From NCBI GenBank assembly GCA_023247725.1, contig JAHFFW010000014.1, positions 783 through 64,782 of the forward strand: a stretch of 64,000 nt of DNA, written 5' to 3'. Under the pieces are notes generated by a model, which did not search any database, was not told the DNA's origin, and saw only the letters and a program-made list of their open reading frames with translations. The stretch is from Candidatus Omnitrophota bacterium (GTDB taxonomy: Bacteria; Omnitrophota; Gorgyraeia; Zapsychrales; JAHFFX01). Positions within the stretch are counted from its first letter, which is position 1, and every line of letters starts with the position of its first letter. A program made the position numbers and the translations under genes. Positions 1-64,000 of the stretch are shown one piece after another.

Positions 1-777
1 GAACTTCTTGGCGATGCGTGGGAGCCGTTTGCCTACGGACAGAAGGCCTACGCCTTTCATATCGCCTGCAAATTCAAGATCCCGCTTATTTTTTACGGCG
101 AAAGCGGCGAGATTGAATACGGCGGCTCGACGAAAAATCTGGACACACCGGCAGAACCGATTTCCGACTGGAAAGATTTCTATTATAAAGGCTCGGGCAT
201 TGATGAATTGCTTGAACACGGACTCAAGGCGGGTTTGTTGACCGAGGATGAATTAAAAAACCATCGCCTTGAGCTTTACCGGCCGCCGAGTCCGCAGGAT
301 TTGGAAAAGGTGAATCCCCAGATGCATTGGTTTTCGTTTTATAAAAAATGGGTGCCGCAGGAAAATTATTATTATGCCGTCGAACATACCGGATTTCAGG
401 CCAACTTCGACGGCCGTTCCGAAGGGACGTACTCTAAATACGCGAGCCTGGATGACAAGACCGATGGATTCCATTTTTTCCTCGCCTACATCAAATTCGG
501 CATTGCCCGCGCCACCTCGGACGCCGCCCATGAAATCCGCGACGGCCATCTGACGCGCGACGAAGGGATTGCGCTCGTGCACCGCTATGACGGCGAATTC
601 CCCAAAAAGTATTTCAAAGAATTCCTGGAATATCTGGATATCCGCGAAAAAGAATTCTGGGAGGTCATTGATTTTTACCGGACACGGTCACCGCATTTAT
701 GGGAAAATAAAAATGGCGAATGGATTTTAAAATACCGGGTCAGCTCCCTATCTCAAAAAGATCAGGTTCTCTTATGA
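1..777 (+). CDS. N-acetyl sugar amidotransferase (PP-loop ATPase superfamily, WbuX-like), 5'-partial
   Basis: Frame 1 is open from base 1 to the stop at 775-777, so the N-terminus lies upstream of the window. The C-terminal region (FYKKWVPQENYYYAVEHTGFQANFDGRSEGTYSKYASLDDKTDGFHFFLAYIKFGIARATSDAAHEIRDGHLTRDEGIALV) matches my memory of LPS-locus N-acetyl sugar amidotransferases. Confidence 0.55.
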   Translation, partial: ELLGDAWEPFAYGQKAYAFHIACKFKIPLIFYGESGEIEYGGSTKNLDTPAEPISDWKDFYYKGSGIDELLEHGLKAGLLTEDELKNHRLELYRPPSPQDLEKVNPQMHWFSFYKKWVPQENYYYAVEHTGFQANFDGRSEGTYSKYASLDDKTDGFHFFLAYIKFGIARATSDAAHEIRDGHLTRDEGIALVHRYDGEFPKKYFKEFLEYLDIREKEFWEVIDFYRTRSPHLWENKNGEWILKYRVSSLSQKDQVLL

Positions 778-1871
778 AGGATGTAGAAAAATTATTCATC
801 ACCCTCAGCACCTCGCTCAAGAAGACCATCTTCGTGATCCAGGAAGGCGGGGTCGGGATTGCCCTGATCGTTGATCGGCAAAAAAAACTTTTGGGCACTA
901 TCACCGACGGGGATATCCGCCGATCCATTTTGAACCGGATTCCGCTTAACGCCAAAATCGCCAAGGTTCTTAAGAACAAACGCCTGCATCATCCTTTGCC
1001 GACCTGCGCGCGGGTGGGCACACCTCATGAGGAACTCCTGGCGATCATGAAAGAAAAGGTTTTGCGGCAGATTCCATTATTGGATGAGGGAGGACGGGTC
1101 GTGGAATTGGCGCTTTTATCGGAGATCATTGAAGAGGAATTTTTTTTGCCCTTAACCGCGGTCGTGATGGCCGGCGGCAAAGGACGGCGATTGCTGCCGT
1201 TGACCGAAGATGTTCCCAAGCCCATGCTCCTTTTGCAGGATCGCCCGCTCATGGAGCACACGATTGAGCATTTGAAAAATGCCGGGATCCGCAAGGTCAA
1301 TATTAGCACTCATTACAAATCTGAAATGATCGTGAACCACTTTGGCAATGGCGACCGGTTTGGGGTGGACATCGAATACATCAATGAAAAAGAACCCTTG
1401 GGCACCGCCGGCGCCTTAAGCCTCATGACTAAACCCGACAAGCCGGTGCTCATCATCAACGGCGATATCTTGACGCGATTGGATTTCCGGGCCATGTTCG
1501 ATTTCCATAAAAACCACGAGGCGGTCATGACGGTCGGCGTGCGCAAATACGATTTGGAAATTCCTTTTGGCGTCGTCGAGACCGACGACATTTTGATCAA
1601 AGCGCTCGTTGAGAAACCCCAGCAGGCCTTTATCGTGAACGCCGGGATTTATCTTCTGGAGCCGGAGGCCTACGATTACATCCCCAAGCGTCAGCGCTTT
1701 GACATGCCGGAATTAGTCCGCTGCCTCATCAACGCGGCGCAGCGGGTCATTTGTTTTCCGATCCAGGAGTATTGGCTGGATGTGGGCCAGAGCCGGGATT
1801 ATCGGAAGGCGAAGAGGGATGTTGTGGCGGGAAAGATAGGAAGTAAAACTGAAGAGGGAATTAGGGATTAG
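774..1871 (+). CDS. CBS-pair domain protein fused to a sugar-phosphate nucleotidyltransferase
   Basis: ATG at 774 overlaps the upstream stop (ATGA). The N-terminal half has CBS-like segments. The C-terminal half carries the NTP-transferase glycine-rich motif MAGGKGRRLLPLTEDVPKPML and LGTAGAL. Confidence 0.7.
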   Translation: MKDVEKLFITLSTSLKKTIFVIQEGGVGIALIVDRQKKLLGTITDGDIRRSILNRIPLNAKIAKVLKNKRLHHPLPTCARVGTPHEELLAIMKEKVLRQIPLLDEGGRVVELALLSEIIEEEFFLPLTAVVMAGGKGRRLLPLTEDVPKPMLLLQDRPLMEHTIEHLKNAGIRKVNISTHYKSEMIVNHFGNGDRFGVDIEYINEKEPLGTAGALSLMTKPDKPVLIINGDILTRLDFRAMFDFHKNHEAVMTVGVRKYDLEIPFGVVETDDILIKALVEKPQQAFIVNAGIYLLEPEAYDYIPKRQRFDMPELVRCLINAAQRVICFPIQEYWLDVGQSRDYRKAKRDVVAGKIGSKTEEGIRD

Positions 1872-1941
1872 GGGATTAAGGGAATTAGGGTTAACCTAAA
1901 TCAAAATTCCCCAAAGCCCCTTAGCCTGATTCTTAATTATC

Positions 1942-3135
1942 ATGAAAAATAAATTAAATACCAAAAACATTTCCCTCTGCGAACCCGAGATTCGCGGCAA
2001 CGAATGGAAATACATCAAGGAATGCCTCGACACCGCCTGGGTTTCCTCCGTCGGTGGATTTGTGGATCGCTTTGAGAAGGCGGTTGCCGATTATGTTGGA
2101 GCGAAATATGCGGTCGCCTGCGTCAACGGAACCGCCGGCTTGCATGTGGCGCTCGTGGCTTGCGGCATTGAACCCGGTGATGAAGTTTTGGTGCCTTCCT
2201 TGAGTTTCATCGCACCGGCGAATGCGGTTCGTTATTGTGGCGGCTGGCCGGTTTTTATAGACGCCGATCCCCAGACCTGGCAGATGGATCCCGAAAAGGT
2301 GAAGGAATTCCTTGTCAAGGATTGTCGTCTTGCCGGCCGAACCTTGATCAACCGACGGACAAAGAGGCCCGTGCGCGCGATTTTGCCGGTTCATGTCCTG
2401 GGGCACCCGGTGGACATGAAACCCATTCTGACCCTGGCAAAAAAGTTTGGCTTGGACGTCATCGAAGATGCGACCGAGAGCCTGGGATCAAAATACCGAG
2501 GCAGACACACGGGCACATTCGGCGATGTGGGTGTCTTTAGTTTCAACGGCAACAAGATCATCACCGCCGGCGGCGGGGGAATGATTGTGACCAATAACCG
2601 CCGCCTCGCCGAGCGAATCCGTTATCTGACCACTCAGGCAAAAGACGATGCCATTGAATATATCCACGGAGCGATCGGTTTTAATTATCGATTGACCAAC
2701 ATTCAGGCGGCGCTTGGCGTCGCGCAGATGGAGCAGCTGGAAAATTTTGTCGACGCCAAGCGCCGCCTCGGCGAGCGTTACGCAAAAGCGTTAAAGGCCA
2801 TTCCCGGAGTTACCCTGCCGGCGCAGGCACCGTGGGCCTTGACGAATTTTTGGTTGTACACCATTCTCATCGATCGCGAAATTTATGGCAAAAGCTCGCG
2901 AGAGTTGCTGGCGGATTTGAATAGGCAAGGAATTGCGGCCCGGCCCTTGTGGCATCCGTTGCACTCGTTAAAAATTTTTAAAGGCAGCTATCATAACGGC
3001 ATCAAGATCGTCGATGAGCTTTATGGACGCGCCTTGAGCCTTCCATCCTCGGTGGGCCTCAAGCCCGACGAGCAGGACAGGGTCATCCAGATCATCCTCG
3101 AACAACCCAAAAAGCGCGAGAACAGACGTGGGTGA
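1942..3135 (+). CDS. DegT/DnrJ/EryC1/StrS-family PLP-dependent sugar aminotransferase (ArnB-like)
   Basis: Carries the NGTAGLHVALVACGIEPGDEVLVPSLSFIAPANAV and SFNGNKIITAGGGGMIVTNN motifs typical of sugar 3-/4-aminotransferases. A purine-rich stretch lies upstream of the ATG. Confidence 0.8.
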   Translation: MKNKLNTKNISLCEPEIRGNEWKYIKECLDTAWVSSVGGFVDRFEKAVADYVGAKYAVACVNGTAGLHVALVACGIEPGDEVLVPSLSFIAPANAVRYCGGWPVFIDADPQTWQMDPEKVKEFLVKDCRLAGRTLINRRTKRPVRAILPVHVLGHPVDMKPILTLAKKFGLDVIEDATESLGSKYRGRHTGTFGDVGVFSFNGNKIITAGGGGMIVTNNRRLAERIRYLTTQAKDDAIEYIHGAIGFNYRLTNIQAALGVAQMEQLENFVDAKRRLGERYAKALKAIPGVTLPAQAPWALTNFWLYTILIDREIYGKSSRELLADLNRQGIAARPLWHPLHSLKIFKGSYHNGIKIVDELYGRALSLPSSVGLKPDEQDRVIQIILEQPKKRENRRG

Positions 3136-4084
3136 ATTCACCTTAAAGCCCTCCATCAGTTTCGTGGTTCCCGTTTTCGATGAAGCTCCGACACTGGAAC
3201 CCTTGTTTGCGCAAATCCAGGACGTCATGCAGCCTCTCAAGCGGGGTAATTTCGAAGTCATTTTTATCGACGACGGCAGCCGCGATGACTCCTGGCAAAA
3301 AATCTCTGAACTTGTCCGACGATTTCCTTCGCGCGTGCGCGCCGCGCGCCTGCGCCGCAATTTCGGCAAGGCGCAGGCGCTCTCGGTTGGTTTTCATCTG
3401 GCGGTCGGAGAGGTCATCATCACGATGGATGCGGACCTTCAGGATGATCCGCGGGAAATTCCTCAGTTCCTTGCCAAACTCGACGAGGGATTTGATCTGG
3501 TTTCGGGATGGAAATACGAGCGTCATGACCCATTGTCGAAGACGATTCCTTCCAAATTATTCAATCAAGTGGCCCGCTGGCTCTCCGGAATTCCCTTGCA
3601 TGATTTCAACTGCGGTTACAAGGCCTATCGACAGGACGTTCTCAAAGCCATTCGGGTTTATGGTGAGCTGCACCGGTATATTCCGATTTTGGCCGACCAT
3701 GAAGGTTTCCGGATCGCCGAGATCAAGGTCCATCACAATCCTCGCACGTTCGGCAAATCGAAATACGGATGGAAACGTTATGTTCGTGGTTTTCTCGATC
3801 TTTTGACGGTCACCGCGACCACGCGTTATTTGCAGCGGCCGGGCCACTTGTTCGGCGGCATCGGTGTGACCTTTGGTCTGATCGGGTTTTCCATCCTTAC
3901 CTATCTGACGATCGTCTGGTTTATGGGCCACCGGATTGGAACCCGTCCCTTATTGGCTTTCGGAATCATGCTCTCGATCATCGCGGTCCAATTCATTTCG
4001 CTGGGGCTTATCGCCGAATTGCTGGTCCGCAATGCCGATGCCCGTCTGGAAAAATCATTGATCGTCGAGAAAACCGGCTGGTGA
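3128..4084 (+). CDS. GT2 polyprenyl-phosphate glycosyltransferase (ArnC/DPM1/GtrB-like) with C-terminal TM helices
   Basis: VSFVVPVFDE...IFIDDGSRDDS...MDADLQDDP (the DxD/DAD region) plus two C-terminal hydrophobic helices. GTG start overlaps the upstream stop. Confidence 0.75.
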   Translation: MGEFTLKPSISFVVPVFDEAPTLEPLFAQIQDVMQPLKRGNFEVIFIDDGSRDDSWQKISELVRRFPSRVRAARLRRNFGKAQALSVGFHLAVGEVIITMDADLQDDPREIPQFLAKLDEGFDLVSGWKYERHDPLSKTIPSKLFNQVARWLSGIPLHDFNCGYKAYRQDVLKAIRVYGELHRYIPILADHEGFRIAEIKVHHNPRTFGKSKYGWKRYVRGFLDLLTVTATTRYLQRPGHLFGGIGVTFGLIGFSILTYLTIVWFMGHRIGTRPLLAFGIMLSIIAVQFISLGLIAELLVRNADARLEKSLIVEKTGW

Positions 4085-4124
4085 CCCACTCTCACCCCCG
4101 GGGTGAGAGTAGGTCACGCAAATT

Positions 4125-5870
4125 ATGAACAGAGATATTTATCTCACAAGCTTCCTCGAACACACGCCCCGTTTGCTCGGTCAAATGAACGCCAATCCTG
4201 CCTCGCGGACTTATGGCTGCTGTGATCGCGCCTTCTGGCATAACGCCATCACGGTTTTTCCCAACGCCCGCTATCAAGAAGCGGCGCTGACGTTGAGTTT
4301 ATTGTTTTTGGAATTCGACACTCCCTATCGGGCAAGCCCTATCCTTCTTGAACTCATCGAGCGCACGATCGCCTTTTGGTGCAAGATTCAGGAAAAAGAC
4401 GGCTCGTTCAATGAATGGTATTTAAGAGAAGGGAGTTATGTGGCCACAGCCTTCAGTTCCTATTCCATCTCGGAAAGCCTGTTATTGCTAGGTAAGGAAC
4501 GGTTGAAGATTTTCCCGACGGCAGTGGAGGCCTTGCGCAAGGCCGGGCTGTGGCTCAAAGATCGTTCCCAAACCACCGTCAGCAATCAGCAAACCGGGGC
4601 TCTGGTCGCCTTGCAGAATATTTATTTGCTGACGGGTGAAACGGTTTTCTTGGAAGCCGCCCGGCAGTATGAAGGTCTTCTGGCTCGATCACAGGATGAG
4701 GAAGGATGGTTTAAGGAATACGCTGGCATGGATCTTGGTTATCTTTCGTTGGCCATCGACTATCTGGCCAAATATTATTCCAAAACAAACTCCTCCCGGA
4801 TCGCCATGGTCATCCATAAGGCCATTGATTTTTTGCATCATTTTGTCCTCGAAGATGGAACCGTCAGCGGGGTTGTCACCAGCCGCGAAACCGAATATTT
4901 GATCCCTCACGGTTTTGAGCTCTGGTCGGAAAAGCACGCTCCAGCGCGTTTTATCGCCGGAAGGATCCGCGAAAATCTCAAAACCAAAAAAGGCGTTTCG
5001 TTGCATTCTCTGGATGATCGATACCTCATGTATGTCGGCTATACGTATTTGCAAGCCGGGAAGGATGGGCCGGATGAACTGCCCGTCTTGCCGCGTCCGG
5101 CTATTCCATTCCAGTATCTTCCTCATGCGGGCCTGTGTGTATACCGCGCAGAAGATCTAGAATTGATCGGCAGCCTAAAAAAAACCGGGAGTTTTGTTTG
5201 CCGCGTGGGTTCAAAACGATGCGAGGATAGCGGTGTGGTGATTGATCCCTCGACTCGTACCCCGGCCATGGCCGGGGGTCCTTCGCTCGGGATGGAACCC
5301 AATAATAAGAAATCACGCGAGCAAATCCCCAAAGGGCAAGAAGAAGGTACCGCGCCCGCCTGCCGGCGAGGCAGGGGCATGCCCGTGGGGTTCCATGCCC
5401 AGAAAAAATTCTTTAGCGGATTTATGAATGAAGAGGTTCAAGTCCTTCGCATCGATGAGAAGGGTTTTGAAGTGGAAGGGAATTTTTACCAGATCAACGA
5501 AAACATCATGACTCCATTCAAAAACCTGCTGCTCAATTTATTTCAAATGACGCTCGGTCGTTTTCCCTGGCTGAACCAAACGGTTAAAGATTTTTTGCGC
5601 AAGAAGCTGATTCTGACGCAGAAGAAGAGTGCATTCAAACTCAAGCGGCGCGTGGATGTGAATTCTTCGGGGATCGCGATGACCGATGAAATCATCGGTC
5701 CCGAGTTTTCGGAGATTATTCTCGGAGCGAAGGTTTCCTTTATTTATGTCCCCTCGTCCCGCTGGTTCCAAATCGAAAATCTGGACAATCAGCCATTCCA
5801 ACGAATTCCCGTCGCAGGTGCCCATCGGTCAGCCCAAAATACATTCGTCTTCACCCGGCATTTTCCCTAA
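4125..5870 (+). CDS. hypothetical protein (possibly a heparinase II/III-like alpha/alpha-toroid fold) carrying an in-frame 150-nt repeat insertion
   Basis: Long ORF with a good start context, sitting inside the glycan cluster. The segment 5247-5396 is a palindromic repeat also present at 35049 and 59978, and it is read through in frame (DPSTRTPAMAGGPSLGMEPNNKKSREQIPKGQEEGTAPACRRGRGMPVGFH). The fold guess is weak. Confidence 0.45.
   Translation: MNRDIYLTSFLEHTPRLLGQMNANPASRTYGCCDRAFWHNAITVFPNARYQEAALTLSLLFLEFDTPYRASPILLELIERTIAFWCKIQEKDGSFNEWYLREGSYVATAFSSYSISESLLLLGKERLKIFPTAVEALRKAGLWLKDRSQTTVSNQQTGALVALQNIYLLTGETVFLEAARQYEGLLARSQDEEGWFKEYAGMDLGYLSLAIDYLAKYYSKTNSSRIAMVIHKAIDFLHHFVLEDGTVSGVVTSRETEYLIPHGFELWSEKHAPARFIAGRIRENLKTKKGVSLHSLDDRYLMYVGYTYLQAGKDGPDELPVLPRPAIPFQYLPHAGLCVYRAEDLELIGSLKKTGSFVCRVGSKRCEDSGVVIDPSTRTPAMAGGPSLGMEPNNKKSREQIPKGQEEGTAPACRRGRGMPVGFHAQKKFFSGFMNEEVQVLRIDEKGFEVEGNFYQINENIMTPFKNLLLNLFQMTLGRFPWLNQTVKDFLRKKLILTQKKSAFKLKRRVDVNSSGIAMTDEIIGPEFSEIILGAKVSFIYVPSSRWFQIENLDNQPFQRIPVAGAHRSAQNTFVFTRHFP
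5247..5396 (+). repeat. structured palindromic repeat family A, copy 1 (150 nt, inside a CDS, in frame)
   Basis: Contains the perfect palindromes cccggccatggccggg and ccacgggcatgcccgtgg plus the hairpin cctgccggcgaggcagg. Copy 2 at 35049-35198 is near-identical. Copy 3 is inverted at 59978-60105. Confidence 0.8.
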
Positions 5871-5878
5871 GAGCGTCT

Positions 5879-7486
5879 ATGAACAAAAACCGGCATCCCC
5901 ATTTCTGGCTCATGGTCGTCGGGGGGATTTTTTTTCTTGTCTGGAGCTTTCTGGCCCTACGGATGCCGCTGTGGGGCGATGAGGCTTCCCACATTGAAAC
6001 GGCCAAGGGTTTGCGGATGACCGGAGCGCCCTACGTCTGGTCCTTTGATGAAGGCAAGCTCTTATCCAACCAATACACGCGCGGGCTTTTGATTTCGCAG
6101 GCGGTTCGTTATCTTTACCGGGAAGATTCCTCATCACTGTTCGTCTACCGGCTGGTTGCGCTCATTCCAACGCTGTTGACCTTCTTGACGTTTGCTTGGT
6201 ATGTTCGCTGGCGTCATCGGGCGAGCGTCCAATTGCTTTTGACCGGCGGGATTCTGTTTTTTGCTCAATCCTTCGTTTTAGAAAACTCTTTTTACCTGCG
6301 CTTCTATGCTGCCCTGGCATGGTTAACCCTGGTCAGTCTCATCCTTTTGTGGGAAATTCCTCCTTTTTTGGCCCAAAAGAAATATTCCCGGACGGCAGTT
6401 TTATTGGGCGCCGCGATCCTCGTCATGGCGCCCATGACGCTCGATCATTGGCAAATTCAAAACTTAAGCATTTTGTTTTTGGCACTATGCTTGCGGATAT
6501 TGTTTTTAACGGATTTTGGGAAAGAGTGGATTGCGCTTTACCGACGGTGGCTTCTCGTCGGGGCCATGGTCCTTATCCTGACCGCTCCGGTGGCAACGAT
6601 CGGGATCGATTTTCTCATGAGCCATCTGGTCATTGGCAACCGCGTCATTGGCCGCAGTTTCGTTACTTATTGGGATAACTTGGTTGGGCTTCTGCGGTTT
6701 ACCTGGGCCTTGAATGTTTGCCTTGCTGGATTCTTTTTTTATCAGCGGCGACAGGCCAGGGCCTGGAATTTTTTTGAATGGTTGTTTGTAACCGGAATTA
6801 TCTCCGGTTATCTGACGGGGCTGTTGACGCCGCACAACCACATATTTTATGGGCGTTTTTTTTATGTCCCGACGGTTCTGGCCGTTTTAGGATTTTCCGG
6901 ACTCCTGAGCGAACTTTCTTCTGACTTTGTGAGAAAACAAATTCTCTTGTGTTATGTGATTCTCAATTTGCTTTTAAGCGGGCTTAACCTTTATTTCGAT
7001 CGAGGAAATATCCCGCGGGCAATATCCTGGCTTAACGCTCACTGGCAGGAGGGAGATATTTTGCTTGTCTTTCGTGGCCGGTTGCAGTTGCAGGGAGGGG
7101 CACGGCTGGCGAAAGCGGCCTACCCCATTCTTCCGACGCAAGATGCCCAAAAAGTGCATGACCTCATCCAATTCCTGAACGAACGACCAGGCCGGGAGGT
7201 TTATTTTCTTTATGACGATGAATATGAATTCCGCGATCGTTTATTTGAATTGACGACGGGAGAGAACCGATCTCCGCCCAGCGACCTTTTTCGGTATCTC
7301 AAAGATGCCATTGATGGCGAATCATTCGGCGAGGGTTTGCGGGCTTGCGGCATTAAACGATTTGATAAGGAAGCCCTCATTGCGGGGCTCCAGCGATTGC
7401 TCCGCGAAGGATTTCCCCTGAAGTACAAAGGACCAGAGAAACGATGGTGGAAAAAGAATCTGCGACATTTTTCATCGAATACCTAA
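5879..7486 (+). CDS. polytopic membrane protein, likely GT-C fold glycosyltransferase (ArnT/PMT-like)
   Basis: Has more than 10 predicted TM helices and an N-terminal loop with acidic residues (PLWGDEASH). It sits right after the DegT and GT2 genes, as in Arn-type modules. Family assignment not verified. Confidence 0.5.
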   Translation: MNKNRHPHFWLMVVGGIFFLVWSFLALRMPLWGDEASHIETAKGLRMTGAPYVWSFDEGKLLSNQYTRGLLISQAVRYLYREDSSSLFVYRLVALIPTLLTFLTFAWYVRWRHRASVQLLLTGGILFFAQSFVLENSFYLRFYAALAWLTLVSLILLWEIPPFLAQKKYSRTAVLLGAAILVMAPMTLDHWQIQNLSILFLALCLRILFLTDFGKEWIALYRRWLLVGAMVLILTAPVATIGIDFLMSHLVIGNRVIGRSFVTYWDNLVGLLRFTWALNVCLAGFFFYQRRQARAWNFFEWLFVTGIISGYLTGLLTPHNHIFYGRFFYVPTVLAVLGFSGLLSELSSDFVRKQILLCYVILNLLLSGLNLYFDRGNIPRAISWLNAHWQEGDILLVFRGRLQLQGGARLAKAAYPILPTQDAQKVHDLIQFLNERPGREVYFLYDDEYEFRDRLFELTTGENRSPPSDLFRYLKDAIDGESFGEGLRACGIKRFDKEALIAGLQRLLREGFPLKYKGPEKRWWKKNLRHFSSNT

Positions 7487-9558
7487 GCTTACAAAAGTGG
7501 TTTCGATGGGTTGGCCCGGTTTTACGGGTTGAACGTGAGAAAAATCCTCAGGCAAACCTCGTCTTGAATATCTTTGATGCCTCGCCCTTAGGCTTATTCT
7601 TGGTTTCGGTTTTGAGCCGTTGGCAGGGAATTTCGGTGCGGAAGATGAATTTCCAAATTACCGACGGGCTCGATGAACAAGGCGTTTCCATCCAATTTCG
7701 TCTGCTTTACGAGGACCTGGCCGAGCTGCAAAGATCGATCAGTCGTGATCCCGTCTTCCAGAAATTTATCCACGAGGCAGATCCCGCAGGCCGACTGCGG
7801 GAATATCTGCTCAAGTCCCCGGTCTGTGCGTATGATTACCAGGGAGCGGGAAGATTTGGCCAGGCCTGGCATGCCCTGACCTTGATTCAGGTGAGCCGCT
7901 GGTTTGCCGCCAAGCAGGGAGTCAACGATTCGATTGTTCTTTTCCTCCACGATCGTCCCTGGATGAAGCAGCTCAAGCTTTATGCTGAACGCTCCGGCGT
8001 CTCGGTATTGTCGTCGGGAACAGCTCCCAAAACCGGGTCCCGGTTCAAGAAATATGCGCGCTTGTTGACCAAGATCAAGGGAAGGACAATCCGGGCCCTC
8101 ATTCGTTATGCCGTCAAAAGCAGGATCGCCGGTACAAAGGATCAAATTCCGTTCGTTCCTTATCCGCGAATGGCCGTTGAATATTGGGGCAACCTGAACC
8201 TCGCGAAACCCGAATGCCACAGCGATCTTTTTTTCCTCAAGCGGTCGGCTTTGGAAAATCGCGACGTTTTGCTGTTATTCAATTCGATGCTCGATCCCGT
8301 GGATGAAACCAAATGGCAACTCCTGAATCTGGAGAATATTTCGGCCTTGGCGCTTTCTGTACAGGCCAGCCTTATCGACTCTTCGTTTGTTCCGGTATTT
8401 TCCCAAAAACCAAAAAATTCCAGAATCTCCCACTTCAACGTAAATTCACAAGAAAACCCAGAAATCATTTCCCTGTCCCGCGACGCCGACGAATACCTTG
8501 ATTGCAAAACCTACTGGAGAAATCTCTTTTCCCAATTCAACATTAAATTGACCACGAGCTGGTATAAGTACGACGCTCAACACATGGCGATCGCCGATGC
8601 ACTAAAGGAATTGGGAGGCATTGCCACCTTGTATCAGCGCGCCTATGAGTCAAATCCTTCCGCGGCAACGATGGCCTCGACCGATGTGCTGTTTGGATTT
8701 TCCCCTCAATCAGGCTTGATCGAACAGGAAAGCCTTTCGAATTTCTCTTATTACGTGTCCGTGGGATACATCGGCGATTATCGGTTTTCTTTTTTGCGGG
8801 AAAAGGCTCAGGGCATTCGCAGCGAACTCAGGAAGAATGGAGCCCGGCGGATTTTAGCCTTCTATGACGAAAATACCCTGGATGACGGCCGATGGTTTAC
8901 CGGGCATCAGTTTACTCGAGATAACTATGCCTTCTTGTTAAACCAATTTTTGCGCGAATCCGATTTGGGCCTGATTCTTAAACCCAAACGTCCTGATTCT
9001 TTAAAAAGCCGCCTCGGGCCGGTCGCGCGATTATTGGAAGAAGCCCAAGCGACCGGCCGTTGCTATATATATAGAGAAGAGAGGAGCTATGGCTCTTTTC
9101 CGCCAGCAGCAGCCGGGCTGGGGGCGGATATTGCCATTCATGAAGCGCTTAGTGCTGGCACCGCTGGTATTGAATCGGCGCTGGCCGGCGTTCCAACGTT
9201 ATTGCTCGACCGGGACGGATGGCCCAAGAGTCCGTTGTACAAATTGGGAAAAGGACGGATCGTTTTTACCAGTTGGCCGGAAATCTGGCAGGCTTGTTTG
9301 AATTTCTGGCAACGTCCGGAGGATTTCAGAGGAATCCTCAATTGGTCTGACATTCTCAATGAACTTGATCCTTTCCGCGATGGCCGCGCTGCCGAGCGTT
9401 TGGGGACGTATCTCAAATGGCTTTTGGAAGGATTAAAAGAAGGCCATGACCGGGAAGAAGTCATGGCCAATGCCGCAGCGCGTTATGCAAAACAATGGGG
9501 CAAAGATAAGATGATCGAAAAAAGTGCCAGCAAAAAAGCGGCCCTGAGTTTACTGTAG
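7444..9558 (+). CDS. hypothetical protein (704 aa)
   Basis: Long uninterrupted ORF co-oriented within the glycan cluster. I recognise no diagnostic motif. The start may lie downstream of 7444, since it overlaps the previous gene by 43 nt. Confidence 0.5.
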   Translation: MVEKESATFFIEYLSLQKWFRWVGPVLRVEREKNPQANLVLNIFDASPLGLFLVSVLSRWQGISVRKMNFQITDGLDEQGVSIQFRLLYEDLAELQRSISRDPVFQKFIHEADPAGRLREYLLKSPVCAYDYQGAGRFGQAWHALTLIQVSRWFAAKQGVNDSIVLFLHDRPWMKQLKLYAERSGVSVLSSGTAPKTGSRFKKYARLLTKIKGRTIRALIRYAVKSRIAGTKDQIPFVPYPRMAVEYWGNLNLAKPECHSDLFFLKRSALENRDVLLLFNSMLDPVDETKWQLLNLENISALALSVQASLIDSSFVPVFSQKPKNSRISHFNVNSQENPEIISLSRDADEYLDCKTYWRNLFSQFNIKLTTSWYKYDAQHMAIADALKELGGIATLYQRAYESNPSAATMASTDVLFGFSPQSGLIEQESLSNFSYYVSVGYIGDYRFSFLREKAQGIRSELRKNGARRILAFYDENTLDDGRWFTGHQFTRDNYAFLLNQFLRESDLGLILKPKRPDSLKSRLGPVARLLEEAQATGRCYIYREERSYGSFPPAAAGLGADIAIHEALSAGTAGIESALAGVPTLLLDRDGWPKSPLYKLGKGRIVFTSWPEIWQACLNFWQRPEDFRGILNWSDILNELDPFRDGRAAERLGTYLKWLLEGLKEGHDREEVMANAAARYAKQWGKDKMIEKSASKKAALSLL

Positions 9559-9577
9559 TCGAAGGAAAACCCAATCG

Positions 9578-11410
9578 ATGGCTGTCGTCCTTCTCATTGA
9601 AGATGAACGCCTGCTCGAAGGCTTCTTGCGGAATTTTCCGTCGGACAAGACAACCAAAAAATTTTTGGCCCTGAGAGAATGCACAGCAAAAACCTTGGCC
9701 TTCCTGGCAGAACACGGATTTGCCCCGGTAGAAAAAAATCCTTATCCCACGGCTTATCGTGAACGGTTTTTGCGTGAATATGTGGACGTCGTGGGAGCAT
9801 TAAACTGTGAATTGGCCAGCCGGTATTGGTGGGCCACCGACATCTCCTCCAAGAATCGTTTTACCTCCAAACTCTCCTTTTCCTTGCAGCAATTCCTTTC
9901 GGCGATGGAAGTCGCTAAAAGCCACAAGCAAGGCAACCTTTTGATCATCAATGTCCCATGGAATTTATTGCCAAGCCTTAAAAGGGCCTTGGCTCAGGAA
10001 GGCATTGCGTTTGACGCTCTGGAAATTCGATGGAAAAAAAGCTTTGACCTGACAGCGGGTTGGCTGCGCCGGCTCGCGGCGACCCTTGCTGATTTTGGCC
10101 GGATGTTTCTTCGCTATCTTGCCGCTCGGGAACTGCGGACTCAACTTGAGAGGGAAGGGAAGTCCAAAACCTCGTACTATCTCATCAAAACTTTTGTTTA
10201 TAACCATTCTTTTTCCGTCGACGGGAAATATAGAGATATGTTCTTTGGCAGGCTTCCCGATTTTATCAAAGAGGAAAAAAAGAACGTCTTATTTCTTGCT
10301 TACGTAATCGGAGATTTCAAAAACGCCGTCCGCCGGATGAAGGCTTGTTCTTCGGATTTCATTATTCCGGTGGAAGCCCTCTGGTCTTTGCGTGATATCG
10401 TGAAGGGATGTGTGACGGCCCTTTTTTATCGCACGTCTTATGCGAAGGAGCACAATTTTTTTGGTTATGAAATCCGCGATCTTGTGAACGCTGAACTCCA
10501 GCGAACTTTTTGCCGGATTCAACCGTATCAATTGTTGCACTATGAAGCGGCTCGGCGTTTGCTAAAAAAAATTTCGGTCGAAACATTTCTATTTACATAT
10601 GAAAATAATCCCTGGGAAAAAATGTGCCTTTTGGCCTTTTGTCATGATTCTCCCCAAACCCGGACGATCGGTTATCAGCACACCATTGTGACTCAAGCCT
10701 CCGCCAATATGTTTGCCAGCCGGCGGGAAGCGGACGTTCTTCCCCGGCCGCAAACCATCTTGACCGTCGGAGAAATCCCTAAAGAAATCATTGCCCGCTA
10801 CAGTCCCGGCCGCCAGGCCATGATGGAGGCGGCCGGCGGCGTTCGTTTTGAATATTTATTCCCAATGACCACGGCCAAGCGGCGGCCGTTGCGTAATATC
10901 CTTATTATGCTCGAAGGTGTGAGTGAGGTATACAAAATGGTCAATTATGTTTTAGAGGGATTAAAGGATGATCGCAAATTTGAAGTCGTGATTCGCTTGC
11001 ATCCAGAACTTTCTCTGAAGAGGCTCAAGTCCAAATTAAAATATCCGGTCGAAACCTTGCCGAACCGGAGTTTTTCCAAGAATGTTTCGATTAAGGATGA
11101 CATTGAGTGGGCGGATGCGGTCATTTATTGGGGAAGCACCGGAGCCTTGGAAGCCCTGTGTGTTGGCAAACCCATCATCAACTTTGACGCTGGATCGGTT
11201 TTGAGCTATGATCCGCTTTTTGAATGTCAGCATTTGAAATGGAATGTGTCGTCGCAATCCTCGTTAAAGTTCGTCTTCGAGGAAATTCAAAACCTGTCCG
11301 ATGACCAATACCTCAGCCTGCAACGACAGGCGAAAGCGTATTTGAGCCGCTATTTCTTTCCCGTGACTCCGGACGCTTTAAAGAAATTTATCCCTAAAAA
11401 AGAATCTTAA
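9578..11410 (+). CDS. hypothetical protein (610 aa), C-terminal region resembles a GT-B/Rossmann-like transferase domain
   Basis: The segment WADAVIYWGSTGALEALCVGKPIINFD resembles the C-terminal nucleotide-sugar binding half of GT-B enzymes. Weak assignment. Confidence 0.45.
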   Translation: MAVVLLIEDERLLEGFLRNFPSDKTTKKFLALRECTAKTLAFLAEHGFAPVEKNPYPTAYRERFLREYVDVVGALNCELASRYWWATDISSKNRFTSKLSFSLQQFLSAMEVAKSHKQGNLLIINVPWNLLPSLKRALAQEGIAFDALEIRWKKSFDLTAGWLRRLAATLADFGRMFLRYLAARELRTQLEREGKSKTSYYLIKTFVYNHSFSVDGKYRDMFFGRLPDFIKEEKKNVLFLAYVIGDFKNAVRRMKACSSDFIIPVEALWSLRDIVKGCVTALFYRTSYAKEHNFFGYEIRDLVNAELQRTFCRIQPYQLLHYEAARRLLKKISVETFLFTYENNPWEKMCLLAFCHDSPQTRTIGYQHTIVTQASANMFASRREADVLPRPQTILTVGEIPKEIIARYSPGRQAMMEAAGGVRFEYLFPMTTAKRRPLRNILIMLEGVSEVYKMVNYVLEGLKDDRKFEVVIRLHPELSLKRLKSKLKYPVETLPNRSFSKNVSIKDDIEWADAVIYWGSTGALEALCVGKPIINFDAGSVLSYDPLFECQHLKWNVSSQSSLKFVFEEIQNLSDDQYLSLQRQAKAYLSRYFFPVTPDALKKFIPKKES

Positions 11411-11549
11411 AAAAGAAGCAAAGTCGAAGGGTTGACTTCCCTTCGCATAGGAATTAAAATACCGATCGCAAAACAAAATGGTTCCGCGAACCTGGATGCG
11501 AACCGGGGCTTGCTCGTGGGACTCCATTTTTTTTCAAAAGGAGGTTGCG

Positions 11550-11822
11550 ATGAACAGATCTTTCCTTTACGGTTTCTTGGTGGCCGCGCTTTTATCGATT
11601 TTTTGGGGACCTCTGTGGCTTAAGAATTCAGAAGCGCAAACCCAGGCCGCGTCCTACGAAGGGGTCATGCCATTCTGGACCTCGGGAGGCTGGCTGGGTT
11701 TATTTGATCAGAAAGCCGGCATCGTGTATTTATACGACGATAGTTTAGTCAATTGCAGGATGATTGCCCGGATCAATAAATTGGGCTTACCAATGGTGGT
11801 TACTGGGAGGGGCGCGAAATGA
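11550..11822 (+). CDS. small secreted/membrane-anchored hypothetical protein
   Basis: RBS aaaggagg lies 7 nt before the ATG at 11550. The N-terminus is hydrophobic (MNRSFLYGFLVAALLSIFWGPLWL). The stop overlaps the MoxR start. Confidence 0.4.
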   Translation: MNRSFLYGFLVAALLSIFWGPLWLKNSEAQTQAASYEGVMPFWTSGGWLGLFDQKAGIVYLYDDSLVNCRMIARINKLGLPMVVTGRGAK

Positions 11823-12814
11823 CCCAGGTGAGCATTGCGGCCATTAATGAAAGGGCTCAAAAGGAAAGCAGCTTTGTCGGCATTTTGACGCGGGAGATTG
11901 AAAAGGTCATTGTTGGTCAGCGTTATCTGATCGAGCGTCTGATGGTCGGCCTCTTGGCCAACGGGCATATCCTTCTCGAGGGAGTTCCTGGCCTTGCCAA
12001 AACGACCGCCGTCAAAACCTTATCCTCTGCCATTCAAACAAAATTCCAGCGCCTGCAATTTACGCCGGATATGCTTCCCGCGGATTTGACGGGAACGCTC
12101 ATTTACGATCAAAAAACCGGAGAATTCAAAATCAAAAAAGGCCCGGTCTTCGCCAATCTCATCCTCGCCGATGAAATCAACCGCGCCCCGGCCAAGGTCC
12201 AGAGCGCGCTCTTAGAGGCCATGCAGGAACGACAGGTCACGATCGGTGATCAGACGCTGCTCTTGGATGATCCTTTTCTGGTTTTGGCCACGCAAAATCC
12301 CATCGAGCAAGAAGGAACTTATCCCTTGCCCGAGGCGCAGGTGGACCGGTTTATGCTCAAGGTCAGATTGACCTATCCCAGCAAGGAAGAAGAATTGCAG
12401 ATCCTGCGCCGGATGTCCTTTACCGAGCAGCATTTTCAGGTTCAGAAAATCATTTCTCCAAAAGAAATCCTGGCCGCACGCAAGGTCGTGGATGAGATCT
12501 ATATGGATGAAAAAATCGAGCGTTATATTGTGGAGCTGATCGAAGCCACTCGGGACCCGGTGGCTTATCGATTGAATGATCTTAAAGGGCTCATTCAATA
12601 TGGTGCCTCGCCGCGGGCGACCATTTTTCTGGCGATTGCCTCCAAGGCGTTTGCCTTTTTGCAGGGCCGCGGATATGTGACCCCGCAGGATGTCAAATCG
12701 ATTGGGATGGATGTCCTGCGGCATCGGCTGATTATCAGTTATGAAGCAGAAGCCGAGGAGAAGACCTCCGAGGACCTGATTAAGAGAATCTTTGAGGAAA
12801 TCCAGGTTCCATGA
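11819..12814 (+). CDS. MoxR-family AAA+ ATPase
   Basis: Walker A GVPGLAKT and the MoxR signature LQFTPDMLPADLTG...ILADEINRAPAKVQSALLEAMQERQVT. Confidence 0.9.
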   Translation: MTQVSIAAINERAQKESSFVGILTREIEKVIVGQRYLIERLMVGLLANGHILLEGVPGLAKTTAVKTLSSAIQTKFQRLQFTPDMLPADLTGTLIYDQKTGEFKIKKGPVFANLILADEINRAPAKVQSALLEAMQERQVTIGDQTLLLDDPFLVLATQNPIEQEGTYPLPEAQVDRFMLKVRLTYPSKEEELQILRRMSFTEQHFQVQKIISPKEILAARKVVDEIYMDEKIERYIVELIEATRDPVAYRLNDLKGLIQYGASPRATIFLAIASKAFAFLQGRGYVTPQDVKSIGMDVLRHRLIISYEAEAEEKTSEDLIKRIFEEIQVP

Positions 12815-13016
12815 GCAGCGTAAGCGAATAGCGTTAGCGGATAGTGTTTTTGAATGGTGCGACAACTCTCTACCAAGAGTTAGAGGCTTATAAAAAGTCT
12901 TACAAACCGGTAAATGATGTGTATCAAGTGACGAATAAATTTCCTGAAGAGTCAAATATTGCTGATTCAGGCTGATGACTGATTATTAATATTCGCTATC
13001 CGCTATCCGCTGAAAA

Positions 13017-13934
13017 ATGATCCCCAAACATCTCTTCGAAATCATCCGTCGGATTGAGATCACCACCTCCCGGATGGTGACCGATGTTTTTGCCGGAGAA
13101 TATCACAGCGTTTTTAAAGGCCGCGGCATGGAATTTAACGAGGTCCGCGAATATTCTTTCGGAGACGATATTCGCACGATTGACTGGAATGTCACGGCCC
13201 GCACAGGCATCGCCCACGTCAAGAAATACGTCGAGGAAAGAGAATTGACCGTTATGATTCTGGTGGACTTGTCACGCAGCTGCCAGTTTGGTTCGGTGCG
13301 GGAACTCAAGGCTAAACTCGCGGCCGAGATTGCCGCGGTCCTCGCGTTTTGTGCCACCCGCAATAATGACAAGGTGGGATTGATTTTGTTTACCGACCGC
13401 ATTGAAAAATTCATTCCGCCGCGCAAAGGTTTGATCCACGTTCTTCGCCTGATCCGGGAAGCTCTGTATTTTGTGCCGAAGGGTTCTGCGACCGACTTGC
13501 CCGTGGCTTTGGATTATCTCAATCGCGTCACCGCCCGCAAGACCGTGAGTTTTATCGTGTCGGATTTTCTGGTGAATCCGGCAGCCGGGCAGACAAAACC
13601 CTCGACGATGGCAGAGACCTGGCAAAAGGCCCTGCGTCTTGCCAACAAACGCCATGATCTGGTGGCGGTGACACTCAATGACCCACGAGAAAAGGGTTTG
13701 CCTCCTTGCGGTTTGATTGAACTGCGGGACGCCGAGACCGAGCGGATGATCCTCGTTGACTCTTCGGATCCCGGGGTTCGCCGACGGTATGAAGAAGAAG
13801 CCAGACGGCGAATCGTGCAGCGGGAAACGCTTTTTGGAATCGTGGGCATGGATCATATCGATGTTTCGACCGATCTTTCCTATGCCAAAGAAATGGTCAA
13901 ATTTTTTACCCGACGCAAAAAAAGGTTTCGTTAG
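13017..13934 (+). CDS. DUF58 protein (VWA-like MoxR partner)
   Basis: The motif FGDDIRTIDWNVTARTGIAHVKKY is typical of DUF58, and the gene lies immediately downstream of MoxR. Confidence 0.8.
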   Translation: MIPKHLFEIIRRIEITTSRMVTDVFAGEYHSVFKGRGMEFNEVREYSFGDDIRTIDWNVTARTGIAHVKKYVEERELTVMILVDLSRSCQFGSVRELKAKLAAEIAAVLAFCATRNNDKVGLILFTDRIEKFIPPRKGLIHVLRLIREALYFVPKGSATDLPVALDYLNRVTARKTVSFIVSDFLVNPAAGQTKPSTMAETWQKALRLANKRHDLVAVTLNDPREKGLPPCGLIELRDAETERMILVDSSDPGVRRRYEEEARRRIVQRETLFGIVGMDHIDVSTDLSYAKEMVKFFTRRKKRFR

Positions 13935-14514
13935 GAAGAATCTTTTTTTTGTCCTGTTTTGTTTGGGAGCATGCGGCTATGGCCAGAGCGTCTGGAGCCA
14001 AGCGGATATTAAGGATGTTAAACCTCCGATTGTCTTAGAGGCGGATAGGCGGGTCCTCGCTCTTTTGGGGATCCTCCTTATGATCGTCGTTGGGCTGCTG
14101 GTACAGAAATGGATTCTATCCCTCTGGTTGCGCCCAACACAAGAAAAAGACAGCCGCCCGCCGTGGGACGTGGCGCTTTCCGGTTTGGATGCTTTACAAA
14201 GACAGGACCTTCTCACCCAAGGCCGCTATAAAGAATATTACAGCGTCCTTTCTGATATTATCCGTCGCTACATGGAAGAGCGTTTTCAAATCCGGGCGCC
14301 GGAGATGACAACCCCGGAATTCCTCGCTTCTTTGCAAAACACCCAAGGATTAACCGCGGCCCAAAAAGAGTCCTTGCGCGAATTTTTGGAATCTTGTGAT
14401 TTGGTGAAATTCGCCCGCTTCGGTCCCACCTCGTCGCAGGTTGAGGATATCTTTGCGGCGGCTCGCCGATTGATTGAAGAAACCCGTGTTGAATCGCAAT
14501 TGTCACGTCCATGA
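13882..14514 (+). CDS. DUF4381-like small membrane/lipoprotein of the Bat operon
   Basis: ATG at 13882 gives a signal peptide with lipobox-like LGAC, followed by a TM helix and a charged C-terminus. Its position between DUF58 and BatA matches aerotolerance operons. The start is uncertain: the ORF is open from 13756. Confidence 0.5.
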   Translation: MPKKWSNFLPDAKKGFVRKNLFFVLFCLGACGYGQSVWSQADIKDVKPPIVLEADRRVLALLGILLMIVVGLLVQKWILSLWLRPTQEKDSRPPWDVALSGLDALQRQDLLTQGRYKEYYSVLSDIIRRYMEERFQIRAPEMTTPEFLASLQNTQGLTAAQKESLREFLESCDLVKFARFGPTSSQVEDIFAAARRLIEETRVESQLSRP

Positions 14515-15506
14515 TCTTTAAAGATCCCTGGGTCTTTGTTCTTATTCCAGGAGTTTTTTTGTTGTTTTATTGGGCCAATGCCCATAAGCCAAGGCCGGCC
14601 TTCCGATTTCCGTCGGCAGAATTATTTCGAAATGTCCCGACCGGGTGGAAGGCGAAGTTGAGTCCCTACCTTTGGGTTTTGCGGTTCATGGTTTTATGGT
14701 TGATAGTGATCGCCCTGGCCGGACCGCGCCGGATCCTGGAAGAAGCCAAACACACCTCCGAGGGGATTGACATCGTGCTCGCGTTGGACGTCTCGGGGAG
14801 TATGGCCGCCGAGGATTTTGTGTTGGGTGGGCGCAGGATGAATCGGCTCGAGGTGGTTAAAAAAGTCGTTGGGGAATTTATGGAAGGACGCGAGAGCGAT
14901 CGCATCGGTTTGGTGGTCTTTGGGGCTCGCGCGTATACCGTCAGTCCTTTGACGACGGACTACCGTTGGTTGAAAGAGAATCTGGAACGGATTGAACTGG
15001 GAATGGTGGAAGATGGTACGGCGATTGGTTCGGGGATTGCCTCCGCTTTAGGAAGGCTCAAAGACAGTCAGGCAAAAAGCAAGGTCATTATTCTTCTGAC
15101 CGACGGTATGAACAATGCCGGTAAATTGGCTCCTCTGGCCGCTGCCAAGACCGCCGCGGCGATGGGGGTGAAGATTGATACCATTGGCGCCGGATCGTTG
15201 GGCGCCGTGCCATTTCCCGTTAAGGATCTTTTTGGACAGACGTTTTATCAGCGCGTGCGCTTGGACCTGGATGAAAAAACTCTTCAAGAAATTGCCTCAA
15301 CAACCGGTGGATTTTATTTTCGGGCGACCGATACGGAATCTTTACGACGCATTTATCACGACATTGATACAATGGAGAAAACAAAGGTGGAAGAAACAGG
15401 CTATAAAGAATACCAGGAATTGTTCCCGAATTTTTTAAGGGCGGCCCTGTTCATCCTGGCTTTTGAAATCATTTTGACAAATACGTTTTTTTTGCGGATA
15501 CCGTGA
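14511..15506 (+). CDS. BatA-like von Willebrand factor A domain membrane protein
   Basis: N-terminal TM helices, then a VWA domain with a MIDAS motif (DIVLALDVSGSM). Confidence 0.8.
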   Translation: MIFKDPWVFVLIPGVFLLFYWANAHKPRPAFRFPSAELFRNVPTGWKAKLSPYLWVLRFMVLWLIVIALAGPRRILEEAKHTSEGIDIVLALDVSGSMAAEDFVLGGRRMNRLEVVKKVVGEFMEGRESDRIGLVVFGARAYTVSPLTTDYRWLKENLERIELGMVEDGTAIGSGIASALGRLKDSQAKSKVIILLTDGMNNAGKLAPLAAAKTAAAMGVKIDTIGAGSLGAVPFPVKDLFGQTFYQRVRLDLDEKTLQEIASTTGGFYFRATDTESLRRIYHDIDTMEKTKVEETGYKEYQELFPNFLRAALFILAFEIILTNTFFLRIP

Positions 15507-16510
15507 TGCATTTCGCCGAACCTCAACAACTGAATTGGATTTGGGCTATTGTGTTTCTGGGATTCCTTTTTGCCGCGGCCTTTTCTTGGCGCAAAAAACA
15601 GATGGAAAAATTTGTCGCGGCCCCGATTCTGCCCCAGGTTATCCCCGAGGTCAGTTTTCGACGATATGTCCTAAAAAGTATTTTGATTCTTCTGGTTTTT
15701 TTCTTAAGCATCCTGGCCTTGGCTCGGCCGCAGTGGGGTTTCCAATGGCAAACGATCAAACGCCAGGGGATTGATATCCTGATTGCGATTGATACCTCCA
15801 AAAGCATGTTGACCGCGGATGTAAAACCGAACCGCCTTGGGCGAAGCAAATTGGCCGTTAAAGATTTGATTAAGGATCTCAAAGGCGATCGCGCCGGACT
15901 CGTGGCTTTTGCCGGTGAGGCCTTTTTGGTCTGTCCTCTGACCGTTGACTATCATGGTTTTTTGTTGGCCCTGAATGATTTGAACGTGGGAACAATTCCC
16001 AGAGGAGGAACGGCCATTGCCAGGGCTATCCATACGGCCATTTCTCAATACCCAGAGGAGCCCGGGAAATATAAGGTGCTTGTCATTCTCACCGACGGAG
16101 AGAATCAAGAAGGTGATCCTGTGGCGATGGCAGAGAAGGCCAAAGAAAAGGGAATCCGCATTTATTGCATTGGCATAGGGACGAAGGAAGGGGAGCTCAT
16201 CCAGATTCCGGCCGCCTCCGGAGAAGGTTATGAATTTCTCAAGGACCGGGAGGGGCAATTTGTTAAGTCGAGGCTCAATGAAGGTCTTCTGGCTCAAATC
16301 GCTAAAGTGACCGGCGGTGCCTACGTGCGGGCGAGCGGCGCGCAATTCGGCCTTGACCAATTGTACAGGGATGAATTATCCAAATTGGAAGAGCGGGAAA
16401 TCGAAAGCAAAATGGGAAAAAAATATTTCGAGCGATTCCAATTTCCTTTAGGGATGGCCCTGGTTTTATTGGTAACGGAAATCCTCACGAGCGAAAGGAA
16501 GAGGGCCTGA
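15503..16510 (+). CDS. BatB-like VWA domain membrane protein
   Basis: VWA MIDAS motif DILIAIDTSKSM and TDGENQEGD. It is a paralog of the preceding gene. Confidence 0.8.
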   Translation: MMHFAEPQQLNWIWAIVFLGFLFAAAFSWRKKQMEKFVAAPILPQVIPEVSFRRYVLKSILILLVFFLSILALARPQWGFQWQTIKRQGIDILIAIDTSKSMLTADVKPNRLGRSKLAVKDLIKDLKGDRAGLVAFAGEAFLVCPLTVDYHGFLLALNDLNVGTIPRGGTAIARAIHTAISQYPEEPGKYKVLVILTDGENQEGDPVAMAEKAKEKGIRIYCIGIGTKEGELIQIPAASGEGYEFLKDREGQFVKSRLNEGLLAQIAKVTGGAYVRASGAQFGLDQLYRDELSKLEEREIESKMGKKYFERFQFPLGMALVLLVTEILTSERKRA

Positions 16511-17460
16511 TGCGGGGCATGTTCACGCTTTTGGTTTTTCTTGGTTGGCTGGCAGGGCCGGCCAGTGCGCCGACCGAGGCCAAGATTTTCTCCACTTTTG
16601 TTCGGGATGCGAAAAGAGGGAACACTTTGTACCAAAAGGGGCAATTTGCCGACGCTGCCAAAGAATTCACTGCCGCCTTGAGCCATTCTCCGCAGAGTGA
16701 TCAACTGCATTTTAATCTCGGAACAGCTTTATACAAAAGCGGCGATTATGCAGGAGCCATTGAACATCTGCGTCAGGCGCTTTTGGGCGAACATGGCGAT
16801 CTTGCGGAAAGCATTCACTACAATCTCGGCAATGCCTTATATAAAAAAGGAAAGGCCAGTGAGTCAAAGGATCAAAAGAAAGTCGCGCAAGACTGGCAGG
16901 AAGCCCTGGACCAGTACGCGCAATCCTTAAGGCTCAACCCCGATGACCCCGATGCGTCCTTCAATTATGATTTCGTCAAAAAGGAATTGGAGCGTCTAAA
17001 AAAAGAAGAGCAACAACAAAAATCCCAGAGTCAACCACAGCCATCGCCCTCATCCTCTTCCTCGGAACGGCAAAAGCCCCAGGATTCTTCCGGAACTTCC
17101 GGAGGGCCGCAGTCGCCGCAAAAATCTTTCGGTCAGGTCTCGGCGTCGGAGAAACCGCCAGAACATCCCTCCGCGCCCGCCGAAGAAAAAAAGGATCGGG
17201 GAGAACAGAAAGGAGAGCAAAAAAATTCCGCAGAGGAAACCGCAAAAGAGAAATCGCCCCAGCCGACGACCGTAGAAAAAGAAAAACCGACGGCAGGAAC
17301 CGAAACGACGGGCGAGGCTTCCCCTGTCGAAGGTGGCGAAATGAGTCCGAAGGAAGCGCAAATGCGGTTGGATGAGTATTTGCAGAATGAGGAACCCAAA
17401 GGACTGCTTTTTCTCAATTCTGTGCCTGGCCAAGAAAGTACGGTTTTGAAGGACTGGTGA
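16510..17460 (+). CDS. BatC-like TPR protein with low-complexity S/P/E/K-rich tail
   Basis: Signal peptide, TPR-like repeats (YNLGNALYKKGK) and a long acidic/basic low-complexity C-terminus. Confidence 0.6.
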   Translation: MRGMFTLLVFLGWLAGPASAPTEAKIFSTFVRDAKRGNTLYQKGQFADAAKEFTAALSHSPQSDQLHFNLGTALYKSGDYAGAIEHLRQALLGEHGDLAESIHYNLGNALYKKGKASESKDQKKVAQDWQEALDQYAQSLRLNPDDPDASFNYDFVKKELERLKKEEQQQKSQSQPQPSPSSSSSERQKPQDSSGTSGGPQSPQKSFGQVSASEKPPEHPSAPAEEKKDRGEQKGEQKNSAEETAKEKSPQPTTVEKEKPTAGTETTGEASPVEGGEMSPKEAQMRLDEYLQNEEPKGLLFLNSVPGQESTVLKDW

Positions 17461-19292
17461 GCACCATGCGATCAAGATTTTTTCAGTGTATTTTAACGGC
17501 GAGTTTAGCGACAGGTTTTTTGCTTGTGCCAGCACTTCGAGGCGAGGATCTGAGTTTTGAGGCGGCGGTTAATGCCAACAAAGTGAATTTGGGAAATGCC
17601 CTGCAGCTGATTCTCACCTTGCATGGCGGAGAATTGAAAGATCCCGTGCCGCTGCCGGAGATGGAGGGTTTTCAGACGAGGTATTTAGGACCTTCCACCA
17701 AAATTTCTGTGGTCAATGGCCAGGTCTCGTCGCAGTATTCGCATATGTATTTGCTTTATCCGACGAAGACCGGCGTCTTTACGATTCCTTCCCTGCGTGT
17801 GACCGTCAATGGTCAAGCGCTTGCCACACAGCCGATCCAGATCGAGGTCGTTGATTCGGCGGTCACCGCCGGAGGCACGAATGCCGCTGGTGATTCCTCG
17901 GCCGGCTCCGTGGAAGACAAGATTTTTATGACCCTTACCATACCGAAGGACAAGGTTTATCTCAATGAAAAAGTTCCCGTGACGATCAAATTGTTCATCA
18001 ACCAATTGTTGGTTCAGGATGTTCATTATCCGGAATTTACGCATGAAGGTTTTCTCGCGGATGAATTCTTTGATCATGAACAATACCAGCAGGTCGTAGG
18101 CGGCATTCCCTATCAGGTTGTCGAATTTAAAACCACCGTGTATCCGACGAGGACCGGGGAATTGAAACTGGGTCCGGCGAAGATCGAGGCCAATGTTTTA
18201 TTTGCAGTGGCGCCTCCTTCGGGCCAAAACCGTTTCGACCAATTTTTTGGCGATGATCTGTTTGGGGATTTTTTCAATTCCTACGACAAACATCCCTACA
18301 CGTTCTCTTCGCAGGAGCAAGCCCTCACGGTTTTGCTGTGGCCGAAGGAAAACCAGCCCGCCGATTTTGTCGGAGCCGTCGGGCAATTCAATTTTGCCGC
18401 CACCGTCAGTCCCGTACAGCTCACCCTCGGTGATCCCCTGACGGTGCGGATGCAGGTGTCCGGCGACGGTAATCTTAAAAATTTGCCAATGCCTGATCTT
18501 AAAGGATGGAATCAATTCAAGGTTTATGAACCGCAGTTCAAGGAAGAGCCGGGCAAAAAAACTTTGGAGCAGGTTGTCATCCCTCAGTCGGAAACCATCA
18601 CCGAGGTGCCAGCCATTCATCTGAGTTATTTCGATCCCCAGACCGAGACCTACCAAACGATCACTCAAGCACCTTTTCCGATTAAAATCACCAAATCGAA
18701 GGCGAGCGAAGATTTCAAGATTGTCGACTTCACCGGCGAAGGCGCCTCGGCAAGGTCCCGGCCGGAATCCATCGGTCAAGACATTGTCTTCATTAAAGAA
18801 AAACCCGGTCCGTGGAAAAAAGTGGGAATGGATTTTTATCAAACACCTTTATTTGCCGGAATCTGTGCGTTGGTTTTGCTTTGGTGGGGAGGGATGGTCG
18901 GATTATTTCTGTGGAACCGGCAGCTCAAGTCGAATGAGGCTCTGGCCCGTCGGCTGCAGGCCCCGAAAAAAGCGCGAAAGGGTTTGGAGTTGGCCCGCCA
19001 GCAGATGGTAAAGGGAGAGGCGAAAGAATTTTATGACACGGTTTTTCGAACCCTGCAGGAATATCTGGGCGACAAATTTCATTGGCCGGCCGCCAGCATC
19101 ACGAGTTCCGGAGCCGAGGAGCTTTTGCGCAGCCGCAATATCAACCACGACATTTTAAACCGGGTCAAGGCAATCTTTGCCCATTGTGATACTGTTCGTT
19201 ACGCTGGCGTCGATCTTTCTGGAGAAAGCCTGCAGGACTCTTACCAAAGGCTGGCAGAAGCGATCGATCTGTTGGAAAGGCAGAAACGATGA
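17457..19292 (+). CDS. BatD-like oxygen-tolerance protein
   Basis: Signal peptide, a large beta-rich extracytoplasmic region and one C-terminal TM helix. Sits in the canonical position after BatC. Assigned by context and architecture. Confidence 0.6.
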   Translation: MSTMRSRFFQCILTASLATGFLLVPALRGEDLSFEAAVNANKVNLGNALQLILTLHGGELKDPVPLPEMEGFQTRYLGPSTKISVVNGQVSSQYSHMYLLYPTKTGVFTIPSLRVTVNGQALATQPIQIEVVDSAVTAGGTNAAGDSSAGSVEDKIFMTLTIPKDKVYLNEKVPVTIKLFINQLLVQDVHYPEFTHEGFLADEFFDHEQYQQVVGGIPYQVVEFKTTVYPTRTGELKLGPAKIEANVLFAVAPPSGQNRFDQFFGDDLFGDFFNSYDKHPYTFSSQEQALTVLLWPKENQPADFVGAVGQFNFAATVSPVQLTLGDPLTVRMQVSGDGNLKNLPMPDLKGWNQFKVYEPQFKEEPGKKTLEQVVIPQSETITEVPAIHLSYFDPQTETYQTITQAPFPIKITKSKASEDFKIVDFTGEGASARSRPESIGQDIVFIKEKPGPWKKVGMDFYQTPLFAGICALVLLWWGGMVGLFLWNRQLKSNEALARRLQAPKKARKGLELARQQMVKGEAKEFYDTVFRTLQEYLGDKFHWPAASITSSGAEELLRSRNINHDILNRVKAIFAHCDTVRYAGVDLSGESLQDSYQRLAEAIDLLERQKR

Positions 19293-20044
19293 GAACGATG
19301 TTATGGAGAAGCTTTCTGGGGATGAGCGTCGTAATCTTTTTGAACCTCGGCGTCAGCGCCGCGCCGGACGAGATGTCCTTGTTCTTTAAGGCGAATGAGG
19401 CTTATCGCCAAGGAGATTATGCAAAGGCCGCCAGAATTTATGAAAGGATTCTGCAGTCGGGAAAGACGAGTGGAAATTTGTATTATAACTTGGGCAACGG
19501 TTATTTCAAATCCGGCCGGCTCGGGTCGGCCGTCCTCAGTTACGAGCGTGCTCGACGACTCATGGCGCGCGACGCGGATTTAATTGCTAATGAACAATTT
19601 GCGCGTTCTCAGGTTGAAGCCAGTCCGGAACCCAAGGCTTCGTTCTTTAAGATGCGGTTTTTCGATTACTGCGCTTATTTGACAACGGATGAATGGACCA
19701 TCTTTGTTTTCGTTTTGGGTCTGGCGACGGTTATTGCGCATCTTTTATCCTTACAGCAGAATTGGTCGGTGCGCCAGAGCCGGTTCTGGGCGGGCCTCTT
19801 TTTCTTGATCTGGATCAGTCATGCTGGAATTTTGGTGTTCAAGGTCAACCAACAAAAGGATCAGGCCATCATCCTGCAAAAAACCGATGCGTTTTTTGAA
19901 CCGCGGATCAAGGCCACGATTCATTTTTCTTTGTCCGAAGGCACGAAGGTCAAATCCTTAAAAGTCGAACCCCCCTGGGTCAAGATTGAACGATCCGACG
20001 GCAAGATGGGCTGGGTGCAGGCTGACACACTGGAAAAGATTTGA
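19289..20044 (+). CDS. BatE-like TPR + SH3b domain protein
   Basis: TPR motif (YYNLGNGYFKSGRLGSA), a TM segment and a C-terminal SH3b-like segment (GWVQADTLE). Confidence 0.6.
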   Translation: MRTMLWRSFLGMSVVIFLNLGVSAAPDEMSLFFKANEAYRQGDYAKAARIYERILQSGKTSGNLYYNLGNGYFKSGRLGSAVLSYERARRLMARDADLIANEQFARSQVEASPEPKASFFKMRFFDYCAYLTTDEWTIFVFVLGLATVIAHLLSLQQNWSVRQSRFWAGLFFLIWISHAGILVFKVNQQKDQAIILQKTDAFFEPRIKATIHFSLSEGTKVKSLKVEPPWVKIERSDGKMGWVQADTLEKI

Positions 20045-20135
20045 GATCGATGCCCTTTCACCGCCGGATAACCTGCGGGAGGTGCACCGGCTCATTCGCG
20101 CCGCGGTCAGTAAATAAAACGATGCCCAAAAAGAT

Positions 20136-20164
20136 TTGTAAGGAATACATGTTGGTATTAAAAT
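20136..20164 (+). promoter_or_regulatory. candidate sigma70-type promoter (TTGTAA, 17-nt spacer, TAAAAT) upstream of the CheR-kinase gene
   Basis: Read directly in the AT-rich gap between 20044 and 20196. Confidence 0.3.
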
Positions 20165-20195
20165 AAACACATTCTTTTGAAACGTTTTAAAAATT

Positions 20196-23100
20196 ATGGC
20201 CACGACGCGAAACGTTAGCCAAAACGACAAAGGACCAGGCCATCAAGGAGGGTGGCCTTTGTCTTCTTCCCCTCCCTGGCTGGCCAAAATTTTCCCCTTG
20301 ATTTTACAATCAACCGGCCTTGACCTGCGTTACTACAAAACTTCTACCATTCGTCGACTGGTCCTGCGACGGATGACGTCCTTAAAGATCCGGGACCCCA
20401 AAGGGTATATCGCCTATCTCAAGCGAACTCCCGCAAAGATCAATCTTCTCTCGCAGGATGTTTTAATCAAGGTCACGAGTTTCTTCCGGGATCCCGATGT
20501 TTTCAAAGTGCTCTGCCAGAAAGTGATCCCCACCATTTTGAAGAACCGAACAGTCGATCAACCCCTGCGTATCTGGGTGCCGGGCTGTTGTACCGGCGAA
20601 GAGGTCTATTCGATTGCCATCAGTGCGATCGAATGCCTGGAGGCAAAGGCCCTTAATGTGGGCTTGCAAATCTTTGGAACGGATGTCAGCGATCTGACGC
20701 TGGAAAAAGCCCGCGCGGGTCTTTATCCAGAAAGAATTAAGCAAGCGGTTTCGCGGGAGCGCCTGGATCGTTTCTTCACCAAAGTCGACGGGAATTACCA
20801 AATCAATAAGCATATCCGCGGGCTTTGCACCTTCGCCAGGCAAAACCTCATCGAAGATCCGCCTTTTTCCCGGCAGGACTTGATCAGCTGCCGCAATGTC
20901 CTCATTTATCTCGGAATGGATCTTCAAAATAAAATTTTTCCTCGTCTGCACTATGCGCTCAATCCTTTGGGGTTTCTCCTTTTGGGAAAATCCGAATCCA
21001 TTGGTTCCTTTTTTCCGGAACTTTTTTCTCCCATTGACAAACGGCACAACATTTATGCCAGAAAATATTCGTCGCTCAAACCGACCTTCGATTTTCGTCA
21101 TCCCACCTATGAAGTGAAAATGCCGACGGCAGAGACGGCCCGGCCGCGGATTTTGGAACCCCACGAAAACGATCTGCAGCGGGAACTTGACCGGATCATT
21201 GTCTACCGTTACAGCCCGGCGGCGGTTTTGATCAACGATTCTTGGGAGGTGATTCAAACCCGCGGAGATCTAACCCCCTATTTAAAATTTGCCACGGGAA
21301 AAATGAGCATCAATTTATTGAAGTTGGCGCGCGATGGCCTCCTGATGGAGTTAAGGCTTGCCCTGGAAAAATTAAAAAAGCATCCCCGCGTCATGAGAAA
21401 ACGCACGGTCCCAGTCAAAACCGGACCAAAGACCCTGCGCATTGATTTCGAAATCCTTCCTTTGCTAAAGCCGCATTTGAAGGAGCGCTTCTTTCTGGTT
21501 GTCTTTGGAAGATCCCAATCTAAAGAAAATTCTTCGTCGGAGATAGGGAAATTCATCGCTCGCCCGAAGGCGGTGGATCGAGCGCTCAGCCGGAGTTTGC
21601 GCCAGGAATTGGAAACAACCCGGGCCTATTTGCAATCAGTCCTCGAGGATTATGAGGTGAAGAATCAGGAACTGCGCTCCGCCAATGAAGAAATCCTCTC
21701 CAGCAATGAGGAATTGCAAAGCACCAATGAAGAGTTGGAAACCGCCAAGGAGGAGCTGGAATCAACCAATGAGGAAATCACGACCGTCAATGAGGAGCTG
21801 GAGAGCCGCAACGCGGAGCTCAAAAAAATCATTGAAAAATTGAAGGCCTCCGAAGAGGCTTTACGGGAAAGCCAGGAGAATCTCAGCGCCGTGGTGGAGA
21901 CCGCCCGGGATGCGATCATCTCCGCCGATCAAAAGGGCAATATCATCGCTTGGAATAAAAGTGCGGAAACCCTGTTTGGTTATCCTGCCGCCGAGGTGAT
22001 CGGCTGTCCTTTAACCATCATCATGCCGGAACGCTTTCGTTCGGCTCATGAAGCGGGATTGAAAAGATTTAATGCGTTGGGACGAGGGCAGATCATCGGA
22101 AAAACGCTGGAACTGGCCGGGCTAAAGAACAACGGAACAGAATTTCCTCTCGAGCTTTCGTTGTCCACCTGGAAAACGGCCGAAGATCATTTTTTCACCG
22201 CGATTATTCGCGATATTTCGGATCGGAAAAAGAATGAAGAAGCTCTTTGCAAGGCCAAAGAGGAATTGGAGATGCGGGTCGAAGAACGCACAGCCGAACT
22301 GGCCAAGACCAATAAGCTCCTGAACGAATTCTTCGACAATGCGGTCGTGGGGCTGAATTGGATCGGCCCCGACGGGATTATCCAAAAGGCCAACAAGTCG
22401 GAACTCGATATGCTGGGATATGAACCCCATGAATATGTCGGACATCATTTGCGGGAATTTCACGTCAATCCAGAAAAGGCGGATGACATTCTGGCGCGGC
22501 TTAAACGCAATGAGATCCTCAATAATCATGAAGTCCGGTTGCGCTGTAAGGATGGCGCGATCAAACATGTGCTCATTTCTTCCAATACGCTCTGGGAGGG
22601 CCGGCAATTTGTGCACGCGCGCTGCTTCACCCGGGATATCACCGCGCGAAAATTGGCGGAAGAGGCCTTGAAAAATGCGGTCGTGGATTTGGAACGATCC
22701 AATAAAGAACTGGAACAATTCGCCTATGTGGCATCCCATGATCTGCAGGAACCCTTAAGGATGGTGACCGCCTATACTCAACTTCTGGGAAAACGATACA
22801 AAGGGAAACTCGATCAAGAGGCCGATGAATTTATTCGATTTGCCGTCGATGGCGCCTTTCGGGCGCAGACGCTCATCAAGGATCTTTTGGAATATTCCAA
22901 GGTTCGCTCACCGGACCAAGCCTTGCGCGAGGTAAAATTGGAGAACGTGCTCGACCAAGTCACGGTGAACCTCAAGATCGCGCTCTCTGAAAGCCAGGCC
23001 GCCTTGACGCATGAATCCCTTCCGACCGTGGTCGGCGATGAGGTGCGTCTCACCCAGTTATTCCAAAACCTCATCAATAATGCGATCAAATTCCGCGGTC

Positions 23101-23375
23101 AGAAACCACCCCGGATTCACATCTCGGTTAAAGACCATAAATTCGAATGGCTTTTTGCCGTTAAAGACAGCGGCATTGGCATTGACCCGCAATATCACGA
23201 AAAAATCTTTATCATTTTTCAACGCCTGCATACGCGGGCGGAATTCCCCGGTACCGGCATTGGTTTGGCCATTTGCAAAAAGATTGTGGAAGCGCACGCA
23301 GGCCGCATTTGGGTCCATTCCTCGCCGGACAAGGGCGCAACTTTTTATTTCACCATTCCCAAAAGCCCCCCTTAA
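20196..23375 (+). CDS. CheR-type MCP methyltransferase domain fused to coiled-coil, PAS domains and a HisKA/HATPase_c histidine kinase
   Basis: N-terminal CheR motifs (LDLRYYKTSTIRRLVLRRM; RIWVPGCCTGEEVYSIA), NEEL-type coiled-coil repeats, PAS segments, the H-box ASHDLQEPLR and N/G-box motifs in the ATPase domain. Confidence 0.8.
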   Translation: MATTRNVSQNDKGPGHQGGWPLSSSPPWLAKIFPLILQSTGLDLRYYKTSTIRRLVLRRMTSLKIRDPKGYIAYLKRTPAKINLLSQDVLIKVTSFFRDPDVFKVLCQKVIPTILKNRTVDQPLRIWVPGCCTGEEVYSIAISAIECLEAKALNVGLQIFGTDVSDLTLEKARAGLYPERIKQAVSRERLDRFFTKVDGNYQINKHIRGLCTFARQNLIEDPPFSRQDLISCRNVLIYLGMDLQNKIFPRLHYALNPLGFLLLGKSESIGSFFPELFSPIDKRHNIYARKYSSLKPTFDFRHPTYEVKMPTAETARPRILEPHENDLQRELDRIIVYRYSPAAVLINDSWEVIQTRGDLTPYLKFATGKMSINLLKLARDGLLMELRLALEKLKKHPRVMRKRTVPVKTGPKTLRIDFEILPLLKPHLKERFFLVVFGRSQSKENSSSEIGKFIARPKAVDRALSRSLRQELETTRAYLQSVLEDYEVKNQELRSANEEILSSNEELQSTNEELETAKEELESTNEEITTVNEELESRNAELKKIIEKLKASEEALRESQENLSAVVETARDAIISADQKGNIIAWNKSAETLFGYPAAEVIGCPLTIIMPERFRSAHEAGLKRFNALGRGQIIGKTLELAGLKNNGTEFPLELSLSTWKTAEDHFFTAIIRDISDRKKNEEALCKAKEELEMRVEERTAELAKTNKLLNEFFDNAVVGLNWIGPDGIIQKANKSELDMLGYEPHEYVGHHLREFHVNPEKADDILARLKRNEILNNHEVRLRCKDGAIKHVLISSNTLWEGRQFVHARCFTRDITARKLAEEALKNAVVDLERSNKELEQFAYVASHDLQEPLRMVTAYTQLLGKRYKGKLDQEADEFIRFAVDGAFRAQTLIKDLLEYSKVRSPDQALREVKLENVLDQVTVNLKIALSESQAALTHESLPTVVGDEVRLTQLFQNLINNAIKFRGQKPPRIHISVKDHKFEWLFAVKDSGIGIDPQYHEKIFIIFQRLHTRAEFPGTGIGLAICKKIVEAHAGRIWVHSSPDKGATFYFTIPKSPP

Positions 23376-23577
23376 AAAATAGATAACGTGCCAGTATCCA
23401 TCAATGGTGTTGTGTATTTCCAAGTGGTCGATGCTCAAACAGCCGTCATTAAAATCCAGAATTATTTATACGGAAGTCAGTAAAATATTGGAAGTGGATG
23501 TTGCTGAAAATAGGATTAATCTAAAGCAAGAACAACAAAGACTGTCCAGCTAGCTCTAAGCATGTATAATACCAAAT

Positions 23578-24369
23578 ATGACAAAAGAACCTGTTTCAGT
23601 TGACTTTTCAAACACCCATAATTTTTCGTCTCTTGCTAATGCTCCCATCGTCGAGTCTGTTATTGACATCCGCATCGCTTCCGACATCAAATGGGACGGG
23701 ACTGCTTTAAAGCAGGATTTACAGAACCGGCTTAAAGATTATCCCAAAATTGAGGAATTGAGAGAATTCCGATATCACATCTCCCCCATGCCCAACCCTG
23801 ATCAGGAAGCTAAACCCAAGACCGAGGACATGGGATGCGTAGGTCTAAAGTTGCACTCCATGAATCACCTTCACATTGTTCAATTCAATCAAGGCGCATT
23901 TGTTTTCAGTCGTTTAAAACCCTATGAGGACTGGAGTCAATTTACCGGCGAGGGATTGCGTTTGTGGAAAATATATCGAGAGATCTTTCGGCCGGTTGCG
24001 GTCCAGCGGCTTGGCGTGCGGTTTATCAATAGGATCCCGCTTCAGGCTGATTATGCCGGTCTCGAAGATTATTATAATAATCCCCCTAAAGAGCTTGCTG
24101 GATTAAATTGGCCGCAGGCAGGTTTTCTGACACATGATTTATTTCAAGTCCCAGGCACGGATTATGCGGTCAATATCATCAAGACCCGGGTGCCTCCCAA
24201 TGCCGCGGATAATGAACAAGGAGTGGTCTTGGATATCGATGTGTATTTTCAAACCCCATTTAATTATACCGACGAGGAATTGAATGCGCATTTGACCAAA
24301 ATGCGCTGGATCAAGAACAAGGTCTTTTTTAGTTGTCTAACCCCTGAATTAATTGCGAGATTAAGATAA
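23578..24369 (+). CDS. hypothetical protein (263 aa), first gene of AT-rich cassette
   Basis: Clean ORF in a lower-GC island. I recognise no motif. It dimly resembles a conserved hypothetical family, which I cannot verify. Confidence 0.5.
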   Translation: MTKEPVSVDFSNTHNFSSLANAPIVESVIDIRIASDIKWDGTALKQDLQNRLKDYPKIEELREFRYHISPMPNPDQEAKPKTEDMGCVGLKLHSMNHLHIVQFNQGAFVFSRLKPYEDWSQFTGEGLRLWKIYREIFRPVAVQRLGVRFINRIPLQADYAGLEDYYNNPPKELAGLNWPQAGFLTHDLFQVPGTDYAVNIIKTRVPPNAADNEQGVVLDIDVYFQTPFNYTDEELNAHLTKMRWIKNKVFFSCLTPELIARLR

Positions 24370-24845
24370 TGCCGCCATTGCTATTGCCTATGTCATTATC
24401 AGGAGCTACCAGCCCAGTTGCTGCTTACGTGGAAGAAATCCAAAAAGACAGCCGGCAACAGCTGGAAAATTCTGAGATATTTGGGATGAGAGGCGTTTTG
24501 GAACAACTGGACGCGGTTTATGAAGATTGTGTCTTGCCTGGCTGGGATGGAAATGGGGCTAAGGCGATTTCTCATGATGTTTTACGTAATGCCCGATTTT
24601 TTCTTGAATCACTGCCGTTTGGCATGGAATTGCCTCAAATCGGCGCAGAGCCGGACGGTGCTATTACTTTTGAGTGGTATCGCTCTCCCAAGAGGACATT
24701 GTCTGTGAGCATCAATCCTGATGGTTATGTGTATTATGCCTCTTTAATAGGCGCCAGCCGCCGGCATGGCGTTGATCCGGTTCAAGGAGGCATTTCCAAA
24801 GATTTGATCGCGGTTATTCATCAAGTGTTGGGAATAAGGATATAA
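24369..24845 (+). CDS. hypothetical protein (158 aa)
   Basis: Its start overlaps the upstream stop (TAATG). No recognizable motif. Confidence 0.45.
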   Translation: MPPLLLPMSLSGATSPVAAYVEEIQKDSRQQLENSEIFGMRGVLEQLDAVYEDCVLPGWDGNGAKAISHDVLRNARFFLESLPFGMELPQIGAEPDGAITFEWYRSPKRTLSVSINPDGYVYYASLIGASRRHGVDPVQGGISKDLIAVIHQVLGIRI

Positions 24846-24848
24846 AGA

Positions 24849-25244
24849 ATGCCGAGCGCTGTCTTAGTTAGTGAATGGTTGGCGCGGTTTATTTTGTTTG
24901 GCCGTTGGGTCCGTGCCGACGGCACCGTCAGACAAGATGCATTTATTCCGGATGAGCGATTAGAATTGTCTGTTACCCGTTGTTCCGGTGTTTTAGATAC
25001 CGAAATTTGGAACATTGGAGAAGGCGTTGCCCGGGAAAGCGGCCGTAATCTTCATGGAAGGGCTGACGTTGGGGTTGCGGTGGTGAAATCGAACAATCTT
25101 GATGTGAGGACAACTCCACAAGAAGGGAATCCCTATCACGCTGATGTGGTCAATTGGCCGGCACGTAAGGATGAGCAAAAAATGGCGGCCATGGCCCTAG
25201 CAGCGGCGGCCCAGTTTCGTCCTCCCCGCGTAAATTCCCTATAA
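24849..25244 (+). CDS. hypothetical protein (131 aa)
   Basis: Starts 4 nt after the previous stop, i.e. operonic. No recognizable motif. Confidence 0.4.
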   Translation: MPSAVLVSEWLARFILFGRWVRADGTVRQDAFIPDERLELSVTRCSGVLDTEIWNIGEGVARESGRNLHGRADVGVAVVKSNNLDVRTTPQEGNPYHADVVNWPARKDEQKMAAMALAAAAQFRPPRVNSL

Positions 25245-25379
25245 AAATGTCATCTCCCTTTGCCTAAAACAGCAAAACCGCCGGCAAAGTGAAAGTTCTT
25301 TCACTGAAGCAATTGGAACTATAAAATTTGCCGGCTTTCCCGACGTTATCTCGGATATTAAGAAAAAAATTTAAGACAC

Positions 25380-27389
25380 TTGCACAAAGGGATCATTCTC
25401 TTAACCTTGGCCGTTTTGGGTAGCGTGGTTTTTAGTAATACCCTTCATCACCGATTTATCATTGACGATGCCTATCTTTTATTTCATGAGCCCGCGCTTG
25501 CATCGACGAAATTCGCCTTCTATCAGCTGATTCCCCAATACAAATCAGTTTTCGCTATGGACGACCAGGAGCCGGAGGTTTTTTATCGTCCGGGCGCAAA
25601 GTTGTTTCCCATGTTTTGTCACCAATTGTTTGACGAACATCCCGCACCGTATCATATCCTGAATATTTTGCTTTGGGTCACCGCCGCGTGGCTCGTGTAT
25701 CTTTGGGTCCGATTACTTTTTCCTGAAAGGGTGGCGGGCGTCGCGAGCCTGCTCTTGTTGATCCATCCGATCAACGGGATCGTGGTGAATTACAAATCCG
25801 CCGCCGTGTATTCGCTGGTTTTGATTTTTCTCAATGGCTCGATCCTGACTTATCTGCGCTGGCAAAAGGAAAGCCGCGGGAAGATATTTTGGCTGGCCGC
25901 GAGTCTGTTGTTATTTGCCATCGCCCCATTTTTCCATGAAATGGCCCTGTCCTTGCCGCTTTTTCTTTTTCTCATCGAGCGGGTTCGTCAATCCTCTCCG
26001 ATTCTGACCTCTTTGGGGAATCTGCGTTATCACGGTTTTTTATTTCTCCTCTTTTTGATTTTGCATCCCACGATGGGACACCTCTATTCGGCATTTGCTT
26101 CCGGAATAAGTCCTGGATCTGGTTTGATTTCTCTTTTTGCTCAAGGGCCGGCGATTCTTTGGTATCTAAAGAAGTTGGTAATACCGACGGGAATTGTCTT
26201 TCTCTGGAGCCTGCCGGTTCATCTGGCTTCGGCCGCCTGGGCGTGGGTGGCATTCGGACTTTTATGGTTGAGTTGGGTTGTGGCCTCGCGCTCTCGCGGG
26301 TGGGGAAGGGAATTGAATTTTTCCATTCTGTGGCTGCTGGTCGGTTTTTTGCCGACGTTCATCGCCAAGGGTTTGCATGACCCTAAGCGTATGGTTTTCG
26401 AACCTCACTGGATGATGGTCTCTTCCATTGGATTTTTCTTATTCATTGCGTTACTGTTGGAACGTTTATGGCAGAGAAATTTGCAGAGGGCGGCTTTTTC
26501 CATCACGATCGTTCTCATGGCGGCCTGGGGTTGGGAATCTTTTGAGATGAACAAGCTCTGGTCGAGCCAAACGGTTTATTGCCAATACTGGCTCAACCAG
26601 ACTCCGGATAATCCTTCCCTATATATGTTGCTCGCCAGCGGATATCAAGGGGAAAAAGAGTATGAAAAAGCAAGGATGTATTATCGAAAGTGTTTGAAGC
26701 TGGGGGTAGAACCAGCCAAGGCATATGACGATCTGGGGATCATGGCCTTGGATGAAAGAAAATATAAGGAAGCGGAGGATTATTTTCAATTGGCGTTGGC
26801 AGTGAATCCGAAACAGTCGATATTCTGGAACAATTTAGGGTCGGTGTATTTGGAGACAAGGCGTTTTGAGGAAGCGAAGACGGCCTTTGAGCGGGCGATT
26901 GAGTTAAATCCCTTGTATTATCTTCCCCGGGCGAATCTGGGGCAGGTGTATCATCAGGAAGGAAAACTCCCAGAAGCTTTAACTTTTTATGACGAGTATC
27001 TGGAGATCACTCCTCGAGATCAGCATATTGTGTTGTTGGCGATGACGGCGGCATTGAAATTGCAGGAGGCGACCCAAGTCAAGAAGCTGGTCCTTCACGC
27101 CAGACGCTGGGTGGATGATCCCGATGGACTGGCGCAGCTGGGGAGTGTGTTGGCTTCGCACGCAGACCCTCCGGATGCCTTTGCTCTTTACGAGAAGGCC
27201 TTAAAGCTTAACCCTAAATTTATTCCGGCCTATGTGGAAATGGGAAAGCTGCTGGCGAATAACGGCGATCTGGATGGGGCCTTGCGGGTCTGGCGTGTGG
27301 CGGAGCGCAATGCGGTCAATAACGAAGAATTGGTTCATCTGATTCAGCAAGCGACCCAATTAAGAGAAGAGTTCCATGCGAATCCCTAA
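25380..27389 (+). CDS. polytopic membrane protein with C-terminal TPR repeats (PMT_2/ArnT-like N-domain?)
   Basis: About 11 TM helices followed by TPR repeats. Putative TTG start. Paralog of the next gene. Confidence 0.6.
   Translation: MHKGIILLTLAVLGSVVFSNTLHHRFIIDDAYLLFHEPALASTKFAFYQLIPQYKSVFAMDDQEPEVFYRPGAKLFPMFCHQLFDEHPAPYHILNILLWVTAAWLVYLWVRLLFPERVAGVASLLLLIHPINGIVVNYKSAAVYSLVLIFLNGSILTYLRWQKESRGKIFWLAASLLLFAIAPFFHEMALSLPLFLFLIERVRQSSPILTSLGNLRYHGFLFLLFLILHPTMGHLYSAFASGISPGSGLISLFAQGPAILWYLKKLVIPTGIVFLWSLPVHLASAAWAWVAFGLLWLSWVVASRSRGWGRELNFSILWLLVGFLPTFIAKGLHDPKRMVFEPHWMMVSSIGFFLFIALLLERLWQRNLQRAAFSITIVLMAAWGWESFEMNKLWSSQTVYCQYWLNQTPDNPSLYMLLASGYQGEKEYEKARMYYRKCLKLGVEPAKAYDDLGIMALDERKYKEAEDYFQLALAVNPKQSIFWNNLGSVYLETRRFEEAKTAFERAIELNPLYYLPRANLGQVYHQEGKLPEALTFYDEYLEITPRDQHIVLLAMTAALKLQEATQVKKLVLHARRWVDDPDGLAQLGSVLASHADPPDAFALYEKALKLNPKFIPAYVEMGKLLANNGDLDGALRVWRVAERNAVNNEELVHLIQQATQLREEFHANP
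26731..27052 (+). repeat. 322-bp block 100% identical to 28751-29072 (intra-paralog gene conversion/duplication)
   Basis: Direct nucleotide comparison of the two TPR regions. Divergence resumes on both sides of the block. Confidence 0.85.
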
Positions 27390-29400
27390 AGAAGAAAATT
27401 TCCGCACATGGAAGGTGCTTTTGATCCTGGGGCTTTTTGGAGTATGTGTTTTTGCCAATACCCTCAATCACCGGTTTAATATCGACGAGTATAATTTTTT
27501 TTTCCAGGATTCGTCATTTCAATCCCCCAAATTTTCTCTTTATCAATGGATCCCCAATTTCCGACAAGTCTACAGACTGGATGAACAAAGACCAGAACTG
27601 TATTATCGTCCGCTCAACCACACCTTGATGATGGCGAGCAAATGGATATTCCAAGACAATACTCGCTTGTATCAGGTATCGAGTATCTTTTTTTGGGTGG
27701 CCGCGGCCGGGATGGTTTATTCTTTATTGAGCGGATGGACTAAAAAAAGGGTGGCTTTTGGGGCGAGCCTTTTTTTTCTGGTTCATCCGATGAATGGTCT
27801 GATGTTGAACAATAAGACCTGCTTTGTTTACTCGGTCATGCTGATCTTTATGTGTGCATCGGCGATCCTGCAAAGGCGCTGGCAAGAGCAAAAAAACATG
27901 GGCTGGCTCGCTGCCAGTCTATTTCTTTATCTTTTGGCCAGCCTGATCCATGAGATGGGACTTTTACTGCCGATCTATCTTATCTTTGTTGAACGCTACG
28001 TCCGCGACTCTTCCTGGCGAAAGTCTTTTTGGGAGATCCGTTATCACGGATTGATCTTCTTCGTGTTTTTCTTATGGCATTTGAGTTTCACCCAGATGAA
28101 AACCGTGGTCTTTGCCAACTGGGGTGGGCCGGGGCTGGCGATCGCCAATGGGATTTTTGCGAGCGCACAAGCCGTGGCCTTGTATGTGGAAAAATTGCTC
28201 GTTCCCATCGGTATTGTGATCAACTGGACCAGAGACGTCACGATGGGGGCTGCCCTTTTGGCCTGGTTGATCGTCGCCGCGGGAGTCGGGGCTTTGATTA
28301 TTCTTCGACGCAAAATTCGTTGGGAAAGAGAAATCCGCCTGTCCTTGGCCTGGCTCGTGACTGGATTCTTCGTCATCATGGTCACGAGCGTCCTTTCCGG
28401 TCACGGACGGATTGTGGTCGAGCCGCACTGGATGCTTTTTCCCTCCCTTGGTTTTTTTCTGCTCGTGGCGCTCGTGATCGACCGAGGGTGGCAGAGCCAC
28501 TTTAAGAAGGCGGTCGTTTTGATTTGTACTGGCTTGTTGCTTTTTTGGAGCGGATTGTCCTTTGTCGCTAATTCCTTCTGGGCTAATCAAAGGATCTTTG
28601 CCGCGTATTGGCTGACCTATTCTCCCCATAATTCTTATTTGTATTTTTTGTTAGCCAGCGGCTATCAGGAAGAGGGGGATTACGCTCGAGCCGAAATTTT
28701 TTATAAGAAGTGTTTAGCGTTGGGGGTCGTTCCGGCGAAGGCGTACGACAATCTGGGGATCATGGCCTTGGATGAAAGAAAATATAAGGAAGCGGAGGAT
28801 TATTTTCAATTGGCGTTGGCAGTGAATCCGAAACAGTCGATATTCTGGAACAATTTAGGGTCGGTGTATTTGGAGACAAGGCGTTTTGAGGAAGCGAAGA
28901 CGGCCTTTGAGCGGGCGATTGAGTTAAATCCCTTGTATTATCTTCCCCGGGCGAATCTGGGGCAGGTGTATCATCAGGAAGGAAAACTCCCAGAAGCTTT
29001 AACTTTTTATGACGAGTATCTGGAGATCACTCCTCGAGATCAGCATATTGTGTTGTTGGCGATGACGGCGGCGTTAGAGAGCAAGGATGGCCAACAAGTC
29101 GAAAAATTTTTTAATCAAGCGAGACAATGGATTGATGATCCGGCGGCATTAACCCAGATAGGGAGTTTATTAGCATCAAAAGGGGATTTTCCCCAGGCCT
29201 TCGCCTTGTATGAGAAAGCCTTACGGCGTAATCCACAGTTTATTCCGGCCTATGTGGAGATGGGCAAGCTCTTGGCTAACCAGGGAGATCTCGACGGGGC
29301 AAGGAGAGTTTGGAGCGCGGCACTTCCCTATAGCAACGACCAAGGGGAATTACTGGATTTGCTGAGAAGGTCTGAGAGAGACAACTATCCTGCTTCGTAA
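27376..29400 (+). CDS. polytopic membrane protein with C-terminal TPR repeats (tandem paralog)
   Basis: Same architecture as the previous gene. Shares 107 identical residues and 322 identical nt with it. Confidence 0.6.
   Translation: MRIPKEENFRTWKVLLILGLFGVCVFANTLNHRFNIDEYNFFFQDSSFQSPKFSLYQWIPNFRQVYRLDEQRPELYYRPLNHTLMMASKWIFQDNTRLYQVSSIFFWVAAAGMVYSLLSGWTKKRVAFGASLFFLVHPMNGLMLNNKTCFVYSVMLIFMCASAILQRRWQEQKNMGWLAASLFLYLLASLIHEMGLLLPIYLIFVERYVRDSSWRKSFWEIRYHGLIFFVFFLWHLSFTQMKTVVFANWGGPGLAIANGIFASAQAVALYVEKLLVPIGIVINWTRDVTMGAALLAWLIVAAGVGALIILRRKIRWEREIRLSLAWLVTGFFVIMVTSVLSGHGRIVVEPHWMLFPSLGFFLLVALVIDRGWQSHFKKAVVLICTGLLLFWSGLSFVANSFWANQRIFAAYWLTYSPHNSYLYFLLASGYQEEGDYARAEIFYKKCLALGVVPAKAYDNLGIMALDERKYKEAEDYFQLALAVNPKQSIFWNNLGSVYLETRRFEEAKTAFERAIELNPLYYLPRANLGQVYHQEGKLPEALTFYDEYLEITPRDQHIVLLAMTAALESKDGQQVEKFFNQARQWIDDPAALTQIGSLLASKGDFPQAFALYEKALRRNPQFIPAYVEMGKLLANQGDLDGARRVWSAALPYSNDQGELLDLLRRSERDNYPAS
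28751..29072 (+). repeat. 322-bp block identical to 26731-27052
   Basis: See the partner copy. Confidence 0.85.
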
Positions 29401-29468
29401 AACTAATGGACGTCTCAGTTTTGCTTCGCAGGAATAAAAAATTGCGAACCAATCAAATTTTTACCCTG

Positions 29469-29509
29469 GGGGCGTTTCGGCCTTGCGGAAATTAGGGCCG
29501 AAACGCCCC
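29469..29509 (+). terminator. GC-rich perfect hairpin (14-bp stem ggggcgtttcggcc/ggccgaaacgcccc) downstream of the TPR paralogs; weak terminator candidate (no T-tract)
   Basis: Read directly from the sequence. It lacks a U-run, so intrinsic-terminator function is uncertain. Confidence 0.3.
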
Positions 29510-29770
29510 GTCGCTTTGTCTATCCTTTTTTAAGAATACCCCAGACGCAACTATTAAGAAATCTTAATCTGTTTTTAACCTCATTCTAAGGAAAGGTGCG
29601 TTATAAGAGAGAGGTTTTTCATTCCCTCAATTCTTAGAATTCTTTTCATGATAAAACAATTGAAGCCTTCCGATGAGCGTGGCGGCCTAACCCTCGGGAA
29701 GTTCTCTAAAAAAGGTTTTCCTCTCCGTCTTATTTTTCAATCTTTAATCCTTTAATTGTGGAGAAAACGC

Positions 29771-32700
29771 ATGAATCCGGTAACCTTTGTTGATGGCAAT
29801 GGGAAGAATGTGCAAACTTTACCCTCCGAAACACCGCCGGCTCCAGAACGAGTGCCGCTTAAGAAAGATCAATTACGGCAGATCCTCCAGGTCGCCAAGG
29901 CCATCCGGCAGGGAAATTTTTCCGCGCGCTTTCCCGTGGAAGAAGAGGGGATCGCGAGCGAAATCAGCGATGTCCTAAACGACATCCTGGAACTGAACGA
30001 AAATATGATCAAGGAATTCGCTCGGGTTTCGGTCATCGTCGGTCAGGAAGGCAGGCTCCCGGAACGCGCCTCCATTGGCCCGGTCAAAGGCGCCTGGGCG
30101 ACGGGTATGGAAGCCATCAATTCCCTTATCACCAATCTTGTTCAGCCGACGAACGAATTCGCCCGCGTCATCACCTCGGTCGCCAGAGGTGACTTGTCCG
30201 AGAAAATGCCTTTGGAAATCAATGGCCGGCTGCTCAAAGGCGAATATCTGCGCATCGCCACCATTGTCAATTCCATGTTTGACCAGCTGGGATTTTTCTC
30301 GTCGGAAGTTTCCCGTGTGGCCAAGGAAGTCGGTCTGGAAGGAAAATTGGGTGGTCAGGCCGATGTCAAGGGGGTCACGGGTGTCTGGAAGGATTTGACG
30401 GACAACGTTAACCAACTCGCCGGAAACCTCACGAACCAGGTTCGCAACATCGCCAAGGTTACGACCGCGGTTGCCAAAGGTGACTTGTCGCAGAAGATCA
30501 CCGTCGACGCAAAAGGTGAAATCTCCGAACTTAAAAATACCATCAACACCATGGTGGATCAGCTGAACTCCTTCGCGGCAGAAGTCACCCGTGTGGCCAA
30601 GGAAGTCGGTACAGAAGGAAAGCTCGGTGGTCAAGCGGACGTCAAGGGTGTTTCGGGGACGTGGAAAGATTTGACGGACAACGTCAACGTCTTGGCCGGA
30701 AACCTCACGAAACAAGTTCGTGGTATTGTCAAGGTCGTTACCGCGGTCGCCAATGGTGACCTACACCAGAAATTCGTTTTGGAAGCCAAAGGCGAGGTCG
30801 CTGCCCTTGCCGAAACGATCAATAACATGATTGATACCTTGAGTACCTTTGCCGATCAGGTCACCACCGTCGCAAGGGAAGTCGGTATCGAAGGTCAGCT
30901 CGGTGGTCAGGCAAAAGTTCCTGGTGCCTCCGGTGTGTGGAAGGACTTGACCGACAACGTCAACGTTATGGCGAGCAATCTCACCAAACAAGTCCGCGGC
31001 ATCGTCAAGGTCGTTACCGCGGTCGCCAATGGTGACCTGAGCGAAAAATTCGTTTTGGAAGCCAAAGGCGAGGTCGCCGCCCTCGCCGAAACGATTAACA
31101 GTATGACCGATACGCTGAGAACTTTCGCCGATCAGGTCACCACGGTCGCCCGCGAAGTCGGTATCGAAGGAAAACTCGGAGGTCAGGCCAAGGTTCCCGG
31201 GGCCTCCGGTATTTGGAAAGATTTGACGGACAACGTCAACCAGCTCGCTGGAAACTTGACCTCGCAGGTTCGCGCCATCGCCGAGGTTTCGACCGCCGTT
31301 ACCAAAGGTGACCTCACGCGTTCCATCACCGTTCAGGCGCAAGGAGAAGTCGCGGCCTTGAAAGACAACATCAATCAGATGATCGCGAATCTTAAGGACA
31401 CGACGCAGAAAAATATGGAACAGGACTGGTTGAAAACGAACCTCGCTCGCTTCTCCAGTATGATGCAGGGGCAAAGGAATCTGACCGCCGTCGCTCAGCT
31501 CATCATGTCAGAACTGACGCCTTTGCTCGACGCGCAGCACGGAACATTCTTCGTCGCAGCCCAAGAAGAAGGGGAAGTCACCTTGAATTTGATTGCCAGC
31601 TACGCCTTTACCGAGCGCAAGCATTTGTCCAACCGTTACCGTTTAAAGGAAAGCCTCGTCGGACAATGCGCCTTTGAGAAGAAGCGCATTTTGATTACGG
31701 AAACGCCGGGCGATTATATTTCCATCACCTCAGGTTTGGGTGAGTCGAAGCCCAAAAATATTCTTCTTCTGCCGGTTGTTTTCGAAGGGGATTTAAAGGC
31801 CGTCATCGAGCTCGCTTCGTTCAAACCGTTTAGCGCCAACTACCTGAACTTCCTTGACCAGCTCATGGACAGCGTCGGCGTTATCCTCAACATGATTTCC
31901 TCGACCATGAGAACCGAGGAACTTCTGCAAGAGGTCAAGCGTTCCAACGCCGAGCTCGAAGCCCAGGCCAAGGAACTCGAAGAGAAGGCCAAACTCCTCG
32001 AGTTGAAAAACAAGGAAGTTGAAATGGCCAGTTTGTCTTTGGAAGAGAAGGCTGAGCAGCTTTCCCTCATTTCTAAATACAAATCGGAATTTTTGGCCAA
32101 TATGTCGCACGAACTGCGCACCCCCTTAAACAGTTTGCTCATCCTTTCAAAAACACTGGCGGAAAATAAAGAAGATAACCTCAATCCCGAACAGGTCAAA
32201 TATGCCGCCACCGTTCACTCGACGGGCCAGGACCTTTTGACCCTCATCAATGAAATCCTCGATCTATCCAAGGTTGAAGCCGGAAAGATGTCCATCGAGC
32301 CGCAAGAAATCAAATTGCCGCAGATCTATGAATACCTGGAGCAGAATTTTCGGCCCCTGGCGGAACACAAGAATCTGGAATTTAAGATTAGCGAGGATCA
32401 GAATCTGCCCGATACCATTTTTACCGACAACAGCCGCTTGCAGCAGATCCTTAAGAATCTGTTGTCCAACGCCATTAAATTCACCGAAAAAGGAAGGGTT
32501 GTCCTGCAAATCAAGCTCGCCGAGAAGGGAAAAAAATTCGGCATCGAAAATCTGGACAAGAGCCCGAATGTGTTTGCCTTTTCCATCACCGATACCGGCA
32601 TCGGTATTCCTAAGGAAAAGCAAAAAATTATTTTCGAAGCCTTCCAGCAGGCAGATGGCACGACCAGCCGCAAGTATGGCGGAACGGGCCTGGGTCTGAC

Positions 32701-33259
32701 CATCAGCCGGGAAATCACACGTCTGTTGGGCGGTATGATTGAGGTGGACAGCATTCCGGAACAAGGCAGTACCTTTACGCTTTATTTGCCGGAGCGATAT
32801 ATGGGTGCGGAGGCGATCAAGGAAAAAGTTGAGTTTGAAACCATCATTCCCCCCTTACCCGATGACGCTGATTTCAAAGGCAAGAAGATCCTGATTGTCG
32901 ACGACGATCGGCGCAACCTCTACGCCTTGACCAGCATCCTGTCGCCAAAGGGGATGAATGTTTTTCACGCCGAGAATGGCAAGATCGGAATCCGGCGCTT
33001 GCTGGAACATCCCGATGTGGATCTGGTCTTGATGGATATCATGATGCCAGAGATGAATGGATTCGATGCCATCAAGGCCATCCGCAAGATGCCAAAATTT
33101 ATCTCGCTGCCGATTCTTTCCTTAACGGCCAAGGCGATGAAGGGAGACCGGGAGCAGTGCCTGGCCGCGGGGGCCTCCGATTATATTACGAAGCCAGTTG
33201 ATTCGGACCGGTTGCTGGCCTTGATTTACGCCTGGTTAAACAAATACAGCCTCAAATAA
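29771..33259 (+). CDS. hybrid sensor histidine kinase with tandem poly-HAMP array, GAF-like domain, HisKA, HATPase_c and C-terminal receiver
   Basis: At least five consecutive ~92-aa HAMP-like units ([14 protein letters not shown]..[11 protein letters not shown]...AVAKGDL), the H-box [10 protein letters not shown], the G-box GGTGLGL, and a receiver domain with DDDRRN...[14 protein letters not shown] at 29756 is an alternative start. Confidence 0.85.
30040..31440 (+). repeat. tandem ~276-nt coding repeats (HAMP units), about 85% nt identity between some units
   Basis: For example, 30860-31000 versus 31136-31276 are near-identical. Confidence 0.7.
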
Positions 33260-33262
33260 AAT

Positions 33263-33682
33263 ATGATCACAACCGCCGTTGAACCACACGTGGCGACCAA
33301 GACTCATGTTTTGGTCGTCGATGACCGGCCGGAGGGACTATTGGCGTTGGAGGCCGTTCTAGGAAGTGAAAACCTCACGCTCATAAAGGCCAATTCCGGA
33401 CGGGAGGCGCTGGACCTGGCTCTTGATCATGATTTCGCCGTTATTCTCCTCGATGTGCAGATGCCGGACATGGATGGTTTTGAGACCGCCCACCGGATCC
33501 GCCAAAACAGCCGCTCCAAAGAAACCCCGATCATTTTCATCACGGCCATCAACAAAGAAATCCGCCACATCAACAAGGGTTATGAGGCGGGTGCCGTGGA
33601 TTATATCTTCAAACCCTTTGAACCGTTTATCCTCAAGGCCAAGGTTGATATTTTTGTGGAGTTGTTTAATCTCTTCGGGTAA
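33263..33682 (+). CDS. single-domain response regulator (CheY-like receiver)
   Basis: VLVVDD...LDVQMPDMDGFE...K motif. Starts 4 nt after the kinase stop. Confidence 0.85.
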   Translation: MITTAVEPHVATKTHVLVVDDRPEGLLALEAVLGSENLTLIKANSGREALDLALDHDFAVILLDVQMPDMDGFETAHRIRQNSRSKETPIIFITAINKEIRHINKGYEAGAVDYIFKPFEPFILKAKVDIFVELFNLFG

Positions 33683-34200
33683 ATTCCCCGCAGCTTGCTG
33701 CGTACGAAGATGGTATATTGTGTGAGTGAGCAAGTACATCCATAAGAGTCATAATGTATCGGTGTTGATCTACCATGTGGTGTGTCCGGCGAAGTATCGA
33801 AGAGTAGTGTTTAGCAAAGGAGTGGATGAGAAGATCAAAGAAGTGTGCCTGGAGATTAGCAAGAGGTATGAAGTTATCTTTTTGGAAATAGGAGTGGATA
33901 AGGATCATGTACATTTTCTGATACAGTCTGTGCCGATGTATAGTCCGAAGAAGATTGTTCAAATGATAAAGAGTATAACAGCCAGAGAGATATTTAGGAT
34001 GTGTCCAGAAGTCAAAAAGCAGCTGTGGGGAGGAGAATTTTGGACAGACGGGTATTTTGTGAATACGGTAGGTCAGCATGGGAACGAGTCTACGGTTCAA
34101 AAGTATATTCAGGAGCAAGGGAAAGAGAAAGAATATCAAAAAATATATCAACAACATTAACGCTTTTCTAATACCCCGTCAGCTTGCTGCGGGGTAGTTT
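33683..34200 (+). mobile_element. IS200/IS605-family insertion sequence (tnpA only) with subterminal hairpins
   Basis: Left hairpin ccccgcagcttgctgcg at about 33686 and right hairpin ccccgtcagcttgctgcgggg at about 34176 flank a Y1 transposase gene. Confidence 0.8.
33726..34160 (+). CDS. tnpA: IS200/IS605 family transposase TnpA (HUH Y1 transposase)
   Basis: HUH motif DHVHFLI, the catalytic Tyr region WTDGYFVNTVG, and the N-terminal YHVVCPAKYRR. GTG start. Confidence 0.9.
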   Translation: MSKYIHKSHNVSVLIYHVVCPAKYRRVVFSKGVDEKIKEVCLEISKRYEVIFLEIGVDKDHVHFLIQSVPMYSPKKIVQMIKSITAREIFRMCPEVKKQLWGGEFWTDGYFVNTVGQHGNESTVQKYIQEQGKEKEYQKIYQQH

Positions 34201-34266
34201 ATTTTAATCGGTTACCTGCATAATAATAAAACAAAAGCTGAGATTTCATCAGGATCGGAGAGATTT

Positions 34267-34959
34267 ATGGAAAACATTCATAATGTGACGATTGTCTCGC
34301 GCAACTTTGGAATTTTTTCGGATCGGATGGAAGCCGGACGATTCCTGGCGGACGAATTGAAATTTTATAAAGACAGCCAGGCCGTCGTGCTGGGAATTCC
34401 CCGGGGAGGAGTCGTTATTGCCGCCGAGATTGCCCGGGGTTTGCTCCTTCCATTGGATATGATATTTTCCCGGAAGATTGGCGCGCCGGGTCATCCTGAA
34501 TATGCCATTGGGGCCATGAGTGAAGACGGGGAAGTGTACCTCAATGACGAGGCGATTGCCCAATGGCAGATTGGTCAGGACTACATTATTGGCCGACAAA
34601 ATCGGCAGCGGCTTGAGATTCAGCGTCTCTCGTCTTTATTCCGGCAGTTTTATCCGAAGGTGCCGGTGGAAAATCGGATTGTCATCCTCACCGATGATGG
34701 GGTGGCGACCGGCGCGACCATGCAGGCCGCGCTTTGGTCGCTCATTCATGAACATCCCCACCGGACGGTCGTTGCCTTGCCGGTGGGAACCGAACAGGCC
34801 CTCACCGAATTAGCGAAAGACGCCGATGAGGTCATCTGCTTGAACGTTCCGGAATCATTTTCCGGTGTGGGGCAGTTTTATCAAAACTTTGCGCAAGTCA
34901 GCGATGAGGACGTTGCCTCGATCCTTAGGTCTGCCTCTAGAAAAGGGAAGCAAGCATGA
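34267..34959 (+). CDS. phosphoribosyltransferase-domain protein (type I PRTase fold)
   Basis: GIPRGGVVIAAEIA and the PRPP-binding motif VILTDDGVATGATMQAA. Confidence 0.75.
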   Translation: MENIHNVTIVSRNFGIFSDRMEAGRFLADELKFYKDSQAVVLGIPRGGVVIAAEIARGLLLPLDMIFSRKIGAPGHPEYAIGAMSEDGEVYLNDEAIAQWQIGQDYIIGRQNRQRLEIQRLSSLFRQFYPKVPVENRIVILTDDGVATGATMQAALWSLIHEHPHRTVVALPVGTEQALTELAKDADEVICLNVPESFSGVGQFYQNFAQVSDEDVASILRSASRKGKQA

Positions 34960-35048
34960 TGAACATCAAACAATGCCTCGGGAATGATTTTAGCAAATAC
35001 CGAATTTTTGCCCTGACCAATAACGAACAAGGACAGGTGAATGTCGAT

Positions 35049-35198
35049 CCCTCGACTCGTACCTCGGCCATGGCCGGGGGCCCTTCGCTCGGGATGGAAC
35101 CCAATCATAAGAAATCACGCGAGCAAATCCCCAAAGGGCAAGAAGAAGGTACCACGCCCGCCTGCCGACGAGGCAGGGGCATGCCCGTGGGGTTCCAT
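35049..35198 (+). repeat. structured palindromic repeat family A, copy 2
   Basis: Near-identical to 5247-5396. Lies immediately downstream of the PRTase gene. The overlapping ORF 34956-35399 is probably an artifact of the repeat being open in one frame. Confidence 0.8.
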
Positions 35199-35199
35199 T

Positions 35200-35430
35200 A
35201 TGTTAAGGAAGTCTATTTTCTCGACAAGGATAGCCGACGAAAAAGGGGAGCTTTTGCACGCCGAGGTCGAATCCGTTCGAGAATTGGAAATCCTGGATGG
35301 GATTGCCCCCATCGAGCCGAATCTGGAGATTGCTTCGACCAAACGCAAATTGACCCTGAGGGTATCTGCCATCGAGGAAATCGCTTCTTGTATCCATAAA
35401 GTTTTGGAGACTGCCAATGGCTCGCATTGA
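35200..35430 (+). CDS. hypothetical small protein (76 aa) starting at the 3' edge of repeat copy 2
   Basis: After the repeat, the ORF 35041-35430 frame looks protein-like (MLRKSIFSTRIADEKGELLHAEVESVRELEILDG...). No RBS recognized, because the repeat occupies that position. Confidence 0.3.
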   Translation: MLRKSIFSTRIADEKGELLHAEVESVRELEILDGIAPIEPNLEIASTKRKLTLRVSAIEEIASCIHKVLETANGSH

Positions 35431-35549
35431 CCATGAAAACGATCTTGAGATTCATTTAAAAAGGAATTTCCCAATAGAAGGAGGTTCAAAGAATGAAAAC
35501 CATATTAATTGTCTTATGAGGACTGGTCTTCGGTTATACGGTCGGAAGT

Positions 35550-35891
35550 ATGGCGGTGGAGCAAACTGGCTATGAGGGCAGTCAACCCGGAAGTTATCAG
35601 CAGCCGGCAACCATCACGCCCCAACCAAACCCGGCGGATAAAAATCAGCAATACCCGTCGGTGGTTCTAGAATCGCCGGATACCTTGATCCGGGGCAAAA
35701 TTATTTCGGCTGATCCGCAGCAAAAGAAATTTAAGCTGATCGAATTTGCCAGCGGTTACGAACGGTTGTTCAAGGTAATGGATTCGAATCTTCTCAAAGA
35801 CGTTAAAAAAGGGGATTCCGTCCGGGTCACGCCGGATGTCGATGACCCCAATATCGCCCGGGATGTTAAAAGAGAGCCGATGAATCGTTAG
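35550..35891 (+). CDS. hypothetical protein (113 aa)
   Basis: ORF with a proline/glutamine-rich N-terminus. No motif recognized. Confidence 0.4.
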   Translation: MAVEQTGYEGSQPGSYQQPATITPQPNPADKNQQYPSVVLESPDTLIRGKIISADPQQKKFKLIEFASGYERLFKVMDSNLLKDVKKGDSVRVTPDVDDPNIARDVKREPMNR

Positions 35892-36496
35892 AGATAAAGG
35901 AGACCCCATGTGTCGCGAAGAGTTGGAAAAGAATTTTAAAGAAAAACAAAAGGCCGAAGCCGATCAGGAGCTTGAGGAAGACCTGATGCGTTCCGAGAAC
36001 GAAGGTTATTCCATCATGTACGAATCGGAAAAGAAAAAGGAAGCAGAGAAACTGTCGGCCCATCGATAGCTATCTGAGGGTCGCGGCTTTGTGACCCCGA
36101 CGATAAAGACTTCCGGCGGGGTCATTGAGTGAAAAAGAAGGAATGACCAAATCTCAAGGCCCCAAATTCCAAACATGGTTATTGGTGCTTTTGGGAATTG
36201 GTTAACGAAATGGGCAATCCGGTCATCCGGAGATCCGGGTCATCATTTCCGGATGACCGGATAACCTGTAATTTATTTTCATTTTAACCAAGATTGTCAC
36301 CGGACTTTTGGAAAACTCCAATGCCTTAGTTGCCGATGGAATTGAATCAGCCACAGGTTCGAATCATTCCGGCATTCCTCATCTCATGTCCTTCCCGTAG
36401 TGCTCCTAAGATTCTAGACAGCCTGCCCAAATGGGTTTAAAATCATTGACGATTTTTCTGACCGAACCATTTTAAGGATTTTTTCAAGGAAGCGCG

Positions 36497-37171
36497 ATGC
36501 GGATCCTGGTTGTCGAAGACGAAAAGAAACTGGCCACGTTTCTCAAGCGGGCGCTCAAAGAAAAAGGTTATGCGGTCGATGTGGCGCATGATGGGGCTGA
36601 GGGTCTGTTTCTCGCCCAGGAAAATCCTTATGATTTGATTATTCTCGATATCATGCTGCCGGAAAAAAATGGATTGGCCGTTTGCCAGGAATTACGTAAA
36701 GAGGAAAAGGCCGTTCCGATTCTTATGCTCACGGCTCGCGATGATGTCGAGGACAAAATCTCCGGGCTTGATTCCGGGGCGGATGATTATCTGACCAAAC
36801 CTTTTTCCTACGGGGAATTCTTGGCGCGGGTCAGAGCCCTTATCCGACGTCATCGGGATCGCAAAACCCCGGTCCTTCGCGTAGCTGACCTGGAATTGAA
36901 TCAGCTCACCCACAAGGCCCAGCGCGCAGGAAAAGACATCGAATTGACCTCCACCGAGTATGCGCTTTTAGAATATTTGCTGCTCAATGCCAATCAAATC
37001 GTGACAAGGACGATGATTTCCGAACACGTCTGGAACGATCAATTTGACAGCTACTCGAACGTCATTAACGTCTACCTGAATTATTTGCGTAAAAAAGTAG
37101 ACGAAGGTTTCGACCAGAAGCTGATTCATTCGGTGCGCGGAAGCGGATACATTTTGAAAGAGCCTTCATAA
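36497..37171 (+). CDS. OmpR-family response regulator (receiver + winged-helix)
   Basis: ILVVEDE...LDIMLP...LTARD and the C-terminal trans_reg_C ([14 protein letters not shown]...VRGSGY). Confidence 0.9.
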
Positions 37172-37173
37172 TC

Positions 37174-38772
37174 ATGCGCTTTACCTCCATCCGTTTTAAA
37201 ACGAATATTCTTTATACGCTCATTCTTGGAATCATTCTGATTCTTTACAGCGCGGCTTTGTATTATTCCGTCAGCCGGATCCTTTTCAAGGACGTCGACG
37301 ACAAATTGCGCATCAAGGCCAATGAAATCGCGCAGATCATTTATGCCTATGAAAGCTTGGAGACGACCGCCGCCGGCCCCTTTGACATCATTGCGATGCT
37401 CAAAGGAGAATCTTTTCGGCAGGAACGCATGATCATTGACGATTTGTGGCGATCGGATGTGGAAACCTTGAATCTGAAACAGGATTTTATCCATATTTTG
37501 ATAGGAAACGGAGAGCGGCAATTATATTCCGGGAATCTTACTCCGGAAATCGTTGCCAAGTTTCAAAAGATTTTTTCAGCTGGGACAACGGAAAAATATG
37601 CGACCTTTACTGGCCTTTTCCCATCCAAAAGCAGAGTGGAAGCCAGTATTAGACCTTTTTTCTCTTCGGGAAAAGGCAGTATTGACTTCCACAGCAATGC
37701 TTTTAATGGAAGAAAGGTCAATAAAAGCGATTCCCTGCATTTGCGCGCGATCCGATCTTCGGTCCGGTTTCGTCAGACCGTTCCCATCACCATTCAGATT
37801 GCGACCTCTTTAGAGAGCGTTGAGCATATTTTGAATAAATTATTACTGTTTATGTCCTTGAGCATTTTGACGGTTTTATCCATTACAAGTTTTATGGGAG
37901 GATTTTTTGTGCAAAGGATTTTGCAACCAGTTCTCTCGGTTATTCGAGCCGCCGATCAGCTGTCTCATCGAGATCTGCGCGTTCGAATCAAACAAACGGA
38001 AAAAGACGTGGAGATGATTCTCTTGATTGATTCCTTCAACCGCATGATCGAGCGTTTGGAAAAATCTTTTTCCCATATCAGTGAGTTTAGTTCCCACGTA
38101 GCGCATGAATTAAAAACTCCTCTGGCCATTGTCCGGGGAGAACTGGAATTGGCGCTGGAAAAGAAGCGAGCCCCGGAAGAATATCAGAGGACGATAGAAA
38201 ATTGCCTTGAAGAAGTAGGACGAATGACGAAGATTATCAGGGATTTGTTGCTTTTGGCCAAGCTGGACTACCAGCCGGGGATTTTTAAATTTGAAGAAAT
38301 GGATCTGCGGATTTTTCTTGAGGATATCGATCAGCAATCCCGTATTCTGGCCGCGGACAAAGAAATCGCCCTGAGTTTTGAGAATGAGACCTCTAAGCCG
38401 ATCTGTATCCGCGCCGATCCCGTTCATCTGCGGAGGCTGTTCCTGAATTTGATCAACAATGCCATCAAATTCACTCCGGCCAACGGCCGGATTACGATCC
38501 GAATCAATCCGGATCGGGAGAAGGTCCGTGTCGCGATCTCAGATACTGGAATTGGCATCTCGGCGGAGCACCAGGCGAAGATTTTTGAAAAATTTTATAA
38601 GGTTCAGGAAGAAGACCGCGGCCCGGATACGGGCAGCGGCTTGGGATTAAGTATTGCCTTATCCATCGCCAAGGCGCACGGCGGGGATATTCAGGTTCAA
38701 AGCCATCCGCAAGCAGGTTCCACCTTCAGCGTGATTCTGCCGGTCGTTTATTCTCCTTCGCAAAAGAAATAG
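37174..38772 (+). CDS. sensor histidine kinase (two TM helices, periplasmic domain, HAMP, HisKA, HATPase_c)
   Basis: H-box SHVAHELKTPLA, N-box LINNAIKFT, G-boxes DTGIGI and GSGLGLSI. The periplasmic region contains a copy of repeat B (37605-37730). Confidence 0.85.
   Translation: MRFTSIRFKTNILYTLILGIILILYSAALYYSVSRILFKDVDDKLRIKANEIAQIIYAYESLETTAAGPFDIIAMLKGESFRQERMIIDDLWRSDVETLNLKQDFIHILIGNGERQLYSGNLTPEIVAKFQKIFSAGTTEKYATFTGLFPSKSRVEASIRPFFSSGKGSIDFHSNAFNGRKVNKSDSLHLRAIRSSVRFRQTVPITIQIATSLESVEHILNKLLLFMSLSILTVLSITSFMGGFFVQRILQPVLSVIRAADQLSHRDLRVRIKQTEKDVEMILLIDSFNRMIERLEKSFSHISEFSSHVAHELKTPLAIVRGELELALEKKRAPEEYQRTIENCLEEVGRMTKIIRDLLLLAKLDYQPGIFKFEEMDLRIFLEDIDQQSRILAADKEIALSFENETSKPICIRADPVHLRRLFLNLINNAIKFTPANGRITIRINPDREKVRVAISDTGIGISAEHQAKIFEKFYKVQEEDRGPDTGSGLGLSIALSIAKAHGGDIQVQSHPQAGSTFSVILPVVYSPSQKK
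37605..37730 (+). repeat. repeat family B, copy inside the kinase CDS (~125 nt, about 75-80% identical to 42711-42835)
   Basis: Shared strings ctttactggccttttc, ggaagccag, gtattgacttccac and gaaaggtcaataa, in the same order. Confidence 0.65.
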
Positions 38773-38875
38773 TCCCTATTTCTTTTAGCCTTCCATAAGA
38801 ATTTTCTTATTCTTCTTTAACCTTCTTCTTATGGTCTTCCTGCTAAAAATATTGACGTGAAGGGAAGGAGTCGGC

Positions 38876-39226
38876 GTGATGAGAACGGTCCTCATCGTAG
38901 ATGACGAGGCAACGATTCGCCGCGTTTATGAAGAATTGCTTTCAAACAATGGTTATCGAGTCCTTGCCGTTGAGAATGCCAGTCATGCCGGCCAGGTCCT
39001 CAAACAAGAGGTTATTGATATTATGCTTCTTGATATCAAAATGCCTGAGGTTAGTGATGAAGCGCTTTTTGACGTCGTCCGTGAATTTCATCATGAGATC
39101 AGGATCATTGTGGCCAGTGTCTATCCCATCGATGAACAACGGCAAAGGTTGCCTTGGGCGGATGACTATTATGATAAGGCAGAAAGCTTGAAGCTGTTGC
39201 TGCAGAAGATTGCGCATTTTTCATAA
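38876..39226 (+). CDS. stand-alone response-regulator receiver domain protein
   Basis: VLIVDDE...LLDIKMPE... Receiver fold with no output domain. Confidence 0.7.
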   Translation: MMRTVLIVDDEATIRRVYEELLSNNGYRVLAVENASHAGQVLKQEVIDIMLLDIKMPEVSDEALFDVVREFHHEIRIIVASVYPIDEQRQRLPWADDYYDKAESLKLLLQKIAHFS

Positions 39227-39327
39227 GAAAAGGTGAAATCAAGGAAAATTGCGAGGGTGCAATATGAAACGAAAATTGTTTCTCCCGTTCATGTTCATCT
39301 TCGGGGCATTCTTTTTGGGATTATCGG

Positions 39328-39606
39328 TTGCGCCTGGATATGGCCGGTATCGACAGCGATCAATTGGATATTGAAGTGCAGGGCCACACCCTGACCATTT
39401 CCGGGCAGAATCGGAAACAGAGCCAGGAAAAAAATCCCAATAGCTTCATGAGCATGAATAGCTATGGAGCCTTTTCCCGGACGATTTCTTTGCCTGAGGA
39501 TGCGGACATGACCCGGATGCAGACCAAAAAGGAAAATAACAGCCTCATCATCACGCTGCCTAGGAAACAAGCCGGACAAAAAAGTAACACTGGTTCAACC
39601 ATTTAA
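39328..39606 (+). pseudogene. Hsp20/alpha-crystallin C-terminal fragment (remnant)
   Basis: LDIEVQGHTLTISGQ...YGAFSRTISLPEDAD...NNSLIITLPRK resembles the C-terminal half of an sHSP. A 35-codon ORF at 39264 in another frame carries a start and signal-like peptide, suggesting a frameshifted or truncated gene. Confidence 0.4.
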
Positions 39607-39699
39607 CAACTTGAGGGAGGTGAAGAACGCCGAAAAAAAATATCATGGAACAAACGGAATAATCATGACTCATGAATCTATTTGGAAGGAGCAGGACAC

Positions 39700-40008
39700 A
39701 TGAAAAAGAATCTTTTGATTGCAGGGGTTTTGATTTTGGGATTGGTAATGAGCCGTATGGCGTTTGCTGCCGAAACCTATAAGGCCACTACGGCCAAATC
39801 AACGGCAGGGGCCATGATGACGATCGAGGGCAAGATACTTTCCATTGACACCGCCAAGAACCAGATTGTCGTCAAGGACAAAGCCGGCGTCGAAAAGACC
39901 ATTTCCGTCAGCGCGAAAGAAATCACCGGACTGAAAACCGGCGAAGAAGTCAAGGTCAGTTTGAATGCCGATTCCAACATGGCCAGCAGCATCAAGAAGG
40001 TGAAGTAA
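39700..40008 (+). CDS. small secreted protein (signal peptide)
   Basis: RBS aaggag lies upstream of the ATG. MKKNLLIAGVLILGLVMSRMAFAAE is a signal peptide. Confidence 0.5.
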   Translation: MKKNLLIAGVLILGLVMSRMAFAAETYKATTAKSTAGAMMTIEGKILSIDTAKNQIVVKDKAGVEKTISVSAKEITGLKTGEEVKVSLNADSNMASSIKKVK

Positions 40009-40050
40009 GATTGTTCTTTGAAGGAAGGGCGGTTGGATTGGCCTTTCCGA

Positions 40051-40089
40051 CGGCGGGCTGCGATCCCTCCCGCAGCCCGCCGTTTTTTT
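40051..40089 (+). terminator. rho-independent terminator (stem ggcgggctgcg/cgcagcccgcc + T7)
   Basis: GC stem-loop followed by TTTTTTT, read directly. Confidence 0.7.
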
Positions 40090-40125
40090 GTTCTTTCCAG
40101 GTTAGCCCAATTTGCGAAAAAGGGG

Positions 40126-40190
40126 ACAGGCGGCTTTTCACTCGCTCTCATTCTAGGAAAAGCCGCCTGTCCCCTTTTTTTGAGAAATCC
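40126..40190. terminator. bidirectional rho-independent terminator (A5-stem-T7) between convergent genes
   Basis: aaaaaggggacaggcggcttttc...gaaaagccgcctgtcccctttttttt. Serves the minus-strand MFS gene and + strand readthrough. Confidence 0.7.
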
Positions 40191-40196
40191 TATCGA

Positions 40197-41456
40197 TTAA
40201 AGATTCGTTTTTCTCTCCAAATTGCGCGGATCAAACTCCAAGGCTCGCAGCTGCGGAGCGAAGAAGGCGGTTGTCGCCACGACCGTAAGAGTCAGGATTC
40301 CACCGACGGCAACGCTGGGAATGGTCCCAATGAGCGCAGCCAAGAGACCACTTTCAAAGGCCCCCAACTCGTTGGAAGAGGTGATAAAAATCCAGCTAAC
40401 CGCGGAAATCCTTCCACGCATATCATCCGGCGACAAAAGCCGAACCATGGAGCGACGGATGACCATGCTGATTCCATCAAAGATGCCGCTGGCCATCAGG
40501 GCCGCTATAGAAAGTAAAAAATTTTTCGAAAAAGCGAAGACGATCATGCTGATGCCAAAGCCCGTCACGGTCCACAATAAATTTCGGCCGGCATGCGTGA
40601 TGGGTGTGTAACGGGTTGACATAAGCATCATCAATAGCGCGCCCGCCGATGGAGCGGCATTGAGAAAACCTAGGCCTTTTGCTCCTACCTTTAAAATGTC
40701 CTGCGCATAGACGGGTAAAAGGGCCATGGCGCCGCCAAAAAACACCGCAAACAAATCCAGGGACATGGAGGCCAATAACGGTTGATGATGAAACACAAAC
40801 CGCCAGCCAACCTGGATACTTTTGAGAAGCGGTTCTTTGTGCAAAGGTTTGATCTGCGGCTTAGGACCGATCGCTGCGGTGCACAGCCAGGATAAAAGAA
40901 AAAAGCTGGCGATCAAAAGATACGAGCCTTTGGCTCCGGCCGCATCAAAAACAAATCCAATGACCGCCGGCCCTATGATCGAACAGCCAATCCAGGTGCT
41001 GCCAATCCAGGATGTGGCACTGACCGTCAGATGTTTCGGGACAACCTGGGCCTCAAACGCCGTATTGGCCGGATCCGCAAAGCCCCGGGCGATTCCCGCC
41101 AGAAAAATGACGGCGTAGAGTCCCATCACGGATATTCCATAGCCATCCCACGAGATGGACGCTAAAGCTAATGCACACAGAAATGAACCGGCGCGAGTGA
41201 TTAAAAGAATGGTCCGTCGATTAAAATGGTCAGCCGCATACCCTCCCACCAAAACTAAGGAGATCGCCGGGATCGCTTCGACCAATCCCAAAATGCCCAG
41301 GGCTAAAGGCGCATGGGTCAACTGATAAATCTGGAAGCCCACCACCACCGCCAATGCCCGGCTTCCCAAGGTAAAGAAACCGATGGAACCGATGAATAGC
41401 CGAATGTCGGCGATGCTTAACGCGGCGAAGGAATGTTGCAACCGGCTATTGTTCAT
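40197..41456 (-). CDS. MFS transporter
   Basis: 12 predicted TM helices. Loop 2-3 motif GGYAADHFNRR (a G-x-x-x-D-R/K-x-G-R-like MFS signature). Confidence 0.85.
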   Translation of the reverse strand: MNNSRLQHSFAALSIADIRLFIGSIGFFTLGSRALAVVVGFQIYQLTHAPLALGILGLVEAIPAISLVLVGGYAADHFNRRTILLITRAGSFLCALALASISWDGYGISVMGLYAVIFLAGIARGFADPANTAFEAQVVPKHLTVSATSWIGSTWIGCSIIGPAVIGFVFDAAGAKGSYLLIASFFLLSWLCTAAIGPKPQIKPLHKEPLLKSIQVGWRFVFHHQPLLASMSLDLFAVFFGGAMALLPVYAQDILKVGAKGLGFLNAAPSAGALLMMLMSTRYTPITHAGRNLLWTVTGFGISMIVFAFSKNFLLSIAALMASGIFDGISMVIRRSMVRLLSPDDMRGRISAVSWIFITSSNELGAFESGLLAALIGTIPSVAVGGILTLTVVATTAFFAPQLRALEFDPRNLERKTNL

Positions 41457-41582
41457 GAGATGGATTTCCCGTCGTAAAAATGAAATTAATCCTTTTTAAA
41501 CCAAGCCCCATCCGATGTCAAGGAAAAGAATTTCTAATGAAAATATAATCTTTCTTTAATGCGGTTTTAATTCTCTTTGGGT

Positions 41583-41660
41583 ATAATTCCCCGCAGCTTG
41601 CTGCGCTTCCTTTTGGCAGTTTGCTGTGGATACCCCGTCAGCTTGCTGCGGGGTGGTTCA
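41583..41660 (+). mobile_element. tnpA-less IS200/IS605 derivative (PATE-like): left and right hairpins of the element at 33683-34200 joined by 26 nt
   Basis: aattccccgcagcttgctgcg ... ataccccgtcagcttgctgcggggt matches the LE and RE hairpins of the intact copy almost exactly. Confidence 0.65.
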
Positions 41661-41703
41661 TTCAGCAAGCCCCTATATTAGCTCGCCACAAAAGGAGGGC
41701 ACC

Positions 41704-42072
41704 ATGATTAATATGAGAATAGCTCAAAGGCAAGAAGGGGCAACTGAAAATTGCATCCAAAGCTGTCTGGACTGTCACCGGGTTTGTTTGGAAACATTGC
41801 GGTATTGTTTGCAAACCGGCGATCAACATTCGGAGTACGGATTTATTCGATTACTTTTGGATTGCGCCAACCTCAGTCAGATGGCGGCAAAATTTATGCT
41901 GCTCGCCTCGGAATTCCATCCACGGTTGTGTGAATTGTGTGCCTTAGCTTGCGAGCGGTGTGTCGTGGAATGCGCTCAATTCACCGATGATGAACGAATT
42001 CAGCATTGTGCTACGATCTGTCGCCAATGTGCGGAAACCTGCCAGGATATCAGCACCATTCACGTGGGCTAA
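41704..42072 (+). CDS. cysteine-rich four-helix-bundle (DUF326-type, copper-binding-like) protein
   Basis: RBS aaaggaggg. Repeated CxxxC-containing helices (CIQSCLDCHRVC; CELCALACERC; CATICRQCAETC). Confidence 0.65.
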   Translation: MINMRIAQRQEGATENCIQSCLDCHRVCLETLRYCLQTGDQHSEYGFIRLLLDCANLSQMAAKFMLLASEFHPRLCELCALACERCVVECAQFTDDERIQHCATICRQCAETCQDISTIHVG

Positions 42073-42153
42073 GGCCACGGCTTTTCCCTTTGTGCAATTA
42101 ATGCCCCGAGGAATGAAGAATTTTTTATAAGTAAACTGGCTCATGGGAACGCC

Positions 42154-42633
42154 ATGTCGGACATCCTTGCCGAATTACAAAAAAAGATCGTGGAATTTAC
42201 TCCCCATTTTATTTCGGGGGTCATGACCTTTGGTTTTTTCTGGATTGGATCCATGATGGCTCAGTTTATTGTGTCTGCCCTGGGGCGAAAGGCCAGACTT
42301 CAGAAAGATATCTTGAAACTACTTGCTCGCAGTGTCGGGCTTGCCCTGCTGATTCTGGGATTGATCAGCGGCTTAGGAACGATGGGCATTAATGTTTCCG
42401 CTCTCGTCGCGAGTTTGGGATTGACCGGTTTCGCCTTGGGATTTGCCTTAAAAGACGGCTTATCGAACACCTTAGCCGGTATCCTCATCTTCATTTACCG
42501 GCCTTTCCGTCTGGGGGATACGATCCGGGTCACGGGTTTCCAGGGAGAGATCATTGATATTGATCTGCGTTATACGACCATGCGCTCGACGGATGGGTCG
42601 GTCCTTATGCCCAATTCAAATTTATTTAATTAA
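42154..42633 (+). CDS. MscS-family mechanosensitive channel, C-terminally truncated (159 aa)
   Basis: Pore-lining TM3 and the start of the beta domain are present (GFALKDGLSNTLAGILIF...GDTIRVTGFQGEIIDIDLRYTTMRSTDGSVLMPNSNLF). The ORF ends where the conserved C-terminal domain should continue, so it may be a pseudogene. Confidence 0.55.
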   Translation: MSDILAELQKKIVEFTPHFISGVMTFGFFWIGSMMAQFIVSALGRKARLQKDILKLLARSVGLALLILGLISGLGTMGINVSALVASLGLTGFALGFALKDGLSNTLAGILIFIYRPFRLGDTIRVTGFQGEIIDIDLRYTTMRSTDGSVLMPNSNLFN

Positions 42634-42710
42634 TCCGGTGGAAATCCTTCGTAAAGAACCAGCGATTTGAATTTTAAATAGGGAAGATAAAAACGCGCGG
42701 GGCGGGCCAG

Positions 42711-42835
42711 GCTTTACTGGCCTTTTCTTTACCAAAGACATTAAGGAAGCCAGCATAACGACCTTTCTTATCTTGGAAAAAGGCCGTATTGACTTCCACT
42801 TTATCTTTGGTAGTAGAAAGGTCAATAAGATGCGG
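42711..42835 (+). repeat. repeat family B, intergenic copy, nested inside a 17-bp inverted repeat (gcgcggggcgggccagg at 42696 / its complement at 42832-42848)
   Basis: Aligned by eye with 37605-37730. Flanking GC-rich inverted repeat read directly. Confidence 0.65.
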
Positions 42836-42925
42836 CCCGCCCCGCGCTTTTTATTCGCCCCGCCCCAAAGGCGGGGCGAAGGAGAATATTTTACCCACTG
42901 AACCTTTATGCTACAATGGACCCGT

Positions 42926-44296
42926 ATGAAATTGTTCCCGATGCTCCGCCTTCATTGTTTCCTCTTTTTTTTGCTCAGCCTTTGCGGCTGCCATGCCCAC
43001 GAACAGCTCTTTTACGCCGCCCCCAGCGTTCTTCCTCACACCGAGCCCCCCATGAAAACCGCGGGTTTTTGGATCAGCCATACCCCGAACGTCGACGGCG
43101 TGCTCATGGATGAGCCACAGATTGGGGAATTTAACCGCCATCTGCAAAAAGATCTCCGCCTCATCCAGGATATCACGCAATTGTCCAATCCTTATCCGGG
43201 TTTGAATCTTAAAATGAGTTTGGAAACTCCCCTGTTATCTCTGTCCAAGAGATCATTGTGGAAGAATGATGGGCAAAAGGTTGATTCAGAATTTTTTCAT
43301 TCGCTGCGCGTTTTGATGAACTTAGAGGCCATGGCTAGTGAAGTGACATTGAAGTACGGAATCATGACCCATTATACCAACCAAAGGATTTTACCCACCG
43401 ATGAGCCCTTGTTAGCCCAACCATTCGATGTGGATTTCGATGAGTTACAGAATAGTTCCTTGGAAGTGGGAACACCCGTGCGGATTATGCACGAAACCTC
43501 CGACGGAGTCTGGGTCTATGGATTTTCCAATCGCAGCGCCGGCTGGATCAAAAAGTCCGCTGTGTCCTTTTGCGATGAATCGACGGCCAGGCAATTTCTT
43601 TCACCCGCCTCGTTCATGGTCGTAACCGAGCCCAAGGCCGATATTTTTTTGGATCCAGCGATGACTCAATATTATGATAACCTCCGAATGGGGGCCCGTT
43701 TGCCCATCACCATGGAGAATCCGCGTACGGCCGTTCAGGTTTTGCTCCCTGGCCGTGATCAGTCCGGAATGTTTGAGCTTGCGGTGGGCTATGTTCCGGC
43801 CGACGATGTGCATAAAGGGTTTCTTCTTTATACGCCGCGAACAATCCTTCGTCAGGCCTTCAAATTGCTCAATGAGCCCTATGGTTGGGGAGGGATGTAC
43901 GGGGAGCAGGATTGTTCGGCCTTCCTCGTGCAGGTTTTTTCAACCGTGGGCCTCGATTTACCCCGCAATTCCGCCGAGCAGGCCAGGGTTGGAAAAATCA
44001 TCGCGAAGTTTAATCAAGAGACAACCGCTCAACAAAAAACAAATCTCCTTTCACGGGAGGCGATCGCCGGCGCCGCACTCTTGCCTTTGAAGGGACACAT
44101 TATGCTCTATATTGGAACGCTTGAGGGAAGACCATATGCCATCCATGCGACCTGGGCGTACCGTGAATCCGTTTCGGGGAAAGATCGCATTCGCGTGATT
44201 AACCGAGTGGCGGTCACGGATTTGATGTTGGGGGAAGGTTCGAAAAAAGGTTCGCTGTTAGAGCGTTTGACCGGGGTGAACATCCTTGTTCCCTAA
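42926..44296 (+). CDS. NlpC/P60 (C40) cell-wall peptidase with SH3b domains
   Basis: Signal peptide. Catalytic region YGWGGMYGEQDCSAFLVQVF (Cys) ... GHIMLYIG (His). Confidence 0.8.
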   Translation: MKLFPMLRLHCFLFFLLSLCGCHAHEQLFYAAPSVLPHTEPPMKTAGFWISHTPNVDGVLMDEPQIGEFNRHLQKDLRLIQDITQLSNPYPGLNLKMSLETPLLSLSKRSLWKNDGQKVDSEFFHSLRVLMNLEAMASEVTLKYGIMTHYTNQRILPTDEPLLAQPFDVDFDELQNSSLEVGTPVRIMHETSDGVWVYGFSNRSAGWIKKSAVSFCDESTARQFLSPASFMVVTEPKADIFLDPAMTQYYDNLRMGARLPITMENPRTAVQVLLPGRDQSGMFELAVGYVPADDVHKGFLLYTPRTILRQAFKLLNEPYGWGGMYGEQDCSAFLVQVFSTVGLDLPRNSAEQARVGKIIAKFNQETTAQQKTNLLSREAIAGAALLPLKGHIMLYIGTLEGRPYAIHATWAYRESVSGKDRIRVINRVAVTDLMLGEGSKKGSLLERLTGVNILVP

Positions 44297-44299
44297 CTG

Positions 44300-45373
44300 A
44301 TGGAAAAGAAAATGTCAATGATGGCAAAGGCCACTTCCTACCAAGAAAAATTGGGCTGGGATGGACAATGGGAAAAGGTTTTTAAACCTTTTTCTGCCGA
44401 TGGCCTAATCCCGGCGCGGGTGATTTCCGAATACAAGGCCACTTATCTTGTTTCCGGCGAAGATCATGATTATAAAGCCCGTCTCATGGGAAAATTCCGT
44501 TATGAGAGTGGCGGACGCGAAGGTTATCCGATCGTCGGAGATTGGGTGGCCATCAAGCCTTTGCCGGACATCAAAGAAGCCATCATCCAAACCGTCCTGC
44601 CGCGGCGCAGCAAGATTTCCCGGAAGGTTCCTCTGGGGGAATCCCGGGAGCAGATCCTCGCGGCCAATGTTGACAAAATATTTATCGTGATGGCGCTGGA
44701 TCAGAGTTTCAGCCTGCGATCCCTCGAGCGGTTTTTGGTGGTGGCAAAGGGATTTGGATTAGAAGCCGTCGTCATTTTGAATAAAATGGATTTGTGTGAC
44801 AACGTGACCCAAAGGCTGAGCGAGGCGAAGGCCTGTGTCGGCGAACATCCGGTTCTGGCCGTCTGTTCGTTCACCCAAAACGGCTATGGGAATCTCCGGA
44901 AACATTTACAAAAAGGCAGGACCATCGTTCTGATTGGACCCTCGGGCGTGGGTAAATCCACCATCGTCAATAATTTTATGGGGGAAGAAGTTCAGGACGT
45001 CATGGATGTCCGAGCCGCAGATTCCAAGGGACGACACATGACGAGCTCGCGCGAATTGTTCCTTTTGCCCCAGGGCGCATTGATTTTGGATTCGCCCGGC
45101 CTTCGCGAATTGCAGTTATGGGAAACCGGTCAGGGTGTGGAAGAAGTTTTTGGTGAAATTGACGTATTGAAATCGCAGTGCCGGTTTCAAGACTGCACCC
45201 ATCAACACGAGCCCGGATGTGCCGTGCATCTAGCCCTGACTCGGGGAGAATTGTCGCAGGAACGTTATGATAGCTTTATCAAATTGCAGAAAGAGCTGGC
45301 GTTTTTAGCGGCCCGCAAAGAAGAAAAATCCTGGCGGGAGCGTAAAAATAAAAATAGAAAGAATCTAAAATGA
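44300..45373 (+). CDS. rsgA: ribosome small-subunit-dependent GTPase A
   Basis: Circularly permuted GTPase motifs (LNKMDL; GPSGVGKST) and the C-terminal zinc ribbon (CRFQDCTHQHEPGCAV). Confidence 0.9.
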   Translation: MEKKMSMMAKATSYQEKLGWDGQWEKVFKPFSADGLIPARVISEYKATYLVSGEDHDYKARLMGKFRYESGGREGYPIVGDWVAIKPLPDIKEAIIQTVLPRRSKISRKVPLGESREQILAANVDKIFIVMALDQSFSLRSLERFLVVAKGFGLEAVVILNKMDLCDNVTQRLSEAKACVGEHPVLAVCSFTQNGYGNLRKHLQKGRTIVLIGPSGVGKSTIVNNFMGEEVQDVMDVRAADSKGRHMTSSRELFLLPQGALILDSPGLRELQLWETGQGVEEVFGEIDVLKSQCRFQDCTHQHEPGCAVHLALTRGELSQERYDSFIKLQKELAFLAARKEEKSWRERKNKNRKNLK

Positions 45374-45924
45374 TAAAACGACTCGCACCGATCGCTACGG
45401 CGCGTCTTGCCCTTGAGCCCTGCCGTCTTCGGCATTTGGAGGTTTTGCTCAACAATGCCGAAGATTTTTCTGCGATCTTTGGCTGGAACATCATCCCCGG
45501 TTATTGCGAATCCTCCGGCGCGCTCGAATTCTCTTTGCAGAAGCTGAAAGAAAGGAATTCCCCTTCGCCGTGGTGGGCGCCTTTCTTGGTGATTCACCGT
45601 CGAGATAAGGCCTTGATTGGCCTGGCCGGATACAAAGGCCCGCCCGATCCATCGGGATCGGTTGAAATTGGTTATGGTATTGCTCCGGCTTATCGAGGAA
45701 AGGGCCTGGCCACCGAAACGGCGAGGGCCTTGATGGAATATGCCTTTGAAGATCCCACCGTGCGGGCGGTTTTGGCTCACACTCCTCCCGGAGAGAATCC
45801 ATCGGTTTCGGTTTTGAGAAAATGTGGCCTCAAAGAGATGGGTTCGGTTATGGATCGTATCGATGGCAAAGTGACCCGCTGGCAAATGACTCGAACTGCC
45901 TTCCAAGCCCATTCAGTTCTATGA
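45370..45924 (+). CDS. GNAT-family N-acetyltransferase
   Basis: Acetyl-CoA binding motif IGYGIAPAYRGKGLATE. Confidence 0.8.
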   Translation: MIKRLAPIATARLALEPCRLRHLEVLLNNAEDFSAIFGWNIIPGYCESSGALEFSLQKLKERNSPSPWWAPFLVIHRRDKALIGLAGYKGPPDPSGSVEIGYGIAPAYRGKGLATETARALMEYAFEDPTVRAVLAHTPPGENPSVSVLRKCGLKEMGSVMDRIDGKVTRWQMTRTAFQAHSVL

Positions 45925-46511
45925 AAACAAAATCGCTTCTTCGTTGTGCCTGGTCTTTAAATGATCCTTTGATGGTGGAATACCATGACCGCGAGTGGGG
46001 CGTGCCGGTCCATGATGATTTAAAACTTTTTGAGTTTTTGGTCCTCGAATCCGCCTAGGCGGGTTTGAGCTGGCGGACGGTTCTCTATAAAAGGGAACAT
46101 TACCGCAAGGCTTTTGCCGGTTTTGATCCCCCCAAAGTGGCCCGATTTGATCGCCGGAGGGTGGAGCGGCTGTTGCAAAATCCGGGCATCATCCGCAATC
46201 GCGCCAAGGTCGAGGCCACGATCAACAACGCCAAGCGTTTTTTGGAAGTGCAAAACGAATTTGGGACGTTTGCCAAATATATGTGGGATTTTGTCCAGGG
46301 AAACCCTTTGGTCAACCGTTGGCGGACGATGAAGGACGTCCCAGCGGTCACCGCCGCCGCCGAGGAATTGGCCCTCGACCTGAAGAAACGAGGATTCAAA
46401 TTCCTGGGCCCCACCGTTATGTATGCCCACATGCAGGCCGTCGGGATGGTCAACGATCATACCGTCGATTGTTTTCGCTATCACGAAGTCAACCGGAGGC
46501 ATTCCACATGA
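45921..46511 (+). pseudogene. tag: DNA-3-methyladenine glycosylase I (tag) interrupted by an in-frame TAG at 46056-46058
   Basis: DREWGVPVHDD...LVLESA[TAG]AGLSWRTVL...CFRYHE matches Tag throughout. The TAG occupies the position of the conserved Gln (CAG) in the motif LEGFQAGLSW. Other genes in the window terminate with TAG, so I infer a nonsense mutation or a base-call error. Confidence 0.7.
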
Positions 46512-47014
46512 GGAAGTTATTCGTTGCCGTAATGATGATTTGCTTGTTTTCGATAACGAACTCACCGTGTTTGGAAGCAAAAACTTTTTCGAGCACGCTT
46601 TACCCGGCCCCGGGAGCTCAATGGGAAGTCTTCGAACAGCCGTTCTTCCGCGTTAATACCATTTACCGGCTCAAGCACGTCGGTGATCCGCGGTATCTGC
46701 ATCAACCCTTTGTTGCCGTTGATCCCTCCGGTCAAGAATATATGCTGACCTTCAATGTTGTGCATTTGTCCAGACAACAGATTTTGAACGATTTCAATAA
46801 ACTGGTGCGGGAAGAAAAACTTAACATCGATGCCACCAACGTCGAAGAATACGCCCGCTTCTTTGTGCAGGTCCACGGCCTGACAACACCATCCATATCC
46901 ACCATCCGGCCTGCCTCCGATGGATACATGGTCGAGTGCATTCTCCCTTTGGGAGAATCGCTGGAGTTGACCATCGCCCCGAATGGAACCATTCAAATCA
47001 ATAAGAATGACTAA
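46508..47014 (+). CDS. secreted hypothetical protein (168 aa)
   Basis: The ATG overlaps the tag stop. Signal peptide MRKLFVAVMMICLFSITNSPCLEA. Confidence 0.5.
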   Translation: MRKLFVAVMMICLFSITNSPCLEAKTFSSTLYPAPGAQWEVFEQPFFRVNTIYRLKHVGDPRYLHQPFVAVDPSGQEYMLTFNVVHLSRQQILNDFNKLVREEKLNIDATNVEEYARFFVQVHGLTTPSISTIRPASDGYMVECILPLGESLELTIAPNGTIQINKND

Positions 47015-47017
47015 TTC

Positions 47018-48085
47018 ATGAAGATTGTCGGATTTTCCGTCGGCAAACTTTCGGCTCCTTTGAATCAGCCCTTTCGCACGGCCTTAGGATCACACGCCGC
47101 GTTAGAGAATCTTCGGTTGACCCTCCAATTGCAAGACGGAACAATGGGTTTTGGAGAAGCGGCGATCGCCACCCACATCACCGGCGAAACGTTGGAACAA
47201 ACCGAGAAAAATTTGCGCGGCGTTGGCGAAGGGCTCATTGGCCGTCGGGTGGATCATTATGGAAAGATTTCCGTTTCGTTGCATGAACGTTTGGCAACCA
47301 ATAAAACCGCCCTGGCTGCGGTGGAAGGGGCCTTGCTGGATCTTTTCACTCGCTATCGGAAGATTCCTTTATGGAGGTTGTTTGGTTCGACGTGCCAGCG
47401 TTTGACGACGGACATTACGATCGTCATCGCAGACTTAGCGGAAACACGAGCCGCCGTTAAAAAATTTTACCGACAGGGTTTTAGGACATTCAAGGTTAAG
47501 ATTGGTCAAAATGAGGAGCTCGATTTCGAAAGGGTTCTTCTTGTCAAAAAAGTTGCGCCTCGGTGCAGAATTTATTTAGATGCCAACCAAGGATTGACCG
47601 CGGACCAAACGCTGCGGTTCTTAAAAAGATTGGATGAGGCCGGCATCCGGCCCGATCTTTTAGAACAGCCAGTGCCACGCGAAGATTGGGAGGGGCTGAA
47701 AAAGGTGAACCGCCTTTCCGCGGTTCCGGTCTGTGCCGATGAAAGCGTTCGTTCTCTGTCAGAGGCCTTGCGGGCTATCCGGGAAAAAGCCGTCCGGGTC
47801 ATCAATATCAAACTGGCGAAAACGGGACTCCTCGAATCCCGCCAGATCGCTCAAAAGGCGGACGCCGCCGGCATAAAATTGATGATGGGAGGCATGCTGG
47901 AAAGCTCGCTCGCCATGACAACCGCGGCGCATTTTGCCGCCGGGATGGGGTATTTTGATTATATCGATCTCGACACGCCATTTTTTATTCGCTCGGGATT
48001 TGATGCCAACCCTTTTCTCTCTTCTAAAGGGACTTATGACCTGCGTCGGGTCAAGGCGGGGGTGGGAATTCCAGAAACGGGTTGA
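47018..48085 (+). CDS. enolase-superfamily dipeptide epimerase (L-Ala-D/L-Glu epimerase-like; MR/MLE family)
   Basis: FKVKIG...YLDANQG...LEQPV...DES metal and catalytic motif order typical of the muconate-lactonizing/dipeptide-epimerase subgroup. Confidence 0.75.
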   Translation: MKIVGFSVGKLSAPLNQPFRTALGSHAALENLRLTLQLQDGTMGFGEAAIATHITGETLEQTEKNLRGVGEGLIGRRVDHYGKISVSLHERLATNKTALAAVEGALLDLFTRYRKIPLWRLFGSTCQRLTTDITIVIADLAETRAAVKKFYRQGFRTFKVKIGQNEELDFERVLLVKKVAPRCRIYLDANQGLTADQTLRFLKRLDEAGIRPDLLEQPVPREDWEGLKKVNRLSAVPVCADESVRSLSEALRAIREKAVRVINIKLAKTGLLESRQIAQKADAAGIKLMMGGMLESSLAMTTAAHFAAGMGYFDYIDLDTPFFIRSGFDANPFLSSKGTYDLRRVKAGVGIPETG

Positions 48086-48162
48086 TTTTCAGGCAAAAAA
48101 TTGTAATATAATAGCTTCTATCCAATATTGCCGAATAGTCACAACTGTTTTATACTTTTTCT

Positions 48163-48471
48163 ATGAAAAAAATCACATCAAAAATATCAGTTAATTTGCC
48201 AGTCCAATTTATAAAAGAAGGCAATACTTTTGTTGCTTCCTGCCCCGCTCTTGATATTTCAACTCAAGGCGAGACGTTTGAGGAAGCGCAAAAAATGTTT
48301 AGCGAATTGGTTGGTGTCTTTATCCATGAACTAATTGAAATGGGAACGGTAGAGGAAGTTTTATTGTCTCTGGGGTGGCAGAAAGCCCCAGATAAGAAAA
48401 CATGGAAACCACCCGTAATTGATTTTATCAAAGAAAGTCAGCAAGCAGTTGACATTCCATGCCCCGCCTAA
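48163..48471 (+). CDS. hicB: HicB-like antitoxin (type II TA)
   Basis: FVASCPALDISTQGETFEEAQKMFSELV matches the HicB_lk_antitox fold signature. Overlaps the downstream hicA. Confidence 0.7.
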   Translation: MKKITSKISVNLPVQFIKEGNTFVASCPALDISTQGETFEEAQKMFSELVGVFIHELIEMGTVEEVLLSLGWQKAPDKKTWKPPVIDFIKESQQAVDIPCPA

Positions 48472-48692
48472 CCCCGATTCACTACGGGAAATTTGCTAAA
48501 TTTCTTGAATATATCGGTTGCCAGTTTGTTCGACAACGGGGAAGTCATATGATTTATCGAAGGTCGGATTTAAATAGACCAATTGTTTTTCTTGCGAGTA
48601 AGCAACTTTCAACAATCGTAATTACAAATAACTTGCGGACATTAAATATTTCCAAAGAGAAATATTTGGAAATTCTCGAAAAGATCAAATAA
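48459..48692 (+). CDS. hicA: HicA-family mRNA interferase toxin
   Basis: FVRQRGSHMIYRR...RPIVF, the conserved GSH motif of HicA. 77 aa. Confidence 0.8.
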   Translation: MPRLTPIHYGKFAKFLEYIGCQFVRQRGSHMIYRRSDLNRPIVFLASKQLSTIVITNNLRTLNISKEKYLEILEKIK

Positions 48693-48972
48693 AATGACCT
48701 AAAAGTTTATCTGATCCAGCTCGGCTATCCTCGGCCGGGCATTTTTATTTCAACTCCTAACTCAATAATGCTTTTGGCCGGAGTTTTGTTTGCCGGGAGA
48801 AGGCCAAGGATGGTCAAGAGGCCCCTTATTGAAATAATTCGCCAAATTTGACACTTCGACGGCCTTCAAGCCGCGCCCTTCAGGGCGCGGTAAGTTTAGA
48901 CCGCTCGGTGTCAACCCTGAGCAAGCCCCGGGCTTTAGCCCGGGTGCGTCGAATGGGTTGACTTTTTAATGA

Positions 48973-49491
48973 CGGATGGTCCACGAGAACTCTCGCCGAG
49001 GATATGGATCTGACCTGGAGTTTTACCAGCAGCGGCATCGAGTTCGGTTCGTGGAAGACGCGATCTGCTACCCGATTGAACCGCATAATTTCGGCTTCCT
49101 GCGCAAACAGCTCAAGCGCTGGTCGCACGGTTTTGTGCAGAACGTCTGCCTCCATTGGGAAGGGCTCTTAAAATTCCCGTATTTGCGCTCGCTCGTTGCC
49201 GTCGCGATGTGGGATGCGGTCGTTGCGTCTCTGGCCTATTTGATTCTTTTGCCTTTATTGGCGATCGTATTGAAAAAACCTTTATTGCTTTTGGGTTATG
49301 TGATTGATGTTCCAGCCGTCTTGGTTCCAGTTTTATATCAGGCCAGCCGGCGCAAAGAAATGATTCGGGCGCTAACCAGCATTCCGGCTTTCTTTGTCCT
49401 GCGCAACGTCAATGCGATTTTTATTCTGGAGGCTGTCGTTAGCGAATTTCTTTTTAAGAAACGATTTTGTGTGTATGAGAAAGGGCATTGA
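48973..49491 (+). pseudogene. C-terminal fragment of a processive GT2 glycosyltransferase (QxxRW motif and C-terminal TM helices); 5' part missing
   Basis: FLRKQLKRWSHG is the QxxRW motif. The frame is closed by a stop at 48970-48972 immediately upstream, so no catalytic N-domain is present. Confidence 0.5.
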
Positions 49492-49598
49492 GCTGCTAAG
49501 CTCATGAGTTCCTATGCTCTTTTACTTGACCACTACTATCTTTTTTAAAACAACAGAAAAATTGTTCAACAGCTTAGGAGCTCAGTAGCTCAGCAGCT
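49490..49598 (+). promoter_or_regulatory. dyad unit: gagctgctaagctc ... gcttaggagctcagtagctcagcagct around an AT-rich ~60-nt spacer, ending 20 nt before the ATG at 49618
   Basis: Imperfect inverted repeat read directly. A related unit lies at 55546-55634. Confidence 0.4.
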
Positions 49599-49617
49599 AA
49601 TACAAACGAGGTCACCC

Positions 49618-49989
49618 ATGATTGCCGGACTCCCGGGGACAGGAATTGGCGGGACATTTTACCTATTGAGCGCATTTTTAATGCCGTTTTATCAATTGAA
49701 TAAAATGCGGCGCCGTAAGGCTAGAAGACACGGCTGGAAATCAGTGGTGTTCCAACTTTTTCTTGCCTTTAGTATGCTCGTCGGGTTTTGGCTGACCGGC
49801 TTGGGGTTGGGATTGCTGCTCCAGAAGACAGTGATTTCCGGTTCCTCCTTAAGCCATGGGAGAGCGAATGTCTTTCAGGTTCAGCCTCTTTTTATCTCTT
49901 TGGCGGTCCTGTTTTTTGTCCTTGCCTTTGTGCACGGTCAAAGTCTCTTGAGCCGCCCGCGCAAAACGCCAAAGCCGGTACGAAAATAA
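49618..49989 (+). CDS. hypothetical membrane protein (123 aa, 3-4 TM helices)
   Basis: Hydrophobic segments and a basic C-terminus. Confidence 0.45.
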   Translation: MIAGLPGTGIGGTFYLLSAFLMPFYQLNKMRRRKARRHGWKSVVFQLFLAFSMLVGFWLTGLGLGLLLQKTVISGSSLSHGRANVFQVQPLFISLAVLFFVLAFVHGQSLLSRPRKTPKPVRK

Positions 49990-50190
49990 TTTAACAAAAA
50001 ATCTTCCTTCTCTAGTATACTTATCTCACCCATACGAAGTCGTTCTCTCCTCTACCCAGAAGCCCTATTTCCCCTCGATGGTTGACTGTTGAAAGATTGG
50101 TGAAACGATCTTAACCCCAAGATCGTTTCTTAAAGGAATTTCTTTTAACGGTCCAAACCGAAAAATCAATAAGGCTTTTGGATCGAATTC

Positions 50191-50733
50191 ATGCCAGACC
50201 CTCATTTGCTTCAAGGCGCCATCCCCAGTGTCGAAGGTCAGAGACCAAAATTTTTGCCGGCCGTTGATCGGTTGCGTCTGGTTCGGCCTTTAGCCGGGCT
50301 CATCATTGTTGGCAATCTCGTTTATGCGGGATTGCGTCTCCAGCAAAAATTCGATTCGGCTTCTATTCCTGCGAAAGTTTTCTCACCGAGTGAAGTCCAT
50401 TCTTTATTTTCACCTAACGAACAAAGGCCATGGGAATACTATGAGGAATTGGTGGGCCGCCGGGATCTGTTCAATTTGGTTTCGCCCAATTCCGCTGACC
50501 AGGTTTTACCGGAACCTTCGACGACGGCGAGCATCCCGGAGCAAATTCTCAATTTGAAGGTGGTCGGGATCATTTTTGACCGGGTTCGGCAGGCGGTCCT
50601 CCAATCTGCCGACGGCAAGGAAACCTTTTTTGTGAAAGAAAACGAAGGCCTCAACGGCGCTACCATCCGTGATATTAAGGAAGACAAAGTGATCCTCGAA
50701 TTTCAGGGACAAACGATCGAACTCGCCAGATGA
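50191..50733 (+). CDS. GspC/PilP-like secretin-associated inner-membrane protein
   Basis: N-terminal TM helix, then a C-terminal beta domain (VVGIIFDRVRQAVLQSADGKETFFVKENEGL). Immediately upstream of the secretin gene, overlapping it. Confidence 0.5.
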   Translation: MPDPHLLQGAIPSVEGQRPKFLPAVDRLRLVRPLAGLIIVGNLVYAGLRLQQKFDSASIPAKVFSPSEVHSLFSPNEQRPWEYYEELVGRRDLFNLVSPNSADQVLPEPSTTASIPEQILNLKVVGIIFDRVRQAVLQSADGKETFFVKENEGLNGATIRDIKEDKVILEFQGQTIELAR

Positions 50734-52280
50734 AATCCATGACCACAGCCATGTCAATGCTGAAAACAAACCGCGGACGAATCATTTTTGCCGCCCTTGT
50801 GCTATTGCTGAATCCGGGGGTAGGGATAGGCGAGTCTTCCGCGCCCGGGCAGGCCGTTTTGGCTCCGGGGCAAAGTAAGCCCGCGCCAAGGCATCGGATT
50901 GATTTGTTGGATTTGAAGGAAATGGATACAACCGATGTCCTTAAACTCATTTCCCAGAAAACCGGTCTCAACATCATCGCCGGCAATAACGTCACCGGCA
51001 AGGTCACGATTTATTTGAAGGACGTGGCTGTCGATGAAGTCTTGGGGATTCTCTGTGATACCAATGACCTCGCCTATGTGGAAGAGGAGGGCCTTATCCA
51101 CGTCATGACCGCCGCCGATTACGAACGCAAATACGGCCGCCGATTTAACCCCAAGACTAGAAAAAAAATTGTCAAACTAAATGATGTCAGCGTTGCCCAC
51201 GTTCTGCCGGTTTTGGAAAAGCTCAAAGGGACCAATGGCGCCATCGTTTCCGATGAGCGCACGAACACCCTGGTTTTGACCGACACTGCCGAAACGATCG
51301 GGGAAATGGAAACCGTCCTCAAAGAGATCGATACTCCCCGAACGACCGAGGTCTTCGATCTCAACTATGCCCGCGCGGAAGAAATTTCCGAGAAGGTGGA
51401 GGCCTTATTGACCCCCAACGTCGGGTCGCTGCGGTTTGACAAACGCTCGAACAAGCTTTCGGTCACCGATATCCCGCCGAAGCTGAGCGAAATTGCCAAG
51501 GTTATCTCGGCCTTTGATGTGAAAGAAAAACAGGTCGCCATTGAGGCAAAGATCGTCCAGGTTATTTTAAGTGATCAATTTAAAATGGGGATTGATTGGC
51601 AGGCGATGGCCGCGAAATATCATAATTTGCGAATGGCCGGAAATTTGAGTTTGTTGTCTGACGTCGACAAAAAAGGAACGATCGCAATTGGAACGCTTTC
51701 CGATGACAGTTATTCGGTCATGATTCAGGCCCTTAAGGAATATGGCGACACCAATAATCTTTCCAACCCTCATATCATGGCCGTTAATAATGAGGAAGCC
51801 AAGATTTTAGTGGGTTCCACTGAGCCCTATGTCACGACGACAACGACCACGCCCGCGGCTGGGCCAGCCACCACCGCAGAGAGCGTTAATTTTATTGAAG
51901 TGGGGGTGAAGCTCTACGTGACGCCGATCATTCACAACGATGGCTATATCACGATGAAGATCAAGCCGGAGGTCAGCTCCGTGACCCGGACGATCGCGAC
52001 GGCCAATAATAATACGATTCCCGTCGTGGATACCTCAGAGGCAGAAACAACGGTCATTGCCAAGGATGGGGTGACGATCATCCTCGGCGGTTTGATCAAA
52101 GATGAGTTGGTCAATACGGATAAAAAAGTCCCTTTGTTGGGCGATGTTCCTTTCATGGGCGCGCTTTTTCGCAGCCAAAATCATTTGACGAGAAAAACCG
52201 AATTGGTCATCTTTTTAACGCCCCGGATTGTGACGGGAGATACGCCCGCTCTCTCGCGAGAGAAAGTCACACCACCGTGA
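50730..52280 (+). CDS. gspD: secretin (GspD/PilQ family)
   Basis: Signal peptide, N-domains, secretin core and the conserved C-terminus VPLLGDVPFMGALFRSQNHLTRKTELVIFLTPRIV. Confidence 0.85.
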   Translation: MKSMTTAMSMLKTNRGRIIFAALVLLLNPGVGIGESSAPGQAVLAPGQSKPAPRHRIDLLDLKEMDTTDVLKLISQKTGLNIIAGNNVTGKVTIYLKDVAVDEVLGILCDTNDLAYVEEEGLIHVMTAADYERKYGRRFNPKTRKKIVKLNDVSVAHVLPVLEKLKGTNGAIVSDERTNTLVLTDTAETIGEMETVLKEIDTPRTTEVFDLNYARAEEISEKVEALLTPNVGSLRFDKRSNKLSVTDIPPKLSEIAKVISAFDVKEKQVAIEAKIVQVILSDQFKMGIDWQAMAAKYHNLRMAGNLSLLSDVDKKGTIAIGTLSDDSYSVMIQALKEYGDTNNLSNPHIMAVNNEEAKILVGSTEPYVTTTTTTPAAGPATTAESVNFIEVGVKLYVTPIIHNDGYITMKIKPEVSSVTRTIATANNNTIPVVDTSEAETTVIAKDGVTIILGGLIKDELVNTDKKVPLLGDVPFMGALFRSQNHLTRKTELVIFLTPRIVTGDTPALSREKVTPP

Positions 52281-52295
52281 GCCTGCCATAGAGCC

Positions 52296-53984
52296 ATGCC
52301 CCAACGAACCCCGATTGGCCAGATTTTGGTCCAGGAACATTTCATCAGCGATCAAGACCTTCAACGCGCCCTCGCGGTGCAAACAAAGACCAAGGAACGC
52401 CTGGGAGAGATCCTGATCCAGCTGGGGGTGATGGCACATGACGCCCGGTTCTTTTCGTTATTGGCAAAACAAATGGGTGTGCCCTATGTTGATTTAAAAG
52501 AAACCGAAATCCCTTCGGCGGTTTTGGCCTGCGTTCCGGCGCAGTTGGCCAGCCATTATAAGATCATTCCGGTTCAATCTCACAATGGCCAACTGGCGCT
52601 GGCCACCAGTGACCCCTGGGATATTTTGAAGCTCGACGAGTTAAGTGCGGCGCTGCGCTGCGAAGTAAGGCCTGTCCTCGCCGATGAAAAAGCCATCCTC
52701 GAATCGATTCGTAAATATTACGGTTTGGGAGCCGAGACGATCGAACGGATGATGGCGCAAGGCCAGGGCCGTTCCGGTGAAGAAGTCCAGGTCAAAGACA
52801 TCGAAGAGCTCACGACCGAGGCCTCCATCGGGGCTTTCCTCAATCAGCTTATTTTGGAGGCCTATCGCGAACGGGCGACCGATATTCACATCGAACCCTG
52901 CGAAAACGAATTGCAGGTGCGCTACCGCATCGATGGGTTCCTACGCGATGCCAAGGTTCCCCAAAATATCCGCCACTTCAAGGATCCGATCAACTCCCGG
53001 ATCAAAATCCTGTCCAATTTGAATATTGCGCAGCGGCGTTTGCCCCAGGACGGCCGATTCAAGGTGAAGGTGGGCGATACGCAGCTGGATCTGCGGGTTT
53101 CATTTCTTCCCACCGCATTTGGAGAAAGCGCGGTCATTCGCATTCTCAATGCCAACCAGCTCTTTGATATTGAGCGGCTGGGGTTGGCCTCGCGAGAATT
53201 AAAAATTCTGGACGAATTGATCAAGAAACCCCATGGCCTTATTTTTGTCACCGGCCCGACGGGAAGCGGGAAAACGACGACCTTGTATTCCTGCCTCTCT
53301 CGGGTCAATAGTGCGGAACGCAAAATCCTGACAATCGAAGACCCGGCTGAATATCAGCTTGCCGGCATCACTCAGATCCAGGTAAATCCTGCTATTGGTC
53401 TCACCTTTGCGCAGGGATTGCGTTCGATGCTGCGTCATGATCCGGATATCATGATGGTCGGCGAGGTCCGCGATCACGAGACCGCACAGATTGCGATTCA
53501 GGTGGCCTTGACCGGTCATTTAGTTTTTTCGACGCTGCATACCAACGATGCCGCGAGCGCCGTGACGCGGCTTTTGGATATGGGGGTTGAACCGTATCTG
53601 ATTTCGAGTTCGGTCATCGGCTTCATTGCCCAGCGCCTGGTGAGACTGATTTGCCCGCACTGCAAAGAACCGCGAGTGCTTTCGCCGGAGGTCTTGGCTG
53701 ATTTTGATCTGGACCAAAACCCGGGGCGGGTTTCGACGTTTGTAGGAAAAGGTTGCCGCATGTGCCAGTCCACCGGTTATTTGGGCCGACAGGGGATTTA
53801 TGAATTTTTGATTTTGAATGAAGACATGCAAAAATTGATTCACCGCCGGGCATCGGCCAGTGAGATCCGAACGAAGGCGATGGAAAAGGGAATGAAAACA
53901 TTGCGCCAGGATGGCTGGGAAAAAATTAAGATGGGCTCGACCACACCAGAAGAAGTGATTCGGGTGACGGCGGGGGATTTTTGA
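52296..53984 (+). CDS. gspE: GspE/PilB-family secretion ATPase
   Basis: N-terminal T2SSE_N domain, Walker A GPTGSGKTT, Asp and His boxes, and the tetracysteine motif CPHC...CRMC. Confidence 0.9.
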   Translation: MPQRTPIGQILVQEHFISDQDLQRALAVQTKTKERLGEILIQLGVMAHDARFFSLLAKQMGVPYVDLKETEIPSAVLACVPAQLASHYKIIPVQSHNGQLALATSDPWDILKLDELSAALRCEVRPVLADEKAILESIRKYYGLGAETIERMMAQGQGRSGEEVQVKDIEELTTEASIGAFLNQLILEAYRERATDIHIEPCENELQVRYRIDGFLRDAKVPQNIRHFKDPINSRIKILSNLNIAQRRLPQDGRFKVKVGDTQLDLRVSFLPTAFGESAVIRILNANQLFDIERLGLASRELKILDELIKKPHGLIFVTGPTGSGKTTTLYSCLSRVNSAERKILTIEDPAEYQLAGITQIQVNPAIGLTFAQGLRSMLRHDPDIMMVGEVRDHETAQIAIQVALTGHLVFSTLHTNDAASAVTRLLDMGVEPYLISSSVIGFIAQRLVRLICPHCKEPRVLSPEVLADFDLDQNPGRVSTFVGKGCRMCQSTGYLGRQGIYEFLILNEDMQKLIHRRASASEIRTKAMEKGMKTLRQDGWEKIKMGSTTPEEVIRVTAGDF

Positions 53985-53986
53985 AT

Positions 53987-54226
53987 AGACGTAGGAAGTA
54001 GGACGTCCACTCCTCGCTGAGGCGCAGCGTCGTTTGGACGTGGGACGTCTGCGACCGCCGTCCCTCAGCTTTAACTAAGGACTGCGGTCGCTCGGACGTA
54101 GGACGTAAATCAGGATTGGTATTCAAAATTTCGTAATTAATATAATAATCAAAATCAATCGTCCCACGTCCTTCGTCCTAGCGAGCTACGCCAAAGGCAG
54201 GCGAGCGGACGTCCAACGTCCCACGT
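53987..54226. repeat. array of GGACGT-type heptad motifs in both orientations with nested dyads (intergenic gspE-gspF)
   Basis: taggacgtcc, tggacgtgggacgtc, cggacgtaggacgt, cgtcccacgtcc and cggacgtccaacgtcccacgt, read directly. Confidence 0.6.
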
Positions 54227-54246
54227 AACCTGAGCTTTATTCCAAC

Positions 54247-55494
54247 ATGACCCACTACACCTACCGAGCCAAAACCGGACCTTCCCAAATCCAAACCGGA
54301 GAACTCGAGGCCGTCGACGAAAAAGAGGCGGTGCAAAAGATCATGCAGCGGGGATTCATTCCCCTGGATGTGGAGGTTCGCCGTTTGCCGACGAAATCGC
54401 CCAAGGCCTCTTCATCGTTTTTCTTCTGGACTAGAATAAAGTCTGCCGGCCGCGCGGTTAGGCAGGAAGACCGATCTGCGTTTTTAAGGCCATTGAATGA
54501 TTTGATCGACGCCGACGTGCCGCTGCTAAAAGCTCTGAGTCTCACGCTGGCCCAAACTCGCAAACCTCCGGTGAAAGACATTTTGAGCCGGGTGACGACC
54601 GCGGTTCAAAACGGTGATTCCCTGTCCGAGGCATTAAAAAATTTCCCAGAACTGTTTCCGGCTTATGTGGTCACGATGATCCGCATCGGAGAAATGAGCG
54701 GCCACCTGAAAATCGTTTTGGCGCGTCTTGCGGAATATGCGGAAAAAGAAGACGAGTCCCGCCGGAAATTAACGATGAGCCTGATTTATCCCGCGATCGT
54801 TTTGGGCATGGGTTTCCTGACGGTTTTTATCCTGTTGACCTTTGTGATTCCGAAGCTGGCAGTCATGTTTGCGGACATGGGGCAACGATTGCCCTTCGTC
54901 ACCCGAATCCTCATTGCGATCAGTCAAATCTGCTCGCGCTATTGGGAGATTTTGATCGCCGCCGTTGCCGTGTTTATTTTGGGGTGGAAACGCTTTGCCA
55001 GTTTTCCGCAAGGCCAGCGAACACTGGATCGTCTCATTTTGAAAATCCCTTTTTGGGGAACGTTTGTGCGAATCCAAAATCTCGAACGGCTGGTGCGCAT
55101 GCTGGGCCTTTTGTTGGGCAATGGCGTGCCATTAACGACGGCCTTGGAGGAGATTGAAATGATCAGCGATAACGAGGTGATCAGGTTCGAAGTCAAAGCC
55201 CTCAGCCAGAAGATTATTGCAGGAGAACGTTTCGCCTCGGCCTTGGCGTCAGGAACTTTCTTAAGTCCGGAACAGATCGGAATGATGAGCATAGGAGAGG
55301 AGACCGGCCATCTGGATTCGGCATTAAACAAAGTTGCCCAACAATTGGAGACCCAGTCCGAACGATTGGTGCGGACCTCGACGACGTTCATGGAACCGGT
55401 CCTCATTCTCATCATCGGCGCGATCGTGGGGTTTATGGTGGTGGCGCTCTTGATGCCGGTGTTTGAGATGAATGTGGGGAGTGCGGGGAGTTAG
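54247..55494 (+). CDS. gspF: GspF/PilC-family inner-membrane platform protein
   Basis: Two T2SSF repeats, each with TM segments. Confidence 0.85.
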   Translation: MTHYTYRAKTGPSQIQTGELEAVDEKEAVQKIMQRGFIPLDVEVRRLPTKSPKASSSFFFWTRIKSAGRAVRQEDRSAFLRPLNDLIDADVPLLKALSLTLAQTRKPPVKDILSRVTTAVQNGDSLSEALKNFPELFPAYVVTMIRIGEMSGHLKIVLARLAEYAEKEDESRRKLTMSLIYPAIVLGMGFLTVFILLTFVIPKLAVMFADMGQRLPFVTRILIAISQICSRYWEILIAAVAVFILGWKRFASFPQGQRTLDRLILKIPFWGTFVRIQNLERLVRMLGLLLGNGVPLTTALEEIEMISDNEVIRFEVKALSQKIIAGERFASALASGTFLSPEQIGMMSIGEETGHLDSALNKVAQQLETQSERLVRTSTTFMEPVLILIIGAIVGFMVVALLMPVFEMNVGSAGS

Positions 55495-55545
55495 TGGAGT
55501 TATTAAAATAAAAACGCCTTCGATTCTTAACAAGAAGGTTGTTAT

Positions 55546-55634
55546 GCTGCTGAGTTGCTAAGCTCCAGATCCAGTTTAATTAAATCCATCAAAATGTCGT
55601 TTTCCTCAATTGTCACTAAGGAGCTTAGCAGCAC
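55546..55634 (+). promoter_or_regulatory. dyad unit gctgctgagttgctaagctcc ... ggagcttagcagcac around an AT-rich spacer, ending at the ATG of the pseudopilin gene
   Basis: 11-bp inverted repeat tgctaagctcc/ggagcttagca, read directly. Confidence 0.4.
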
Positions 55635-56024
55635 ATGAGCTTAAAAGCTAAAAACGCCTTCACCCTCCTCGAACTTCTCCTGACCATCATGCTCCTCGGT
55701 ATCTGTCTGGTCTCCGTCATCCGCGGTTTGCTGACCAATGCCAGGGCCATACAAATGGCCCAGGAATATACCGGCGCCATCAGCGCGGCGGATCAGGTGA
55801 TGTTTGAACTGTTGCAAACGCAGGCTTCGGCGAGGATCCCGTTAGAAGGTGAATTGAACAATCAGGCCGGTTATCGATATCGTCTGTATTTGCAGGATCC
55901 CGCTGATCACCGACGGCAGCTTCCCTTGAAGGAGGTCCGGTTAGAGATCCGCTGGCAGGCGGGTCACAGGGATCAAGGGATTTCTTTTTCAACCTATTTG
56001 ATCGAACCCGTTCCGAAAAGTTAA
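55635..56024 (+). CDS. type II secretion pseudopilin (GspG/H-like) with prepilin-type N-terminal methylation motif
   Basis: KNAFTLLELLLTIMLLGI: prepilin cleavage/methylation signal followed by a hydrophobic helix. Confidence 0.7.
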   Translation: MSLKAKNAFTLLELLLTIMLLGICLVSVIRGLLTNARAIQMAQEYTGAISAADQVMFELLQTQASARIPLEGELNNQAGYRYRLYLQDPADHRRQLPLKEVRLEIRWQAGHRDQGISFSTYLIEPVPKS

Positions 56025-56028
56025 AGCG

Positions 56029-56739
56029 ATGCCGAGATCATCTTCCTTTCTGCCTCGAGGTTTCACCTTAGTTGAGATGCTCGTCGTCATTTCTATCCTG
56101 GCCATGGCGGGTCTAAGTATTTCCACCACGTTTGCCGCCGGAATGAAACTCCATCGCCGCAGCCAGCAGAGTCTCAAAATACAATTGGAGGCTGGCATCG
56201 CGCTGGAGCGGATGTCCATGGATCTGGAAAATATGGTGTTTTATGATTTTTCCGGATCTTATCCGCAATTGCAGGCGTGTTCTACCGACGGATCTTCGAT
56301 CATTTTTTTGCAGGCCACGGGTAAAGGCTTAAAGGCCATCCGCTATTTCTTAGAGCCGCGCAACCAGGTGCAGCAAACGGGGACAACGATGGGAAAGCAA
56401 ACTTCAAAAAATGTGAAGGTGGTTAATTTCTTTTCTAAAGGAAACCCATCATGGGATTTGATTCGACAGGAGAGTGACTTTGTCAGTTTCCTTGAAAAAG
56501 GGTTTACCTCGGCTGGGGCTGAGGTCTTAAGCGAAGATCTGCCAGAGAATGGTTTGACATTCAAATTTGCCGAACTGCAAGGAGACGGCCAGATTTCCTG
56601 GCTGGCAGAGTGGAACAAAAGCAGTCTGCCATTGGGAGTGAGGGTTGAGTTGATACTTGCGGATTCTTCGTCGGGAACCGTGCGTTTTAGCCGGGAGGTG
56701 CTGATTCCGGTCGGCGGGCTGGCGGAAAGAGGGCGTTGA
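56029..56739 (+). CDS. pseudopilin with prepilin-type N-terminus
   Basis: RGFTLVEMLVVISILAM prepilin motif. Confidence 0.6.
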   Translation: MPRSSSFLPRGFTLVEMLVVISILAMAGLSISTTFAAGMKLHRRSQQSLKIQLEAGIALERMSMDLENMVFYDFSGSYPQLQACSTDGSSIIFLQATGKGLKAIRYFLEPRNQVQQTGTTMGKQTSKNVKVVNFFSKGNPSWDLIRQESDFVSFLEKGFTSAGAEVLSEDLPENGLTFKFAELQGDGQISWLAEWNKSSLPLGVRVELILADSSSGTVRFSREVLIPVGGLAERGR

Positions 56740-56743
56740 TGGT

Positions 56744-56900
56744 TACGTGGGACGAAGGACGTTCGCTCGCCCCACCGACGGCGGGACTCGCTCGGACGAG
56801 GGACGTTAGAATCAATGACGCGCGACGATTCACGCTTCACAAAGGACGCTTCACGTCTTAGCACCTCGTATCTCGTGAAGCGCATCTCGTCTGACCGGTG
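56744..56900. repeat. second GGACG-motif array plus direct/inverted cgcttcacg repeats (intergenic, upstream of gspK-like)
   Basis: acgtgggacgaaggacgtt, cggacgagggacgtt, and cgcttcacg/cgtgaagcg. Confidence 0.55.
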
Positions 56901-56923
56901 ATCCGGCAATCGGGTAATTCGGA

Positions 56924-58003
56924 ATGCTTAAAGTTCAATCAAACAACTCAGCTTCCATCCTCCTCATCACGCTTTGGGTCCTCATGATCTTATCGATCCT
57001 GGCGATTTCTTTGGGACGAGGGGCCAATACCCAGTTGATGCTGGCCGAGAGGATGGTCAACAAAACCAAAGCCCGCTACTTGACCTGGGCGGGATTTCAC
57101 TATGCGCTCGTTCATATCGCGCGGGAAGAAAAGGACCATCCGGTTCCCGCCGATGATCTTTTCCGCTGCGGCGTTCAATTCAAGAAAACCGAGTCGCCGG
57201 AAGAGATTTTTGGAAATGTCAAAATTCCCGGCGGCCATTTCGATGTCGCTTACGACTGCGAAGAAAGCCATTCGCCGGACTCTTCCTCAGTAAAAAGCCG
57301 CTATGGTTTCAGGGATGAAGAACGAAAATTGAATCTCAATGCGCTCACCGTCACGAACGATTCGGTTTTTAAGGAACTCTTGGTCGTCCTCGGCGCCGAT
57401 GAAACAACCGCCGCCACGATCGCTGCCTCGAGCGTCGATTGGCACGATGAGGATGATCGCGTGAGCGCCGCCCCCTTTGGAGAAGAAGGGGTCTGGTACG
57501 AATCCCGTCGGCAACCGTATCAGTGCAAAAATCGGCCGTTCGATCAGGTGGATGAACTTTTGTTAGTGAAGGGAATGACCCTGGAGATTTTTGAAAAGAT
57601 TCAACCGTTCGTGACGGTCTTCCCTAAAAATGCCCCGCGGTTAACCATCAATTTTGCCACGGCCTTCCCCGAAGTTCTGATCGCCCTGGCCAACAGTATG
57701 GCCTTTGCCACCAACACGGATCGCAATGACGCACAAGGCCTGGTCAAAAAACTTTTGCATGATCGCGCCGGAGATGATGGCCAAGAGGCCACCTCCGATG
57801 ACCGCCAACCGGATTTCGATTTGGCAGGGTTTAATGAAAAGGAAAGGTCAATCTTTTTGGCCATGGCCCCGTATTCAACGAGGACCTCGAGATTTATCCG
57901 GATCTCGGTCCATAGCGGCCTCGAGGCGAGCGCGGTGCGTTCTTGCGTTGAAGCGGTGGTGGATCGCGAGTCCCTGAATGTCGTGGCCTGGAGAAGGCAG
58001 TGA
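56924..58003 (+). CDS. GspK-like minor pseudopilin
   Basis: N-terminus ASILLITLWVLMILSILAISL is typical of GspK. Large periplasmic domain. Confidence 0.6.
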   Translation: MLKVQSNNSASILLITLWVLMILSILAISLGRGANTQLMLAERMVNKTKARYLTWAGFHYALVHIAREEKDHPVPADDLFRCGVQFKKTESPEEIFGNVKIPGGHFDVAYDCEESHSPDSSSVKSRYGFRDEERKLNLNALTVTNDSVFKELLVVLGADETTAATIAASSVDWHDEDDRVSAAPFGEEGVWYESRRQPYQCKNRPFDQVDELLLVKGMTLEIFEKIQPFVTVFPKNAPRLTINFATAFPEVLIALANSMAFATNTDRNDAQGLVKKLLHDRAGDDGQEATSDDRQPDFDLAGFNEKERSIFLAMAPYSTRTSRFIRISVHSGLEASAVRSCVEAVVDRESLNVVAWRRQ

Positions 58004-59415
58004 TGAAGAAACATATTTTGATCAGTCTTGAATTGAATGACGTGGATCTGAAGATCGTCCAAGGGGTCGGCCATGGCACGGCCTGTGCCTTGAACCACGT
58101 GTCCGCTTTTTCCTGTTCCCAGGATGATGACACCGAAATCGCGCGCACCCTTCAACAAAGGATTCGCGCCAGCGGCGGGAATTCCCGCGAGGTGGTGGCC
58201 TGCATCCCAAGACGATTTTTTATTCTCAAACAAATGGTTTTGCCTGGTGTGATGGAAGGCGAATTGCGGCGGATGATTGGTTTACAAATTTTGGGGCAGT
58301 TGCCATATCAAGCAGAAGAGGTCGTGTGGGATTTCACGATCTTGGAAAAATTGCCGTCGGGATACACCCGAATCTTGGTCATGGTCATCGCCACGCCGGT
58401 CCTGGAGCGTTATACAAAGATACTTTCATCGGCCGGAATTCGTCCGCAAACATTGACCATGAGTTCTTTCGGACTCTGGGGCTGGCACCGGCTGCAGGAG
58501 TCGGGCGCCGCAAAGCCAGATTCCGGCGTCCAGCTTTTGATCAGTGTCGATGCCGCCCGCACCGAATTCTGTTTTTGTGATCTGGAACATTTTTATTTTT
58601 CCCGCAGCGTGAAGGGGGGGTTTGGAAAGTTTGACCGCCAGGCGTTCACCCAAACCCTCAAGGAAACCTTGGAAATTTACACCAGGGAAAAACTGGGCCC
58701 GGATCCGGCTCGCGGGAAATTGATTTCTCCTTCCTTAATCTTGAAGGAGATGGTACAAGAATTCTGTGCTTACCTTCAACTTTTTTTGACCTGGCATGAT
58801 CCCTTGAAGGACCTGCCGGAAAAGTTCAATCAGTTGTCGGCCGAATCGGTTCCCGCCGAAACCTCGTTTGCCGTCGGAATCGGTCTTTTGGGAATAGGGC
58901 AAGAACAGATGGGAAATTTTTTGCCTCCGCTTTCTAAGGGTTTTGGACTTCGATCATTCTTCAAAAATTTCTTTCTTCTTATGCTTGTTTATTTGTCGTT
59001 CGTCATGGCCCTGGGGGTGGGGCCTTACCGATTGAAAAGACAATGGGCCTCGCTGCAACAGGAGATGGATGGGCTGCAGCCGTCGCTCAAGGCGATTGAG
59101 GATGAAGAAGTCCTTTGGCGAGTCCTGCAGGAAGAACAAAACGAGGAAAAACCGGTGATCGAATTGATCGATGAATTATATCGCCTGACGCCCCCAGACA
59201 TCATTTACAGCAGTCTGCATATGGATCCGCAAGGGGAGGTGATTCTTCAGGGGATTTCCAAAACCAGCACAGAAGTTAATCAATTCCAAAGCAACCTCGT
59301 AGGCTCGTCCTTGTTAATGAATATTTCTTTACAACAAGCAAGCAAACAGATGAGCCCATTGGGTGAAGTAACGCATTTTTCGTTCTCCGGTCATTTGATC
59401 TCCCAAACGCCATGA
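58000..59415 (+). CDS. GspL-like protein (cytoplasmic PilM/actin-like domain + TM + periplasmic PilN-like domain)
   Basis: Architecture only: a cytoplasmic domain, a single TM helix (FLLMLVYLSFVMALGVG) and a periplasmic tail. Confidence 0.5.
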   Translation: MMKKHILISLELNDVDLKIVQGVGHGTACALNHVSAFSCSQDDDTEIARTLQQRIRASGGNSREVVACIPRRFFILKQMVLPGVMEGELRRMIGLQILGQLPYQAEEVVWDFTILEKLPSGYTRILVMVIATPVLERYTKILSSAGIRPQTLTMSSFGLWGWHRLQESGAAKPDSGVQLLISVDAARTEFCFCDLEHFYFSRSVKGGFGKFDRQAFTQTLKETLEIYTREKLGPDPARGKLISPSLILKEMVQEFCAYLQLFLTWHDPLKDLPEKFNQLSAESVPAETSFAVGIGLLGIGQEQMGNFLPPLSKGFGLRSFFKNFFLLMLVYLSFVMALGVGPYRLKRQWASLQQEMDGLQPSLKAIEDEEVLWRVLQEEQNEEKPVIELIDELYRLTPPDIIYSSLHMDPQGEVILQGISKTSTEVNQFQSNLVGSSLLMNISLQQASKQMSPLGEVTHFSFSGHLISQTP

Positions 59416-59966
59416 AAATTTCCGCCCCATCAGCGCTTTTGAATCGTCGAGAAAAAACTATTGCCTGGATTTGTGCATTGGTCGTTGGAATCACTGCTCA
59501 TTGGCAATGGGTGGATGAACCTCTGCGAGGTCAGGCGAAAAAACTCCAGGATTTGATTGAGGGTGGCGTCCGCATTCAGAAAAGGGATTTACTCCGTATC
59601 GAAGCGGCGAAGGCCTTACGCCCCCGGTACGAGCAAGAACTGCAGCCCTTGCGCCAGCAGACTTCCGACGAGGAAGAAATGTCTACTTTGCTCACGCAAG
59701 TCGAAGGCCTGACCAACGAATTGAATCTCAAGATCACGGAAATGAAGCCGCAGAAAGTTCATCAATTCCCCGCGCACAAAATTTTTTCGATCAATCTGGC
59801 CCTAGATGGAACGCTCGTGGACATCGTGCATTTTTTGCATAAAATAAAAGAAGATCACTACCGGTTGAGGGTCGAAGAATTTCTTTTGGAATCAAAATTG
59901 CCGGCCCAGCCCAATCTCACGTGTCGGATCCAGCTTTCCCGCCTCTTGATTAAACCTGATCCGTAG
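59412..59966 (+). CDS. GspM/PilO-like bitopic protein
   Basis: N-terminal TM helix and a coiled-coil periplasmic domain. Last gene of the operon. Confidence 0.45.
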   Translation: MKISAPSALLNRREKTIAWICALVVGITAHWQWVDEPLRGQAKKLQDLIEGGVRIQKRDLLRIEAAKALRPRYEQELQPLRQQTSDEEEMSTLLTQVEGLTNELNLKITEMKPQKVHQFPAHKIFSINLALDGTLVDIVHFLHKIKEDHYRLRVEEFLLESKLPAQPNLTCRIQLSRLLIKPDP

Positions 59967-59977
59967 TCATTTAAAAA

Positions 59978-60105
59978 ATGGAACCCCACGGGCATGCCCG
60001 TGGTACCTTCTTCTTACCCTTGGGGGATTTGCTCGCGTGATTTCTTATGATTGGGTTCCATCCCGAGCGAAGGAACCCGGCCATGGCCGAGGTACGAGTC
60101 GAGGG
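59978..60105 (-). repeat. structured palindromic repeat family A, copy 3 (inverted, 128 nt, lacks the cctgccggcgaggcagg hairpin)
   Basis: Its reverse complement aligns with copies 1 and 2 and retains the ccggccatggccgg and ccacgggcatgcccgtgg palindromes. Confidence 0.75.
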
Positions 60106-60239
60106 GTAGTTTCAGCGCAAAATTTTTTGGAATTCCAGAATTCCTGTTGACAACTATCAGGCTAAGAGGTTAAATAAGTCACCTTTTAACTCGACGGTAA
60201 CCTCCATAACCTGGGCAACCTTGATAACCTATTCCACCC

Positions 60240-60968
60240 ATGCCCACCCTCAATCGTTTCAATCTGATCGACGCCCATTTTCAAAAATCGAATCTGTTTA
60301 ATCATCTGCCCATCTTTGATGAAATCTATTTCCTCGGCTATCCGGAAGGAAAAATCCAGCGTTATCAAGCGAGACGCGAAGGCCAAGAATGTTTTTTGCT
60401 GACTCTCTCGATCATTCGTGAGGAGGAGGCCATTATTTGGGAAGCGGCCCAGGATCTCCTGGAGCGCTGCGTTTGGGAGGCGACGCGGCGAGTCCAGGGC
60501 GTGTTCACCTTTGAGCTATTGACCTTTGATATCCATCATGAAATCCAAACGTTTAACTACACCGAATTTGGAACGCTCCTGGTCAATAGCTCTCTTAAGA
60601 CCAAACCCGGCGAGCAGAGACTCGTCAAATATTCCTCGGCGTATGGAATTTTGCAGAAACTTGTGGTGGAACGCTGGGGTAAAATCACCTTTAAAACCTC
60701 CGTTGAGGTTTATAAAGACAAACCCGCTTTTTTATTTACGCTGGTGAAAAGACTTTTCAAGCTGGCAGAATTTCCCCATCACCCCTTGATTCTGGTCATC
60801 AATGATCTGAGCCATCAGCCGTTATTTGATGCTGGAGATAAAGAGCAACAGCAATTTTTTTCGCAAGTGATCGAGGAACGGATTAAGGATTCGATTGAAT
60901 TTCTCCCCGAGGTTTATATCAAAGATGTGAAGGGCGCAAGGGAGCTAATGTCGCGAACGGTTCTGTAG
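60240..60968 (+). CDS. hypothetical protein (242 aa)
   Basis: Clean ORF with no recognized motif. Confidence 0.45.
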   Translation: MPTLNRFNLIDAHFQKSNLFNHLPIFDEIYFLGYPEGKIQRYQARREGQECFLLTLSIIREEEAIIWEAAQDLLERCVWEATRRVQGVFTFELLTFDIHHEIQTFNYTEFGTLLVNSSLKTKPGEQRLVKYSSAYGILQKLVVERWGKITFKTSVEVYKDKPAFLFTLVKRLFKLAEFPHHPLILVINDLSHQPLFDAGDKEQQQFFSQVIEERIKDSIEFLPEVYIKDVKGARELMSRTVL

Positions 60969-61050
60969 TACAGGAGCACACATCCCGCCTAAAATGCTTA
61001 TTGTTTATACACCATAAGTGTGTATACTTTATACAGGAGGTGATCTTCTG

Positions 61051-61272
61051 ATGGTTCGATTAAATATAACGATGCCGGATGAATTGGCCAAAGAATTGGA
61101 GAAAATCCCTAACAAAAGTCGATTCATTGCACAAGCCTTAAGTGAGAAATTCAAGCGTGAAAAAAAAGAAAAATTAGAATCCTTGATGATTGAGGGCTAT
61201 CAAAAGACCCGACAAGAGGATCAAGAATTAAAGAAAGACTGGGATAAAGCCACCTTGAAGGATTGGAAATAG
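61051..61272 (+). CDS. ribbon-helix-helix (CopG/MazE-like) antitoxin
   Basis: RBS aggagg. N-terminal beta-strand RLNITMPDEL followed by helices. Directly upstream of the MazF-type toxin. Confidence 0.55.
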   Translation: MVRLNITMPDELAKELEKIPNKSRFIAQALSEKFKREKKEKLESLMIEGYQKTRQEDQELKKDWDKATLKDWK

Positions 61273-61274
61273 CG

Positions 61275-61619
61275 ATGGATAAGCCACAAAGAGGGGAGAT
61301 TTGGCTTGTCAATTTGGATCCCACTACTGGAGCCGAAATCAAAAAAACCCGGCCTGCGGTGGTGATTTCCAATGATTTGAATAACCGATATGCGGATACA
61401 ATCACCGTCCTTCCTATCAGTGATAAAGGTGAAAAGGTTTATCCCTTTGAAGTTTATTTGCGCGCCGGCTCCTTTGGGCTAAGCAAGGAATCGAAAGTCA
61501 AGTGTCAGCAGGTGAGAACAATTGATAAAAGTCGCCTGATAAAGTCCTACGGTAGCATTGGTCGCCAGGAGCTTCAGCAAGTTGAACAGGCCTTGTTGCT
61601 CCATTTAGGGATAGAATAA
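61275..61619 (+). CDS. mazF: MazF/PemK-family endoribonuclease toxin
   Basis: GEIWLVNLDPTTGAEIKKTRPAVVIS...TITVLPISDK is the canonical PemK/MazF signature. Confidence 0.85.
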   Translation: MDKPQRGEIWLVNLDPTTGAEIKKTRPAVVISNDLNNRYADTITVLPISDKGEKVYPFEVYLRAGSFGLSKESKVKCQQVRTIDKSRLIKSYGSIGRQELQQVEQALLLHLGIE

Positions 61620-61642
61620 TGGCAAAATGAGGGTGCATTGAT

Positions 61643-62812
61643 ATGATCCGTCAGCCCTTGGCGTTGATCGCCATCCTGATCGGTATGGAAGCCGGGATCC
61701 TTTTCCTGGCTGATCATCCTCGATCCAAAAAATATTTTCGTTTCCTTCCGGCGGTTTTCTGGATTTATTTTCTGCCGATGCTGGCGTCGACCGCCGGCCT
61801 CATCGATGCCAAAAGCCCGCTTTACCAAAAAATCACCGAACACGTTCTGCCGGCGAGTTTATTCTTACTGCTGATTCCCGTCGATTTAAAAGCCATCCTC
61901 CGGCTGGGCGCCCCGGCACTCATCATGTTTCTCGCCGGAAGTGCGGGCATTGTTTTGGGGGCGCCGATCGTTTTCGTCATCGTTAAAAATTTTATTGGCG
62001 GGCAGTTCTGGACGGGATTTGGGGCTCTTTGCGCCTCGTGGACCGGAGGTAGCGCCAATATGGTGGCGGTCAAGGAAGCCCTGGGCACGCCGGATGAAGT
62101 TTTTTTGCCGATGGTCGTCGTCGATACGGTCGTGCCTTACTTATGGATGGGAGGGCTTATTGCGTTGGCGGCGTGGCAGCCAGTTTTTGATCGCCTCAAT
62201 CGTTCGGACCGGCGTGTCCTCGATAGTTTAGCCAGCCGGATTTCCCCGTCGGTCAAACGCAAAACCGCAGGAAGCTTAAAGACCGTGATCGGATTAATAT
62301 TGGCAGCTTCTTTGGCCGGTTGGGTCAGCCGAAGTTTGGCGGCGGTGTTACCGGTCATCCCGCAGGTCATTTCGACGTACGCCTGGTCGATCATTGTCGT
62401 CACATTTTTGGGACTGCTTTTTTCTTTGACGAACATCCGCGGGCAAGAACGGCAGGCGGCCACGCCCATCGGATATGCGCTGTTGTATTTTGTTTTAACC
62501 TCGATCGGAGCGAAGGCCAGTCTAAGTCAATCGGGATCGACGGTGATTTTAATCCTGGCGGGGTTTGGAATCGTCTTTATCCATACCATTTTTTTATTGG
62601 TGACGGCGCGGCTGATCAAGGCGCCCATGTTTTTGGTCGCAACGGCGAGCCAGGCCAATGTCGGCGGTGTGGCCTCAGCGCCGGTTGTTGCCGAGATTTA
62701 TCAGCCCGGGCTGGCGCCGGTGGGTTTACTGCTGGCAATTTTGGGGAATATGATTGGGACGTATTTAGGAATCCTTGCTGGACAGCTGTGCCGTCTCGTG
62801 GGTGGAGTTTAG
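61643..62812 (+). CDS. polytopic integral membrane protein (DUF819-like)
   Basis: About 11 TM helices. The DUF819 assignment is from memory and remains tentative. Confidence 0.5.
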   Translation: MIRQPLALIAILIGMEAGILFLADHPRSKKYFRFLPAVFWIYFLPMLASTAGLIDAKSPLYQKITEHVLPASLFLLLIPVDLKAILRLGAPALIMFLAGSAGIVLGAPIVFVIVKNFIGGQFWTGFGALCASWTGGSANMVAVKEALGTPDEVFLPMVVVDTVVPYLWMGGLIALAAWQPVFDRLNRSDRRVLDSLASRISPSVKRKTAGSLKTVIGLILAASLAGWVSRSLAAVLPVIPQVISTYAWSIIVVTFLGLLFSLTNIRGQERQAATPIGYALLYFVLTSIGAKASLSQSGSTVILILAGFGIVFIHTIFLLVTARLIKAPMFLVATASQANVGGVASAPVVAEIYQPGLAPVGLLLAILGNMIGTYLGILAGQLCRLVGGV

Positions 62813-62828
62813 AAAACTGGAAGTTGCT

Positions 62829-62888
62829 GCGGGGGCTTTTCGCCCCGCCGAGAAAATTTGCCGGGGCGAAAAGCCCCCGCGTTTTTTA
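62829..62888 (+). terminator. rho-independent terminator (19-bp stem gcgggggcttttcgccccg/cggggcgaaaagcccccgc + T6)
   Basis: Perfect long hairpin followed by gtttttt, read directly. Confidence 0.75.
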
Positions 62889-62969
62889 GAATTTATAATC
62901 TTCCTCTAATTATTTTCTAATCCCCGTCAGCCATAATTATAAAAGGATCCAATTCATGAGGAGGATTTC

Positions 62970-64000
62970 ATGCCGCCTTTGTTGCGACCTGATCATGCCG
63001 CAATGCTCGTGCTGCCGCCGCGACAGGGAACATTGGCCGCCACCTGCGACGTGTTAGTGGTCGGAGGAGGACCGGCAGGGCTTGGTGCAGCCATCGGAGC
63101 CGCTCAGGCAGAGGCCAGGACTGTTTTAGTGGAACGTTACGGATTTCTCGGCGGCAATGCCACCGCTAGTCTAGTCATGCCATTGATGTCCTTTCACACC
63201 CAACATACCCATCGCGAAATCAAGGGAGATACCTCTTTGGTGCCGACGGATCATGGTCCGGGAGATCCAGTTCTCGCCGGAGTTCTCGCTGTTTTCCTTA
63301 AGCGATTGGTCGAAGCCGGAGGTGCCATTGCGCCCACCTTGCAAACCGGCTACGTGGTTCCTTTCGATCCGGAGATTTTTAAATTGACGGCGTTGGAGAT
63401 GCTGGATGAAGCGGGGGTCGAATATCTTTTCCACGCCTTTGCCAGCGGAGTCATCAAGGACGCAGATGCCGTTACGTCCGTCATCTTTGAAACCAAGTCC
63501 GGCCCCGTCGTAATTCGGGCCAAGGTCACGATCGATGCGACCGGAGACGGCGATATTGCCTTTGGTGCGGGGGCTCCCTATGAACTGGGCCGCGCCGAGG
63601 ACGGATTGGTTCAGCCCATGACCCTCATGTTTCGCATGGGTGATTTTGAAAAGGAACGGTTTGATCACTTTATCAAAGAGCATCCGGATCAATGGAGGGG
63701 CGTTCATGGGCTTTGGAAACTGATCCAGGAGGCGATCCAATCCGGCGAATTGAAGTTGGAACGCGATGACCTGCTTTTTTTTGCCACGCCTCATCCCGAT
63801 GAGGTCAGTGTCAACTCGACCAGAGTCAAAAAAGTTTCCGGCATCGATGTCTGGGATTTAAGTTATGCCGAATGGGAAAGCCGCCGCCAAATGAAACAAA
63901 TTGTCCGTTTTTTGCGCCGGCATGTCCCCGGATTTGAAAAAGCCTATAACCTTCAGAGCGGTTCTACGATTGGGGTCCGCGAGACTCGCCGCATCATGGG
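62970..64000 (+). CDS. FAD-dependent oxidoreductase, 3'-partial (runs off window)
   Basis: RBS aggagg. Dinucleotide-binding motif VLVVGGGPAGLGAAIGAA. Frame open to base 64000. Confidence 0.65.
   Translation, partial: MPPLLRPDHAAMLVLPPRQGTLAATCDVLVVGGGPAGLGAAIGAAQAEARTVLVERYGFLGGNATASLVMPLMSFHTQHTHREIKGDTSLVPTDHGPGDPVLAGVLAVFLKRLVEAGGAIAPTLQTGYVVPFDPEIFKLTALEMLDEAGVEYLFHAFASGVIKDADAVTSVIFETKSGPVVIRAKVTIDATGDGDIAFGAGAPYELGRAEDGLVQPMTLMFRMGDFEKERFDHFIKEHPDQWRGVHGLWKLIQEAIQSGELKLERDDLLFFATPHPDEVSVNSTRVKKVSGIDVWDLSYAEWESRRQMKQIVRFLRRHVPGFEKAYNLQSGSTIGVRETRRIM

Follow-up and report, generated by a model that had tools for sequence, protein, structure and literature searches.

A 150-nt palindromic repeat found in frame in unrelated genes of an Omnitrophota bacterium is probably a non-autonomous derivative of the IS200/IS605 family

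The closest described counterparts of the repeat analyzed here are the palindrome-associated transposable elements (PATEs) of Haloquadratum walsbyi and the PATE-like IS200/IS605 derivatives of Geobacillus stearothermophilus. As far as the cited passages describe them, these elements have neither terminal inverted repeats nor target duplications, keep a targeting sequence of 4–5 nt at the 5' flank, leave no room for a transposase and occur as homogeneous copies with >90% identity (PMC3119063; PMC10055086); similar palindromes lie near both termini, the 5' distance exceeding the 3' distance (PMC3119063). The insertion sequences ISDra2 (Deinococcus radiodurans) and IS608 (Helicobacter pylori) insert 3' of a specific penta- or tetranucleotide, which remains as their left flank, and contain subterminal hairpins accompanied by 4-nt guides that pair by the IS608 rule. 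Both are elements of 1.3–1.8 kb that carry tnpA and tnpB. In the IS608 rule, the guide nucleotides pair with the cleavage site as G1-C(-3), G2-C(-4), G3-C(-2) and G4-C(-1) (PMC5934647), and the target of ISDra2 is TTGAT/G, the slash marking the insertion point (PMC2806898, PMC5934647). Two other types of repeats enter the comparison. REP, BIME and REPIN repeats, with their RAYT enzymes, feature hairpins with a conserved tetranucleotide 5' of the foot, and Y1 HUH enzymes that are relatives of IS200/IS605 TnpA process them as ssDNA (PMC3333891). The RPEs of Rickettsia are palindromic repeats of ~150 bp that have entered unrelated genes in frame and are translated with them (PMC10969869).

The window, i.e., the whole stretch of DNA analyzed here, comprises 64,000 nt of a contig of an uncultivated Candidatus Omnitrophota bacterium. 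A first-pass annotation described in it three copies of a novel mobile multi-palindromic repeat, and all three are present where that annotation placed them. Our analysis suggests that the repeat is a non-autonomous derivative of the IS200/IS605 family (a PATE) that a Y1 HUH TnpA moves in trans via ssDNA, a reading to which we assign a probability of roughly 0.6. The relevant features are as follows.

5247–5396, plus strand: copy 1, 150 nt, long form, in frame within a CDS for 581 aa
35049–35198, plus strand: copy 2, 150 nt, long form, following ATG TCG AT of a small ORF
59978–60105, minus strand: copy 3, 128 nt, short form, in the opposite orientation, intergenic
4125–5870, plus strand: host CDS of copy 1, 581 aa (protein P0001), read through the copy without a stop
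35041–35430, plus strand: candidate small ORF, 129 aa, whose frame is a second open one through copy 2
5242–5246, plus strand: TTGAT, host sequence, left flank of copy 1 and presumed target with the left cleavage site (C_L)
5256–5259, plus strand: CGTA, presumed left guide (G_L), directly 5' of the left hairpin
5260–5277, plus strand: left subterminal palindrome (IP_L), CCCCGGCC AT GGCCGGGG, 18 nt, folding as ssDNA
5346–5349, plus strand: GGTA, presumed right guide (G_R), directly 5' of the right hairpin
5350–5388, plus strand: right subterminal palindrome (IP_R), CCGC...GGGCATGCCCGTGG, with a nested 21-nt hairpin at 5354–5374
5393–5396, plus strand: CCAT, right terminus and presumed right cleavage site (C_R), 4 nt past the hairpin
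35044–35048, plus strand: TCGAT, left flank of copy 2
60106–60110, minus strand: ACTAC, left flank of copy 3

The three copies are 95–97% identical, and copy 3 differs from the long form in lacking the nested 21-nt hairpin and one further nucleotide. Within the window, the core 15-mer occurs 3 times compared to 0.29 expected, and 20–22-mers of the element ends are confined to the three copies (0 expected). Five copies are known in all, across three contigs of 65–75 kb, together with a diverged variant from the same sample. The two copies on other contigs again interrupt genes in frame, one encoding a PIF1-like helicase and the other an SH3 protein (P0121, P0122); one of these comes from the same sample (ERZ27297570) and the other is known from an NCBI record alone. 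A search of 5.8 billion proteins with the six-frame peptides of the element matched these two and no others. Because this query missed P0001 itself and a profile query gathered a single candidate (P0123), the copy total obtained from database searches is a lower bound. Exact 21-mers of the element had no match in genome_contigs, metagenome_contigs or viral_contigs, and a degenerate left-end pattern had none in viral_contigs. The peptide pattern of the element was absent from the viral set and from the representative genomes, and it retrieved at least two distant relatives from the metagenome set. Comparison of the element with plasmids and phages by blastn produced 32-nt chance-level matches and nothing more.

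The copies are not an assembly artefact; the junctions of all three recur in independent assemblies from other samples (L003, L005, L007). Those of copy 1 are unchanged in L007, the insertion of copy 2 is present in L003 with 2 SNPs within the element and 0 in 371 flanking bases, and copy 3 is found in L005, while contigs L004 and L006 break inside it. No empty-site polymorphism was seen among four assemblies of the population. All three copies are fixed in each of them, and recent mobility of the element is consequently unsupported.

The host protein of copy 1 provides the clearest view of an insertion. Its homologues measure 529–556 aa and are 40–54% identical to it, and the 50-residue segment is missing, exactly, from all 13 that were aligned; copy 1 is therefore a clean in-frame insertion. 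The first-pass annotation had noted that copy 1 is exactly 150 nt and that the host ORF is read through it, both of which are correct, and its suggestion of a tolerated 50-residue insertion agrees with the homologues. The same homologues rule out a native domain or a paralogue fragment as the source of the segment, and the other copies are no remnants of paralogous genes either, copy 3 being intergenic and copy 2 lying at the 5' end of an unrelated small ORF. Some homologues have precomputed matches to PF25840 or PF09492; a Pfam scan of the 581-aa protein itself gave no match. Excision of exactly 5247–5396 yields DSG-VVIDAQKKFF-SGF, where 10 residues separate the two motifs, the number found in most of the aligned homologues (ILVDAPQPLY, for example), so that an acidic residue is back at its position and the loop has the length seen in most homologues. 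The conserved GAT at the left boundary is thus, as judged from the reconstructed sequence, part of the host and not of the element, and the homologue alignment displays no duplicated residues at this site. In an AlphaFold2 model of the protein (pTM 0.85), the insert residues 378–425, located between beta strands, lack secondary structure and have pLDDT <50. The peptide of copy 1 is accordingly predicted to form a disordered loop, tolerated in an otherwise confident model. In P0121, the C-terminal region aligned to none of the representatives with which it was compared for an empty site.

Could the repeat be a functional structured RNA or peptide module and not selfish DNA, for instance a small RNA gene, a regulatory element or a native domain? 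One reading frame is common to the three proteins, GGGATGGAACCC has a long-range complement in the 3' GGGGTTCCAT, and the right hairpin of copy 3 with its T-run resembles a terminator. These points are outweighed in our opinion, and we consider such a function very unlikely: homologues exist without the segment, the encoded peptide is predicted to be disordered, and the host proteins of the in-frame copies (a PF25840-family protein, a PIF1-like helicase and an SH3 protein) are unrelated. The small-RNA-like alternative raised at first pass finds no support in Rfam, which returned nothing at the gathering score for the whole window or at E<=10 for the element, nor in folding, since whole-element RNA or DNA folds are no more stable than those of shuffled sequences (z-scores of -0.6 to -0.9). 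The number of open frames is ordinary compared to dinucleotide shuffles (P = 0.06 and 0.34), and a special adaptation to be stop-free was accordingly rejected. Integron attC sites, the template or variable repeat of a DGR, and CRISPR were likewise dropped, as the copies lie in unrelated genes and their differences are not adenine-specific.

The ends of the element do not resemble those of a classical MITE. The 5' 40 nt aligned with the reverse-complemented 3' 40 nt give a local score of 8 compared to a shuffle mean of 7.4, the anchored termini agree at 4 of 20 positions, and no direct repeat longer than 1 nt was found between the two flanks of any of the three copies. Terminal inverted repeats and target duplication are thus both missing, as the first-pass annotation had stated, and a classical MITE moved by a DDE transposase was rejected; a relationship closer to REP/BIME elements than to MITEs, also proposed there, is consistent with this result. 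What the ends do contain is a pair of hairpins. On the top strand, the order is target, boundary, 9 nt, CGTA, the 18-nt IP_L, a core of ~68 nt, GGTA, IP_R, GGTT, CCAT and boundary. IP_L occupies element positions 14–31, so that 13 nt precede it, and 8 nt separate IP_R from the 3' terminus. Both hairpins fold as ssDNA, and the two stem substitutions among the copies are wobble-compatible. In the short form, where the nested 21-nt hairpin is missing, IP_R is a perfect 18-nt palindrome, and the left and right modules of guide plus hairpin are identical at 17 of 20 positions in direct orientation (copy 3). The perfect palindromes reported earlier need qualification: ccacggGCATGCccgtgg is perfect in copy 3 only, as the 21-nt hairpin interrupts its 5' arm in copies 1 and 2.

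The flanks of the element appear to be asymmetric. The left flank reads TTGAT in copy 1, TCGAT in copy 2 and TTY GAY (encoding F-D) in P0121 and P0122, so that T-Y-G-A-Y is found in four of five copies, copy 3 (ACTAC) being the one that differs; this target pattern rests on 5 sites, of which two are deduced from protein and 3 are read as DNA. The right flanks are unrelated among the copies. The boundary is ambiguous by 2 nt (AT) in copies 1 and 2. The bottom strand was rejected as the active one, the flanks on that side (GGGC, CATA, AAAA) being unconserved.

The guides and the cleavage sites provide further evidence for the IS200/IS605 reading. The IS608 rule gives CGTA for the cleavage site CGAT and GGTA for CCAT, and both are the guides observed, each being exactly the 4 nt immediately 5' of its hairpin foot. 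CGTA is the sole 4-mer that pairs fully with CGAT, and it pairs with TGAT via one G.T. GGTA is unique to its position in copies 1 and 2, and CGTA in copy 2. The two guides differ at G1 (C at the left, G at the right), a difference mirrored by G and C, respectively, at -3 of the cleavage sites. The probability of a match at both ends by chance is about 1e-4, with +/-1 nt allowed per foot. All four guide positions are Watson-Crick pairs here, whereas IS608 has a non-canonical A.A. The reconstructed empty site of copy 1, TTGAT/G, is the same as the target of ISDra2, in a comparison that concerns target sites and not end sequences. Comparable distances are a further likeness to ISDra2 and IS608, the difference being that the present element is 150 nt long and gene-less. 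Its likeness to the described PATEs and insertion sequences is one of architecture, and the PATE hosts in the cited passages are a haloarchaeon or Geobacillus, in contrast to the uncultivated bacterium analyzed here, whose 64-kb window yielded no cognate IS. Several in-gene copies read through in frame are not described in the cited passages on PATEs (PMC3119063; PMC10055086). The element is new as a sequence family, which is the sense in which the earlier label "novel" holds; the kind of element and the mechanism are already known.

The guide rule is not followed everywhere. The left flank of copy 3 mismatches the guide at two positions. A distant relative (L001), 105 nt long and located on a contig with 60% GC, has a left end identical at 43 of 47 positions and a right end identical at 22 of 30. 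Its right guide and cleavage site are GGTG and CCAC, a compensatory change from A-T to G-C, while the left guides of L001 and of a second relative, L002 (CGGC and CGGA), do not fit their flank CGAC. These left ends could be taken to indicate that the repeat spread by some other route (as an RPE-like element, through recombination or gene conversion, or as a MITE of a DDE or serine transposase) and that its IS200/IS605 features are coincidental. The partner enzyme was found neither in the 64-kb window nor in L001, and in-frame palindromic repeats of ~150 bp in unrelated genes are the hallmark of the Rickettsia RPEs (PMC10969869). RPEs belong to another lineage, however, few copies are known here, and the likeness is one of outcome only. 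The ends of the present element suggest a specific mobilising mechanism. To our knowledge, no mobilising enzyme has been assigned to RPEs. We regard another route as unlikely, given that the inverted repeats and target duplication of a MITE are missing, that the two-ended guide match combined with conservation of the left flank only is improbable by chance, and that no alternative mechanism predicts this combination.

In a second alternative, the element would be a repeat of the REP/BIME or REPIN type, and its maintenance would depend on a domesticated RAYT (TnpA_REP) instead of an IS200/IS605 transposase. The two readings share an enzyme class and a recognition logic in which a conserved tetranucleotide lies 5' of the hairpin foot; the (C/G)GTA that precedes both hairpins is similar to GTAG, the head of REPs in E. 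coli (PMC3333891), and no transposase was seen nearby in the 64-kb window. The analogy drawn at first pass points to the right enzyme class, since Y1 HUH enzymes process REP/BIME elements, but the architecture is that of a PATE and not of a REP because the hairpins are direct, the conserved left flank is asymmetric and the guides are complementary to the cleavage sites. REPs are extragenic units of 30–40 nt, arranged in inverse pairs and cut at C/T (PMC3333891). Here, a 150-nt unit has direct modules around a unique core and a single conserved flank, its left and right cleavage sites end in AT and not CT, and coding sequence harbors at least three of the five copies and probably a fourth. A RAYT-maintained repeat is thus quite unlikely in our estimation.

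If the element is indeed an IS200/IS605 derivative, its movement can be pictured as follows. A Y1 HUH transposase (TnpA), the product of a gene in another part of the genome, would bind both hairpins on ssDNA, and the cleavage sites would be read through pairing with the 4-nt guides beside the hairpins and not by the protein. The top strand would leave as a circle and be pasted 3' of T-Y-G-A-T on ssDNA, most likely on the lagging-strand template. Excision and pasting of this type would produce no target duplication, and the predicted circle junction of right and left ends is ...GGTTCCAT joined to CCCTCGAC... (the ends can also be written GGGGTTCCAT and CCCTCGACTCG). From the features described above we infer the enzyme and its single-stranded intermediate, as well as the strand bias and any current activity. 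The element is too short for a transposase gene, and neither tnpA (Y1) nor tnpB was found in the 64-kb window or in L001. The nested 21-nt hairpin in IP_R of the long form might impair recognition by TnpA, and a TnpB acting in trans could possibly use the core with the right end as its omega-RNA scaffold; no Rfam family matched at the gathering score or at E<=10.

Orientation is expected to follow the lagging-strand template in such elements (PMC5027513). In the window, 56 of 63 ORFs are on the plus strand and the cumulative GC skew rises throughout, which makes the plus strand the likely lagging-strand template. The top strand of copies 1 and 2 is on this template and that of copy 3 is opposite, three copies having no statistical power. 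With genes co-oriented with replication, insertions would tend to fall in the sense orientation, and those located in surface loops or termini would leave a working protein with ~50 additional disordered residues, and so persist. The length is a multiple of three in the long form (150 nt) and the short form (129 nt), and the GC-rich sequence is stop-free in two sense frames, properties that would account for the persistence of in-frame copies.

The conservation of the left end between a genome with 50% GC and a metagenomic contig with 60% GC, together with family lengths of 150, 129 and 105 nt, all multiples of three, raises a tentative and rather doubtful possibility that these elements form a widespread undescribed PATE superfamily, whose ends are conserved across very different bacteria and whose stop-free members colonise coding sequences as disordered loops. 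Should the family prove widespread, PATEs would be connected to the kind of protein evolution through repeats that is seen with RPEs. More immediately, the element offers a testable mechanism by which a palindromic repeat without inverted repeats or target duplication can enter genes without destroying them, and a worked case of an unannotated element whose two ends follow from the IS608 guide rule. Such insertions are also of practical importance in annotation, where they swell proteins with spurious "low-complexity" segments, and in assembly, which they break: Logan contigs end within the element.

The surroundings of copies 2 and 3 deserve a brief description. The first-pass annotation noted that the frame read through copy 1 is open in copy 2 as well, which is the case; the plausible host protein, however, uses the other open frame, that of the ORF at 35041–35430. 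An alternative start of this ORF is the ATG at 35200, just beyond copy 2, and the 76 residues downstream of the copy look protein-like and have no Pfam match. Copy 3 lies 12 nt past the stop of a PilO-like ORF, and its right hairpin, followed by a T-run, has a terminator-like score.

The 150-nt palindromic repeat (family A) is a new sequence family within a known kind of transposon, which we identify, with a probability of about 0.6, as the palindrome-associated transposable elements (PATEs) derived from IS200/IS605; its most notable trait is the in-frame colonisation of genes. Comparison of the window sequences bore out the positions assigned to its three copies in the first-pass annotation:

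Copy 1: 5247-5396, + strand, 150 nt, long form
Copy 2: 35049-35198, + strand, 150 nt, long form
Copy 3: 59978-60105, - strand, 128 nt, short form

Copies 1 and 2 are 97% identical; relative to them, copy 3 is short of one G and of the nested hairpin of 21 nt. In the window, oligomers from the core and ends of the element are confined to these copies, where they occur well over the shuffle expectation. As annotated, copy 1 is 150 nt long and stop-free within a 581-aa ORF (4125-5870). Its proposed origin as an in-frame insertion also held: homologues of the protein are 529-556 aa long, and exactly the copy 1 segment is missing from all 13 that were aligned, so that the two alternatives named with the proposal, a segment native to the orthologs and copies 2 and 3 as fragments of paralogous genes, both fail. 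With exactly the 150 nt deleted from the gene, the loop has the length found in most homologues (DSG to SG[FY], 10 residues) and regains an acidic residue at that position, and because of this restoration we take the GAT shared among left flanks to be host target sequence, outside the element. AlphaFold2 models the protein with a pTM of 0.85 and places the insert between beta strands, as an unstructured loop of low confidence. A small ORF (35041-35430) reads through copy 2 in the element's second open frame, and copy 2 is most simply explained as an insertion after ATG TCG AT| of this ORF.

The junctions of all three copies are reproduced in independent assemblies of the population from other samples (ENA ERZ27279563, contigs L003, L005 and L007; Logan SRR14366766 and SRR14366760, contigs L004, L006, L008 and L009), and the insertion is therefore real and fixed in the sampled population; no insertion polymorphism of the three copies was found among these assemblies. 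The element interrupts four Logan contigs at copies 1 and 3 (L004, L006 and L008 at their 3' ends, L009 at its 5' start), a typical repeat-induced assembly break, expected of a multi-copy repeat, which points indirectly to many genomic copies. At the copy 2 insertion, all differences between L003 (989-1138) and the window (35049-35198) fall inside the 150-nt element: 2 SNPs, one of which disrupts a left-hairpin pair, against no change across 371 flanking bases. They could stem from mixed reads of different copies, from gene conversion or from a relaxation of constraint.

Beyond the window, a concatenated six-frame peptide query of the element recovered two proteins carrying it in the same frame, (F)DPSTRT...MPVGFH, a profile search added a third, and a scan of metagenome contigs gave at least two distant relatives:

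P0121: 570-aa PIF1-like helicase, long form, C-terminal of the helicase core
P0122: 304-aa SH3_3 protein, short form, 43 residues, ENA sample shared with the window
P0123: 85-aa ORF on a 754-bp contig of ENA ERZ27297570, sample shared with the window
L001: 4942-5046, 105 nt, in a PolX-like ORF, in frame, directly N-terminal to the HHH_8 domain
L002: from about 2894, intergenic

P0123, known as protein only, represents a diverged variant: the core and right end (LGMEP...GTTGMPVGFH) are retained and the 5' part (NPEACTTPPQLGGVGA) is different, a pattern that points to a sister subfamily with another left end. The L001 and L002 contigs (57-60% GC) have in common with the element a left module of ~47 nt (43/47 and 40/47 identical, respectively); the right end of L001 is 22/30 identical. 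A GTCCTGAGCGAGCAAAGCGACTCGAAGGGCGAG-type segment, also present in L002, resembles a repeat that environmental genomes commonly carry. Further relatives probably exist past the metagenome matches listed; representative genomes, viral contigs, plasmids and phages gave no match.

The element carries two 18-nt palindromes near its ends, in direct orientation:

Left palindrome: CCCCGGCC AT GGCCGGGG, 13 nt from the 5' end
Right palindrome: CCACGGGC AT GCCCGTGG, 8 nt from the 3' end

(C/G)GTA lies directly 5' of each palindrome, the left and right modules are identical at 17/20 positions, and in the long form the 21-nt hairpin sits inside the right palindrome. Of the 5 left flanks in all, four are conserved (TTGAT at copy 1, TCGAT at copy 2 and TTY-GAY, from protein, in both P0121 and P0122); the fifth, ACTAC at copy 3, is at odds with the guide. 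The right flanks show no relation to one another. Features of this kind define PATEs and the ends of IS200/IS605 elements (PMC5934647; PMC3119063), and in structure the element agrees with an IS200/IS605-derived PATE and would work like one. It does not agree with a classical MITE, as terminal inverted repeats of the element and target duplication at the three copies were looked for and are absent, nor with REP/BIME.

In IS608, the 4 nt on the 5' side of a hairpin foot act as a guide that reads the cleavage site through the pairs G1-C(-3), G2-C(-4), G3-C(-2) and G4-C(-1) (PMC5934647). Applied to the element, this rule predicts CGTA from the left site CGAT and GGTA from the right site CCAT, and both are found at exactly the predicted positions, GGTA occurring nowhere else in copies 1 and 2 and CGTA nowhere else in copy 2; the copy 1 left site TGAT pairs with CGTA via one G.T. 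The difference between left and right guides at G1 is matched by the cleavage-site difference at -3, and the chance of the guide/cleavage match is ~1e-4. At the right end of L001, GGTG/CCAC represents a compensatory change; at the left ends of L001 and L002, guide and flank disagree. ISDra2 prefers TTGAT|G as its target (PMC2806898; PMC5934647), and this is also the empty site of copy 1.

Since the + strand holds 56 of the 63 non-overlapping ORFs of the window (1-64000) and cumulative GC skew climbs monotonically over it, this strand is probably the lagging-strand template. Copies 1 and 2 have their active (top) strand on this probable lagging-strand template, as expected for the IS200/IS605 family (PMC5027513). 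We propose that a Y1 HUH TnpA mobilises the element in trans by way of a single-stranded circle, a step that we infer, since neither the window nor L001 contains a transposase gene. Whole-element folds were not significant and an Rfam search matched no family to the element, so that an RNA role, including that of omega-RNA, which occurs in some PATEs (PMC10055086), is only a possibility; the 64 kb contain no tRNA or other Rfam family.

Element lengths of 150, 129 and 105 nt are all multiples of three, and the element (63-64% GC) has two stop-free sense frames. Dinucleotide shuffles give as many open frames (no excess, P = 0.06 and 0.34), and we therefore see the in-frame copies as survivorship and not special adaptation. 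The likeness to Rickettsia RPEs is one of outcome (PMC10969869).

The window contains other repeats. A second family of GGACGTNGGACGT-type units (53990-54225 and 56745-56810; 8 matches vs 0.17 expected) is found only in the two intergenic regions that flank the T2SS-F and pilin-like genes; a 31-nt inverted pair (54200-54230/56741-56771) belongs to it. A 33-nt hairpin-containing direct repeat (ATACCCCGTCAGCTTGCTGCGGGGTAGTTTATT; 34171-34203 and 41630-41662, 94% identical) lies at gene boundaries, with one copy between genes and the other where the ORF beginning at 41626 starts; it is possibly a small element of the REP-like or terminator kind. Within a 1167-aa ORF (29756-33259), four tandem 276-nt repeats (30267-31370, 63-71% identical) correspond to 92-residue protein repeats. 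Two adjacent ORFs of 669 aa and 674 aa, probably paralogues in tandem, share a 300-nt direct repeat (26557-26856 and 28577-28876, 78% identical).

Follow-up and report, generated by a model that had tools for sequence, protein, structure and literature searches.

Gene organization of the cassette

The window analyzed here is a stretch of 64,000 nucleotides from a Candidatus Omnitrophota bacterium (contig JAHFFW010000014.1). On its forward strand it contains three co-directional ORFs, ORF1 (positions 23578 to 24369, 263 aa), ORF2 (24369 to 24845, 158 aa), and ORF3 (24849 to 25244, 131 aa), exactly as an earlier sequence-only reading had placed them. The start/stop overlap between ORF1 and ORF2 noted in that reading is present (1 nt, TAATG), while the gap between ORF2 and ORF3, given as 4 nt, is actually 3 nt. 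This second junction reads TAA-AGA-ATG, with both ORFs in the same frame and an AAGGA motif located 9 to 10 nt 5' of the ORF3 ATG.

The AT-rich spacer upstream of ORF1 (23376 to 23577, forward strand, 35.6% GC) probably serves as the promoter region for the three genes. In it, a perfect TATAAT box at 23565 to 23570 ends only 7 nt 5' of the ORF1 ATG, so a leaderless ORF1 transcript is possible, and no Shine-Dalgarno sequence is visible in the spacer 5' of this gene. As there is no good -35 element, a consensus promoter scan gave no match within the spacer. In the ENA annotation, a 49-aa ORF (23404 to 23553) lies inside this spacer. The downstream spacer, also AT rich, contains an inverted repeat (I6) that forms a stable stem-loop on the forward strand (GCCGGCAAA ... 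UUUGCCGGC, 25280 to 25335). The RNA fold of positions 25240 to 25380 has a free energy of -31 kcal/mol (z = -3.1 versus shuffles). The stem-loop is followed by just a short U run and was not called by a terminator scan of the forward strand; it may represent the 3' end of the transcript or a regulatory hairpin.

The genes within about 10 kb code for a Bat/VWA operon, a CheR-PAS histidine kinase, TPR/PMT_2-like membrane proteins, a hybrid kinase, and response regulators. This is a signaling and housekeeping neighborhood and not the accessory-looking one previously described. A HicB/HicA-like pair, judged by eye, lies about 23 kb away, and no hsd genes were found in the window. The window copy is solitary and outside any defense island.

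Base composition

The cassette had been described as about 10 points lower in GC than its surroundings. A dip does exist, but its size had been overestimated, as the interval has 45.4% GC against 49.65% for the window, a contrast of approximately 4 to 5 points. Among sliding windows of equal size (mean, 49.6; standard deviation, 2.1), this value ranks in the 2nd percentile. Neither flank reaches the 52 to 55% proposed, with 50.3% measured for the CheR kinase and 48.9% and 47.8% for the TPR genes. The two spacers, with 35.6% and 38.5% GC, account for a large share of the dip, and the three ORFs alone have 46.9%. The difference is clearer at third codon positions, where the cassette has a GC3 of 43 to 47% versus 57 to 59% in the neighbor genes, i.e., 10 to 15 points lower. 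The composition is thus deviant, though less so than claimed.

Proteins encoded by the cassette

No domain had been recognized in any of the three proteins. This holds for ORF2 and ORF3, as neither these proteins nor their families matched Pfam at an E value of ≤1, but not for ORF1, which matches NCBIfam TIGR04255 over nearly the whole model (129 bits against a cutoff of 30; E = 2.5e-37; model positions 2 to 251 of 252) and belongs to this named but uncharacterized family. Its homologs carry the name "TIGR04255 family protein" in the sources. The predicted fold of ORF1 is a large antiparallel sheet with helices behind. In this fold, judging by strand periodicity, the invariant polar residues E26, R144, R148, D219, and D221 are located on one face of the sheet, while the likewise invariant R112 lies at the end of a strand and K246 in a helix. 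Since the nearest solved folds are weak and heterogeneous matches, a role as a sensor or as a nucleotide/phosphate-binding enzyme is a guess.

In ORF2, a variable N-terminal part (ca. 45 aa) is accompanied by a conserved core (ca. 110 aa) with the motifs WDGxGA, AEPDG, EW, LSVSI, and YAAL. The protein gave no match in the PDB. The family is large (5,831 representatives at 50% identity with E ≤ 1e-3 among 1.84 billion), and ORF2 is always found directly 5' of ORF3; in one case (P0268) both form a single polypeptide. We propose that ORF2 is the putative cognate partner or neutralizer of ORF3, a kind of antitoxin-like adaptor.

ORF3 is predicted to have a minimal ADP-ribosyltransferase (ART)-like fold, according to a single AF2 model based on a shallow alignment; pLDDT ranged from 84 down to 43 across the five models. 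No ART-family sequence profile (RES, DarT, or Tpt1) matched the protein. Positions were assigned from DSSP strands rather than by residue-level superposition. R13 (after strand 1), S41 in the LSVTR motif (strand 2), and H97 in the NxHA motif (strand 5) are invariant, as are E9, F32, P34, and R44. The ART triad is [H/R]-[Y/S]-[E/Q/D] on strands 1, 2, and 5, whereas strand 5 of ORF3 carries H97 and, as D99 varies, has no conserved acidic residue; the canonical catalytic Glu is absent and a His is found on that strand. We propose that ORF3 is a putative NAD+-using effector or toxin. Several homologs carry lesions, specifically an in-frame stop (L018), a frameshift (L021), and the loss of the N terminus including E9 and R13 (L030/L031). 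These lesions could be signs of a cost of the gene, or they could be assembly errors.

Conservation, distribution, and mobility

Starting from ORF1 homologs with 40 to 69% identity, we found ORF1, ORF2, and ORF3 in the same order in all 66 informative metagenome loci, with stops and starts that overlap or abut throughout. The triad was likewise intact in the seven gene-called contigs (7/7) reached via ORF1 homologs. When ORF3 was used as the seed, ORF2 and ORF3 were adjacent in all informative genome loci, accompanied by ORF1 in nine species from several phyla; a two-gene ORF2-ORF3 form without ORF1 also exists. The spacing between ORF2 and ORF3 across the informative loci is either an overlap or 3 to 4 nt. 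The pairwise identities of the three proteins are correlated (r = 0.80 to 0.87; 34 complete triads plus the window copy), and inheritance and exchange act on the three genes as a single unit. The single operon proposed from the sequence is thus a conserved, recurrent unit, and homologs, far from never being co-localized elsewhere, are together essentially always.

The cassette is sporadically distributed over at least seven bacterial phyla, its carriers including Omnitrophota, Gamma- and Betaproteobacteria, Nitrospiraceae, Acidobacteriota, Planctomycetota, and the genus Geoalkalibacter. The closest cassette (68, 88, and 81% amino acid identity) is found in a different context, with an integrase and an IS66 transposase as neighbors. 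At the nucleotide level, homology to the closest cassettes does not extend beyond the coding region (23632 to 25226). Together with the low GC3, this sporadic spread, these mobile neighbors, and the coding-only homology bear out the horizontal acquisition suspected earlier. The cassette is not phage-borne, as 2.9 million viral contigs contained no relative of ORF2 or ORF3 and just two of ORF1.

Defense genes in the neighborhood of homologous cassettes

We examined 54 nonredundant loci whose flanks spanned 3 kb or more. In raw neighbor counts, 24 of them (44%) have the cassette within or next to a type I restriction-modification (R-M) operon, with a co-directional hsdM, hsdS, or hsdR in the flank. 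In 11 of these 24 loci, hsd genes are found on both sides of the cassette, usually in the arrangement hsdM-hsdS-[cassette]-hsdR, with gaps of about 10 to 130 nt where cassette and hsd genes abut. The top Pfam families upstream are N6_Mtase, Methylase_S, ResIII, and HsdM_N, and those downstream are ResIII, SWI2_SNF2, HSDR_N, and YgjP-like. Other neighbors include Schlafen/AlbA_2, a PLD-helicase with an Eco57I-type methylase, serine recombinases, PDDEXK_1, and DUF4365, and a distant triad in L029 is located directly 3' of a Dam-like methylase. No recognizable defense gene was seen near the cassette in about half of the loci, and R-M genes are absent within 8 kb in more than half; the window copy belongs to both sets. 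The defense-island idea of the earlier reading is thus supported in other genomes and does not apply to the window copy: the cassette lands alone between housekeeping genes, as here, or inside type I R-M operons.

Comparison with known systems

None of the PADLOC 2023 models of validated systems matches ORF1, ORF2, or ORF3. The closest model is PDC-M32, a predicted and not validated PADLOC candidate of two genes, A (ca. 375 aa) and B (ca. 123 aa), which shares with the cassette the order A then B. The core of ORF2 shows homology to PDC-M32A in the C-terminal third of the latter (matches in 24 of 27 members of the ORF2 family; best E = 1.8e-6), but the window ORF2 covers only model positions ca. 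246 to 337 of 375 (E = 7e-4) and is not a full-length A component. The N-terminal part of A, of about 245 aa, is missing from ORF2 and is not matched by ORF1 homologs. ORF3 matches PDC-M32B weakly (E = 0.012; residues 20 to 124 versus model positions 15 to 116 of 123), and only 3 of 31 diverse members of its family do so at an E value of ≤1. This B match is marginal. The strictly linked TIGR04255 gene is an additional difference, and PADLOC would not call the cassette PDC-M32.

The cassette also differs from ART-family systems. The RES-Xre systems (ParST, MbcTA, NatRT, and VPA0770/0769) have the residues R-E-S where ORF3 has R-S-H, and the cassette includes a third gene; there is neither a RES Pfam match nor an Xre/DUF2384-type antitoxin. 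DarTG differs in gene order and sizes, and neither DarT (DUF4433) nor a macrodomain antitoxin was found with Pfam or PADLOC. Tpt1/KptA gave no profile match and is a two-lobed protein of about 180 aa, while ORF3 is a single domain about 50 residues shorter, with 6 to 11% sequence identity.

The position between hsdS and hsdR is that of prrC, the abortive-infection gene of the EcoprrI type I R-M operon. PrrC is an ABC-ATPase/nuclease that acts as an anticodon nuclease. Its proteins are unrelated to ours and the cassette often lies away from R-M genes, as in the window, but in both cases a co-directional conflict gene is placed at the same site, an analogy that suggests a back-up role guarding R-M. 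The nearest functional analogy for a tripartite ART system is CmdTAC, described as an ART toxin, an antitoxin, and a chaperone that senses the phage capsid (PMC11618068). Its logic likewise has three components, with an ART toxin-antitoxin pair placed under the control of a third protein.

Proposed function and alternative explanations

A recurrent mobile operon, its embedding in R-M loci, and the NAD-toxin-like predicted fold of ORF3 make the cassette a good candidate for an anti-phage or toxin-antitoxin-like system. None of the proteins turned out to be an ordinary metabolic enzyme: ORF1 is a TIGR04255 protein, ORF2 is a distant relative of a PADLOC candidate, and ORF3 is predicted to be ART-like. 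We infer the function from association and predicted fold, which support the defense- or toxin-antitoxin-like interpretation first put forward from the sequence. We give about an even chance to the cassette being a widespread, mobile three-gene module for toxin-antitoxin- or abortive-infection-like defense, with a predicted ART-fold effector. It is undescribed only insofar as PADLOC 2023, Pfam, NCBIfam, the PDB, and the searchable literature yielded no account of it.

In such a module, ORF3 would be the effector, using NAD+ to modify its target, either a nucleic acid or a protein, or simply consuming NAD+, and its activity would stop the growth of the infected cell. ORF2, translationally coupled to ORF3 and never apart from it, would bind ORF3 and hold it inactive via the conserved C-terminal core. 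ORF1, with its enzyme-like cluster of invariant Arg, Asp, and Glu on an open sheet face, could be the upstream sensor or regulator that couples an infection signal to the release or activation of ORF3. This signal might be the loss of function of a neighboring R-M system or a nucleotide-type ligand. As ORF2 and ORF3 also occur without ORF1, they would be the autonomous core, with ORF1 as an add-on fixed in a large clade. A bolder version, which we consider quite unlikely, casts the triad as a new immune system, widespread and NAD+ dependent, that guards type I R-M, a PrrC-like back-up made of three functionally undescribed protein families. ORF1 would then act as a monitor of either the R-M complex or a nucleotide signal that appears once phage anti-restriction proteins disable R-M, and would free the ORF3 ADP-ribosyltransferase from ORF2 to abort the infection.

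The cassette could instead be a pure addiction module that stabilizes itself and its host islands or R-M operons by postsegregational killing and has no role in phage defense. ORF2 and ORF3 do have the generic layout of a type II toxin-antitoxin system (two small neighboring genes in the same orientation, translationally coupled and found together in different genomes, the putative toxin being second), and the integrase, IS66, and serine recombinase neighbors, the solitary insertions, and the proximity to R-M systems, addictive in their own right, would all fit. However, a strictly conserved third gene of 250 to 265 aa is superfluous for simple addiction, and the insertion between hsdS and hsdR is the place of an abortive-infection gene. 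We consider this reading unlikely, and it overlaps the preferred one without excluding it, since many toxin-antitoxin systems do both jobs. Still less probable is a type I R-M accessory that ADP-ribosylates DNA or the R-M enzyme, extending specificity or controlling restriction alleviation without killing. The co-directional embedding in hsd operons, seen in at least 11 loci and with very short spacers, and the Dam-like methylase next to the L029 triad point in this direction, but the cassette must work without R-M in the more than half of loci that lack it, and unrelated systems also adjoin it.

An operon for the repair or end modification of damaged RNA, in which ORF3 would be a truncated Tpt1/KptA-like 2'-phosphotransferase and ORF1 an ATP-using partner with a guanidino-kinase-like sheet, is slightly more improbable again. 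The fold matches are weak for both proteins, ORF3 has no Tpt1 Pfam match and at 131 aa is too short for the RNA-binding N-terminal lobe, and the sporadic distribution and R-M embedding better suit a conflict system. Finally, the shared orientation with both neighbors, the modest GC dip, partly due to spacers, and the signaling and housekeeping surroundings would agree with an ordinary lineage-specific housekeeping or regulatory operon, tied to the CheR kinase or the TPR genes and low in GC by chance. The context survey contradicts this reading, which we find hardly credible: the same cassette is found in unrelated contexts in many phyla, none of those examined having the CheR/TPR neighbors, and the GC3 difference also argues against it.

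If the preferred defense-module reading is true, three families would gain a function, TIGR04255 and those of ORF2 and ORF3, the latter two having neither a Pfam domain nor a functional name in the sources checked. Another ART-based immune or toxin module would also be placed beside DarTG, RES-Xre, and CmdTAC. In its recurrent place between hsdS and hsdR, the cassette provides a case where the coupling of a second-line system to R-M can be tested. Many of the loci come from uncultured lineages (Omnitrophota, Planctomycetota, and Nitrospiraceae) in which defense repertoires are poorly known, and among the carriers Geoalkalibacter halelectricus has a complete NCBI genome record, which provides a defined source sequence.

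Gene organization and composition

Three ORFs on the + strand make up the cassette, p1 at 23578-24369 (263 aa), p2 at 24369-24845 (158 aa) and p3 at 24849-25244 (131 aa), in agreement with the three co-directional genes described by the sequence-only reading. The start/stop overlap that it reported lies at the p1/p2 junction, where the p1 stop and the p2 start share TAATG, but the supposed 4-nt gap is one of 3 nt (TAA-AGA, within the junction 24843-24851, with p2 and p3 in the same frame). The p3 ATG is preceded at 9-10 nt by AAGGA. The dip in GC content was also recovered, with 45.4% for the interval 23390-25380 against 49.65% for the window (2nd percentile among equal-sized sliding windows), although the contrast had been overstated, as the flanking genes have 50.3% and 48.9% rather than 52-55%. 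The spacers around the cassette (35.6% and 38.5%) account for much of the dip, and at third codon positions the cassette has 43-47% GC versus 57-59% in its neighbours.

A perfect TATAAT is located within 23565-23580 and ends 7 nt before the p1 ATG with no Shine-Dalgarno sequence in between, so the transcript could be leaderless. The spacer 5' of p1 also contains a 49-aa ORF in the ENA annotation (23404-23553).

Conservation of the three genes as a unit

The triad is conserved, co-evolving and horizontally mobile. The p3 alignment, searched against one genome per species, retrieved 17 loci from Omnitrophota, Gamma- and Betaproteobacteria, Nitrospiraceae, Acidobacteriota and many Planctomycetota. 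In all of those with sequence available, p2 is found directly 5' of p3, and in 9 species p1 is found directly 5' of p2. Six loci, mostly from Planctomycetota, have a two-gene p2-p3 form without p1, which shows that this pair can stand alone. With the p1 alignment as the seed, a scan of metagenomes returned 80 loci (40-69% identity). The downstream sequence reaches 900 nt or more in 66 of these, every one of which has the order p1-p2-p3; the remaining 14 end too early to judge it. In 7 of 7 gene-called contigs looked up via p1 homologues, the genes have these three sizes and their stops and starts overlap, and blastp confirmed the homology in the two that were checked directly. Pairwise identities of p1, p2 and p3 correlate (r = 0.80-0.87) and have similar means, and therefore the three genes travel and diverge together. 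The expectation that p1 evolves faster, as an arms-race sensor, was rejected, since the overall rates of the three proteins are similar; compared with the closest cassettes, p1 is the most diverged component.

Word-indexed searches found 30-34 clusters for p3 and p2, while the p2 profile, run as a full HMM scan, matched 5831 representatives at E<=1e-3, which makes the p2 family a large one. Its 45 N-terminal residues are variable and are replaced in some representatives by longer unrelated extensions. One p2 family representative, P0268, joins p2-like and p3-like parts in a single polypeptide of 238 aa, which a contig end has probably truncated. It may be a true fusion, the product of read-through, or an artefact of gene calling or assembly. 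Extra small ORFs with no Pfam match appear in two loci, one of 140 aa after p3 in the Omnitrophota MAG of the closest cassette (L001, 6451-6873) and one of 107 aa before p1 (L025, 7599-7922); either could be an optional fourth component or a gene-calling error.

A very distant relative is encoded in L029, an IMG/VR contig of viral or prophage origin (5071-8751), where a gene of the p1 family TIGR04255 (26% identity) is followed by ORFs of 215 and 152 aa. The two ORFs show weak alignments to p2 and p3 (hhalign E 0.55 and 0.019), in which the motifs, R, S and H among them, fall into register. This is suggestive only, but the p1-p2-p3 arrangement may be shared by TIGR04255 as a whole. The L029 gene is flanked on one side by a Dam-like DNA methylase (DPPY motif) and on the other by a SRAP/YedK-like gene, both assigned by eye.

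Mobility

The closest cassette, in an Omnitrophota MAG (68, 88 and 81% amino acid identity for p1, p2 and p3), adjoins a phage-type integrase and an IS66 transposase and lies 5' of unrelated genes. Nucleotide homology to the closest cassettes is about 77% and limited to 23632-25226, all of it coding. The search for flanking direct or inverted repeats and att-like sites found only short repeats at chance level and no insertion marks. Neither p2 nor p3 had a tblastn match among 72,556 plasmids, and viral contigs had no relatives of p2 or p3 and two distant ones of p1, so that by these searches the cassette is essentially absent from both. Among 48 non-redundant metagenomic triads (L030-L109), the contig ends less than 1 kb 3' of p3 in 26 and less than 1 kb 5' of p1 in 13 (Wilcoxon p = 0.03). 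This excess of contig ends 3' of p3 could be a sign that the sequence immediately 3' of the cassette is repeated or differs between strains.

Association with type I restriction-modification operons

The triad strongly tends to be located within type I restriction-modification (R-M) operons. After grouping at 90% identity, we kept 54 loci with at least 3 kb of flank, with neighbour genes taken from simple longest-ORF calls. The R-M genes hsdM, hsdS or hsdR were present in 24 of them, always co-directional with the cassette, and in 11 loci the cassette has hsd genes to either side, mostly in the order hsdM-hsdS-[cassette]-hsdR. Where the cassette and the hsd genes abut, the spacers are about 10-130 nt long. 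Pfam scans of the three nearest genes per side agree with these counts: the upstream genes (117 proteins) included N6_Mtase (13), Methylase_S (12), ResIII (7) and HsdM_N (6), and the downstream ones (123 proteins) ResIII (8), SWI2_SNF2 (7), HSDR_N (4) and YgjP-like (4). Type I R-M genes represent in order of magnitude 0.1% of genes, and measured against this general figure, an adjacency of 44% would be a large enrichment. Further neighbours were Schlafen/AlbA_2, a PLD-helicase with an Eco57I-type methylase, serine recombinases, PDDEXK_1, DUF4365 and a DUF3987 primase. In the other loci, the cassette stands alone among housekeeping genes, one example being an insertion between thiS and leuS.

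Relationship to known protein families

No Pfam family matched any of the three proteins, and neither single sequences nor family profiles found a sequence relative in the PDB. The p1 protein is a full-length member of NCBIfam TIGR04255 (129 bits, cut-off 30), a named but uncharacterised family, which was the only NCBIfam match with the single window proteins as queries. In the 2023 copy of PADLOC, the three proteins and their family profiles matched only PDC-M32, a predicted two-gene (A and B) phage-defence candidate. The window p2 matches weakly the C-terminal third of PDC-M32A, but the link is solid at the sequence level, as 24 of 27 members matched in a whole-family scan (best E 1.8e-6). 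The corresponding link of p3 to PDC-M32B appears marginal, with a weak match for p3 and family scans giving 1 of 21 and 3 of 31 members (best E 0.012). We also considered PDC-M32A as a fusion of p1-like and p2-like parts, an idea rejected at the sensitivity used, as no p1 homologue matches it.

The Geoalkalibacter homologues of p2 and p3 are labelled "hypothetical protein" in RefSeq and UniProt; Geoalkalibacter halelectricus has its copy of the cassette in CP092109. In the literature searched on TIGR04255, PDC-M32, ADP-ribosyltransferase (ART) defence systems and R-M-embedded genes, we found no description of the triad and no mention of TIGR04255, and PDC-M32 appears only as a listed PADLOC match in Sinorhizobium prophages.

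Predicted structures and conserved residues

The p1 model (67 aligned sequences) is confident at pLDDT 91.4 and has ten strands in a large antiparallel sheet, together with long helices. Its invariant polar residues are E26, R112, R144, R148, D219, D221 and K246, and those on strands fall, by strand periodicity, on the non-hydrophobic face of the sheet. From sequence and DSSP, we infer a residue pattern typical of phosphate- or metal-binding active sites.

The p3 model (21 sequences) is usable at pLDDT 83.7, with the five models ranging down to 43. Its invariant residues in a 31-sequence alignment are E9, R13, F32, P34, S41, R44, L68, H97 and A98. R13, S41 and H97 are located in or beside the predicted strands 1, 2 and 5, the places that carry the residue triad in ARTs, and the canonical ART Glu is missing. 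An ART fold is probable but not secure, because Foldseek against the full PDB gave no match with E<1 and the ART Pfam families did not match p3.

Three p3 homologues are damaged, with an in-frame stop in L018 (2067-2441), a frameshift in L021 (756-1096) and, in L030/L031 (L031, 3968-4297), a missing N-terminal segment that would carry E9 and R13. The p2 homologue is still beside p3 in all of these loci, and p1 is intact in L030/L031. These lesions may reflect the inactivation of a costly gene or errors in assembly.

Proposed function and alternatives

We propose that p3 would act as an NAD+-using effector with an ART fold, that p2 would be its bound neutraliser or adaptor, and that p1 would be the sensor or enzyme controlling the release of p3. 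The hsdS-[x]-hsdR slot is the position of prrC in the EcoprrI locus, and sharing it suggests that the cassette may be a back-up that fires once restriction is disabled. In its proposed working, the triad would be nearest to ART-toxin toxin-antitoxin (TA) and defence systems, and CmdTAC likewise has a third component. The defining sequence features of RES-Xre, DarTG and the validated PADLOC systems (2023 copy) were tested and are missing from the triad, which therefore belongs to none of them; its kinship with the unvalidated PDC-M32, by way of the p2 core, is distant at most.

Other readings of the same genes have to be weighed. The triad could be a Tpt1-like RNA-repair operon, although it also lacks the defining sequence features of Tpt1 and so is not a member of that family. 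Alternatively, it may be a pure addiction module, or serve R-M as an accessory by modifying DNA or the R-M enzyme itself. That the three genes form just an ordinary local operon is contradicted by the context survey.

Surroundings of the cassette in the window

The window contains no hsd genes, and its cassette is a solitary insertion like those among housekeeping genes. It is surrounded by a Bat/VWA operon and by genes for a CheR-PAS histidine kinase, a hybrid kinase, response regulators and TPR/PMT_2-like membrane proteins. According to precomputed Pfam matches on the identical ENA contig, the region 5' of the CheR kinase (8000-20044) contains a complete Bat-type operon (BatA/VWA, VWA, TPR, BatD, TPR). 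The two TPR/PMT_2-like genes 3' of the cassette (25380-29400) are tandem paralogues, with C-terminal parts about 82% identical over 697 nt (26586-27280 versus 28606-29300) and an identical block of about 110 aa. As for the TA modules mentioned by the sequence-only reading, a candidate pair judged by eye fits that remark, but it is 23 kb from the cassette. It consists of overlapping ORFs (48163-48692) for a HicB-type antitoxin-like protein of 102 aa and then a HicA-type toxin-like protein of 77 aa ('MPRLTPIHYGKFAKFLEYIGCQFVRQRGSHMIYRR'), within a low-GC stretch (44.8% for 48-50 kb).

What the first reader, a model, noticed from the sequence alone, without database searches (positions are those of the whole stretch)
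53987..54226. Arrays of GGACGT heptad motifs with nested dyad symmetry in two intergenic regions of the secretion operon
The 260-nt gap between the ATPase and platform genes contains at least nine GGACG(T) motifs in both orientations, spaced 7 nt apart in pairs (ggacgtGggacgt, ggacgtAggacgt, cgtcccAcgtcc), and embedded in longer inverted repeats (cgctgagg/cctcagcg; gcgaccgc/gcggtcgc). A second array with the same motif lies at 56744-56816 upstream of the gspK-like gene, followed by cgcttcacg/cgtgaagcg dyads. Repeated half-sites at helical-turn-related spacing look like a multi-site operator for a dedicated regulator, or a structured RNA element within the polycistronic transcript. I do not recognise the motif.
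Basis: seen in the sequence. Interest (0 to 1): 0.5.

Follow-up and report, generated by a model that had tools for sequence, protein, structure and literature searches.

The report
Heptad-repeat palindromes inserted in secretion operon
The GGACGT arrays are real, but they are copies of a repeated hairpin element found between unrelated genes in many bacterial phyla, whose full-length form carries the small gene known from 23S rRNA "intervening sequences", so they are not a control site specific to the secretion genes.

Summary
GGACGWN heptads are packed into two gaps of a type II secretion (T2SS) operon, gspE-gspF and pseudopilin-gspK, and occur nowhere else in the 64 kb.

The operator interpretation is not supported. 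A covariance model built only from other genomes finds exactly three copies of a ~55-65-nt unit in the window. The unit is a heptad pair, a small covarying hairpin, then another heptad pair. Two copies are inverted around an AT-rich centre (53987-54228) and fold into a ~240-nt hairpin. One copy is solo (56743-56809).

The same unit was found at 55 distinct sites in other assemblies (Omnitrophota MAGs and unclassified metagenome contigs). These sites are intergenic and lie next to unrelated housekeeping genes. The nearest homologous T2SS operons have no gap at either position.

In related copies the two arms enclose a 23S-rRNA-intervening-sequence / four-helix-bundle gene (PF05635). ORF-less copies are internal-deletion derivatives of these. 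The window also holds a decayed cassette of this kind at 12815-13012.

The most likely reading is an ORF-less IVS-type selfish cassette, co-transcribed with the operon. Its stem is probably cut by RNase III; this step is inferred, not shown. The wider link between PF05635 genes and flanking 7-8-nt repeat arms looks general and, in the literature I could search, undescribed.

The parts
53987..54049 (+). Unit copy A, the outer left arm: heptads AGACGTA GGAAGTA GGACGTC, a degenerate centre (54008-54035), then heptads GGACGTG GGACGTC.
   Evidence: Covariance model R1, built only from units of other genomes, scores 45.0 bits, E 4e-10. The sequence is and the coordinates.
54050..54093 (+). Side hairpin within the left arm: GCGACCGC(CGTCC)...(GGAC)GCGGTCGC, ending in the TCGCTC that precedes the next heptad pair.
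   Evidence: Inverted pair I10 (13 nt, 92% complementary). It forms a branch in the MFE structure. R1 gives only a weak partial hit at 54072-54107 (11.9 bits).
54094..54107 (+). Inner left heptad pair GGACGTA GGACGTA.
   Evidence: Exact match to GGACGTNGGACGT. It pairs with 54166-54184 (pair I2, 19 nt, 89% complementary).
54108..54158 (.). AT-rich 51-nt centre, the loop of the composite palindrome. This is the position where related cassettes carry the PF05635 ORF.
   Evidence: Sequence. No ORF and no tblastn match to the PF05635 protein here. The only promoter-like match (TTCAAA-16-AATAAT, 9 of 12) is at chance level (2 found, 2.3 expected).
54159..54228 (-). Unit copy B, the right arm in inverted orientation. 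Read on the minus strand: TTACGTG GGACGTT GGACGTC CGCTCGCC-hairpin-CTCGCTA GGACGAA GGACGTG GGACGA.
   Evidence: R1 scores 61.4 bits, E 2e-14 at 54165-54228 on the minus strand. It matches the strict unit pattern. It pairs with 53989-54012 (pair I1, 24 nt, 83% complementary).
56743..56809 (+). Solo unit copy C in the pseudopilin-gspK gap: ACGTG GGACGAA GGACGTT CGCTCGCC-CCACCGACGGCGGG-ACTCGCTC GGACGAG GGACGTT.
   Evidence: R1 scores 55.8 bits, E 6e-13. It matches the strict pattern. Its inner hairpin folds at -6.5 kcal/mol. It aligns with copy B along its whole length.
56829..56882 (+). Adjacent second repeat type: TTCACGN heptads (TTCACGC TTCACAA AGGACGC TTCACGT) and the dyad CGCTTCACG/CGTGAAGCG. 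Its relation to the unit is not established.
   Evidence: Sequence, coordinates. The whole gap does not fold better than shuffled sequence (z = 0.16).
12815..13012 (+). A separate, decayed cassette of the same class elsewhere in the window. The arms are made of other heptads (AGCGAAT/AGCGTTA/GCGGATA on the left, TATCCGC x3 on the right) and enclose a truncated PF05635 gene remnant (...YQELEAYKKSYKPVNDVYQVTNKFPEE...**).
   Evidence: TRF arrays and inverted pair I9. tblastn matches 12874-12996 to residues 8-43 of the L161 four-helix-bundle protein, E 0.002. The top Pfam hit is PF05635 at E 0.0042, which is below the gathering score. The arms pair in the fold.

Best explanation
The two arrays are three copies of a dispersed, hairpin-forming repeat unit of about 55-65 nt. 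The unit consists of 2-3 GGACGWN heptads, then CGCTC, a small variable hairpin, TCGCT, and 2 more heptads.

Locus 1 (53987-54228) is an inverted doublet of this unit around a 51-nt AT-rich centre. Locus 2 (56743-56809) is a solo unit.

The units belong to a family whose complete form is an 'intervening-sequence-type' cassette. In that form a ~125-aa four-helix-bundle gene (PF05635 / TIGR02436, the S23p protein of 23S rRNA IVSs) sits in the loop of a long stem. The arms of the stem are tandem 7-8-nt repeats, with the G-rich arm 5' of the ORF and the C-rich complement 3' of it.

Such cassettes sit in the few nucleotides between a stop codon and the next ribosome-binding site, co-oriented with the host genes, and also in 23S rRNA. 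The window copy has the same polarity but has lost the ORF, or never had one.

Shown here: family membership, intergenic dispersal, hairpin covariation, the link to PF05635, and the deletion relationship between ORF-bearing and ORF-less copies.

Inferred: the element is co-transcribed with gspE-gspF, its ~240-nt hairpin is cut by RNase III as 23S rRNA IVS stems are, and this splits the operon transcript. The element is thus selfish or near-neutral, with at most a side effect on the relative expression of gspE and gspF. How copies spread is unknown.
For: 1. Family membership. Model R1, built from 36 units of other assemblies, finds exactly three significant hits in 64 kb, at the flagged positions: 61.4, 55.8 and 45.0 bits. 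The next best hit scores 12 bits.

2. Dispersal.
- The strict unit pattern gives 63 stretches in JGI metagenomes where less than 1 is expected by my estimate.
- The looser pattern hits Omnitrophota MAG nzgw301 on two contigs, L016 and L094, which have the same inverted-doublet architecture as locus 1. L016 is 87.7% identical to the window right arm over 57 nt.
- 52 of 69 units lie outside ORFs although 83% of that DNA is ORF.
- Flanking genes are co-directional in 33 of 37 cases.
- Neighbouring genes are unrelated housekeeping genes.

3. Hairpin.
- The 7-nt centre has 17 sequence types, and 14 of them keep both base pairs.
- There are 27 double-sided changes against 7.5 in shuffles (0 of 500 shuffles reach this). 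95% of cells are paired, against 26-34% when the 3' partners are slid.
- Long variants carry unrelated GC hairpins at the same place.

4. Link to PF05635.
- Among 5578 ORFs in the fetched loci, 8 are PF05635. Seven lie within about 105 nt of heptad pairs, and 5 are flanked on both sides by inverted arms.
- Loci found through the protein rather than the motif show the same. All 5 metagenome loci have heptads adjacent. Five of 6 plasmid or rRNA loci do too.
- One of these is a true 23S rRNA IVS in Azospirillum, with GGACGGA/GGACAGA arms.

5. Deletion derivatives. The ORF-less L156 element equals the ORF-bearing L161 cassette minus nt 66-461, and is otherwise 95-100% identical.

6. In-window evidence. 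A decayed PF05635 cassette lies at 12815-13012.

7. Absence from relatives. The nearest T2SS operons have 14-nt and 0-6-nt junctions at these positions.

8. RNase III.
- In Coxiella the S23p IVS has a 28-bp terminal stem and tandem GACAGAT heptamers upstream of the ORF.
- Coxiella and E. coli RNase III excise the IVS in vitro, cutting at the start of the first repeat (PMC4990558).
- Locus 1 folds at -109 kcal/mol with z = -7.4.

9. Composition. Both gaps have 52-59% GC, against about 36-42% for most other gaps in the window.
Against: - No PF05635 gene lies inside or next to the two flagged loci, and the 51-nt centre of locus 1 carries no recognisable ORF remnant. The 'lost its ORF' step for this particular copy rests on analogy with L156/L161.
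- The in-window remnant at 12.8 kb uses different heptads, and its protein matches are weak (E about 0.002-0.004).
- The rest of this genome could not be scanned, so copy number in the host is unknown. Both copies in the 64 kb lie in one operon 2.5 kb apart, which a purely random scatter would rarely give.
- Fold energies of sense and antisense strands show no asymmetry (10 against 6, mean difference -0.6 kcal/mol). In the window the antisense strand folds better. Selection at the RNA level specifically is therefore not demonstrated.
- No target-site duplication and no transposase were found, so mobility is inferred from distribution only.
- RNase III cleavage and co-transcription are untested.
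Confidence: 0.7

Rival explanations
1. REP/REPIN-type element. The unit is a repetitive extragenic palindrome, the inverted doublet is a REPIN, and both are mobilised in trans by a RAYT (IS200/IS605-like Y1 transposase) encoded elsewhere in the genome. The association with PF05635 is then secondary, for example because cassettes insert into or next to REPs.
For: - Short imperfect palindromes, strictly intergenic, several copies per assembly, occurring as singlets, inverted doublets and tandem clusters.
- No target-site duplication, which is also true of IS200/IS605-type elements.
- Many heptads read GGACGTA and so contain GTAG, the tetranucleotide next to E. coli REPs (from my own knowledge).
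Against: - No Y1 transposase family appears among the Pfam families hit by two or more of the 150 neighbouring ORFs. None was seen in the window, but the window ORFs were not all scanned.
- The 'GTAG' position varies freely: GTGG, GTTG, GAAG, GAGG, GATG.
- The arms are tandem heptads shared with rRNA IVS arms, which is not a REP feature.
- REPs are usually lineage-specific, whereas this unit was seen in Omnitrophota MAGs, many unclassified metagenome contigs and one viral contig.
Confidence: 0.12
2. Protein-binding array. The heptads are binding sites, on DNA or RNA, for the pentameric four-helix-bundle protein itself or for another host factor acting in trans. The arrays in the T2SS operon would then titrate or recruit that factor and so modulate the operon.
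For: - There is a tight and polar association of PF05635 ORFs with 7-8-nt repeat arms in several phyla and with different repeat sequences. This resembles co-evolution of a protein with its site.
- The homologue Avd of diversity-generating retroelements is a basic pentamer that works on nucleic acid (from my own knowledge). Homology of PF05635 to Avd is noted in PMC10053308.
Against: - No binding data exist.
- In Coxiella the S23p ORF is probably not even translated (PMC4990558).
- The window has no intact PF05635 gene.
- Heptad sequences differ between cassettes within one genome: GGACGWN against GCGGATA in this window. That would need several specificities.
Confidence: 0.1
3. One reading: a multi-site operator for a dedicated transcription factor controlling the T2SS genes, possibly with an internal promoter in the AT-rich centre.
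For: - Repeated half-sites in both orientations lie in two gaps of one operon.
- The centre contains a weak sigma-70-like match.
Against: - The arrays are absent from the homologous operons examined.
- The same unit lies beside unrelated genes elsewhere.
- No regulator family recurs among the neighbouring genes.
- The promoter match is at chance level.
- A 7-nt register places successive sites on different faces of the helix.
Confidence: 0.03
4. Plain slippage-generated simple-sequence repeats (a heptameric microsatellite) with no element identity.
For: - Long pure arrays such as (GGACGAT)n, (GGACGAC)n and (GGACGTG)n exist in many phyla.
- Heptameric SSRs are known to be over-represented in bacteria, and polymerase slippage has been proposed as a cause (PMC4692102).
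Against: The window arrays have only 2-3 heptads each. They are embedded in a conserved non-repetitive unit (CGCTC-hairpin-TCGCT) that recurs with covariation in other genomes, and they are arranged as inverted arms. Slippage may lengthen arms but does not explain the unit.
Confidence: 0.05

Closest known systems
23S rRNA intervening sequences (IVS) carrying an S23p / four-helix-bundle ORF (Coxiella, Leptospira, Brucella; Azospirillum seen here)
   Same: - Complementary termini form a long stem around a PF05635 ORF.
- Tandem heptamers lie next to the ORF. Coxiella has GACAGAT x3, with the RNase III cut at the first repeat (PMC4990558).
- The Azospirillum IVS arms are GGACGGA/GGACAGA heptads, the same GGACG core as the window.
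- ORF-less and decaying versions exist.
   Different: - The window copies lie in an mRNA operon junction, not in rRNA helix 45.
- The two flagged loci have no ORF.
- The arms carry an extra conserved CGCTC-hairpin-TCGCT module.
- RNase III processing is untested here.
Heptameric intergenic repeats: STRR of heterocystous cyanobacteria and (GGGAATC)n of Xanthomonas
   Same: - Tandem 7-nt units, intergenic, often present as convergent (inverted) pairs, transcribed, function unknown (PMC4692102).
- One Xanthomonas array abuts XCC0516, the PF05635 protein whose crystal structure is 2GSC.
- Cyanobacterial plasmid PF05635 genes sit between inverted 7-8-nt arrays.
   Different: - The heptad sequence differs.
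- The window arrays are short (2-3 units) and include a non-repetitive hairpin core.
- The cited literature does not connect these repeats with PF05635 cassettes.
REP / REPIN elements with RAYT transposases
   Same: Small intergenic palindromes occurring as singlets and as inverted doublets that form a larger hairpin, in many copies and without target duplication.
   Different: No RAYT was found near copies. There is no fixed flanking tetranucleotide. The arms are tandem heptads. Related copies carry a non-transposase gene.
MITE-like palindromic repeats processed by RNase III (Neisseria Correia/NEMIS, enterobacterial ERIC); comparison from my own knowledge
   Same: 100-250-nt imperfect palindromes inserted between co-transcribed genes. 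They fold in the mRNA and can be RNase III substrates that change the stability of the flanking cistrons. Short forms derive from longer forms by internal deletion, as with L156 and L161.
   Different: Correia elements have defined terminal inverted repeats with a TA duplication and are genus-specific. Here no duplication is seen, and the parent form carries a four-helix-bundle gene rather than a transposase.

Membership tests
IVS-type S23p/PF05635 cassette | Complementary termini that fold into a long stem | tested here: met
   Locus 1 folds at -109.3 kcal/mol with z = -7.4, and its outer arms are 24 nt long and 83% complementary. Related doublets fold at -55 to -116 kcal/mol.
IVS-type S23p/PF05635 cassette | PF05635 ORF in the loop, at least in some members | tested here: inconclusive
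   Met for related copies with the same arms: L139, L161, L168, L131, L081, L189, L191. Not met for the two flagged loci, which have a 51-nt centre and no ORF. A truncated remnant lies elsewhere in the window at 12874-12996.
IVS-type S23p/PF05635 cassette | Tandem heptamers in the stem next to the ORF | tested here: met
   The window arms are GGACGWN x2-3. The Azospirillum rRNA IVS arms are GGACGGA/GGACAGA. Coxiella has GACAGAT x3 (PMC4990558).
IVS-type S23p/PF05635 cassette | Location inside a 23S rRNA gene | tested here: not met
   The window copies lie between protein-coding genes, and there is no rRNA in the window (Rfam). The claim is therefore 'same element class in a non-rRNA site', not 'an rRNA IVS'.
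IVS-type S23p/PF05635 cassette | Excision of the stem by RNase III | not testable with these tools
   Needs RNA end mapping or an in-vitro cleavage assay.
REP/REPIN | Short imperfect palindrome, intergenic, multi-copy, occurring as singlets and inverted doublets | tested here: met
REP/REPIN | Cognate RAYT (Y1 transposase) gene, typically flanked by the repeats | tested here: inconclusive
   PF01797 is not among the families shared by two or more of the 150 neighbouring ORFs. Whole genomes could not be scanned.
REP/REPIN | Conserved tetranucleotide (GTAG type) at the foot of the hairpin | tested here: not met
   The corresponding position varies: GTAG, GTGG, GTTG, GAAG, GAGG, GATG.
MITE | Terminal inverted repeats plus a target-site duplication | tested here: not met
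   Inverted termini are present, but no duplication is visible at the window, L016, L094, L139, L153 or L156 junctions.
MITE | Internal-deletion derivative of a longer element that encodes a transposase | tested here: inconclusive
   The deletion relationship is shown (L156 = L161 minus nt 66-461). However, the longer form encodes a four-helix-bundle protein, which is not a known transposase.
Heptameric intergenic SSR (STRR-like) | Head-to-tail 7-nt units in non-coding DNA | tested here: met
   Heptad register confirmed. The arrays are short, at 2-3 units. Long pure arrays of the same heptad occur in other genomes.
Transcription-factor operator | Conserved at orthologous promoters or operons and co-occurring with a regulator | tested here: not met
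Known RNA family (Rfam) | Match to a curated covariance model | tested here: not met
   No hit at gathering score in the window. Only two chance-level snoRNA hits (E about 4.6) in 53800-57100.

The most novel reading that the evidence does not exclude
PF05635 four-helix-bundle genes, together with flanking inverted arrays of 7-8-nt tandem repeats, form one widespread class of selfish cassettes. These cassettes colonise operon junctions as well as rRNA genes, across Omnitrophota, Planctomycetota, Bacteroidota, Cyanobacteria and Proteobacteria.

Their ORF-less derivatives would account for at least part of the long-unexplained excess of heptameric intergenic repeats (cyanobacterial STRR, Xanthomonas GGGAATC, and the GGACGWN family here).

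The repeat arms would then be the functional ends of the element: an RNase III excision stem, a binding site for the pentameric protein, or both. The window copy would be a fossil of such an invasion inside a secretion operon.
Probability: 0.35. Interest if true: 0.75.

Novelty: new variant of a known kind. Interest (0 to 1): 0.55.

Why it matters
For this window the result is mostly deflationary. The motif is not a secretion-system regulator site. Annotators should treat the two gaps as insertions of a repeat element, one that may cut the operon transcript into separately stable pieces.

The wider pattern is more useful. The S23p/four-helix-bundle family is very large: at least 7999 protein clusters at E <= 1e-10, with the best hits 70-80% identical and carrying Omnitrophota, Planctomycetota and Aureabacteria annotations. 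No function is known for it. Heptameric intergenic repeats have been noted since about 1990 without an explanation.

In every lineage sampled here, genes of this family sit in the loop of a stem built from such repeats, always with the same polarity, and ORF-less copies share the same arms. That gives both puzzles a common hypothesis that can be tested experimentally.

Tried and rejected
- Rfam, at gathering and permissive thresholds: nothing.
- Promoter and terminator scans of 53800-57100: counts equal to shuffled sequence, and no terminator in either gap.
- Locus 2 as a structured RNA on its own: z = 0.16. Only the unit's small hairpin is supported.
- Association with T2SS genes or any regulator: rejected on the Pfam scan of 150 neighbouring ORFs.
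- Transposase near copies: none recurrent.
- Target-site duplications: none seen by eye at six junctions.
- RNA-specific selection, by comparing sense and antisense fold energy in 16 co-directional doublets: no asymmetry.
- Phage origin: only two solo units, on one viral contig.
- My first collection pattern was too loose.
- In the metagenome scan, seven loci are false positives in high-GC DNA and were excluded: L121, L132, L143, L147, L159, L177 (one soil locus seen in six samples) and L128. I judged this from the sequences and the shared ORFs.
- Naming the organism by exact protein look-up: no names returned. 'Omnitrophota-like' rests only on the best homologues and on the most similar repeat copies (L016/L094).
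- Literature search for the motif strings: no relevant paper.
Full report
**1. Observation**

The genes around them form a type II secretion operon on the + strand:

| Gene | Coordinates |
|---|---|
| gspC-like | 50191-50733 |
| secretin | 50730-52280 |
| ATPase gspE | 52296-53984 |
| platform gspF | 54247-55494 |
| two pseudopilins | 55635-56739 |
| gspK-like | 56924-58003 |
| PilM/N- and PilO-like | 58000-59966 |

GGACGTNGGACGT with up to 2 mismatches occurs 12 times in the window against 3.06 expected. Eleven of those hits lie in the gspE-gspF and pseudopilin-gspK gaps. The pentamer GGACG on its own is not enriched over the window (113 found, 119 expected). Within 53987-54228 there are 13 copies where 0.36 are expected. 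By a greedy ORF map the window has 57 genes, is 90% coding, and has 28 gaps of at least 60 nt. All strict heptad pairs fall in two of those gaps. Both gaps are GC-richer (52% and 59%) than most of the other gaps, which are near 36-42%.

**2. Anatomy**

Read on the minus strand, 54228-54159 is collinear with 56745-56809 on the plus strand. Both have this layout: ACGTG, GGACGWW, GGACGTY, CGCTCGCC, a 14-15-nt GC hairpin, CTCGCTN, GGACGAR, GGACGT.

Locus 1 therefore contains, in order:
- one unit in + orientation at its left end (53987-54049);
- a side hairpin (54050-54093);
- a further heptad pair (54094-54107);
- a 51-nt AT-rich centre (54108-54158);
- one unit in - orientation (54159-54228).

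As single-stranded RNA the whole region folds into one long branched hairpin at -109.3 kcal/mol, z = -7.4. Locus 2 is a solo unit followed by a different repeat (TTCACGN heptads and a 9-nt dyad). That gap as a whole does not fold better than shuffled sequence (z = 0.16).

**3. Relatives of the operon**

The nearest GspF homologues are only 42% identical and are annotated as Omnitrophica. In the best-covered relative (L001/L002) gspE-gspF are 14 nt apart, and the gene before gspK ends 0-6 nt before it. A third relative (L003) has 130-170-nt gaps between pseudopilin genes, filled with strong but unrelated hairpins and containing no GGACG heptad pair. So the arrays are not a conserved feature of this operon type.

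**4. The unit elsewhere**

- Most hits are long plain tandem arrays such as (GGACGAT)n, (GGACGAC)n, (GGACGTG)n and (GGACGAG)n. They come from Chloroflexota, Bacteroidota, Planctomycetota, Lentisphaeria and others, often on several contigs of one MAG.
- Several hits have the window's layout of heptads, hairpin, heptads.
- Two contigs of Omnitrophota MAG nzgw301 (L016, L094) have the complete inverted-doublet architecture. In L094 the element lies exactly between a stop codon and the next gene's ribosome-binding site.

A strict unit pattern returned 63 stretches from JGI metagenomes, where I estimate less than 1 by chance. Many come from the same assemblies (Ga0154667, Ga0164318), some as tandem clusters.

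After I removed seven false-positive loci in high-GC DNA, 62 distinct units remained, including the two window copies. In that set:
- 52 of 69 occurrences lie outside greedy ORFs, although 83% of that DNA is ORF;
- the flanking genes are co-directional in 33 of 37 resolvable cases.

A Pfam scan of the 150 nearest ORFs hit 238 different families. The 25 most frequent families listed are mostly ordinary metabolic and transport families. They include no secretion, regulator or transposase family, and the only unusual recurrent one is PF05635.

**5. Structure**

In the 36 units of the common 53-nt length, the 7-nt centre between CGCTC and TCGCT takes 17 different sequences. Fourteen of them keep two complementary base pairs around a 3-nt loop, for example GCTTCGC, CCTTCGG, ACTTCGT, GTTCCAC and ATTTCAT.

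On the alignment, the proposed hairpin consists of ACGTYC/GGACGW, GC/GC, and the two variable pairs. It has 95.3% of cells paired, against 26-34% when the partners are slid. It shows 27 double-sided changes against 7.5 in shuffles, with 0 of 500 shuffles reaching that number. Most other columns were fixed by the search pattern and carry no information. Longer variants, including all three window copies, have unrelated GC-rich hairpins (-6 to -19 kcal/mol) in the same place.

A covariance model built from those 36 units contains no window sequence. Run over the window without filters, it finds three hits: 54165-54228 on the minus strand (61.4 bits), 56743-56807 on the plus strand (55.8 bits) and 53987-54049 on the plus strand (45.0 bits). 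The next best hit scores 12 bits. This is the strongest single piece of evidence that the arrays are copies of a dispersed element.

**6. Link to the IVS protein**

Clustering the ORFs near units showed one family sitting about 20 nt from the unit in several loci. It is PF05635 '23S rRNA-intervening sequence protein', also TIGR02436 'four helix bundle protein'.

An iterated search over 5578 ORFs in 1.23 Mb of fetched loci found eight such ORFs. Seven are within about 105 nt of heptad pairs, and five are flanked on both sides by inverted arms. In L139 the order is: stop codon of the upstream gene, unit (+), 127-aa ORF, unit (-), ribosome-binding site and ATG of the downstream gene. This matches the placement of window locus 1.

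The ORF-less element in L156 (200 nt) matches the ORF-bearing cassette in L161 (640 nt) at 95-100% identity on both sides of a gap covering nt 66-461 of L161. ORF-less copies are therefore internal-deletion derivatives, or the reverse.

To remove the ascertainment bias I also started from the protein.
- The family is huge and unusually conserved: at least 7999 clusters at E <= 1e-10. The top hits are 70-80% identical; the few that carry source names are from Omnitrophota, Planctomycetota (including Scalindua) and Aureabacteria. Many lie on very short contigs.
- All five metagenome loci reached in this way have GGACG-type heptads directly beside the ORF, and three have them inverted on both sides. 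Examples are a Scalindua copy between the two genes of an RND efflux pump and an Omnitrophota copy between two sugar-nucleotide genes.
- In the plasmid collection, 23 of 26 records with a match are cyanobacterial. Five of six regions examined show the ORF beside 7-8-nt tandem arrays, and four show clearly inverted arms. Nostoc sp. MS1 has (GGGAGCA)3.4-ORF-C-rich complement. N. punctiforme has (AGCAGGGG)6-ORF-(CCCCCTGC)8.5. Leptolyngbya, Oscillatoria and Azospirillum lipoferum show comparable arrays.
- The Azospirillum locus lies inside LSU rRNA (714 bits, model positions 768-1755), so it is a true 23S IVS. Its arms read CAGAGGACGGATGACAGAGGACGGAGGACAGA and ATCCGTCCTCTGTCTTCTGTCATCCGTCTTCTG. 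These are GGACGGA/GGACAGA heptads with the same GGACG core as the window.
- In all 12 two-armed cases the purine/G-rich arm is 5' of the ORF and the C-rich arm is 3'. Window locus 1 has this polarity on the strand of the T2SS genes.
- In 50 kb of the N. punctiforme plasmid there are 19 period-7/8 arrays. They include an ORF-less inverted doublet (L205 4469-4579) made of the same octamer as the PF05635 cassette at 23752-24321.

**7. Evidence inside the window**

The gap at 12815-13016, between two + strand ORFs, holds left-arm heptads (AGCGAAT, AGCGTTA, GCGGATA) and right-arm TATCCGC x3. Between the arms lies a truncated reading frame...YQELEAYKKSYKPVNDVYQVTNKFPEE..., followed by stop codons. 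It matches residues 8-43 of the L161 protein by tblastn (E 0.002). Its best Pfam hit is PF05635 at E 0.0042, covering profile positions 1-28, which is below the gathering score. The arms pair in the predicted fold. This genome therefore carries at least one decayed cassette of the class, built from different heptads.

**8. Literature**

- Heptameric intergenic repeats are reported as over-represented in bacteria and unexplained. Xanthomonas campestris has 186 (GGGAATC)n arrays, and there are 70 cases of two arrays in convergent orientation close together. Nostoc has (GGGGAYT)n (PMC4692102).
- In that paper's supplementary table, array 15 lies between bccP (XCC0517) and XCC0516, overlapping the start of XCC0516. 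XCC0516 is the PF05635 protein whose pentameric structure was solved as 2GSC (PMC10053308; PMC4990558). The paper does not draw this connection.
- The Coxiella IVS has a 28-bp terminal stem and three tandem GACAGAT heptamers before the S23p ORF. It is excised by RNase III, which cuts at the start of the first repeat, and the ORF is probably not translated (PMC4990558).
- The heptad strings themselves returned no relevant paper. The library is limited to open-access papers and preprints, so 'undescribed' is provisional.

**9. Mechanism**

Shown:
- The arrays are copies of a dispersed intergenic hairpin unit.
- The unit forms the arms of cassettes that carry the IVS protein gene.
- ORF-less derivatives exist.
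- An rRNA IVS has arms with the same heptad core.

Inferred:
- Locus 1 is transcribed with gspE and gspF. No promoter or terminator signal above chance lies in the gap.
- Its ~240-nt hairpin is a substrate for RNase III, as IVS stems are, so the transcript would be cut between the two cistrons.
- The element is selfish or nearly neutral.

Unknown:
- How copies spread. No target duplication and no transposase were found.
- Whether selection acts on RNA or on DNA. There is no sense/antisense asymmetry.
- What the four-helix-bundle protein does.

**10. Verdict**

The operator interpretation is not supported, and the 'structured RNA' alternative is partly supported. The element is a new variant of a known kind: an IVS-type, heptad-armed palindromic cassette at a non-rRNA site, in ORF-less form. 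The window finding itself is fairly ordinary. The general link between PF05635 genes and 7-8-nt repeat arms that it led to is the part worth following up.

Noticed in passing
window 12815-13012: A decayed IVS-type cassette. Its arms are made of other heptads (AGCGAAT/GCGGATA against TATCCGC x3) and enclose a truncated PF05635 remnant (tblastn E 0.002; Pfam E 0.0042, below gathering). It lies between two + strand ORFs, directly after the stop codon of the first.
   Followed up: yes
window 42634-42907: Another long intergenic palindrome with an unrelated sequence (AAAAACGCGCGGGGCGGGCC...GGCCCGCCCCGCGCTTTTT; -115 kcal/mol, z = -7.7), followed by a GC hairpin CGCCCCGCC..GGCGGGGCG. The gaps at 62813-62969, 49990-50190, 49492-49617 and 48472-48975 also fold far better than shuffled sequence.
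   Followed up: partly
window 55542-55644: The third gap of the same operon (gspF to first pseudopilin, 140 nt) holds a 25-nt inverted repeat, TTATGCTGCTGAGTTGCTAAGCTCC / GGAGCTTAGCAGCACATGAGCTTAA. The right arm overlaps the start codon of the pseudopilin gene.
   Followed up: no
window 56829-56882: Next to the solo unit lies a second heptad type (TTCACGC TTCACAA AGGACGC TTCACGT) with the dyad CGCTTCACG/CGTGAAGCG. In L012 a (CTTCGTG)n array directly abuts a (GGACGTG)n array, so different heptad families can sit side by side.
   Followed up: partly
L004-L120 (genome-contig hits): Long pure tandem arrays of GGACGNN heptads (GGACGAT, GGACGAC, GGACGTG, GGACGAG, GGACGTT, GGACGAA) occur in many phyla. 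They are often on several contigs of one MAG (for example Chloroflexia SMAG_U8985, Caldilineaceae CHLO-10, Lentisphaeria STF1_46), frequently next to other heptad families, and sometimes with a small hairpin embedded (L101...GGACCCGAGTACTCGGGAT...).
   Followed up: partly
L125-L171 (assembly Ga0154667): One assembly carries more than 20 units. There the unit is itself flanked by a conserved ATAGCACGTTACGT / GATTCGATATAGCACGTTA context and by further heptad families (TAGCTCA, GGTAGTA, CTGATGA). This suggests nested or composite repeat landscapes. The organism was not identified.
   Followed up: no
proteins P0121-P0240: The PF05635 proteins closest to the L161 ORF are 70-80% identical. The few that carry source names come from different phyla. 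Many lie on contigs under 2 kb, as expected for a repeated, assembly-breaking and probably horizontally moving cassette.
   Followed up: partly
L205 4469-4579 and 23752-24321 (Nostoc punctiforme plasmid pNPUN02): An ORF-less inverted doublet (GAGCAGGG x5.4 / CCCCCCTG x4.1) uses the same octamer as the arms of the PF05635 cassette 19 kb away. The doublet lies inside an annotated DUF3854 CDS, and the cassette lies just upstream of a paralogous DUF3854 gene.
   Followed up: no
L204 (Pseudanabaena galeata plasmid pPg_04): Here the four-helix-bundle gene follows cas1-cas2 directly and has no clear heptad arms. Not all members of the family sit in repeat stems.
   Followed up: no
L003 1385-1548, 1978-2116, 2693-2866: In a distant Omnitrophica relative, the gaps between T2SS pseudopilin genes are filled with strong hairpins of unrelated sequence (-40 to -70 kcal/mol). 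Stuffing of operon junctions with palindromes may be common in this group.
   Followed up: partly
L184 5624-5660 and L185 9078-9114 (IMG/VR UViG_3300046710_000334): Two solo units lie between genes on one predicted viral contig.
   Followed up: no
window 30601-31314: A 276-nt tandem repeat (2.3-2.4 copies, about 80% identical), presumably a repeated protein domain inside a coding region. Also short arrays AGGGAATT x4.5 at 1855-1890 and TAACCTCGA x3.7 at 60198-60230.
   Followed up: no
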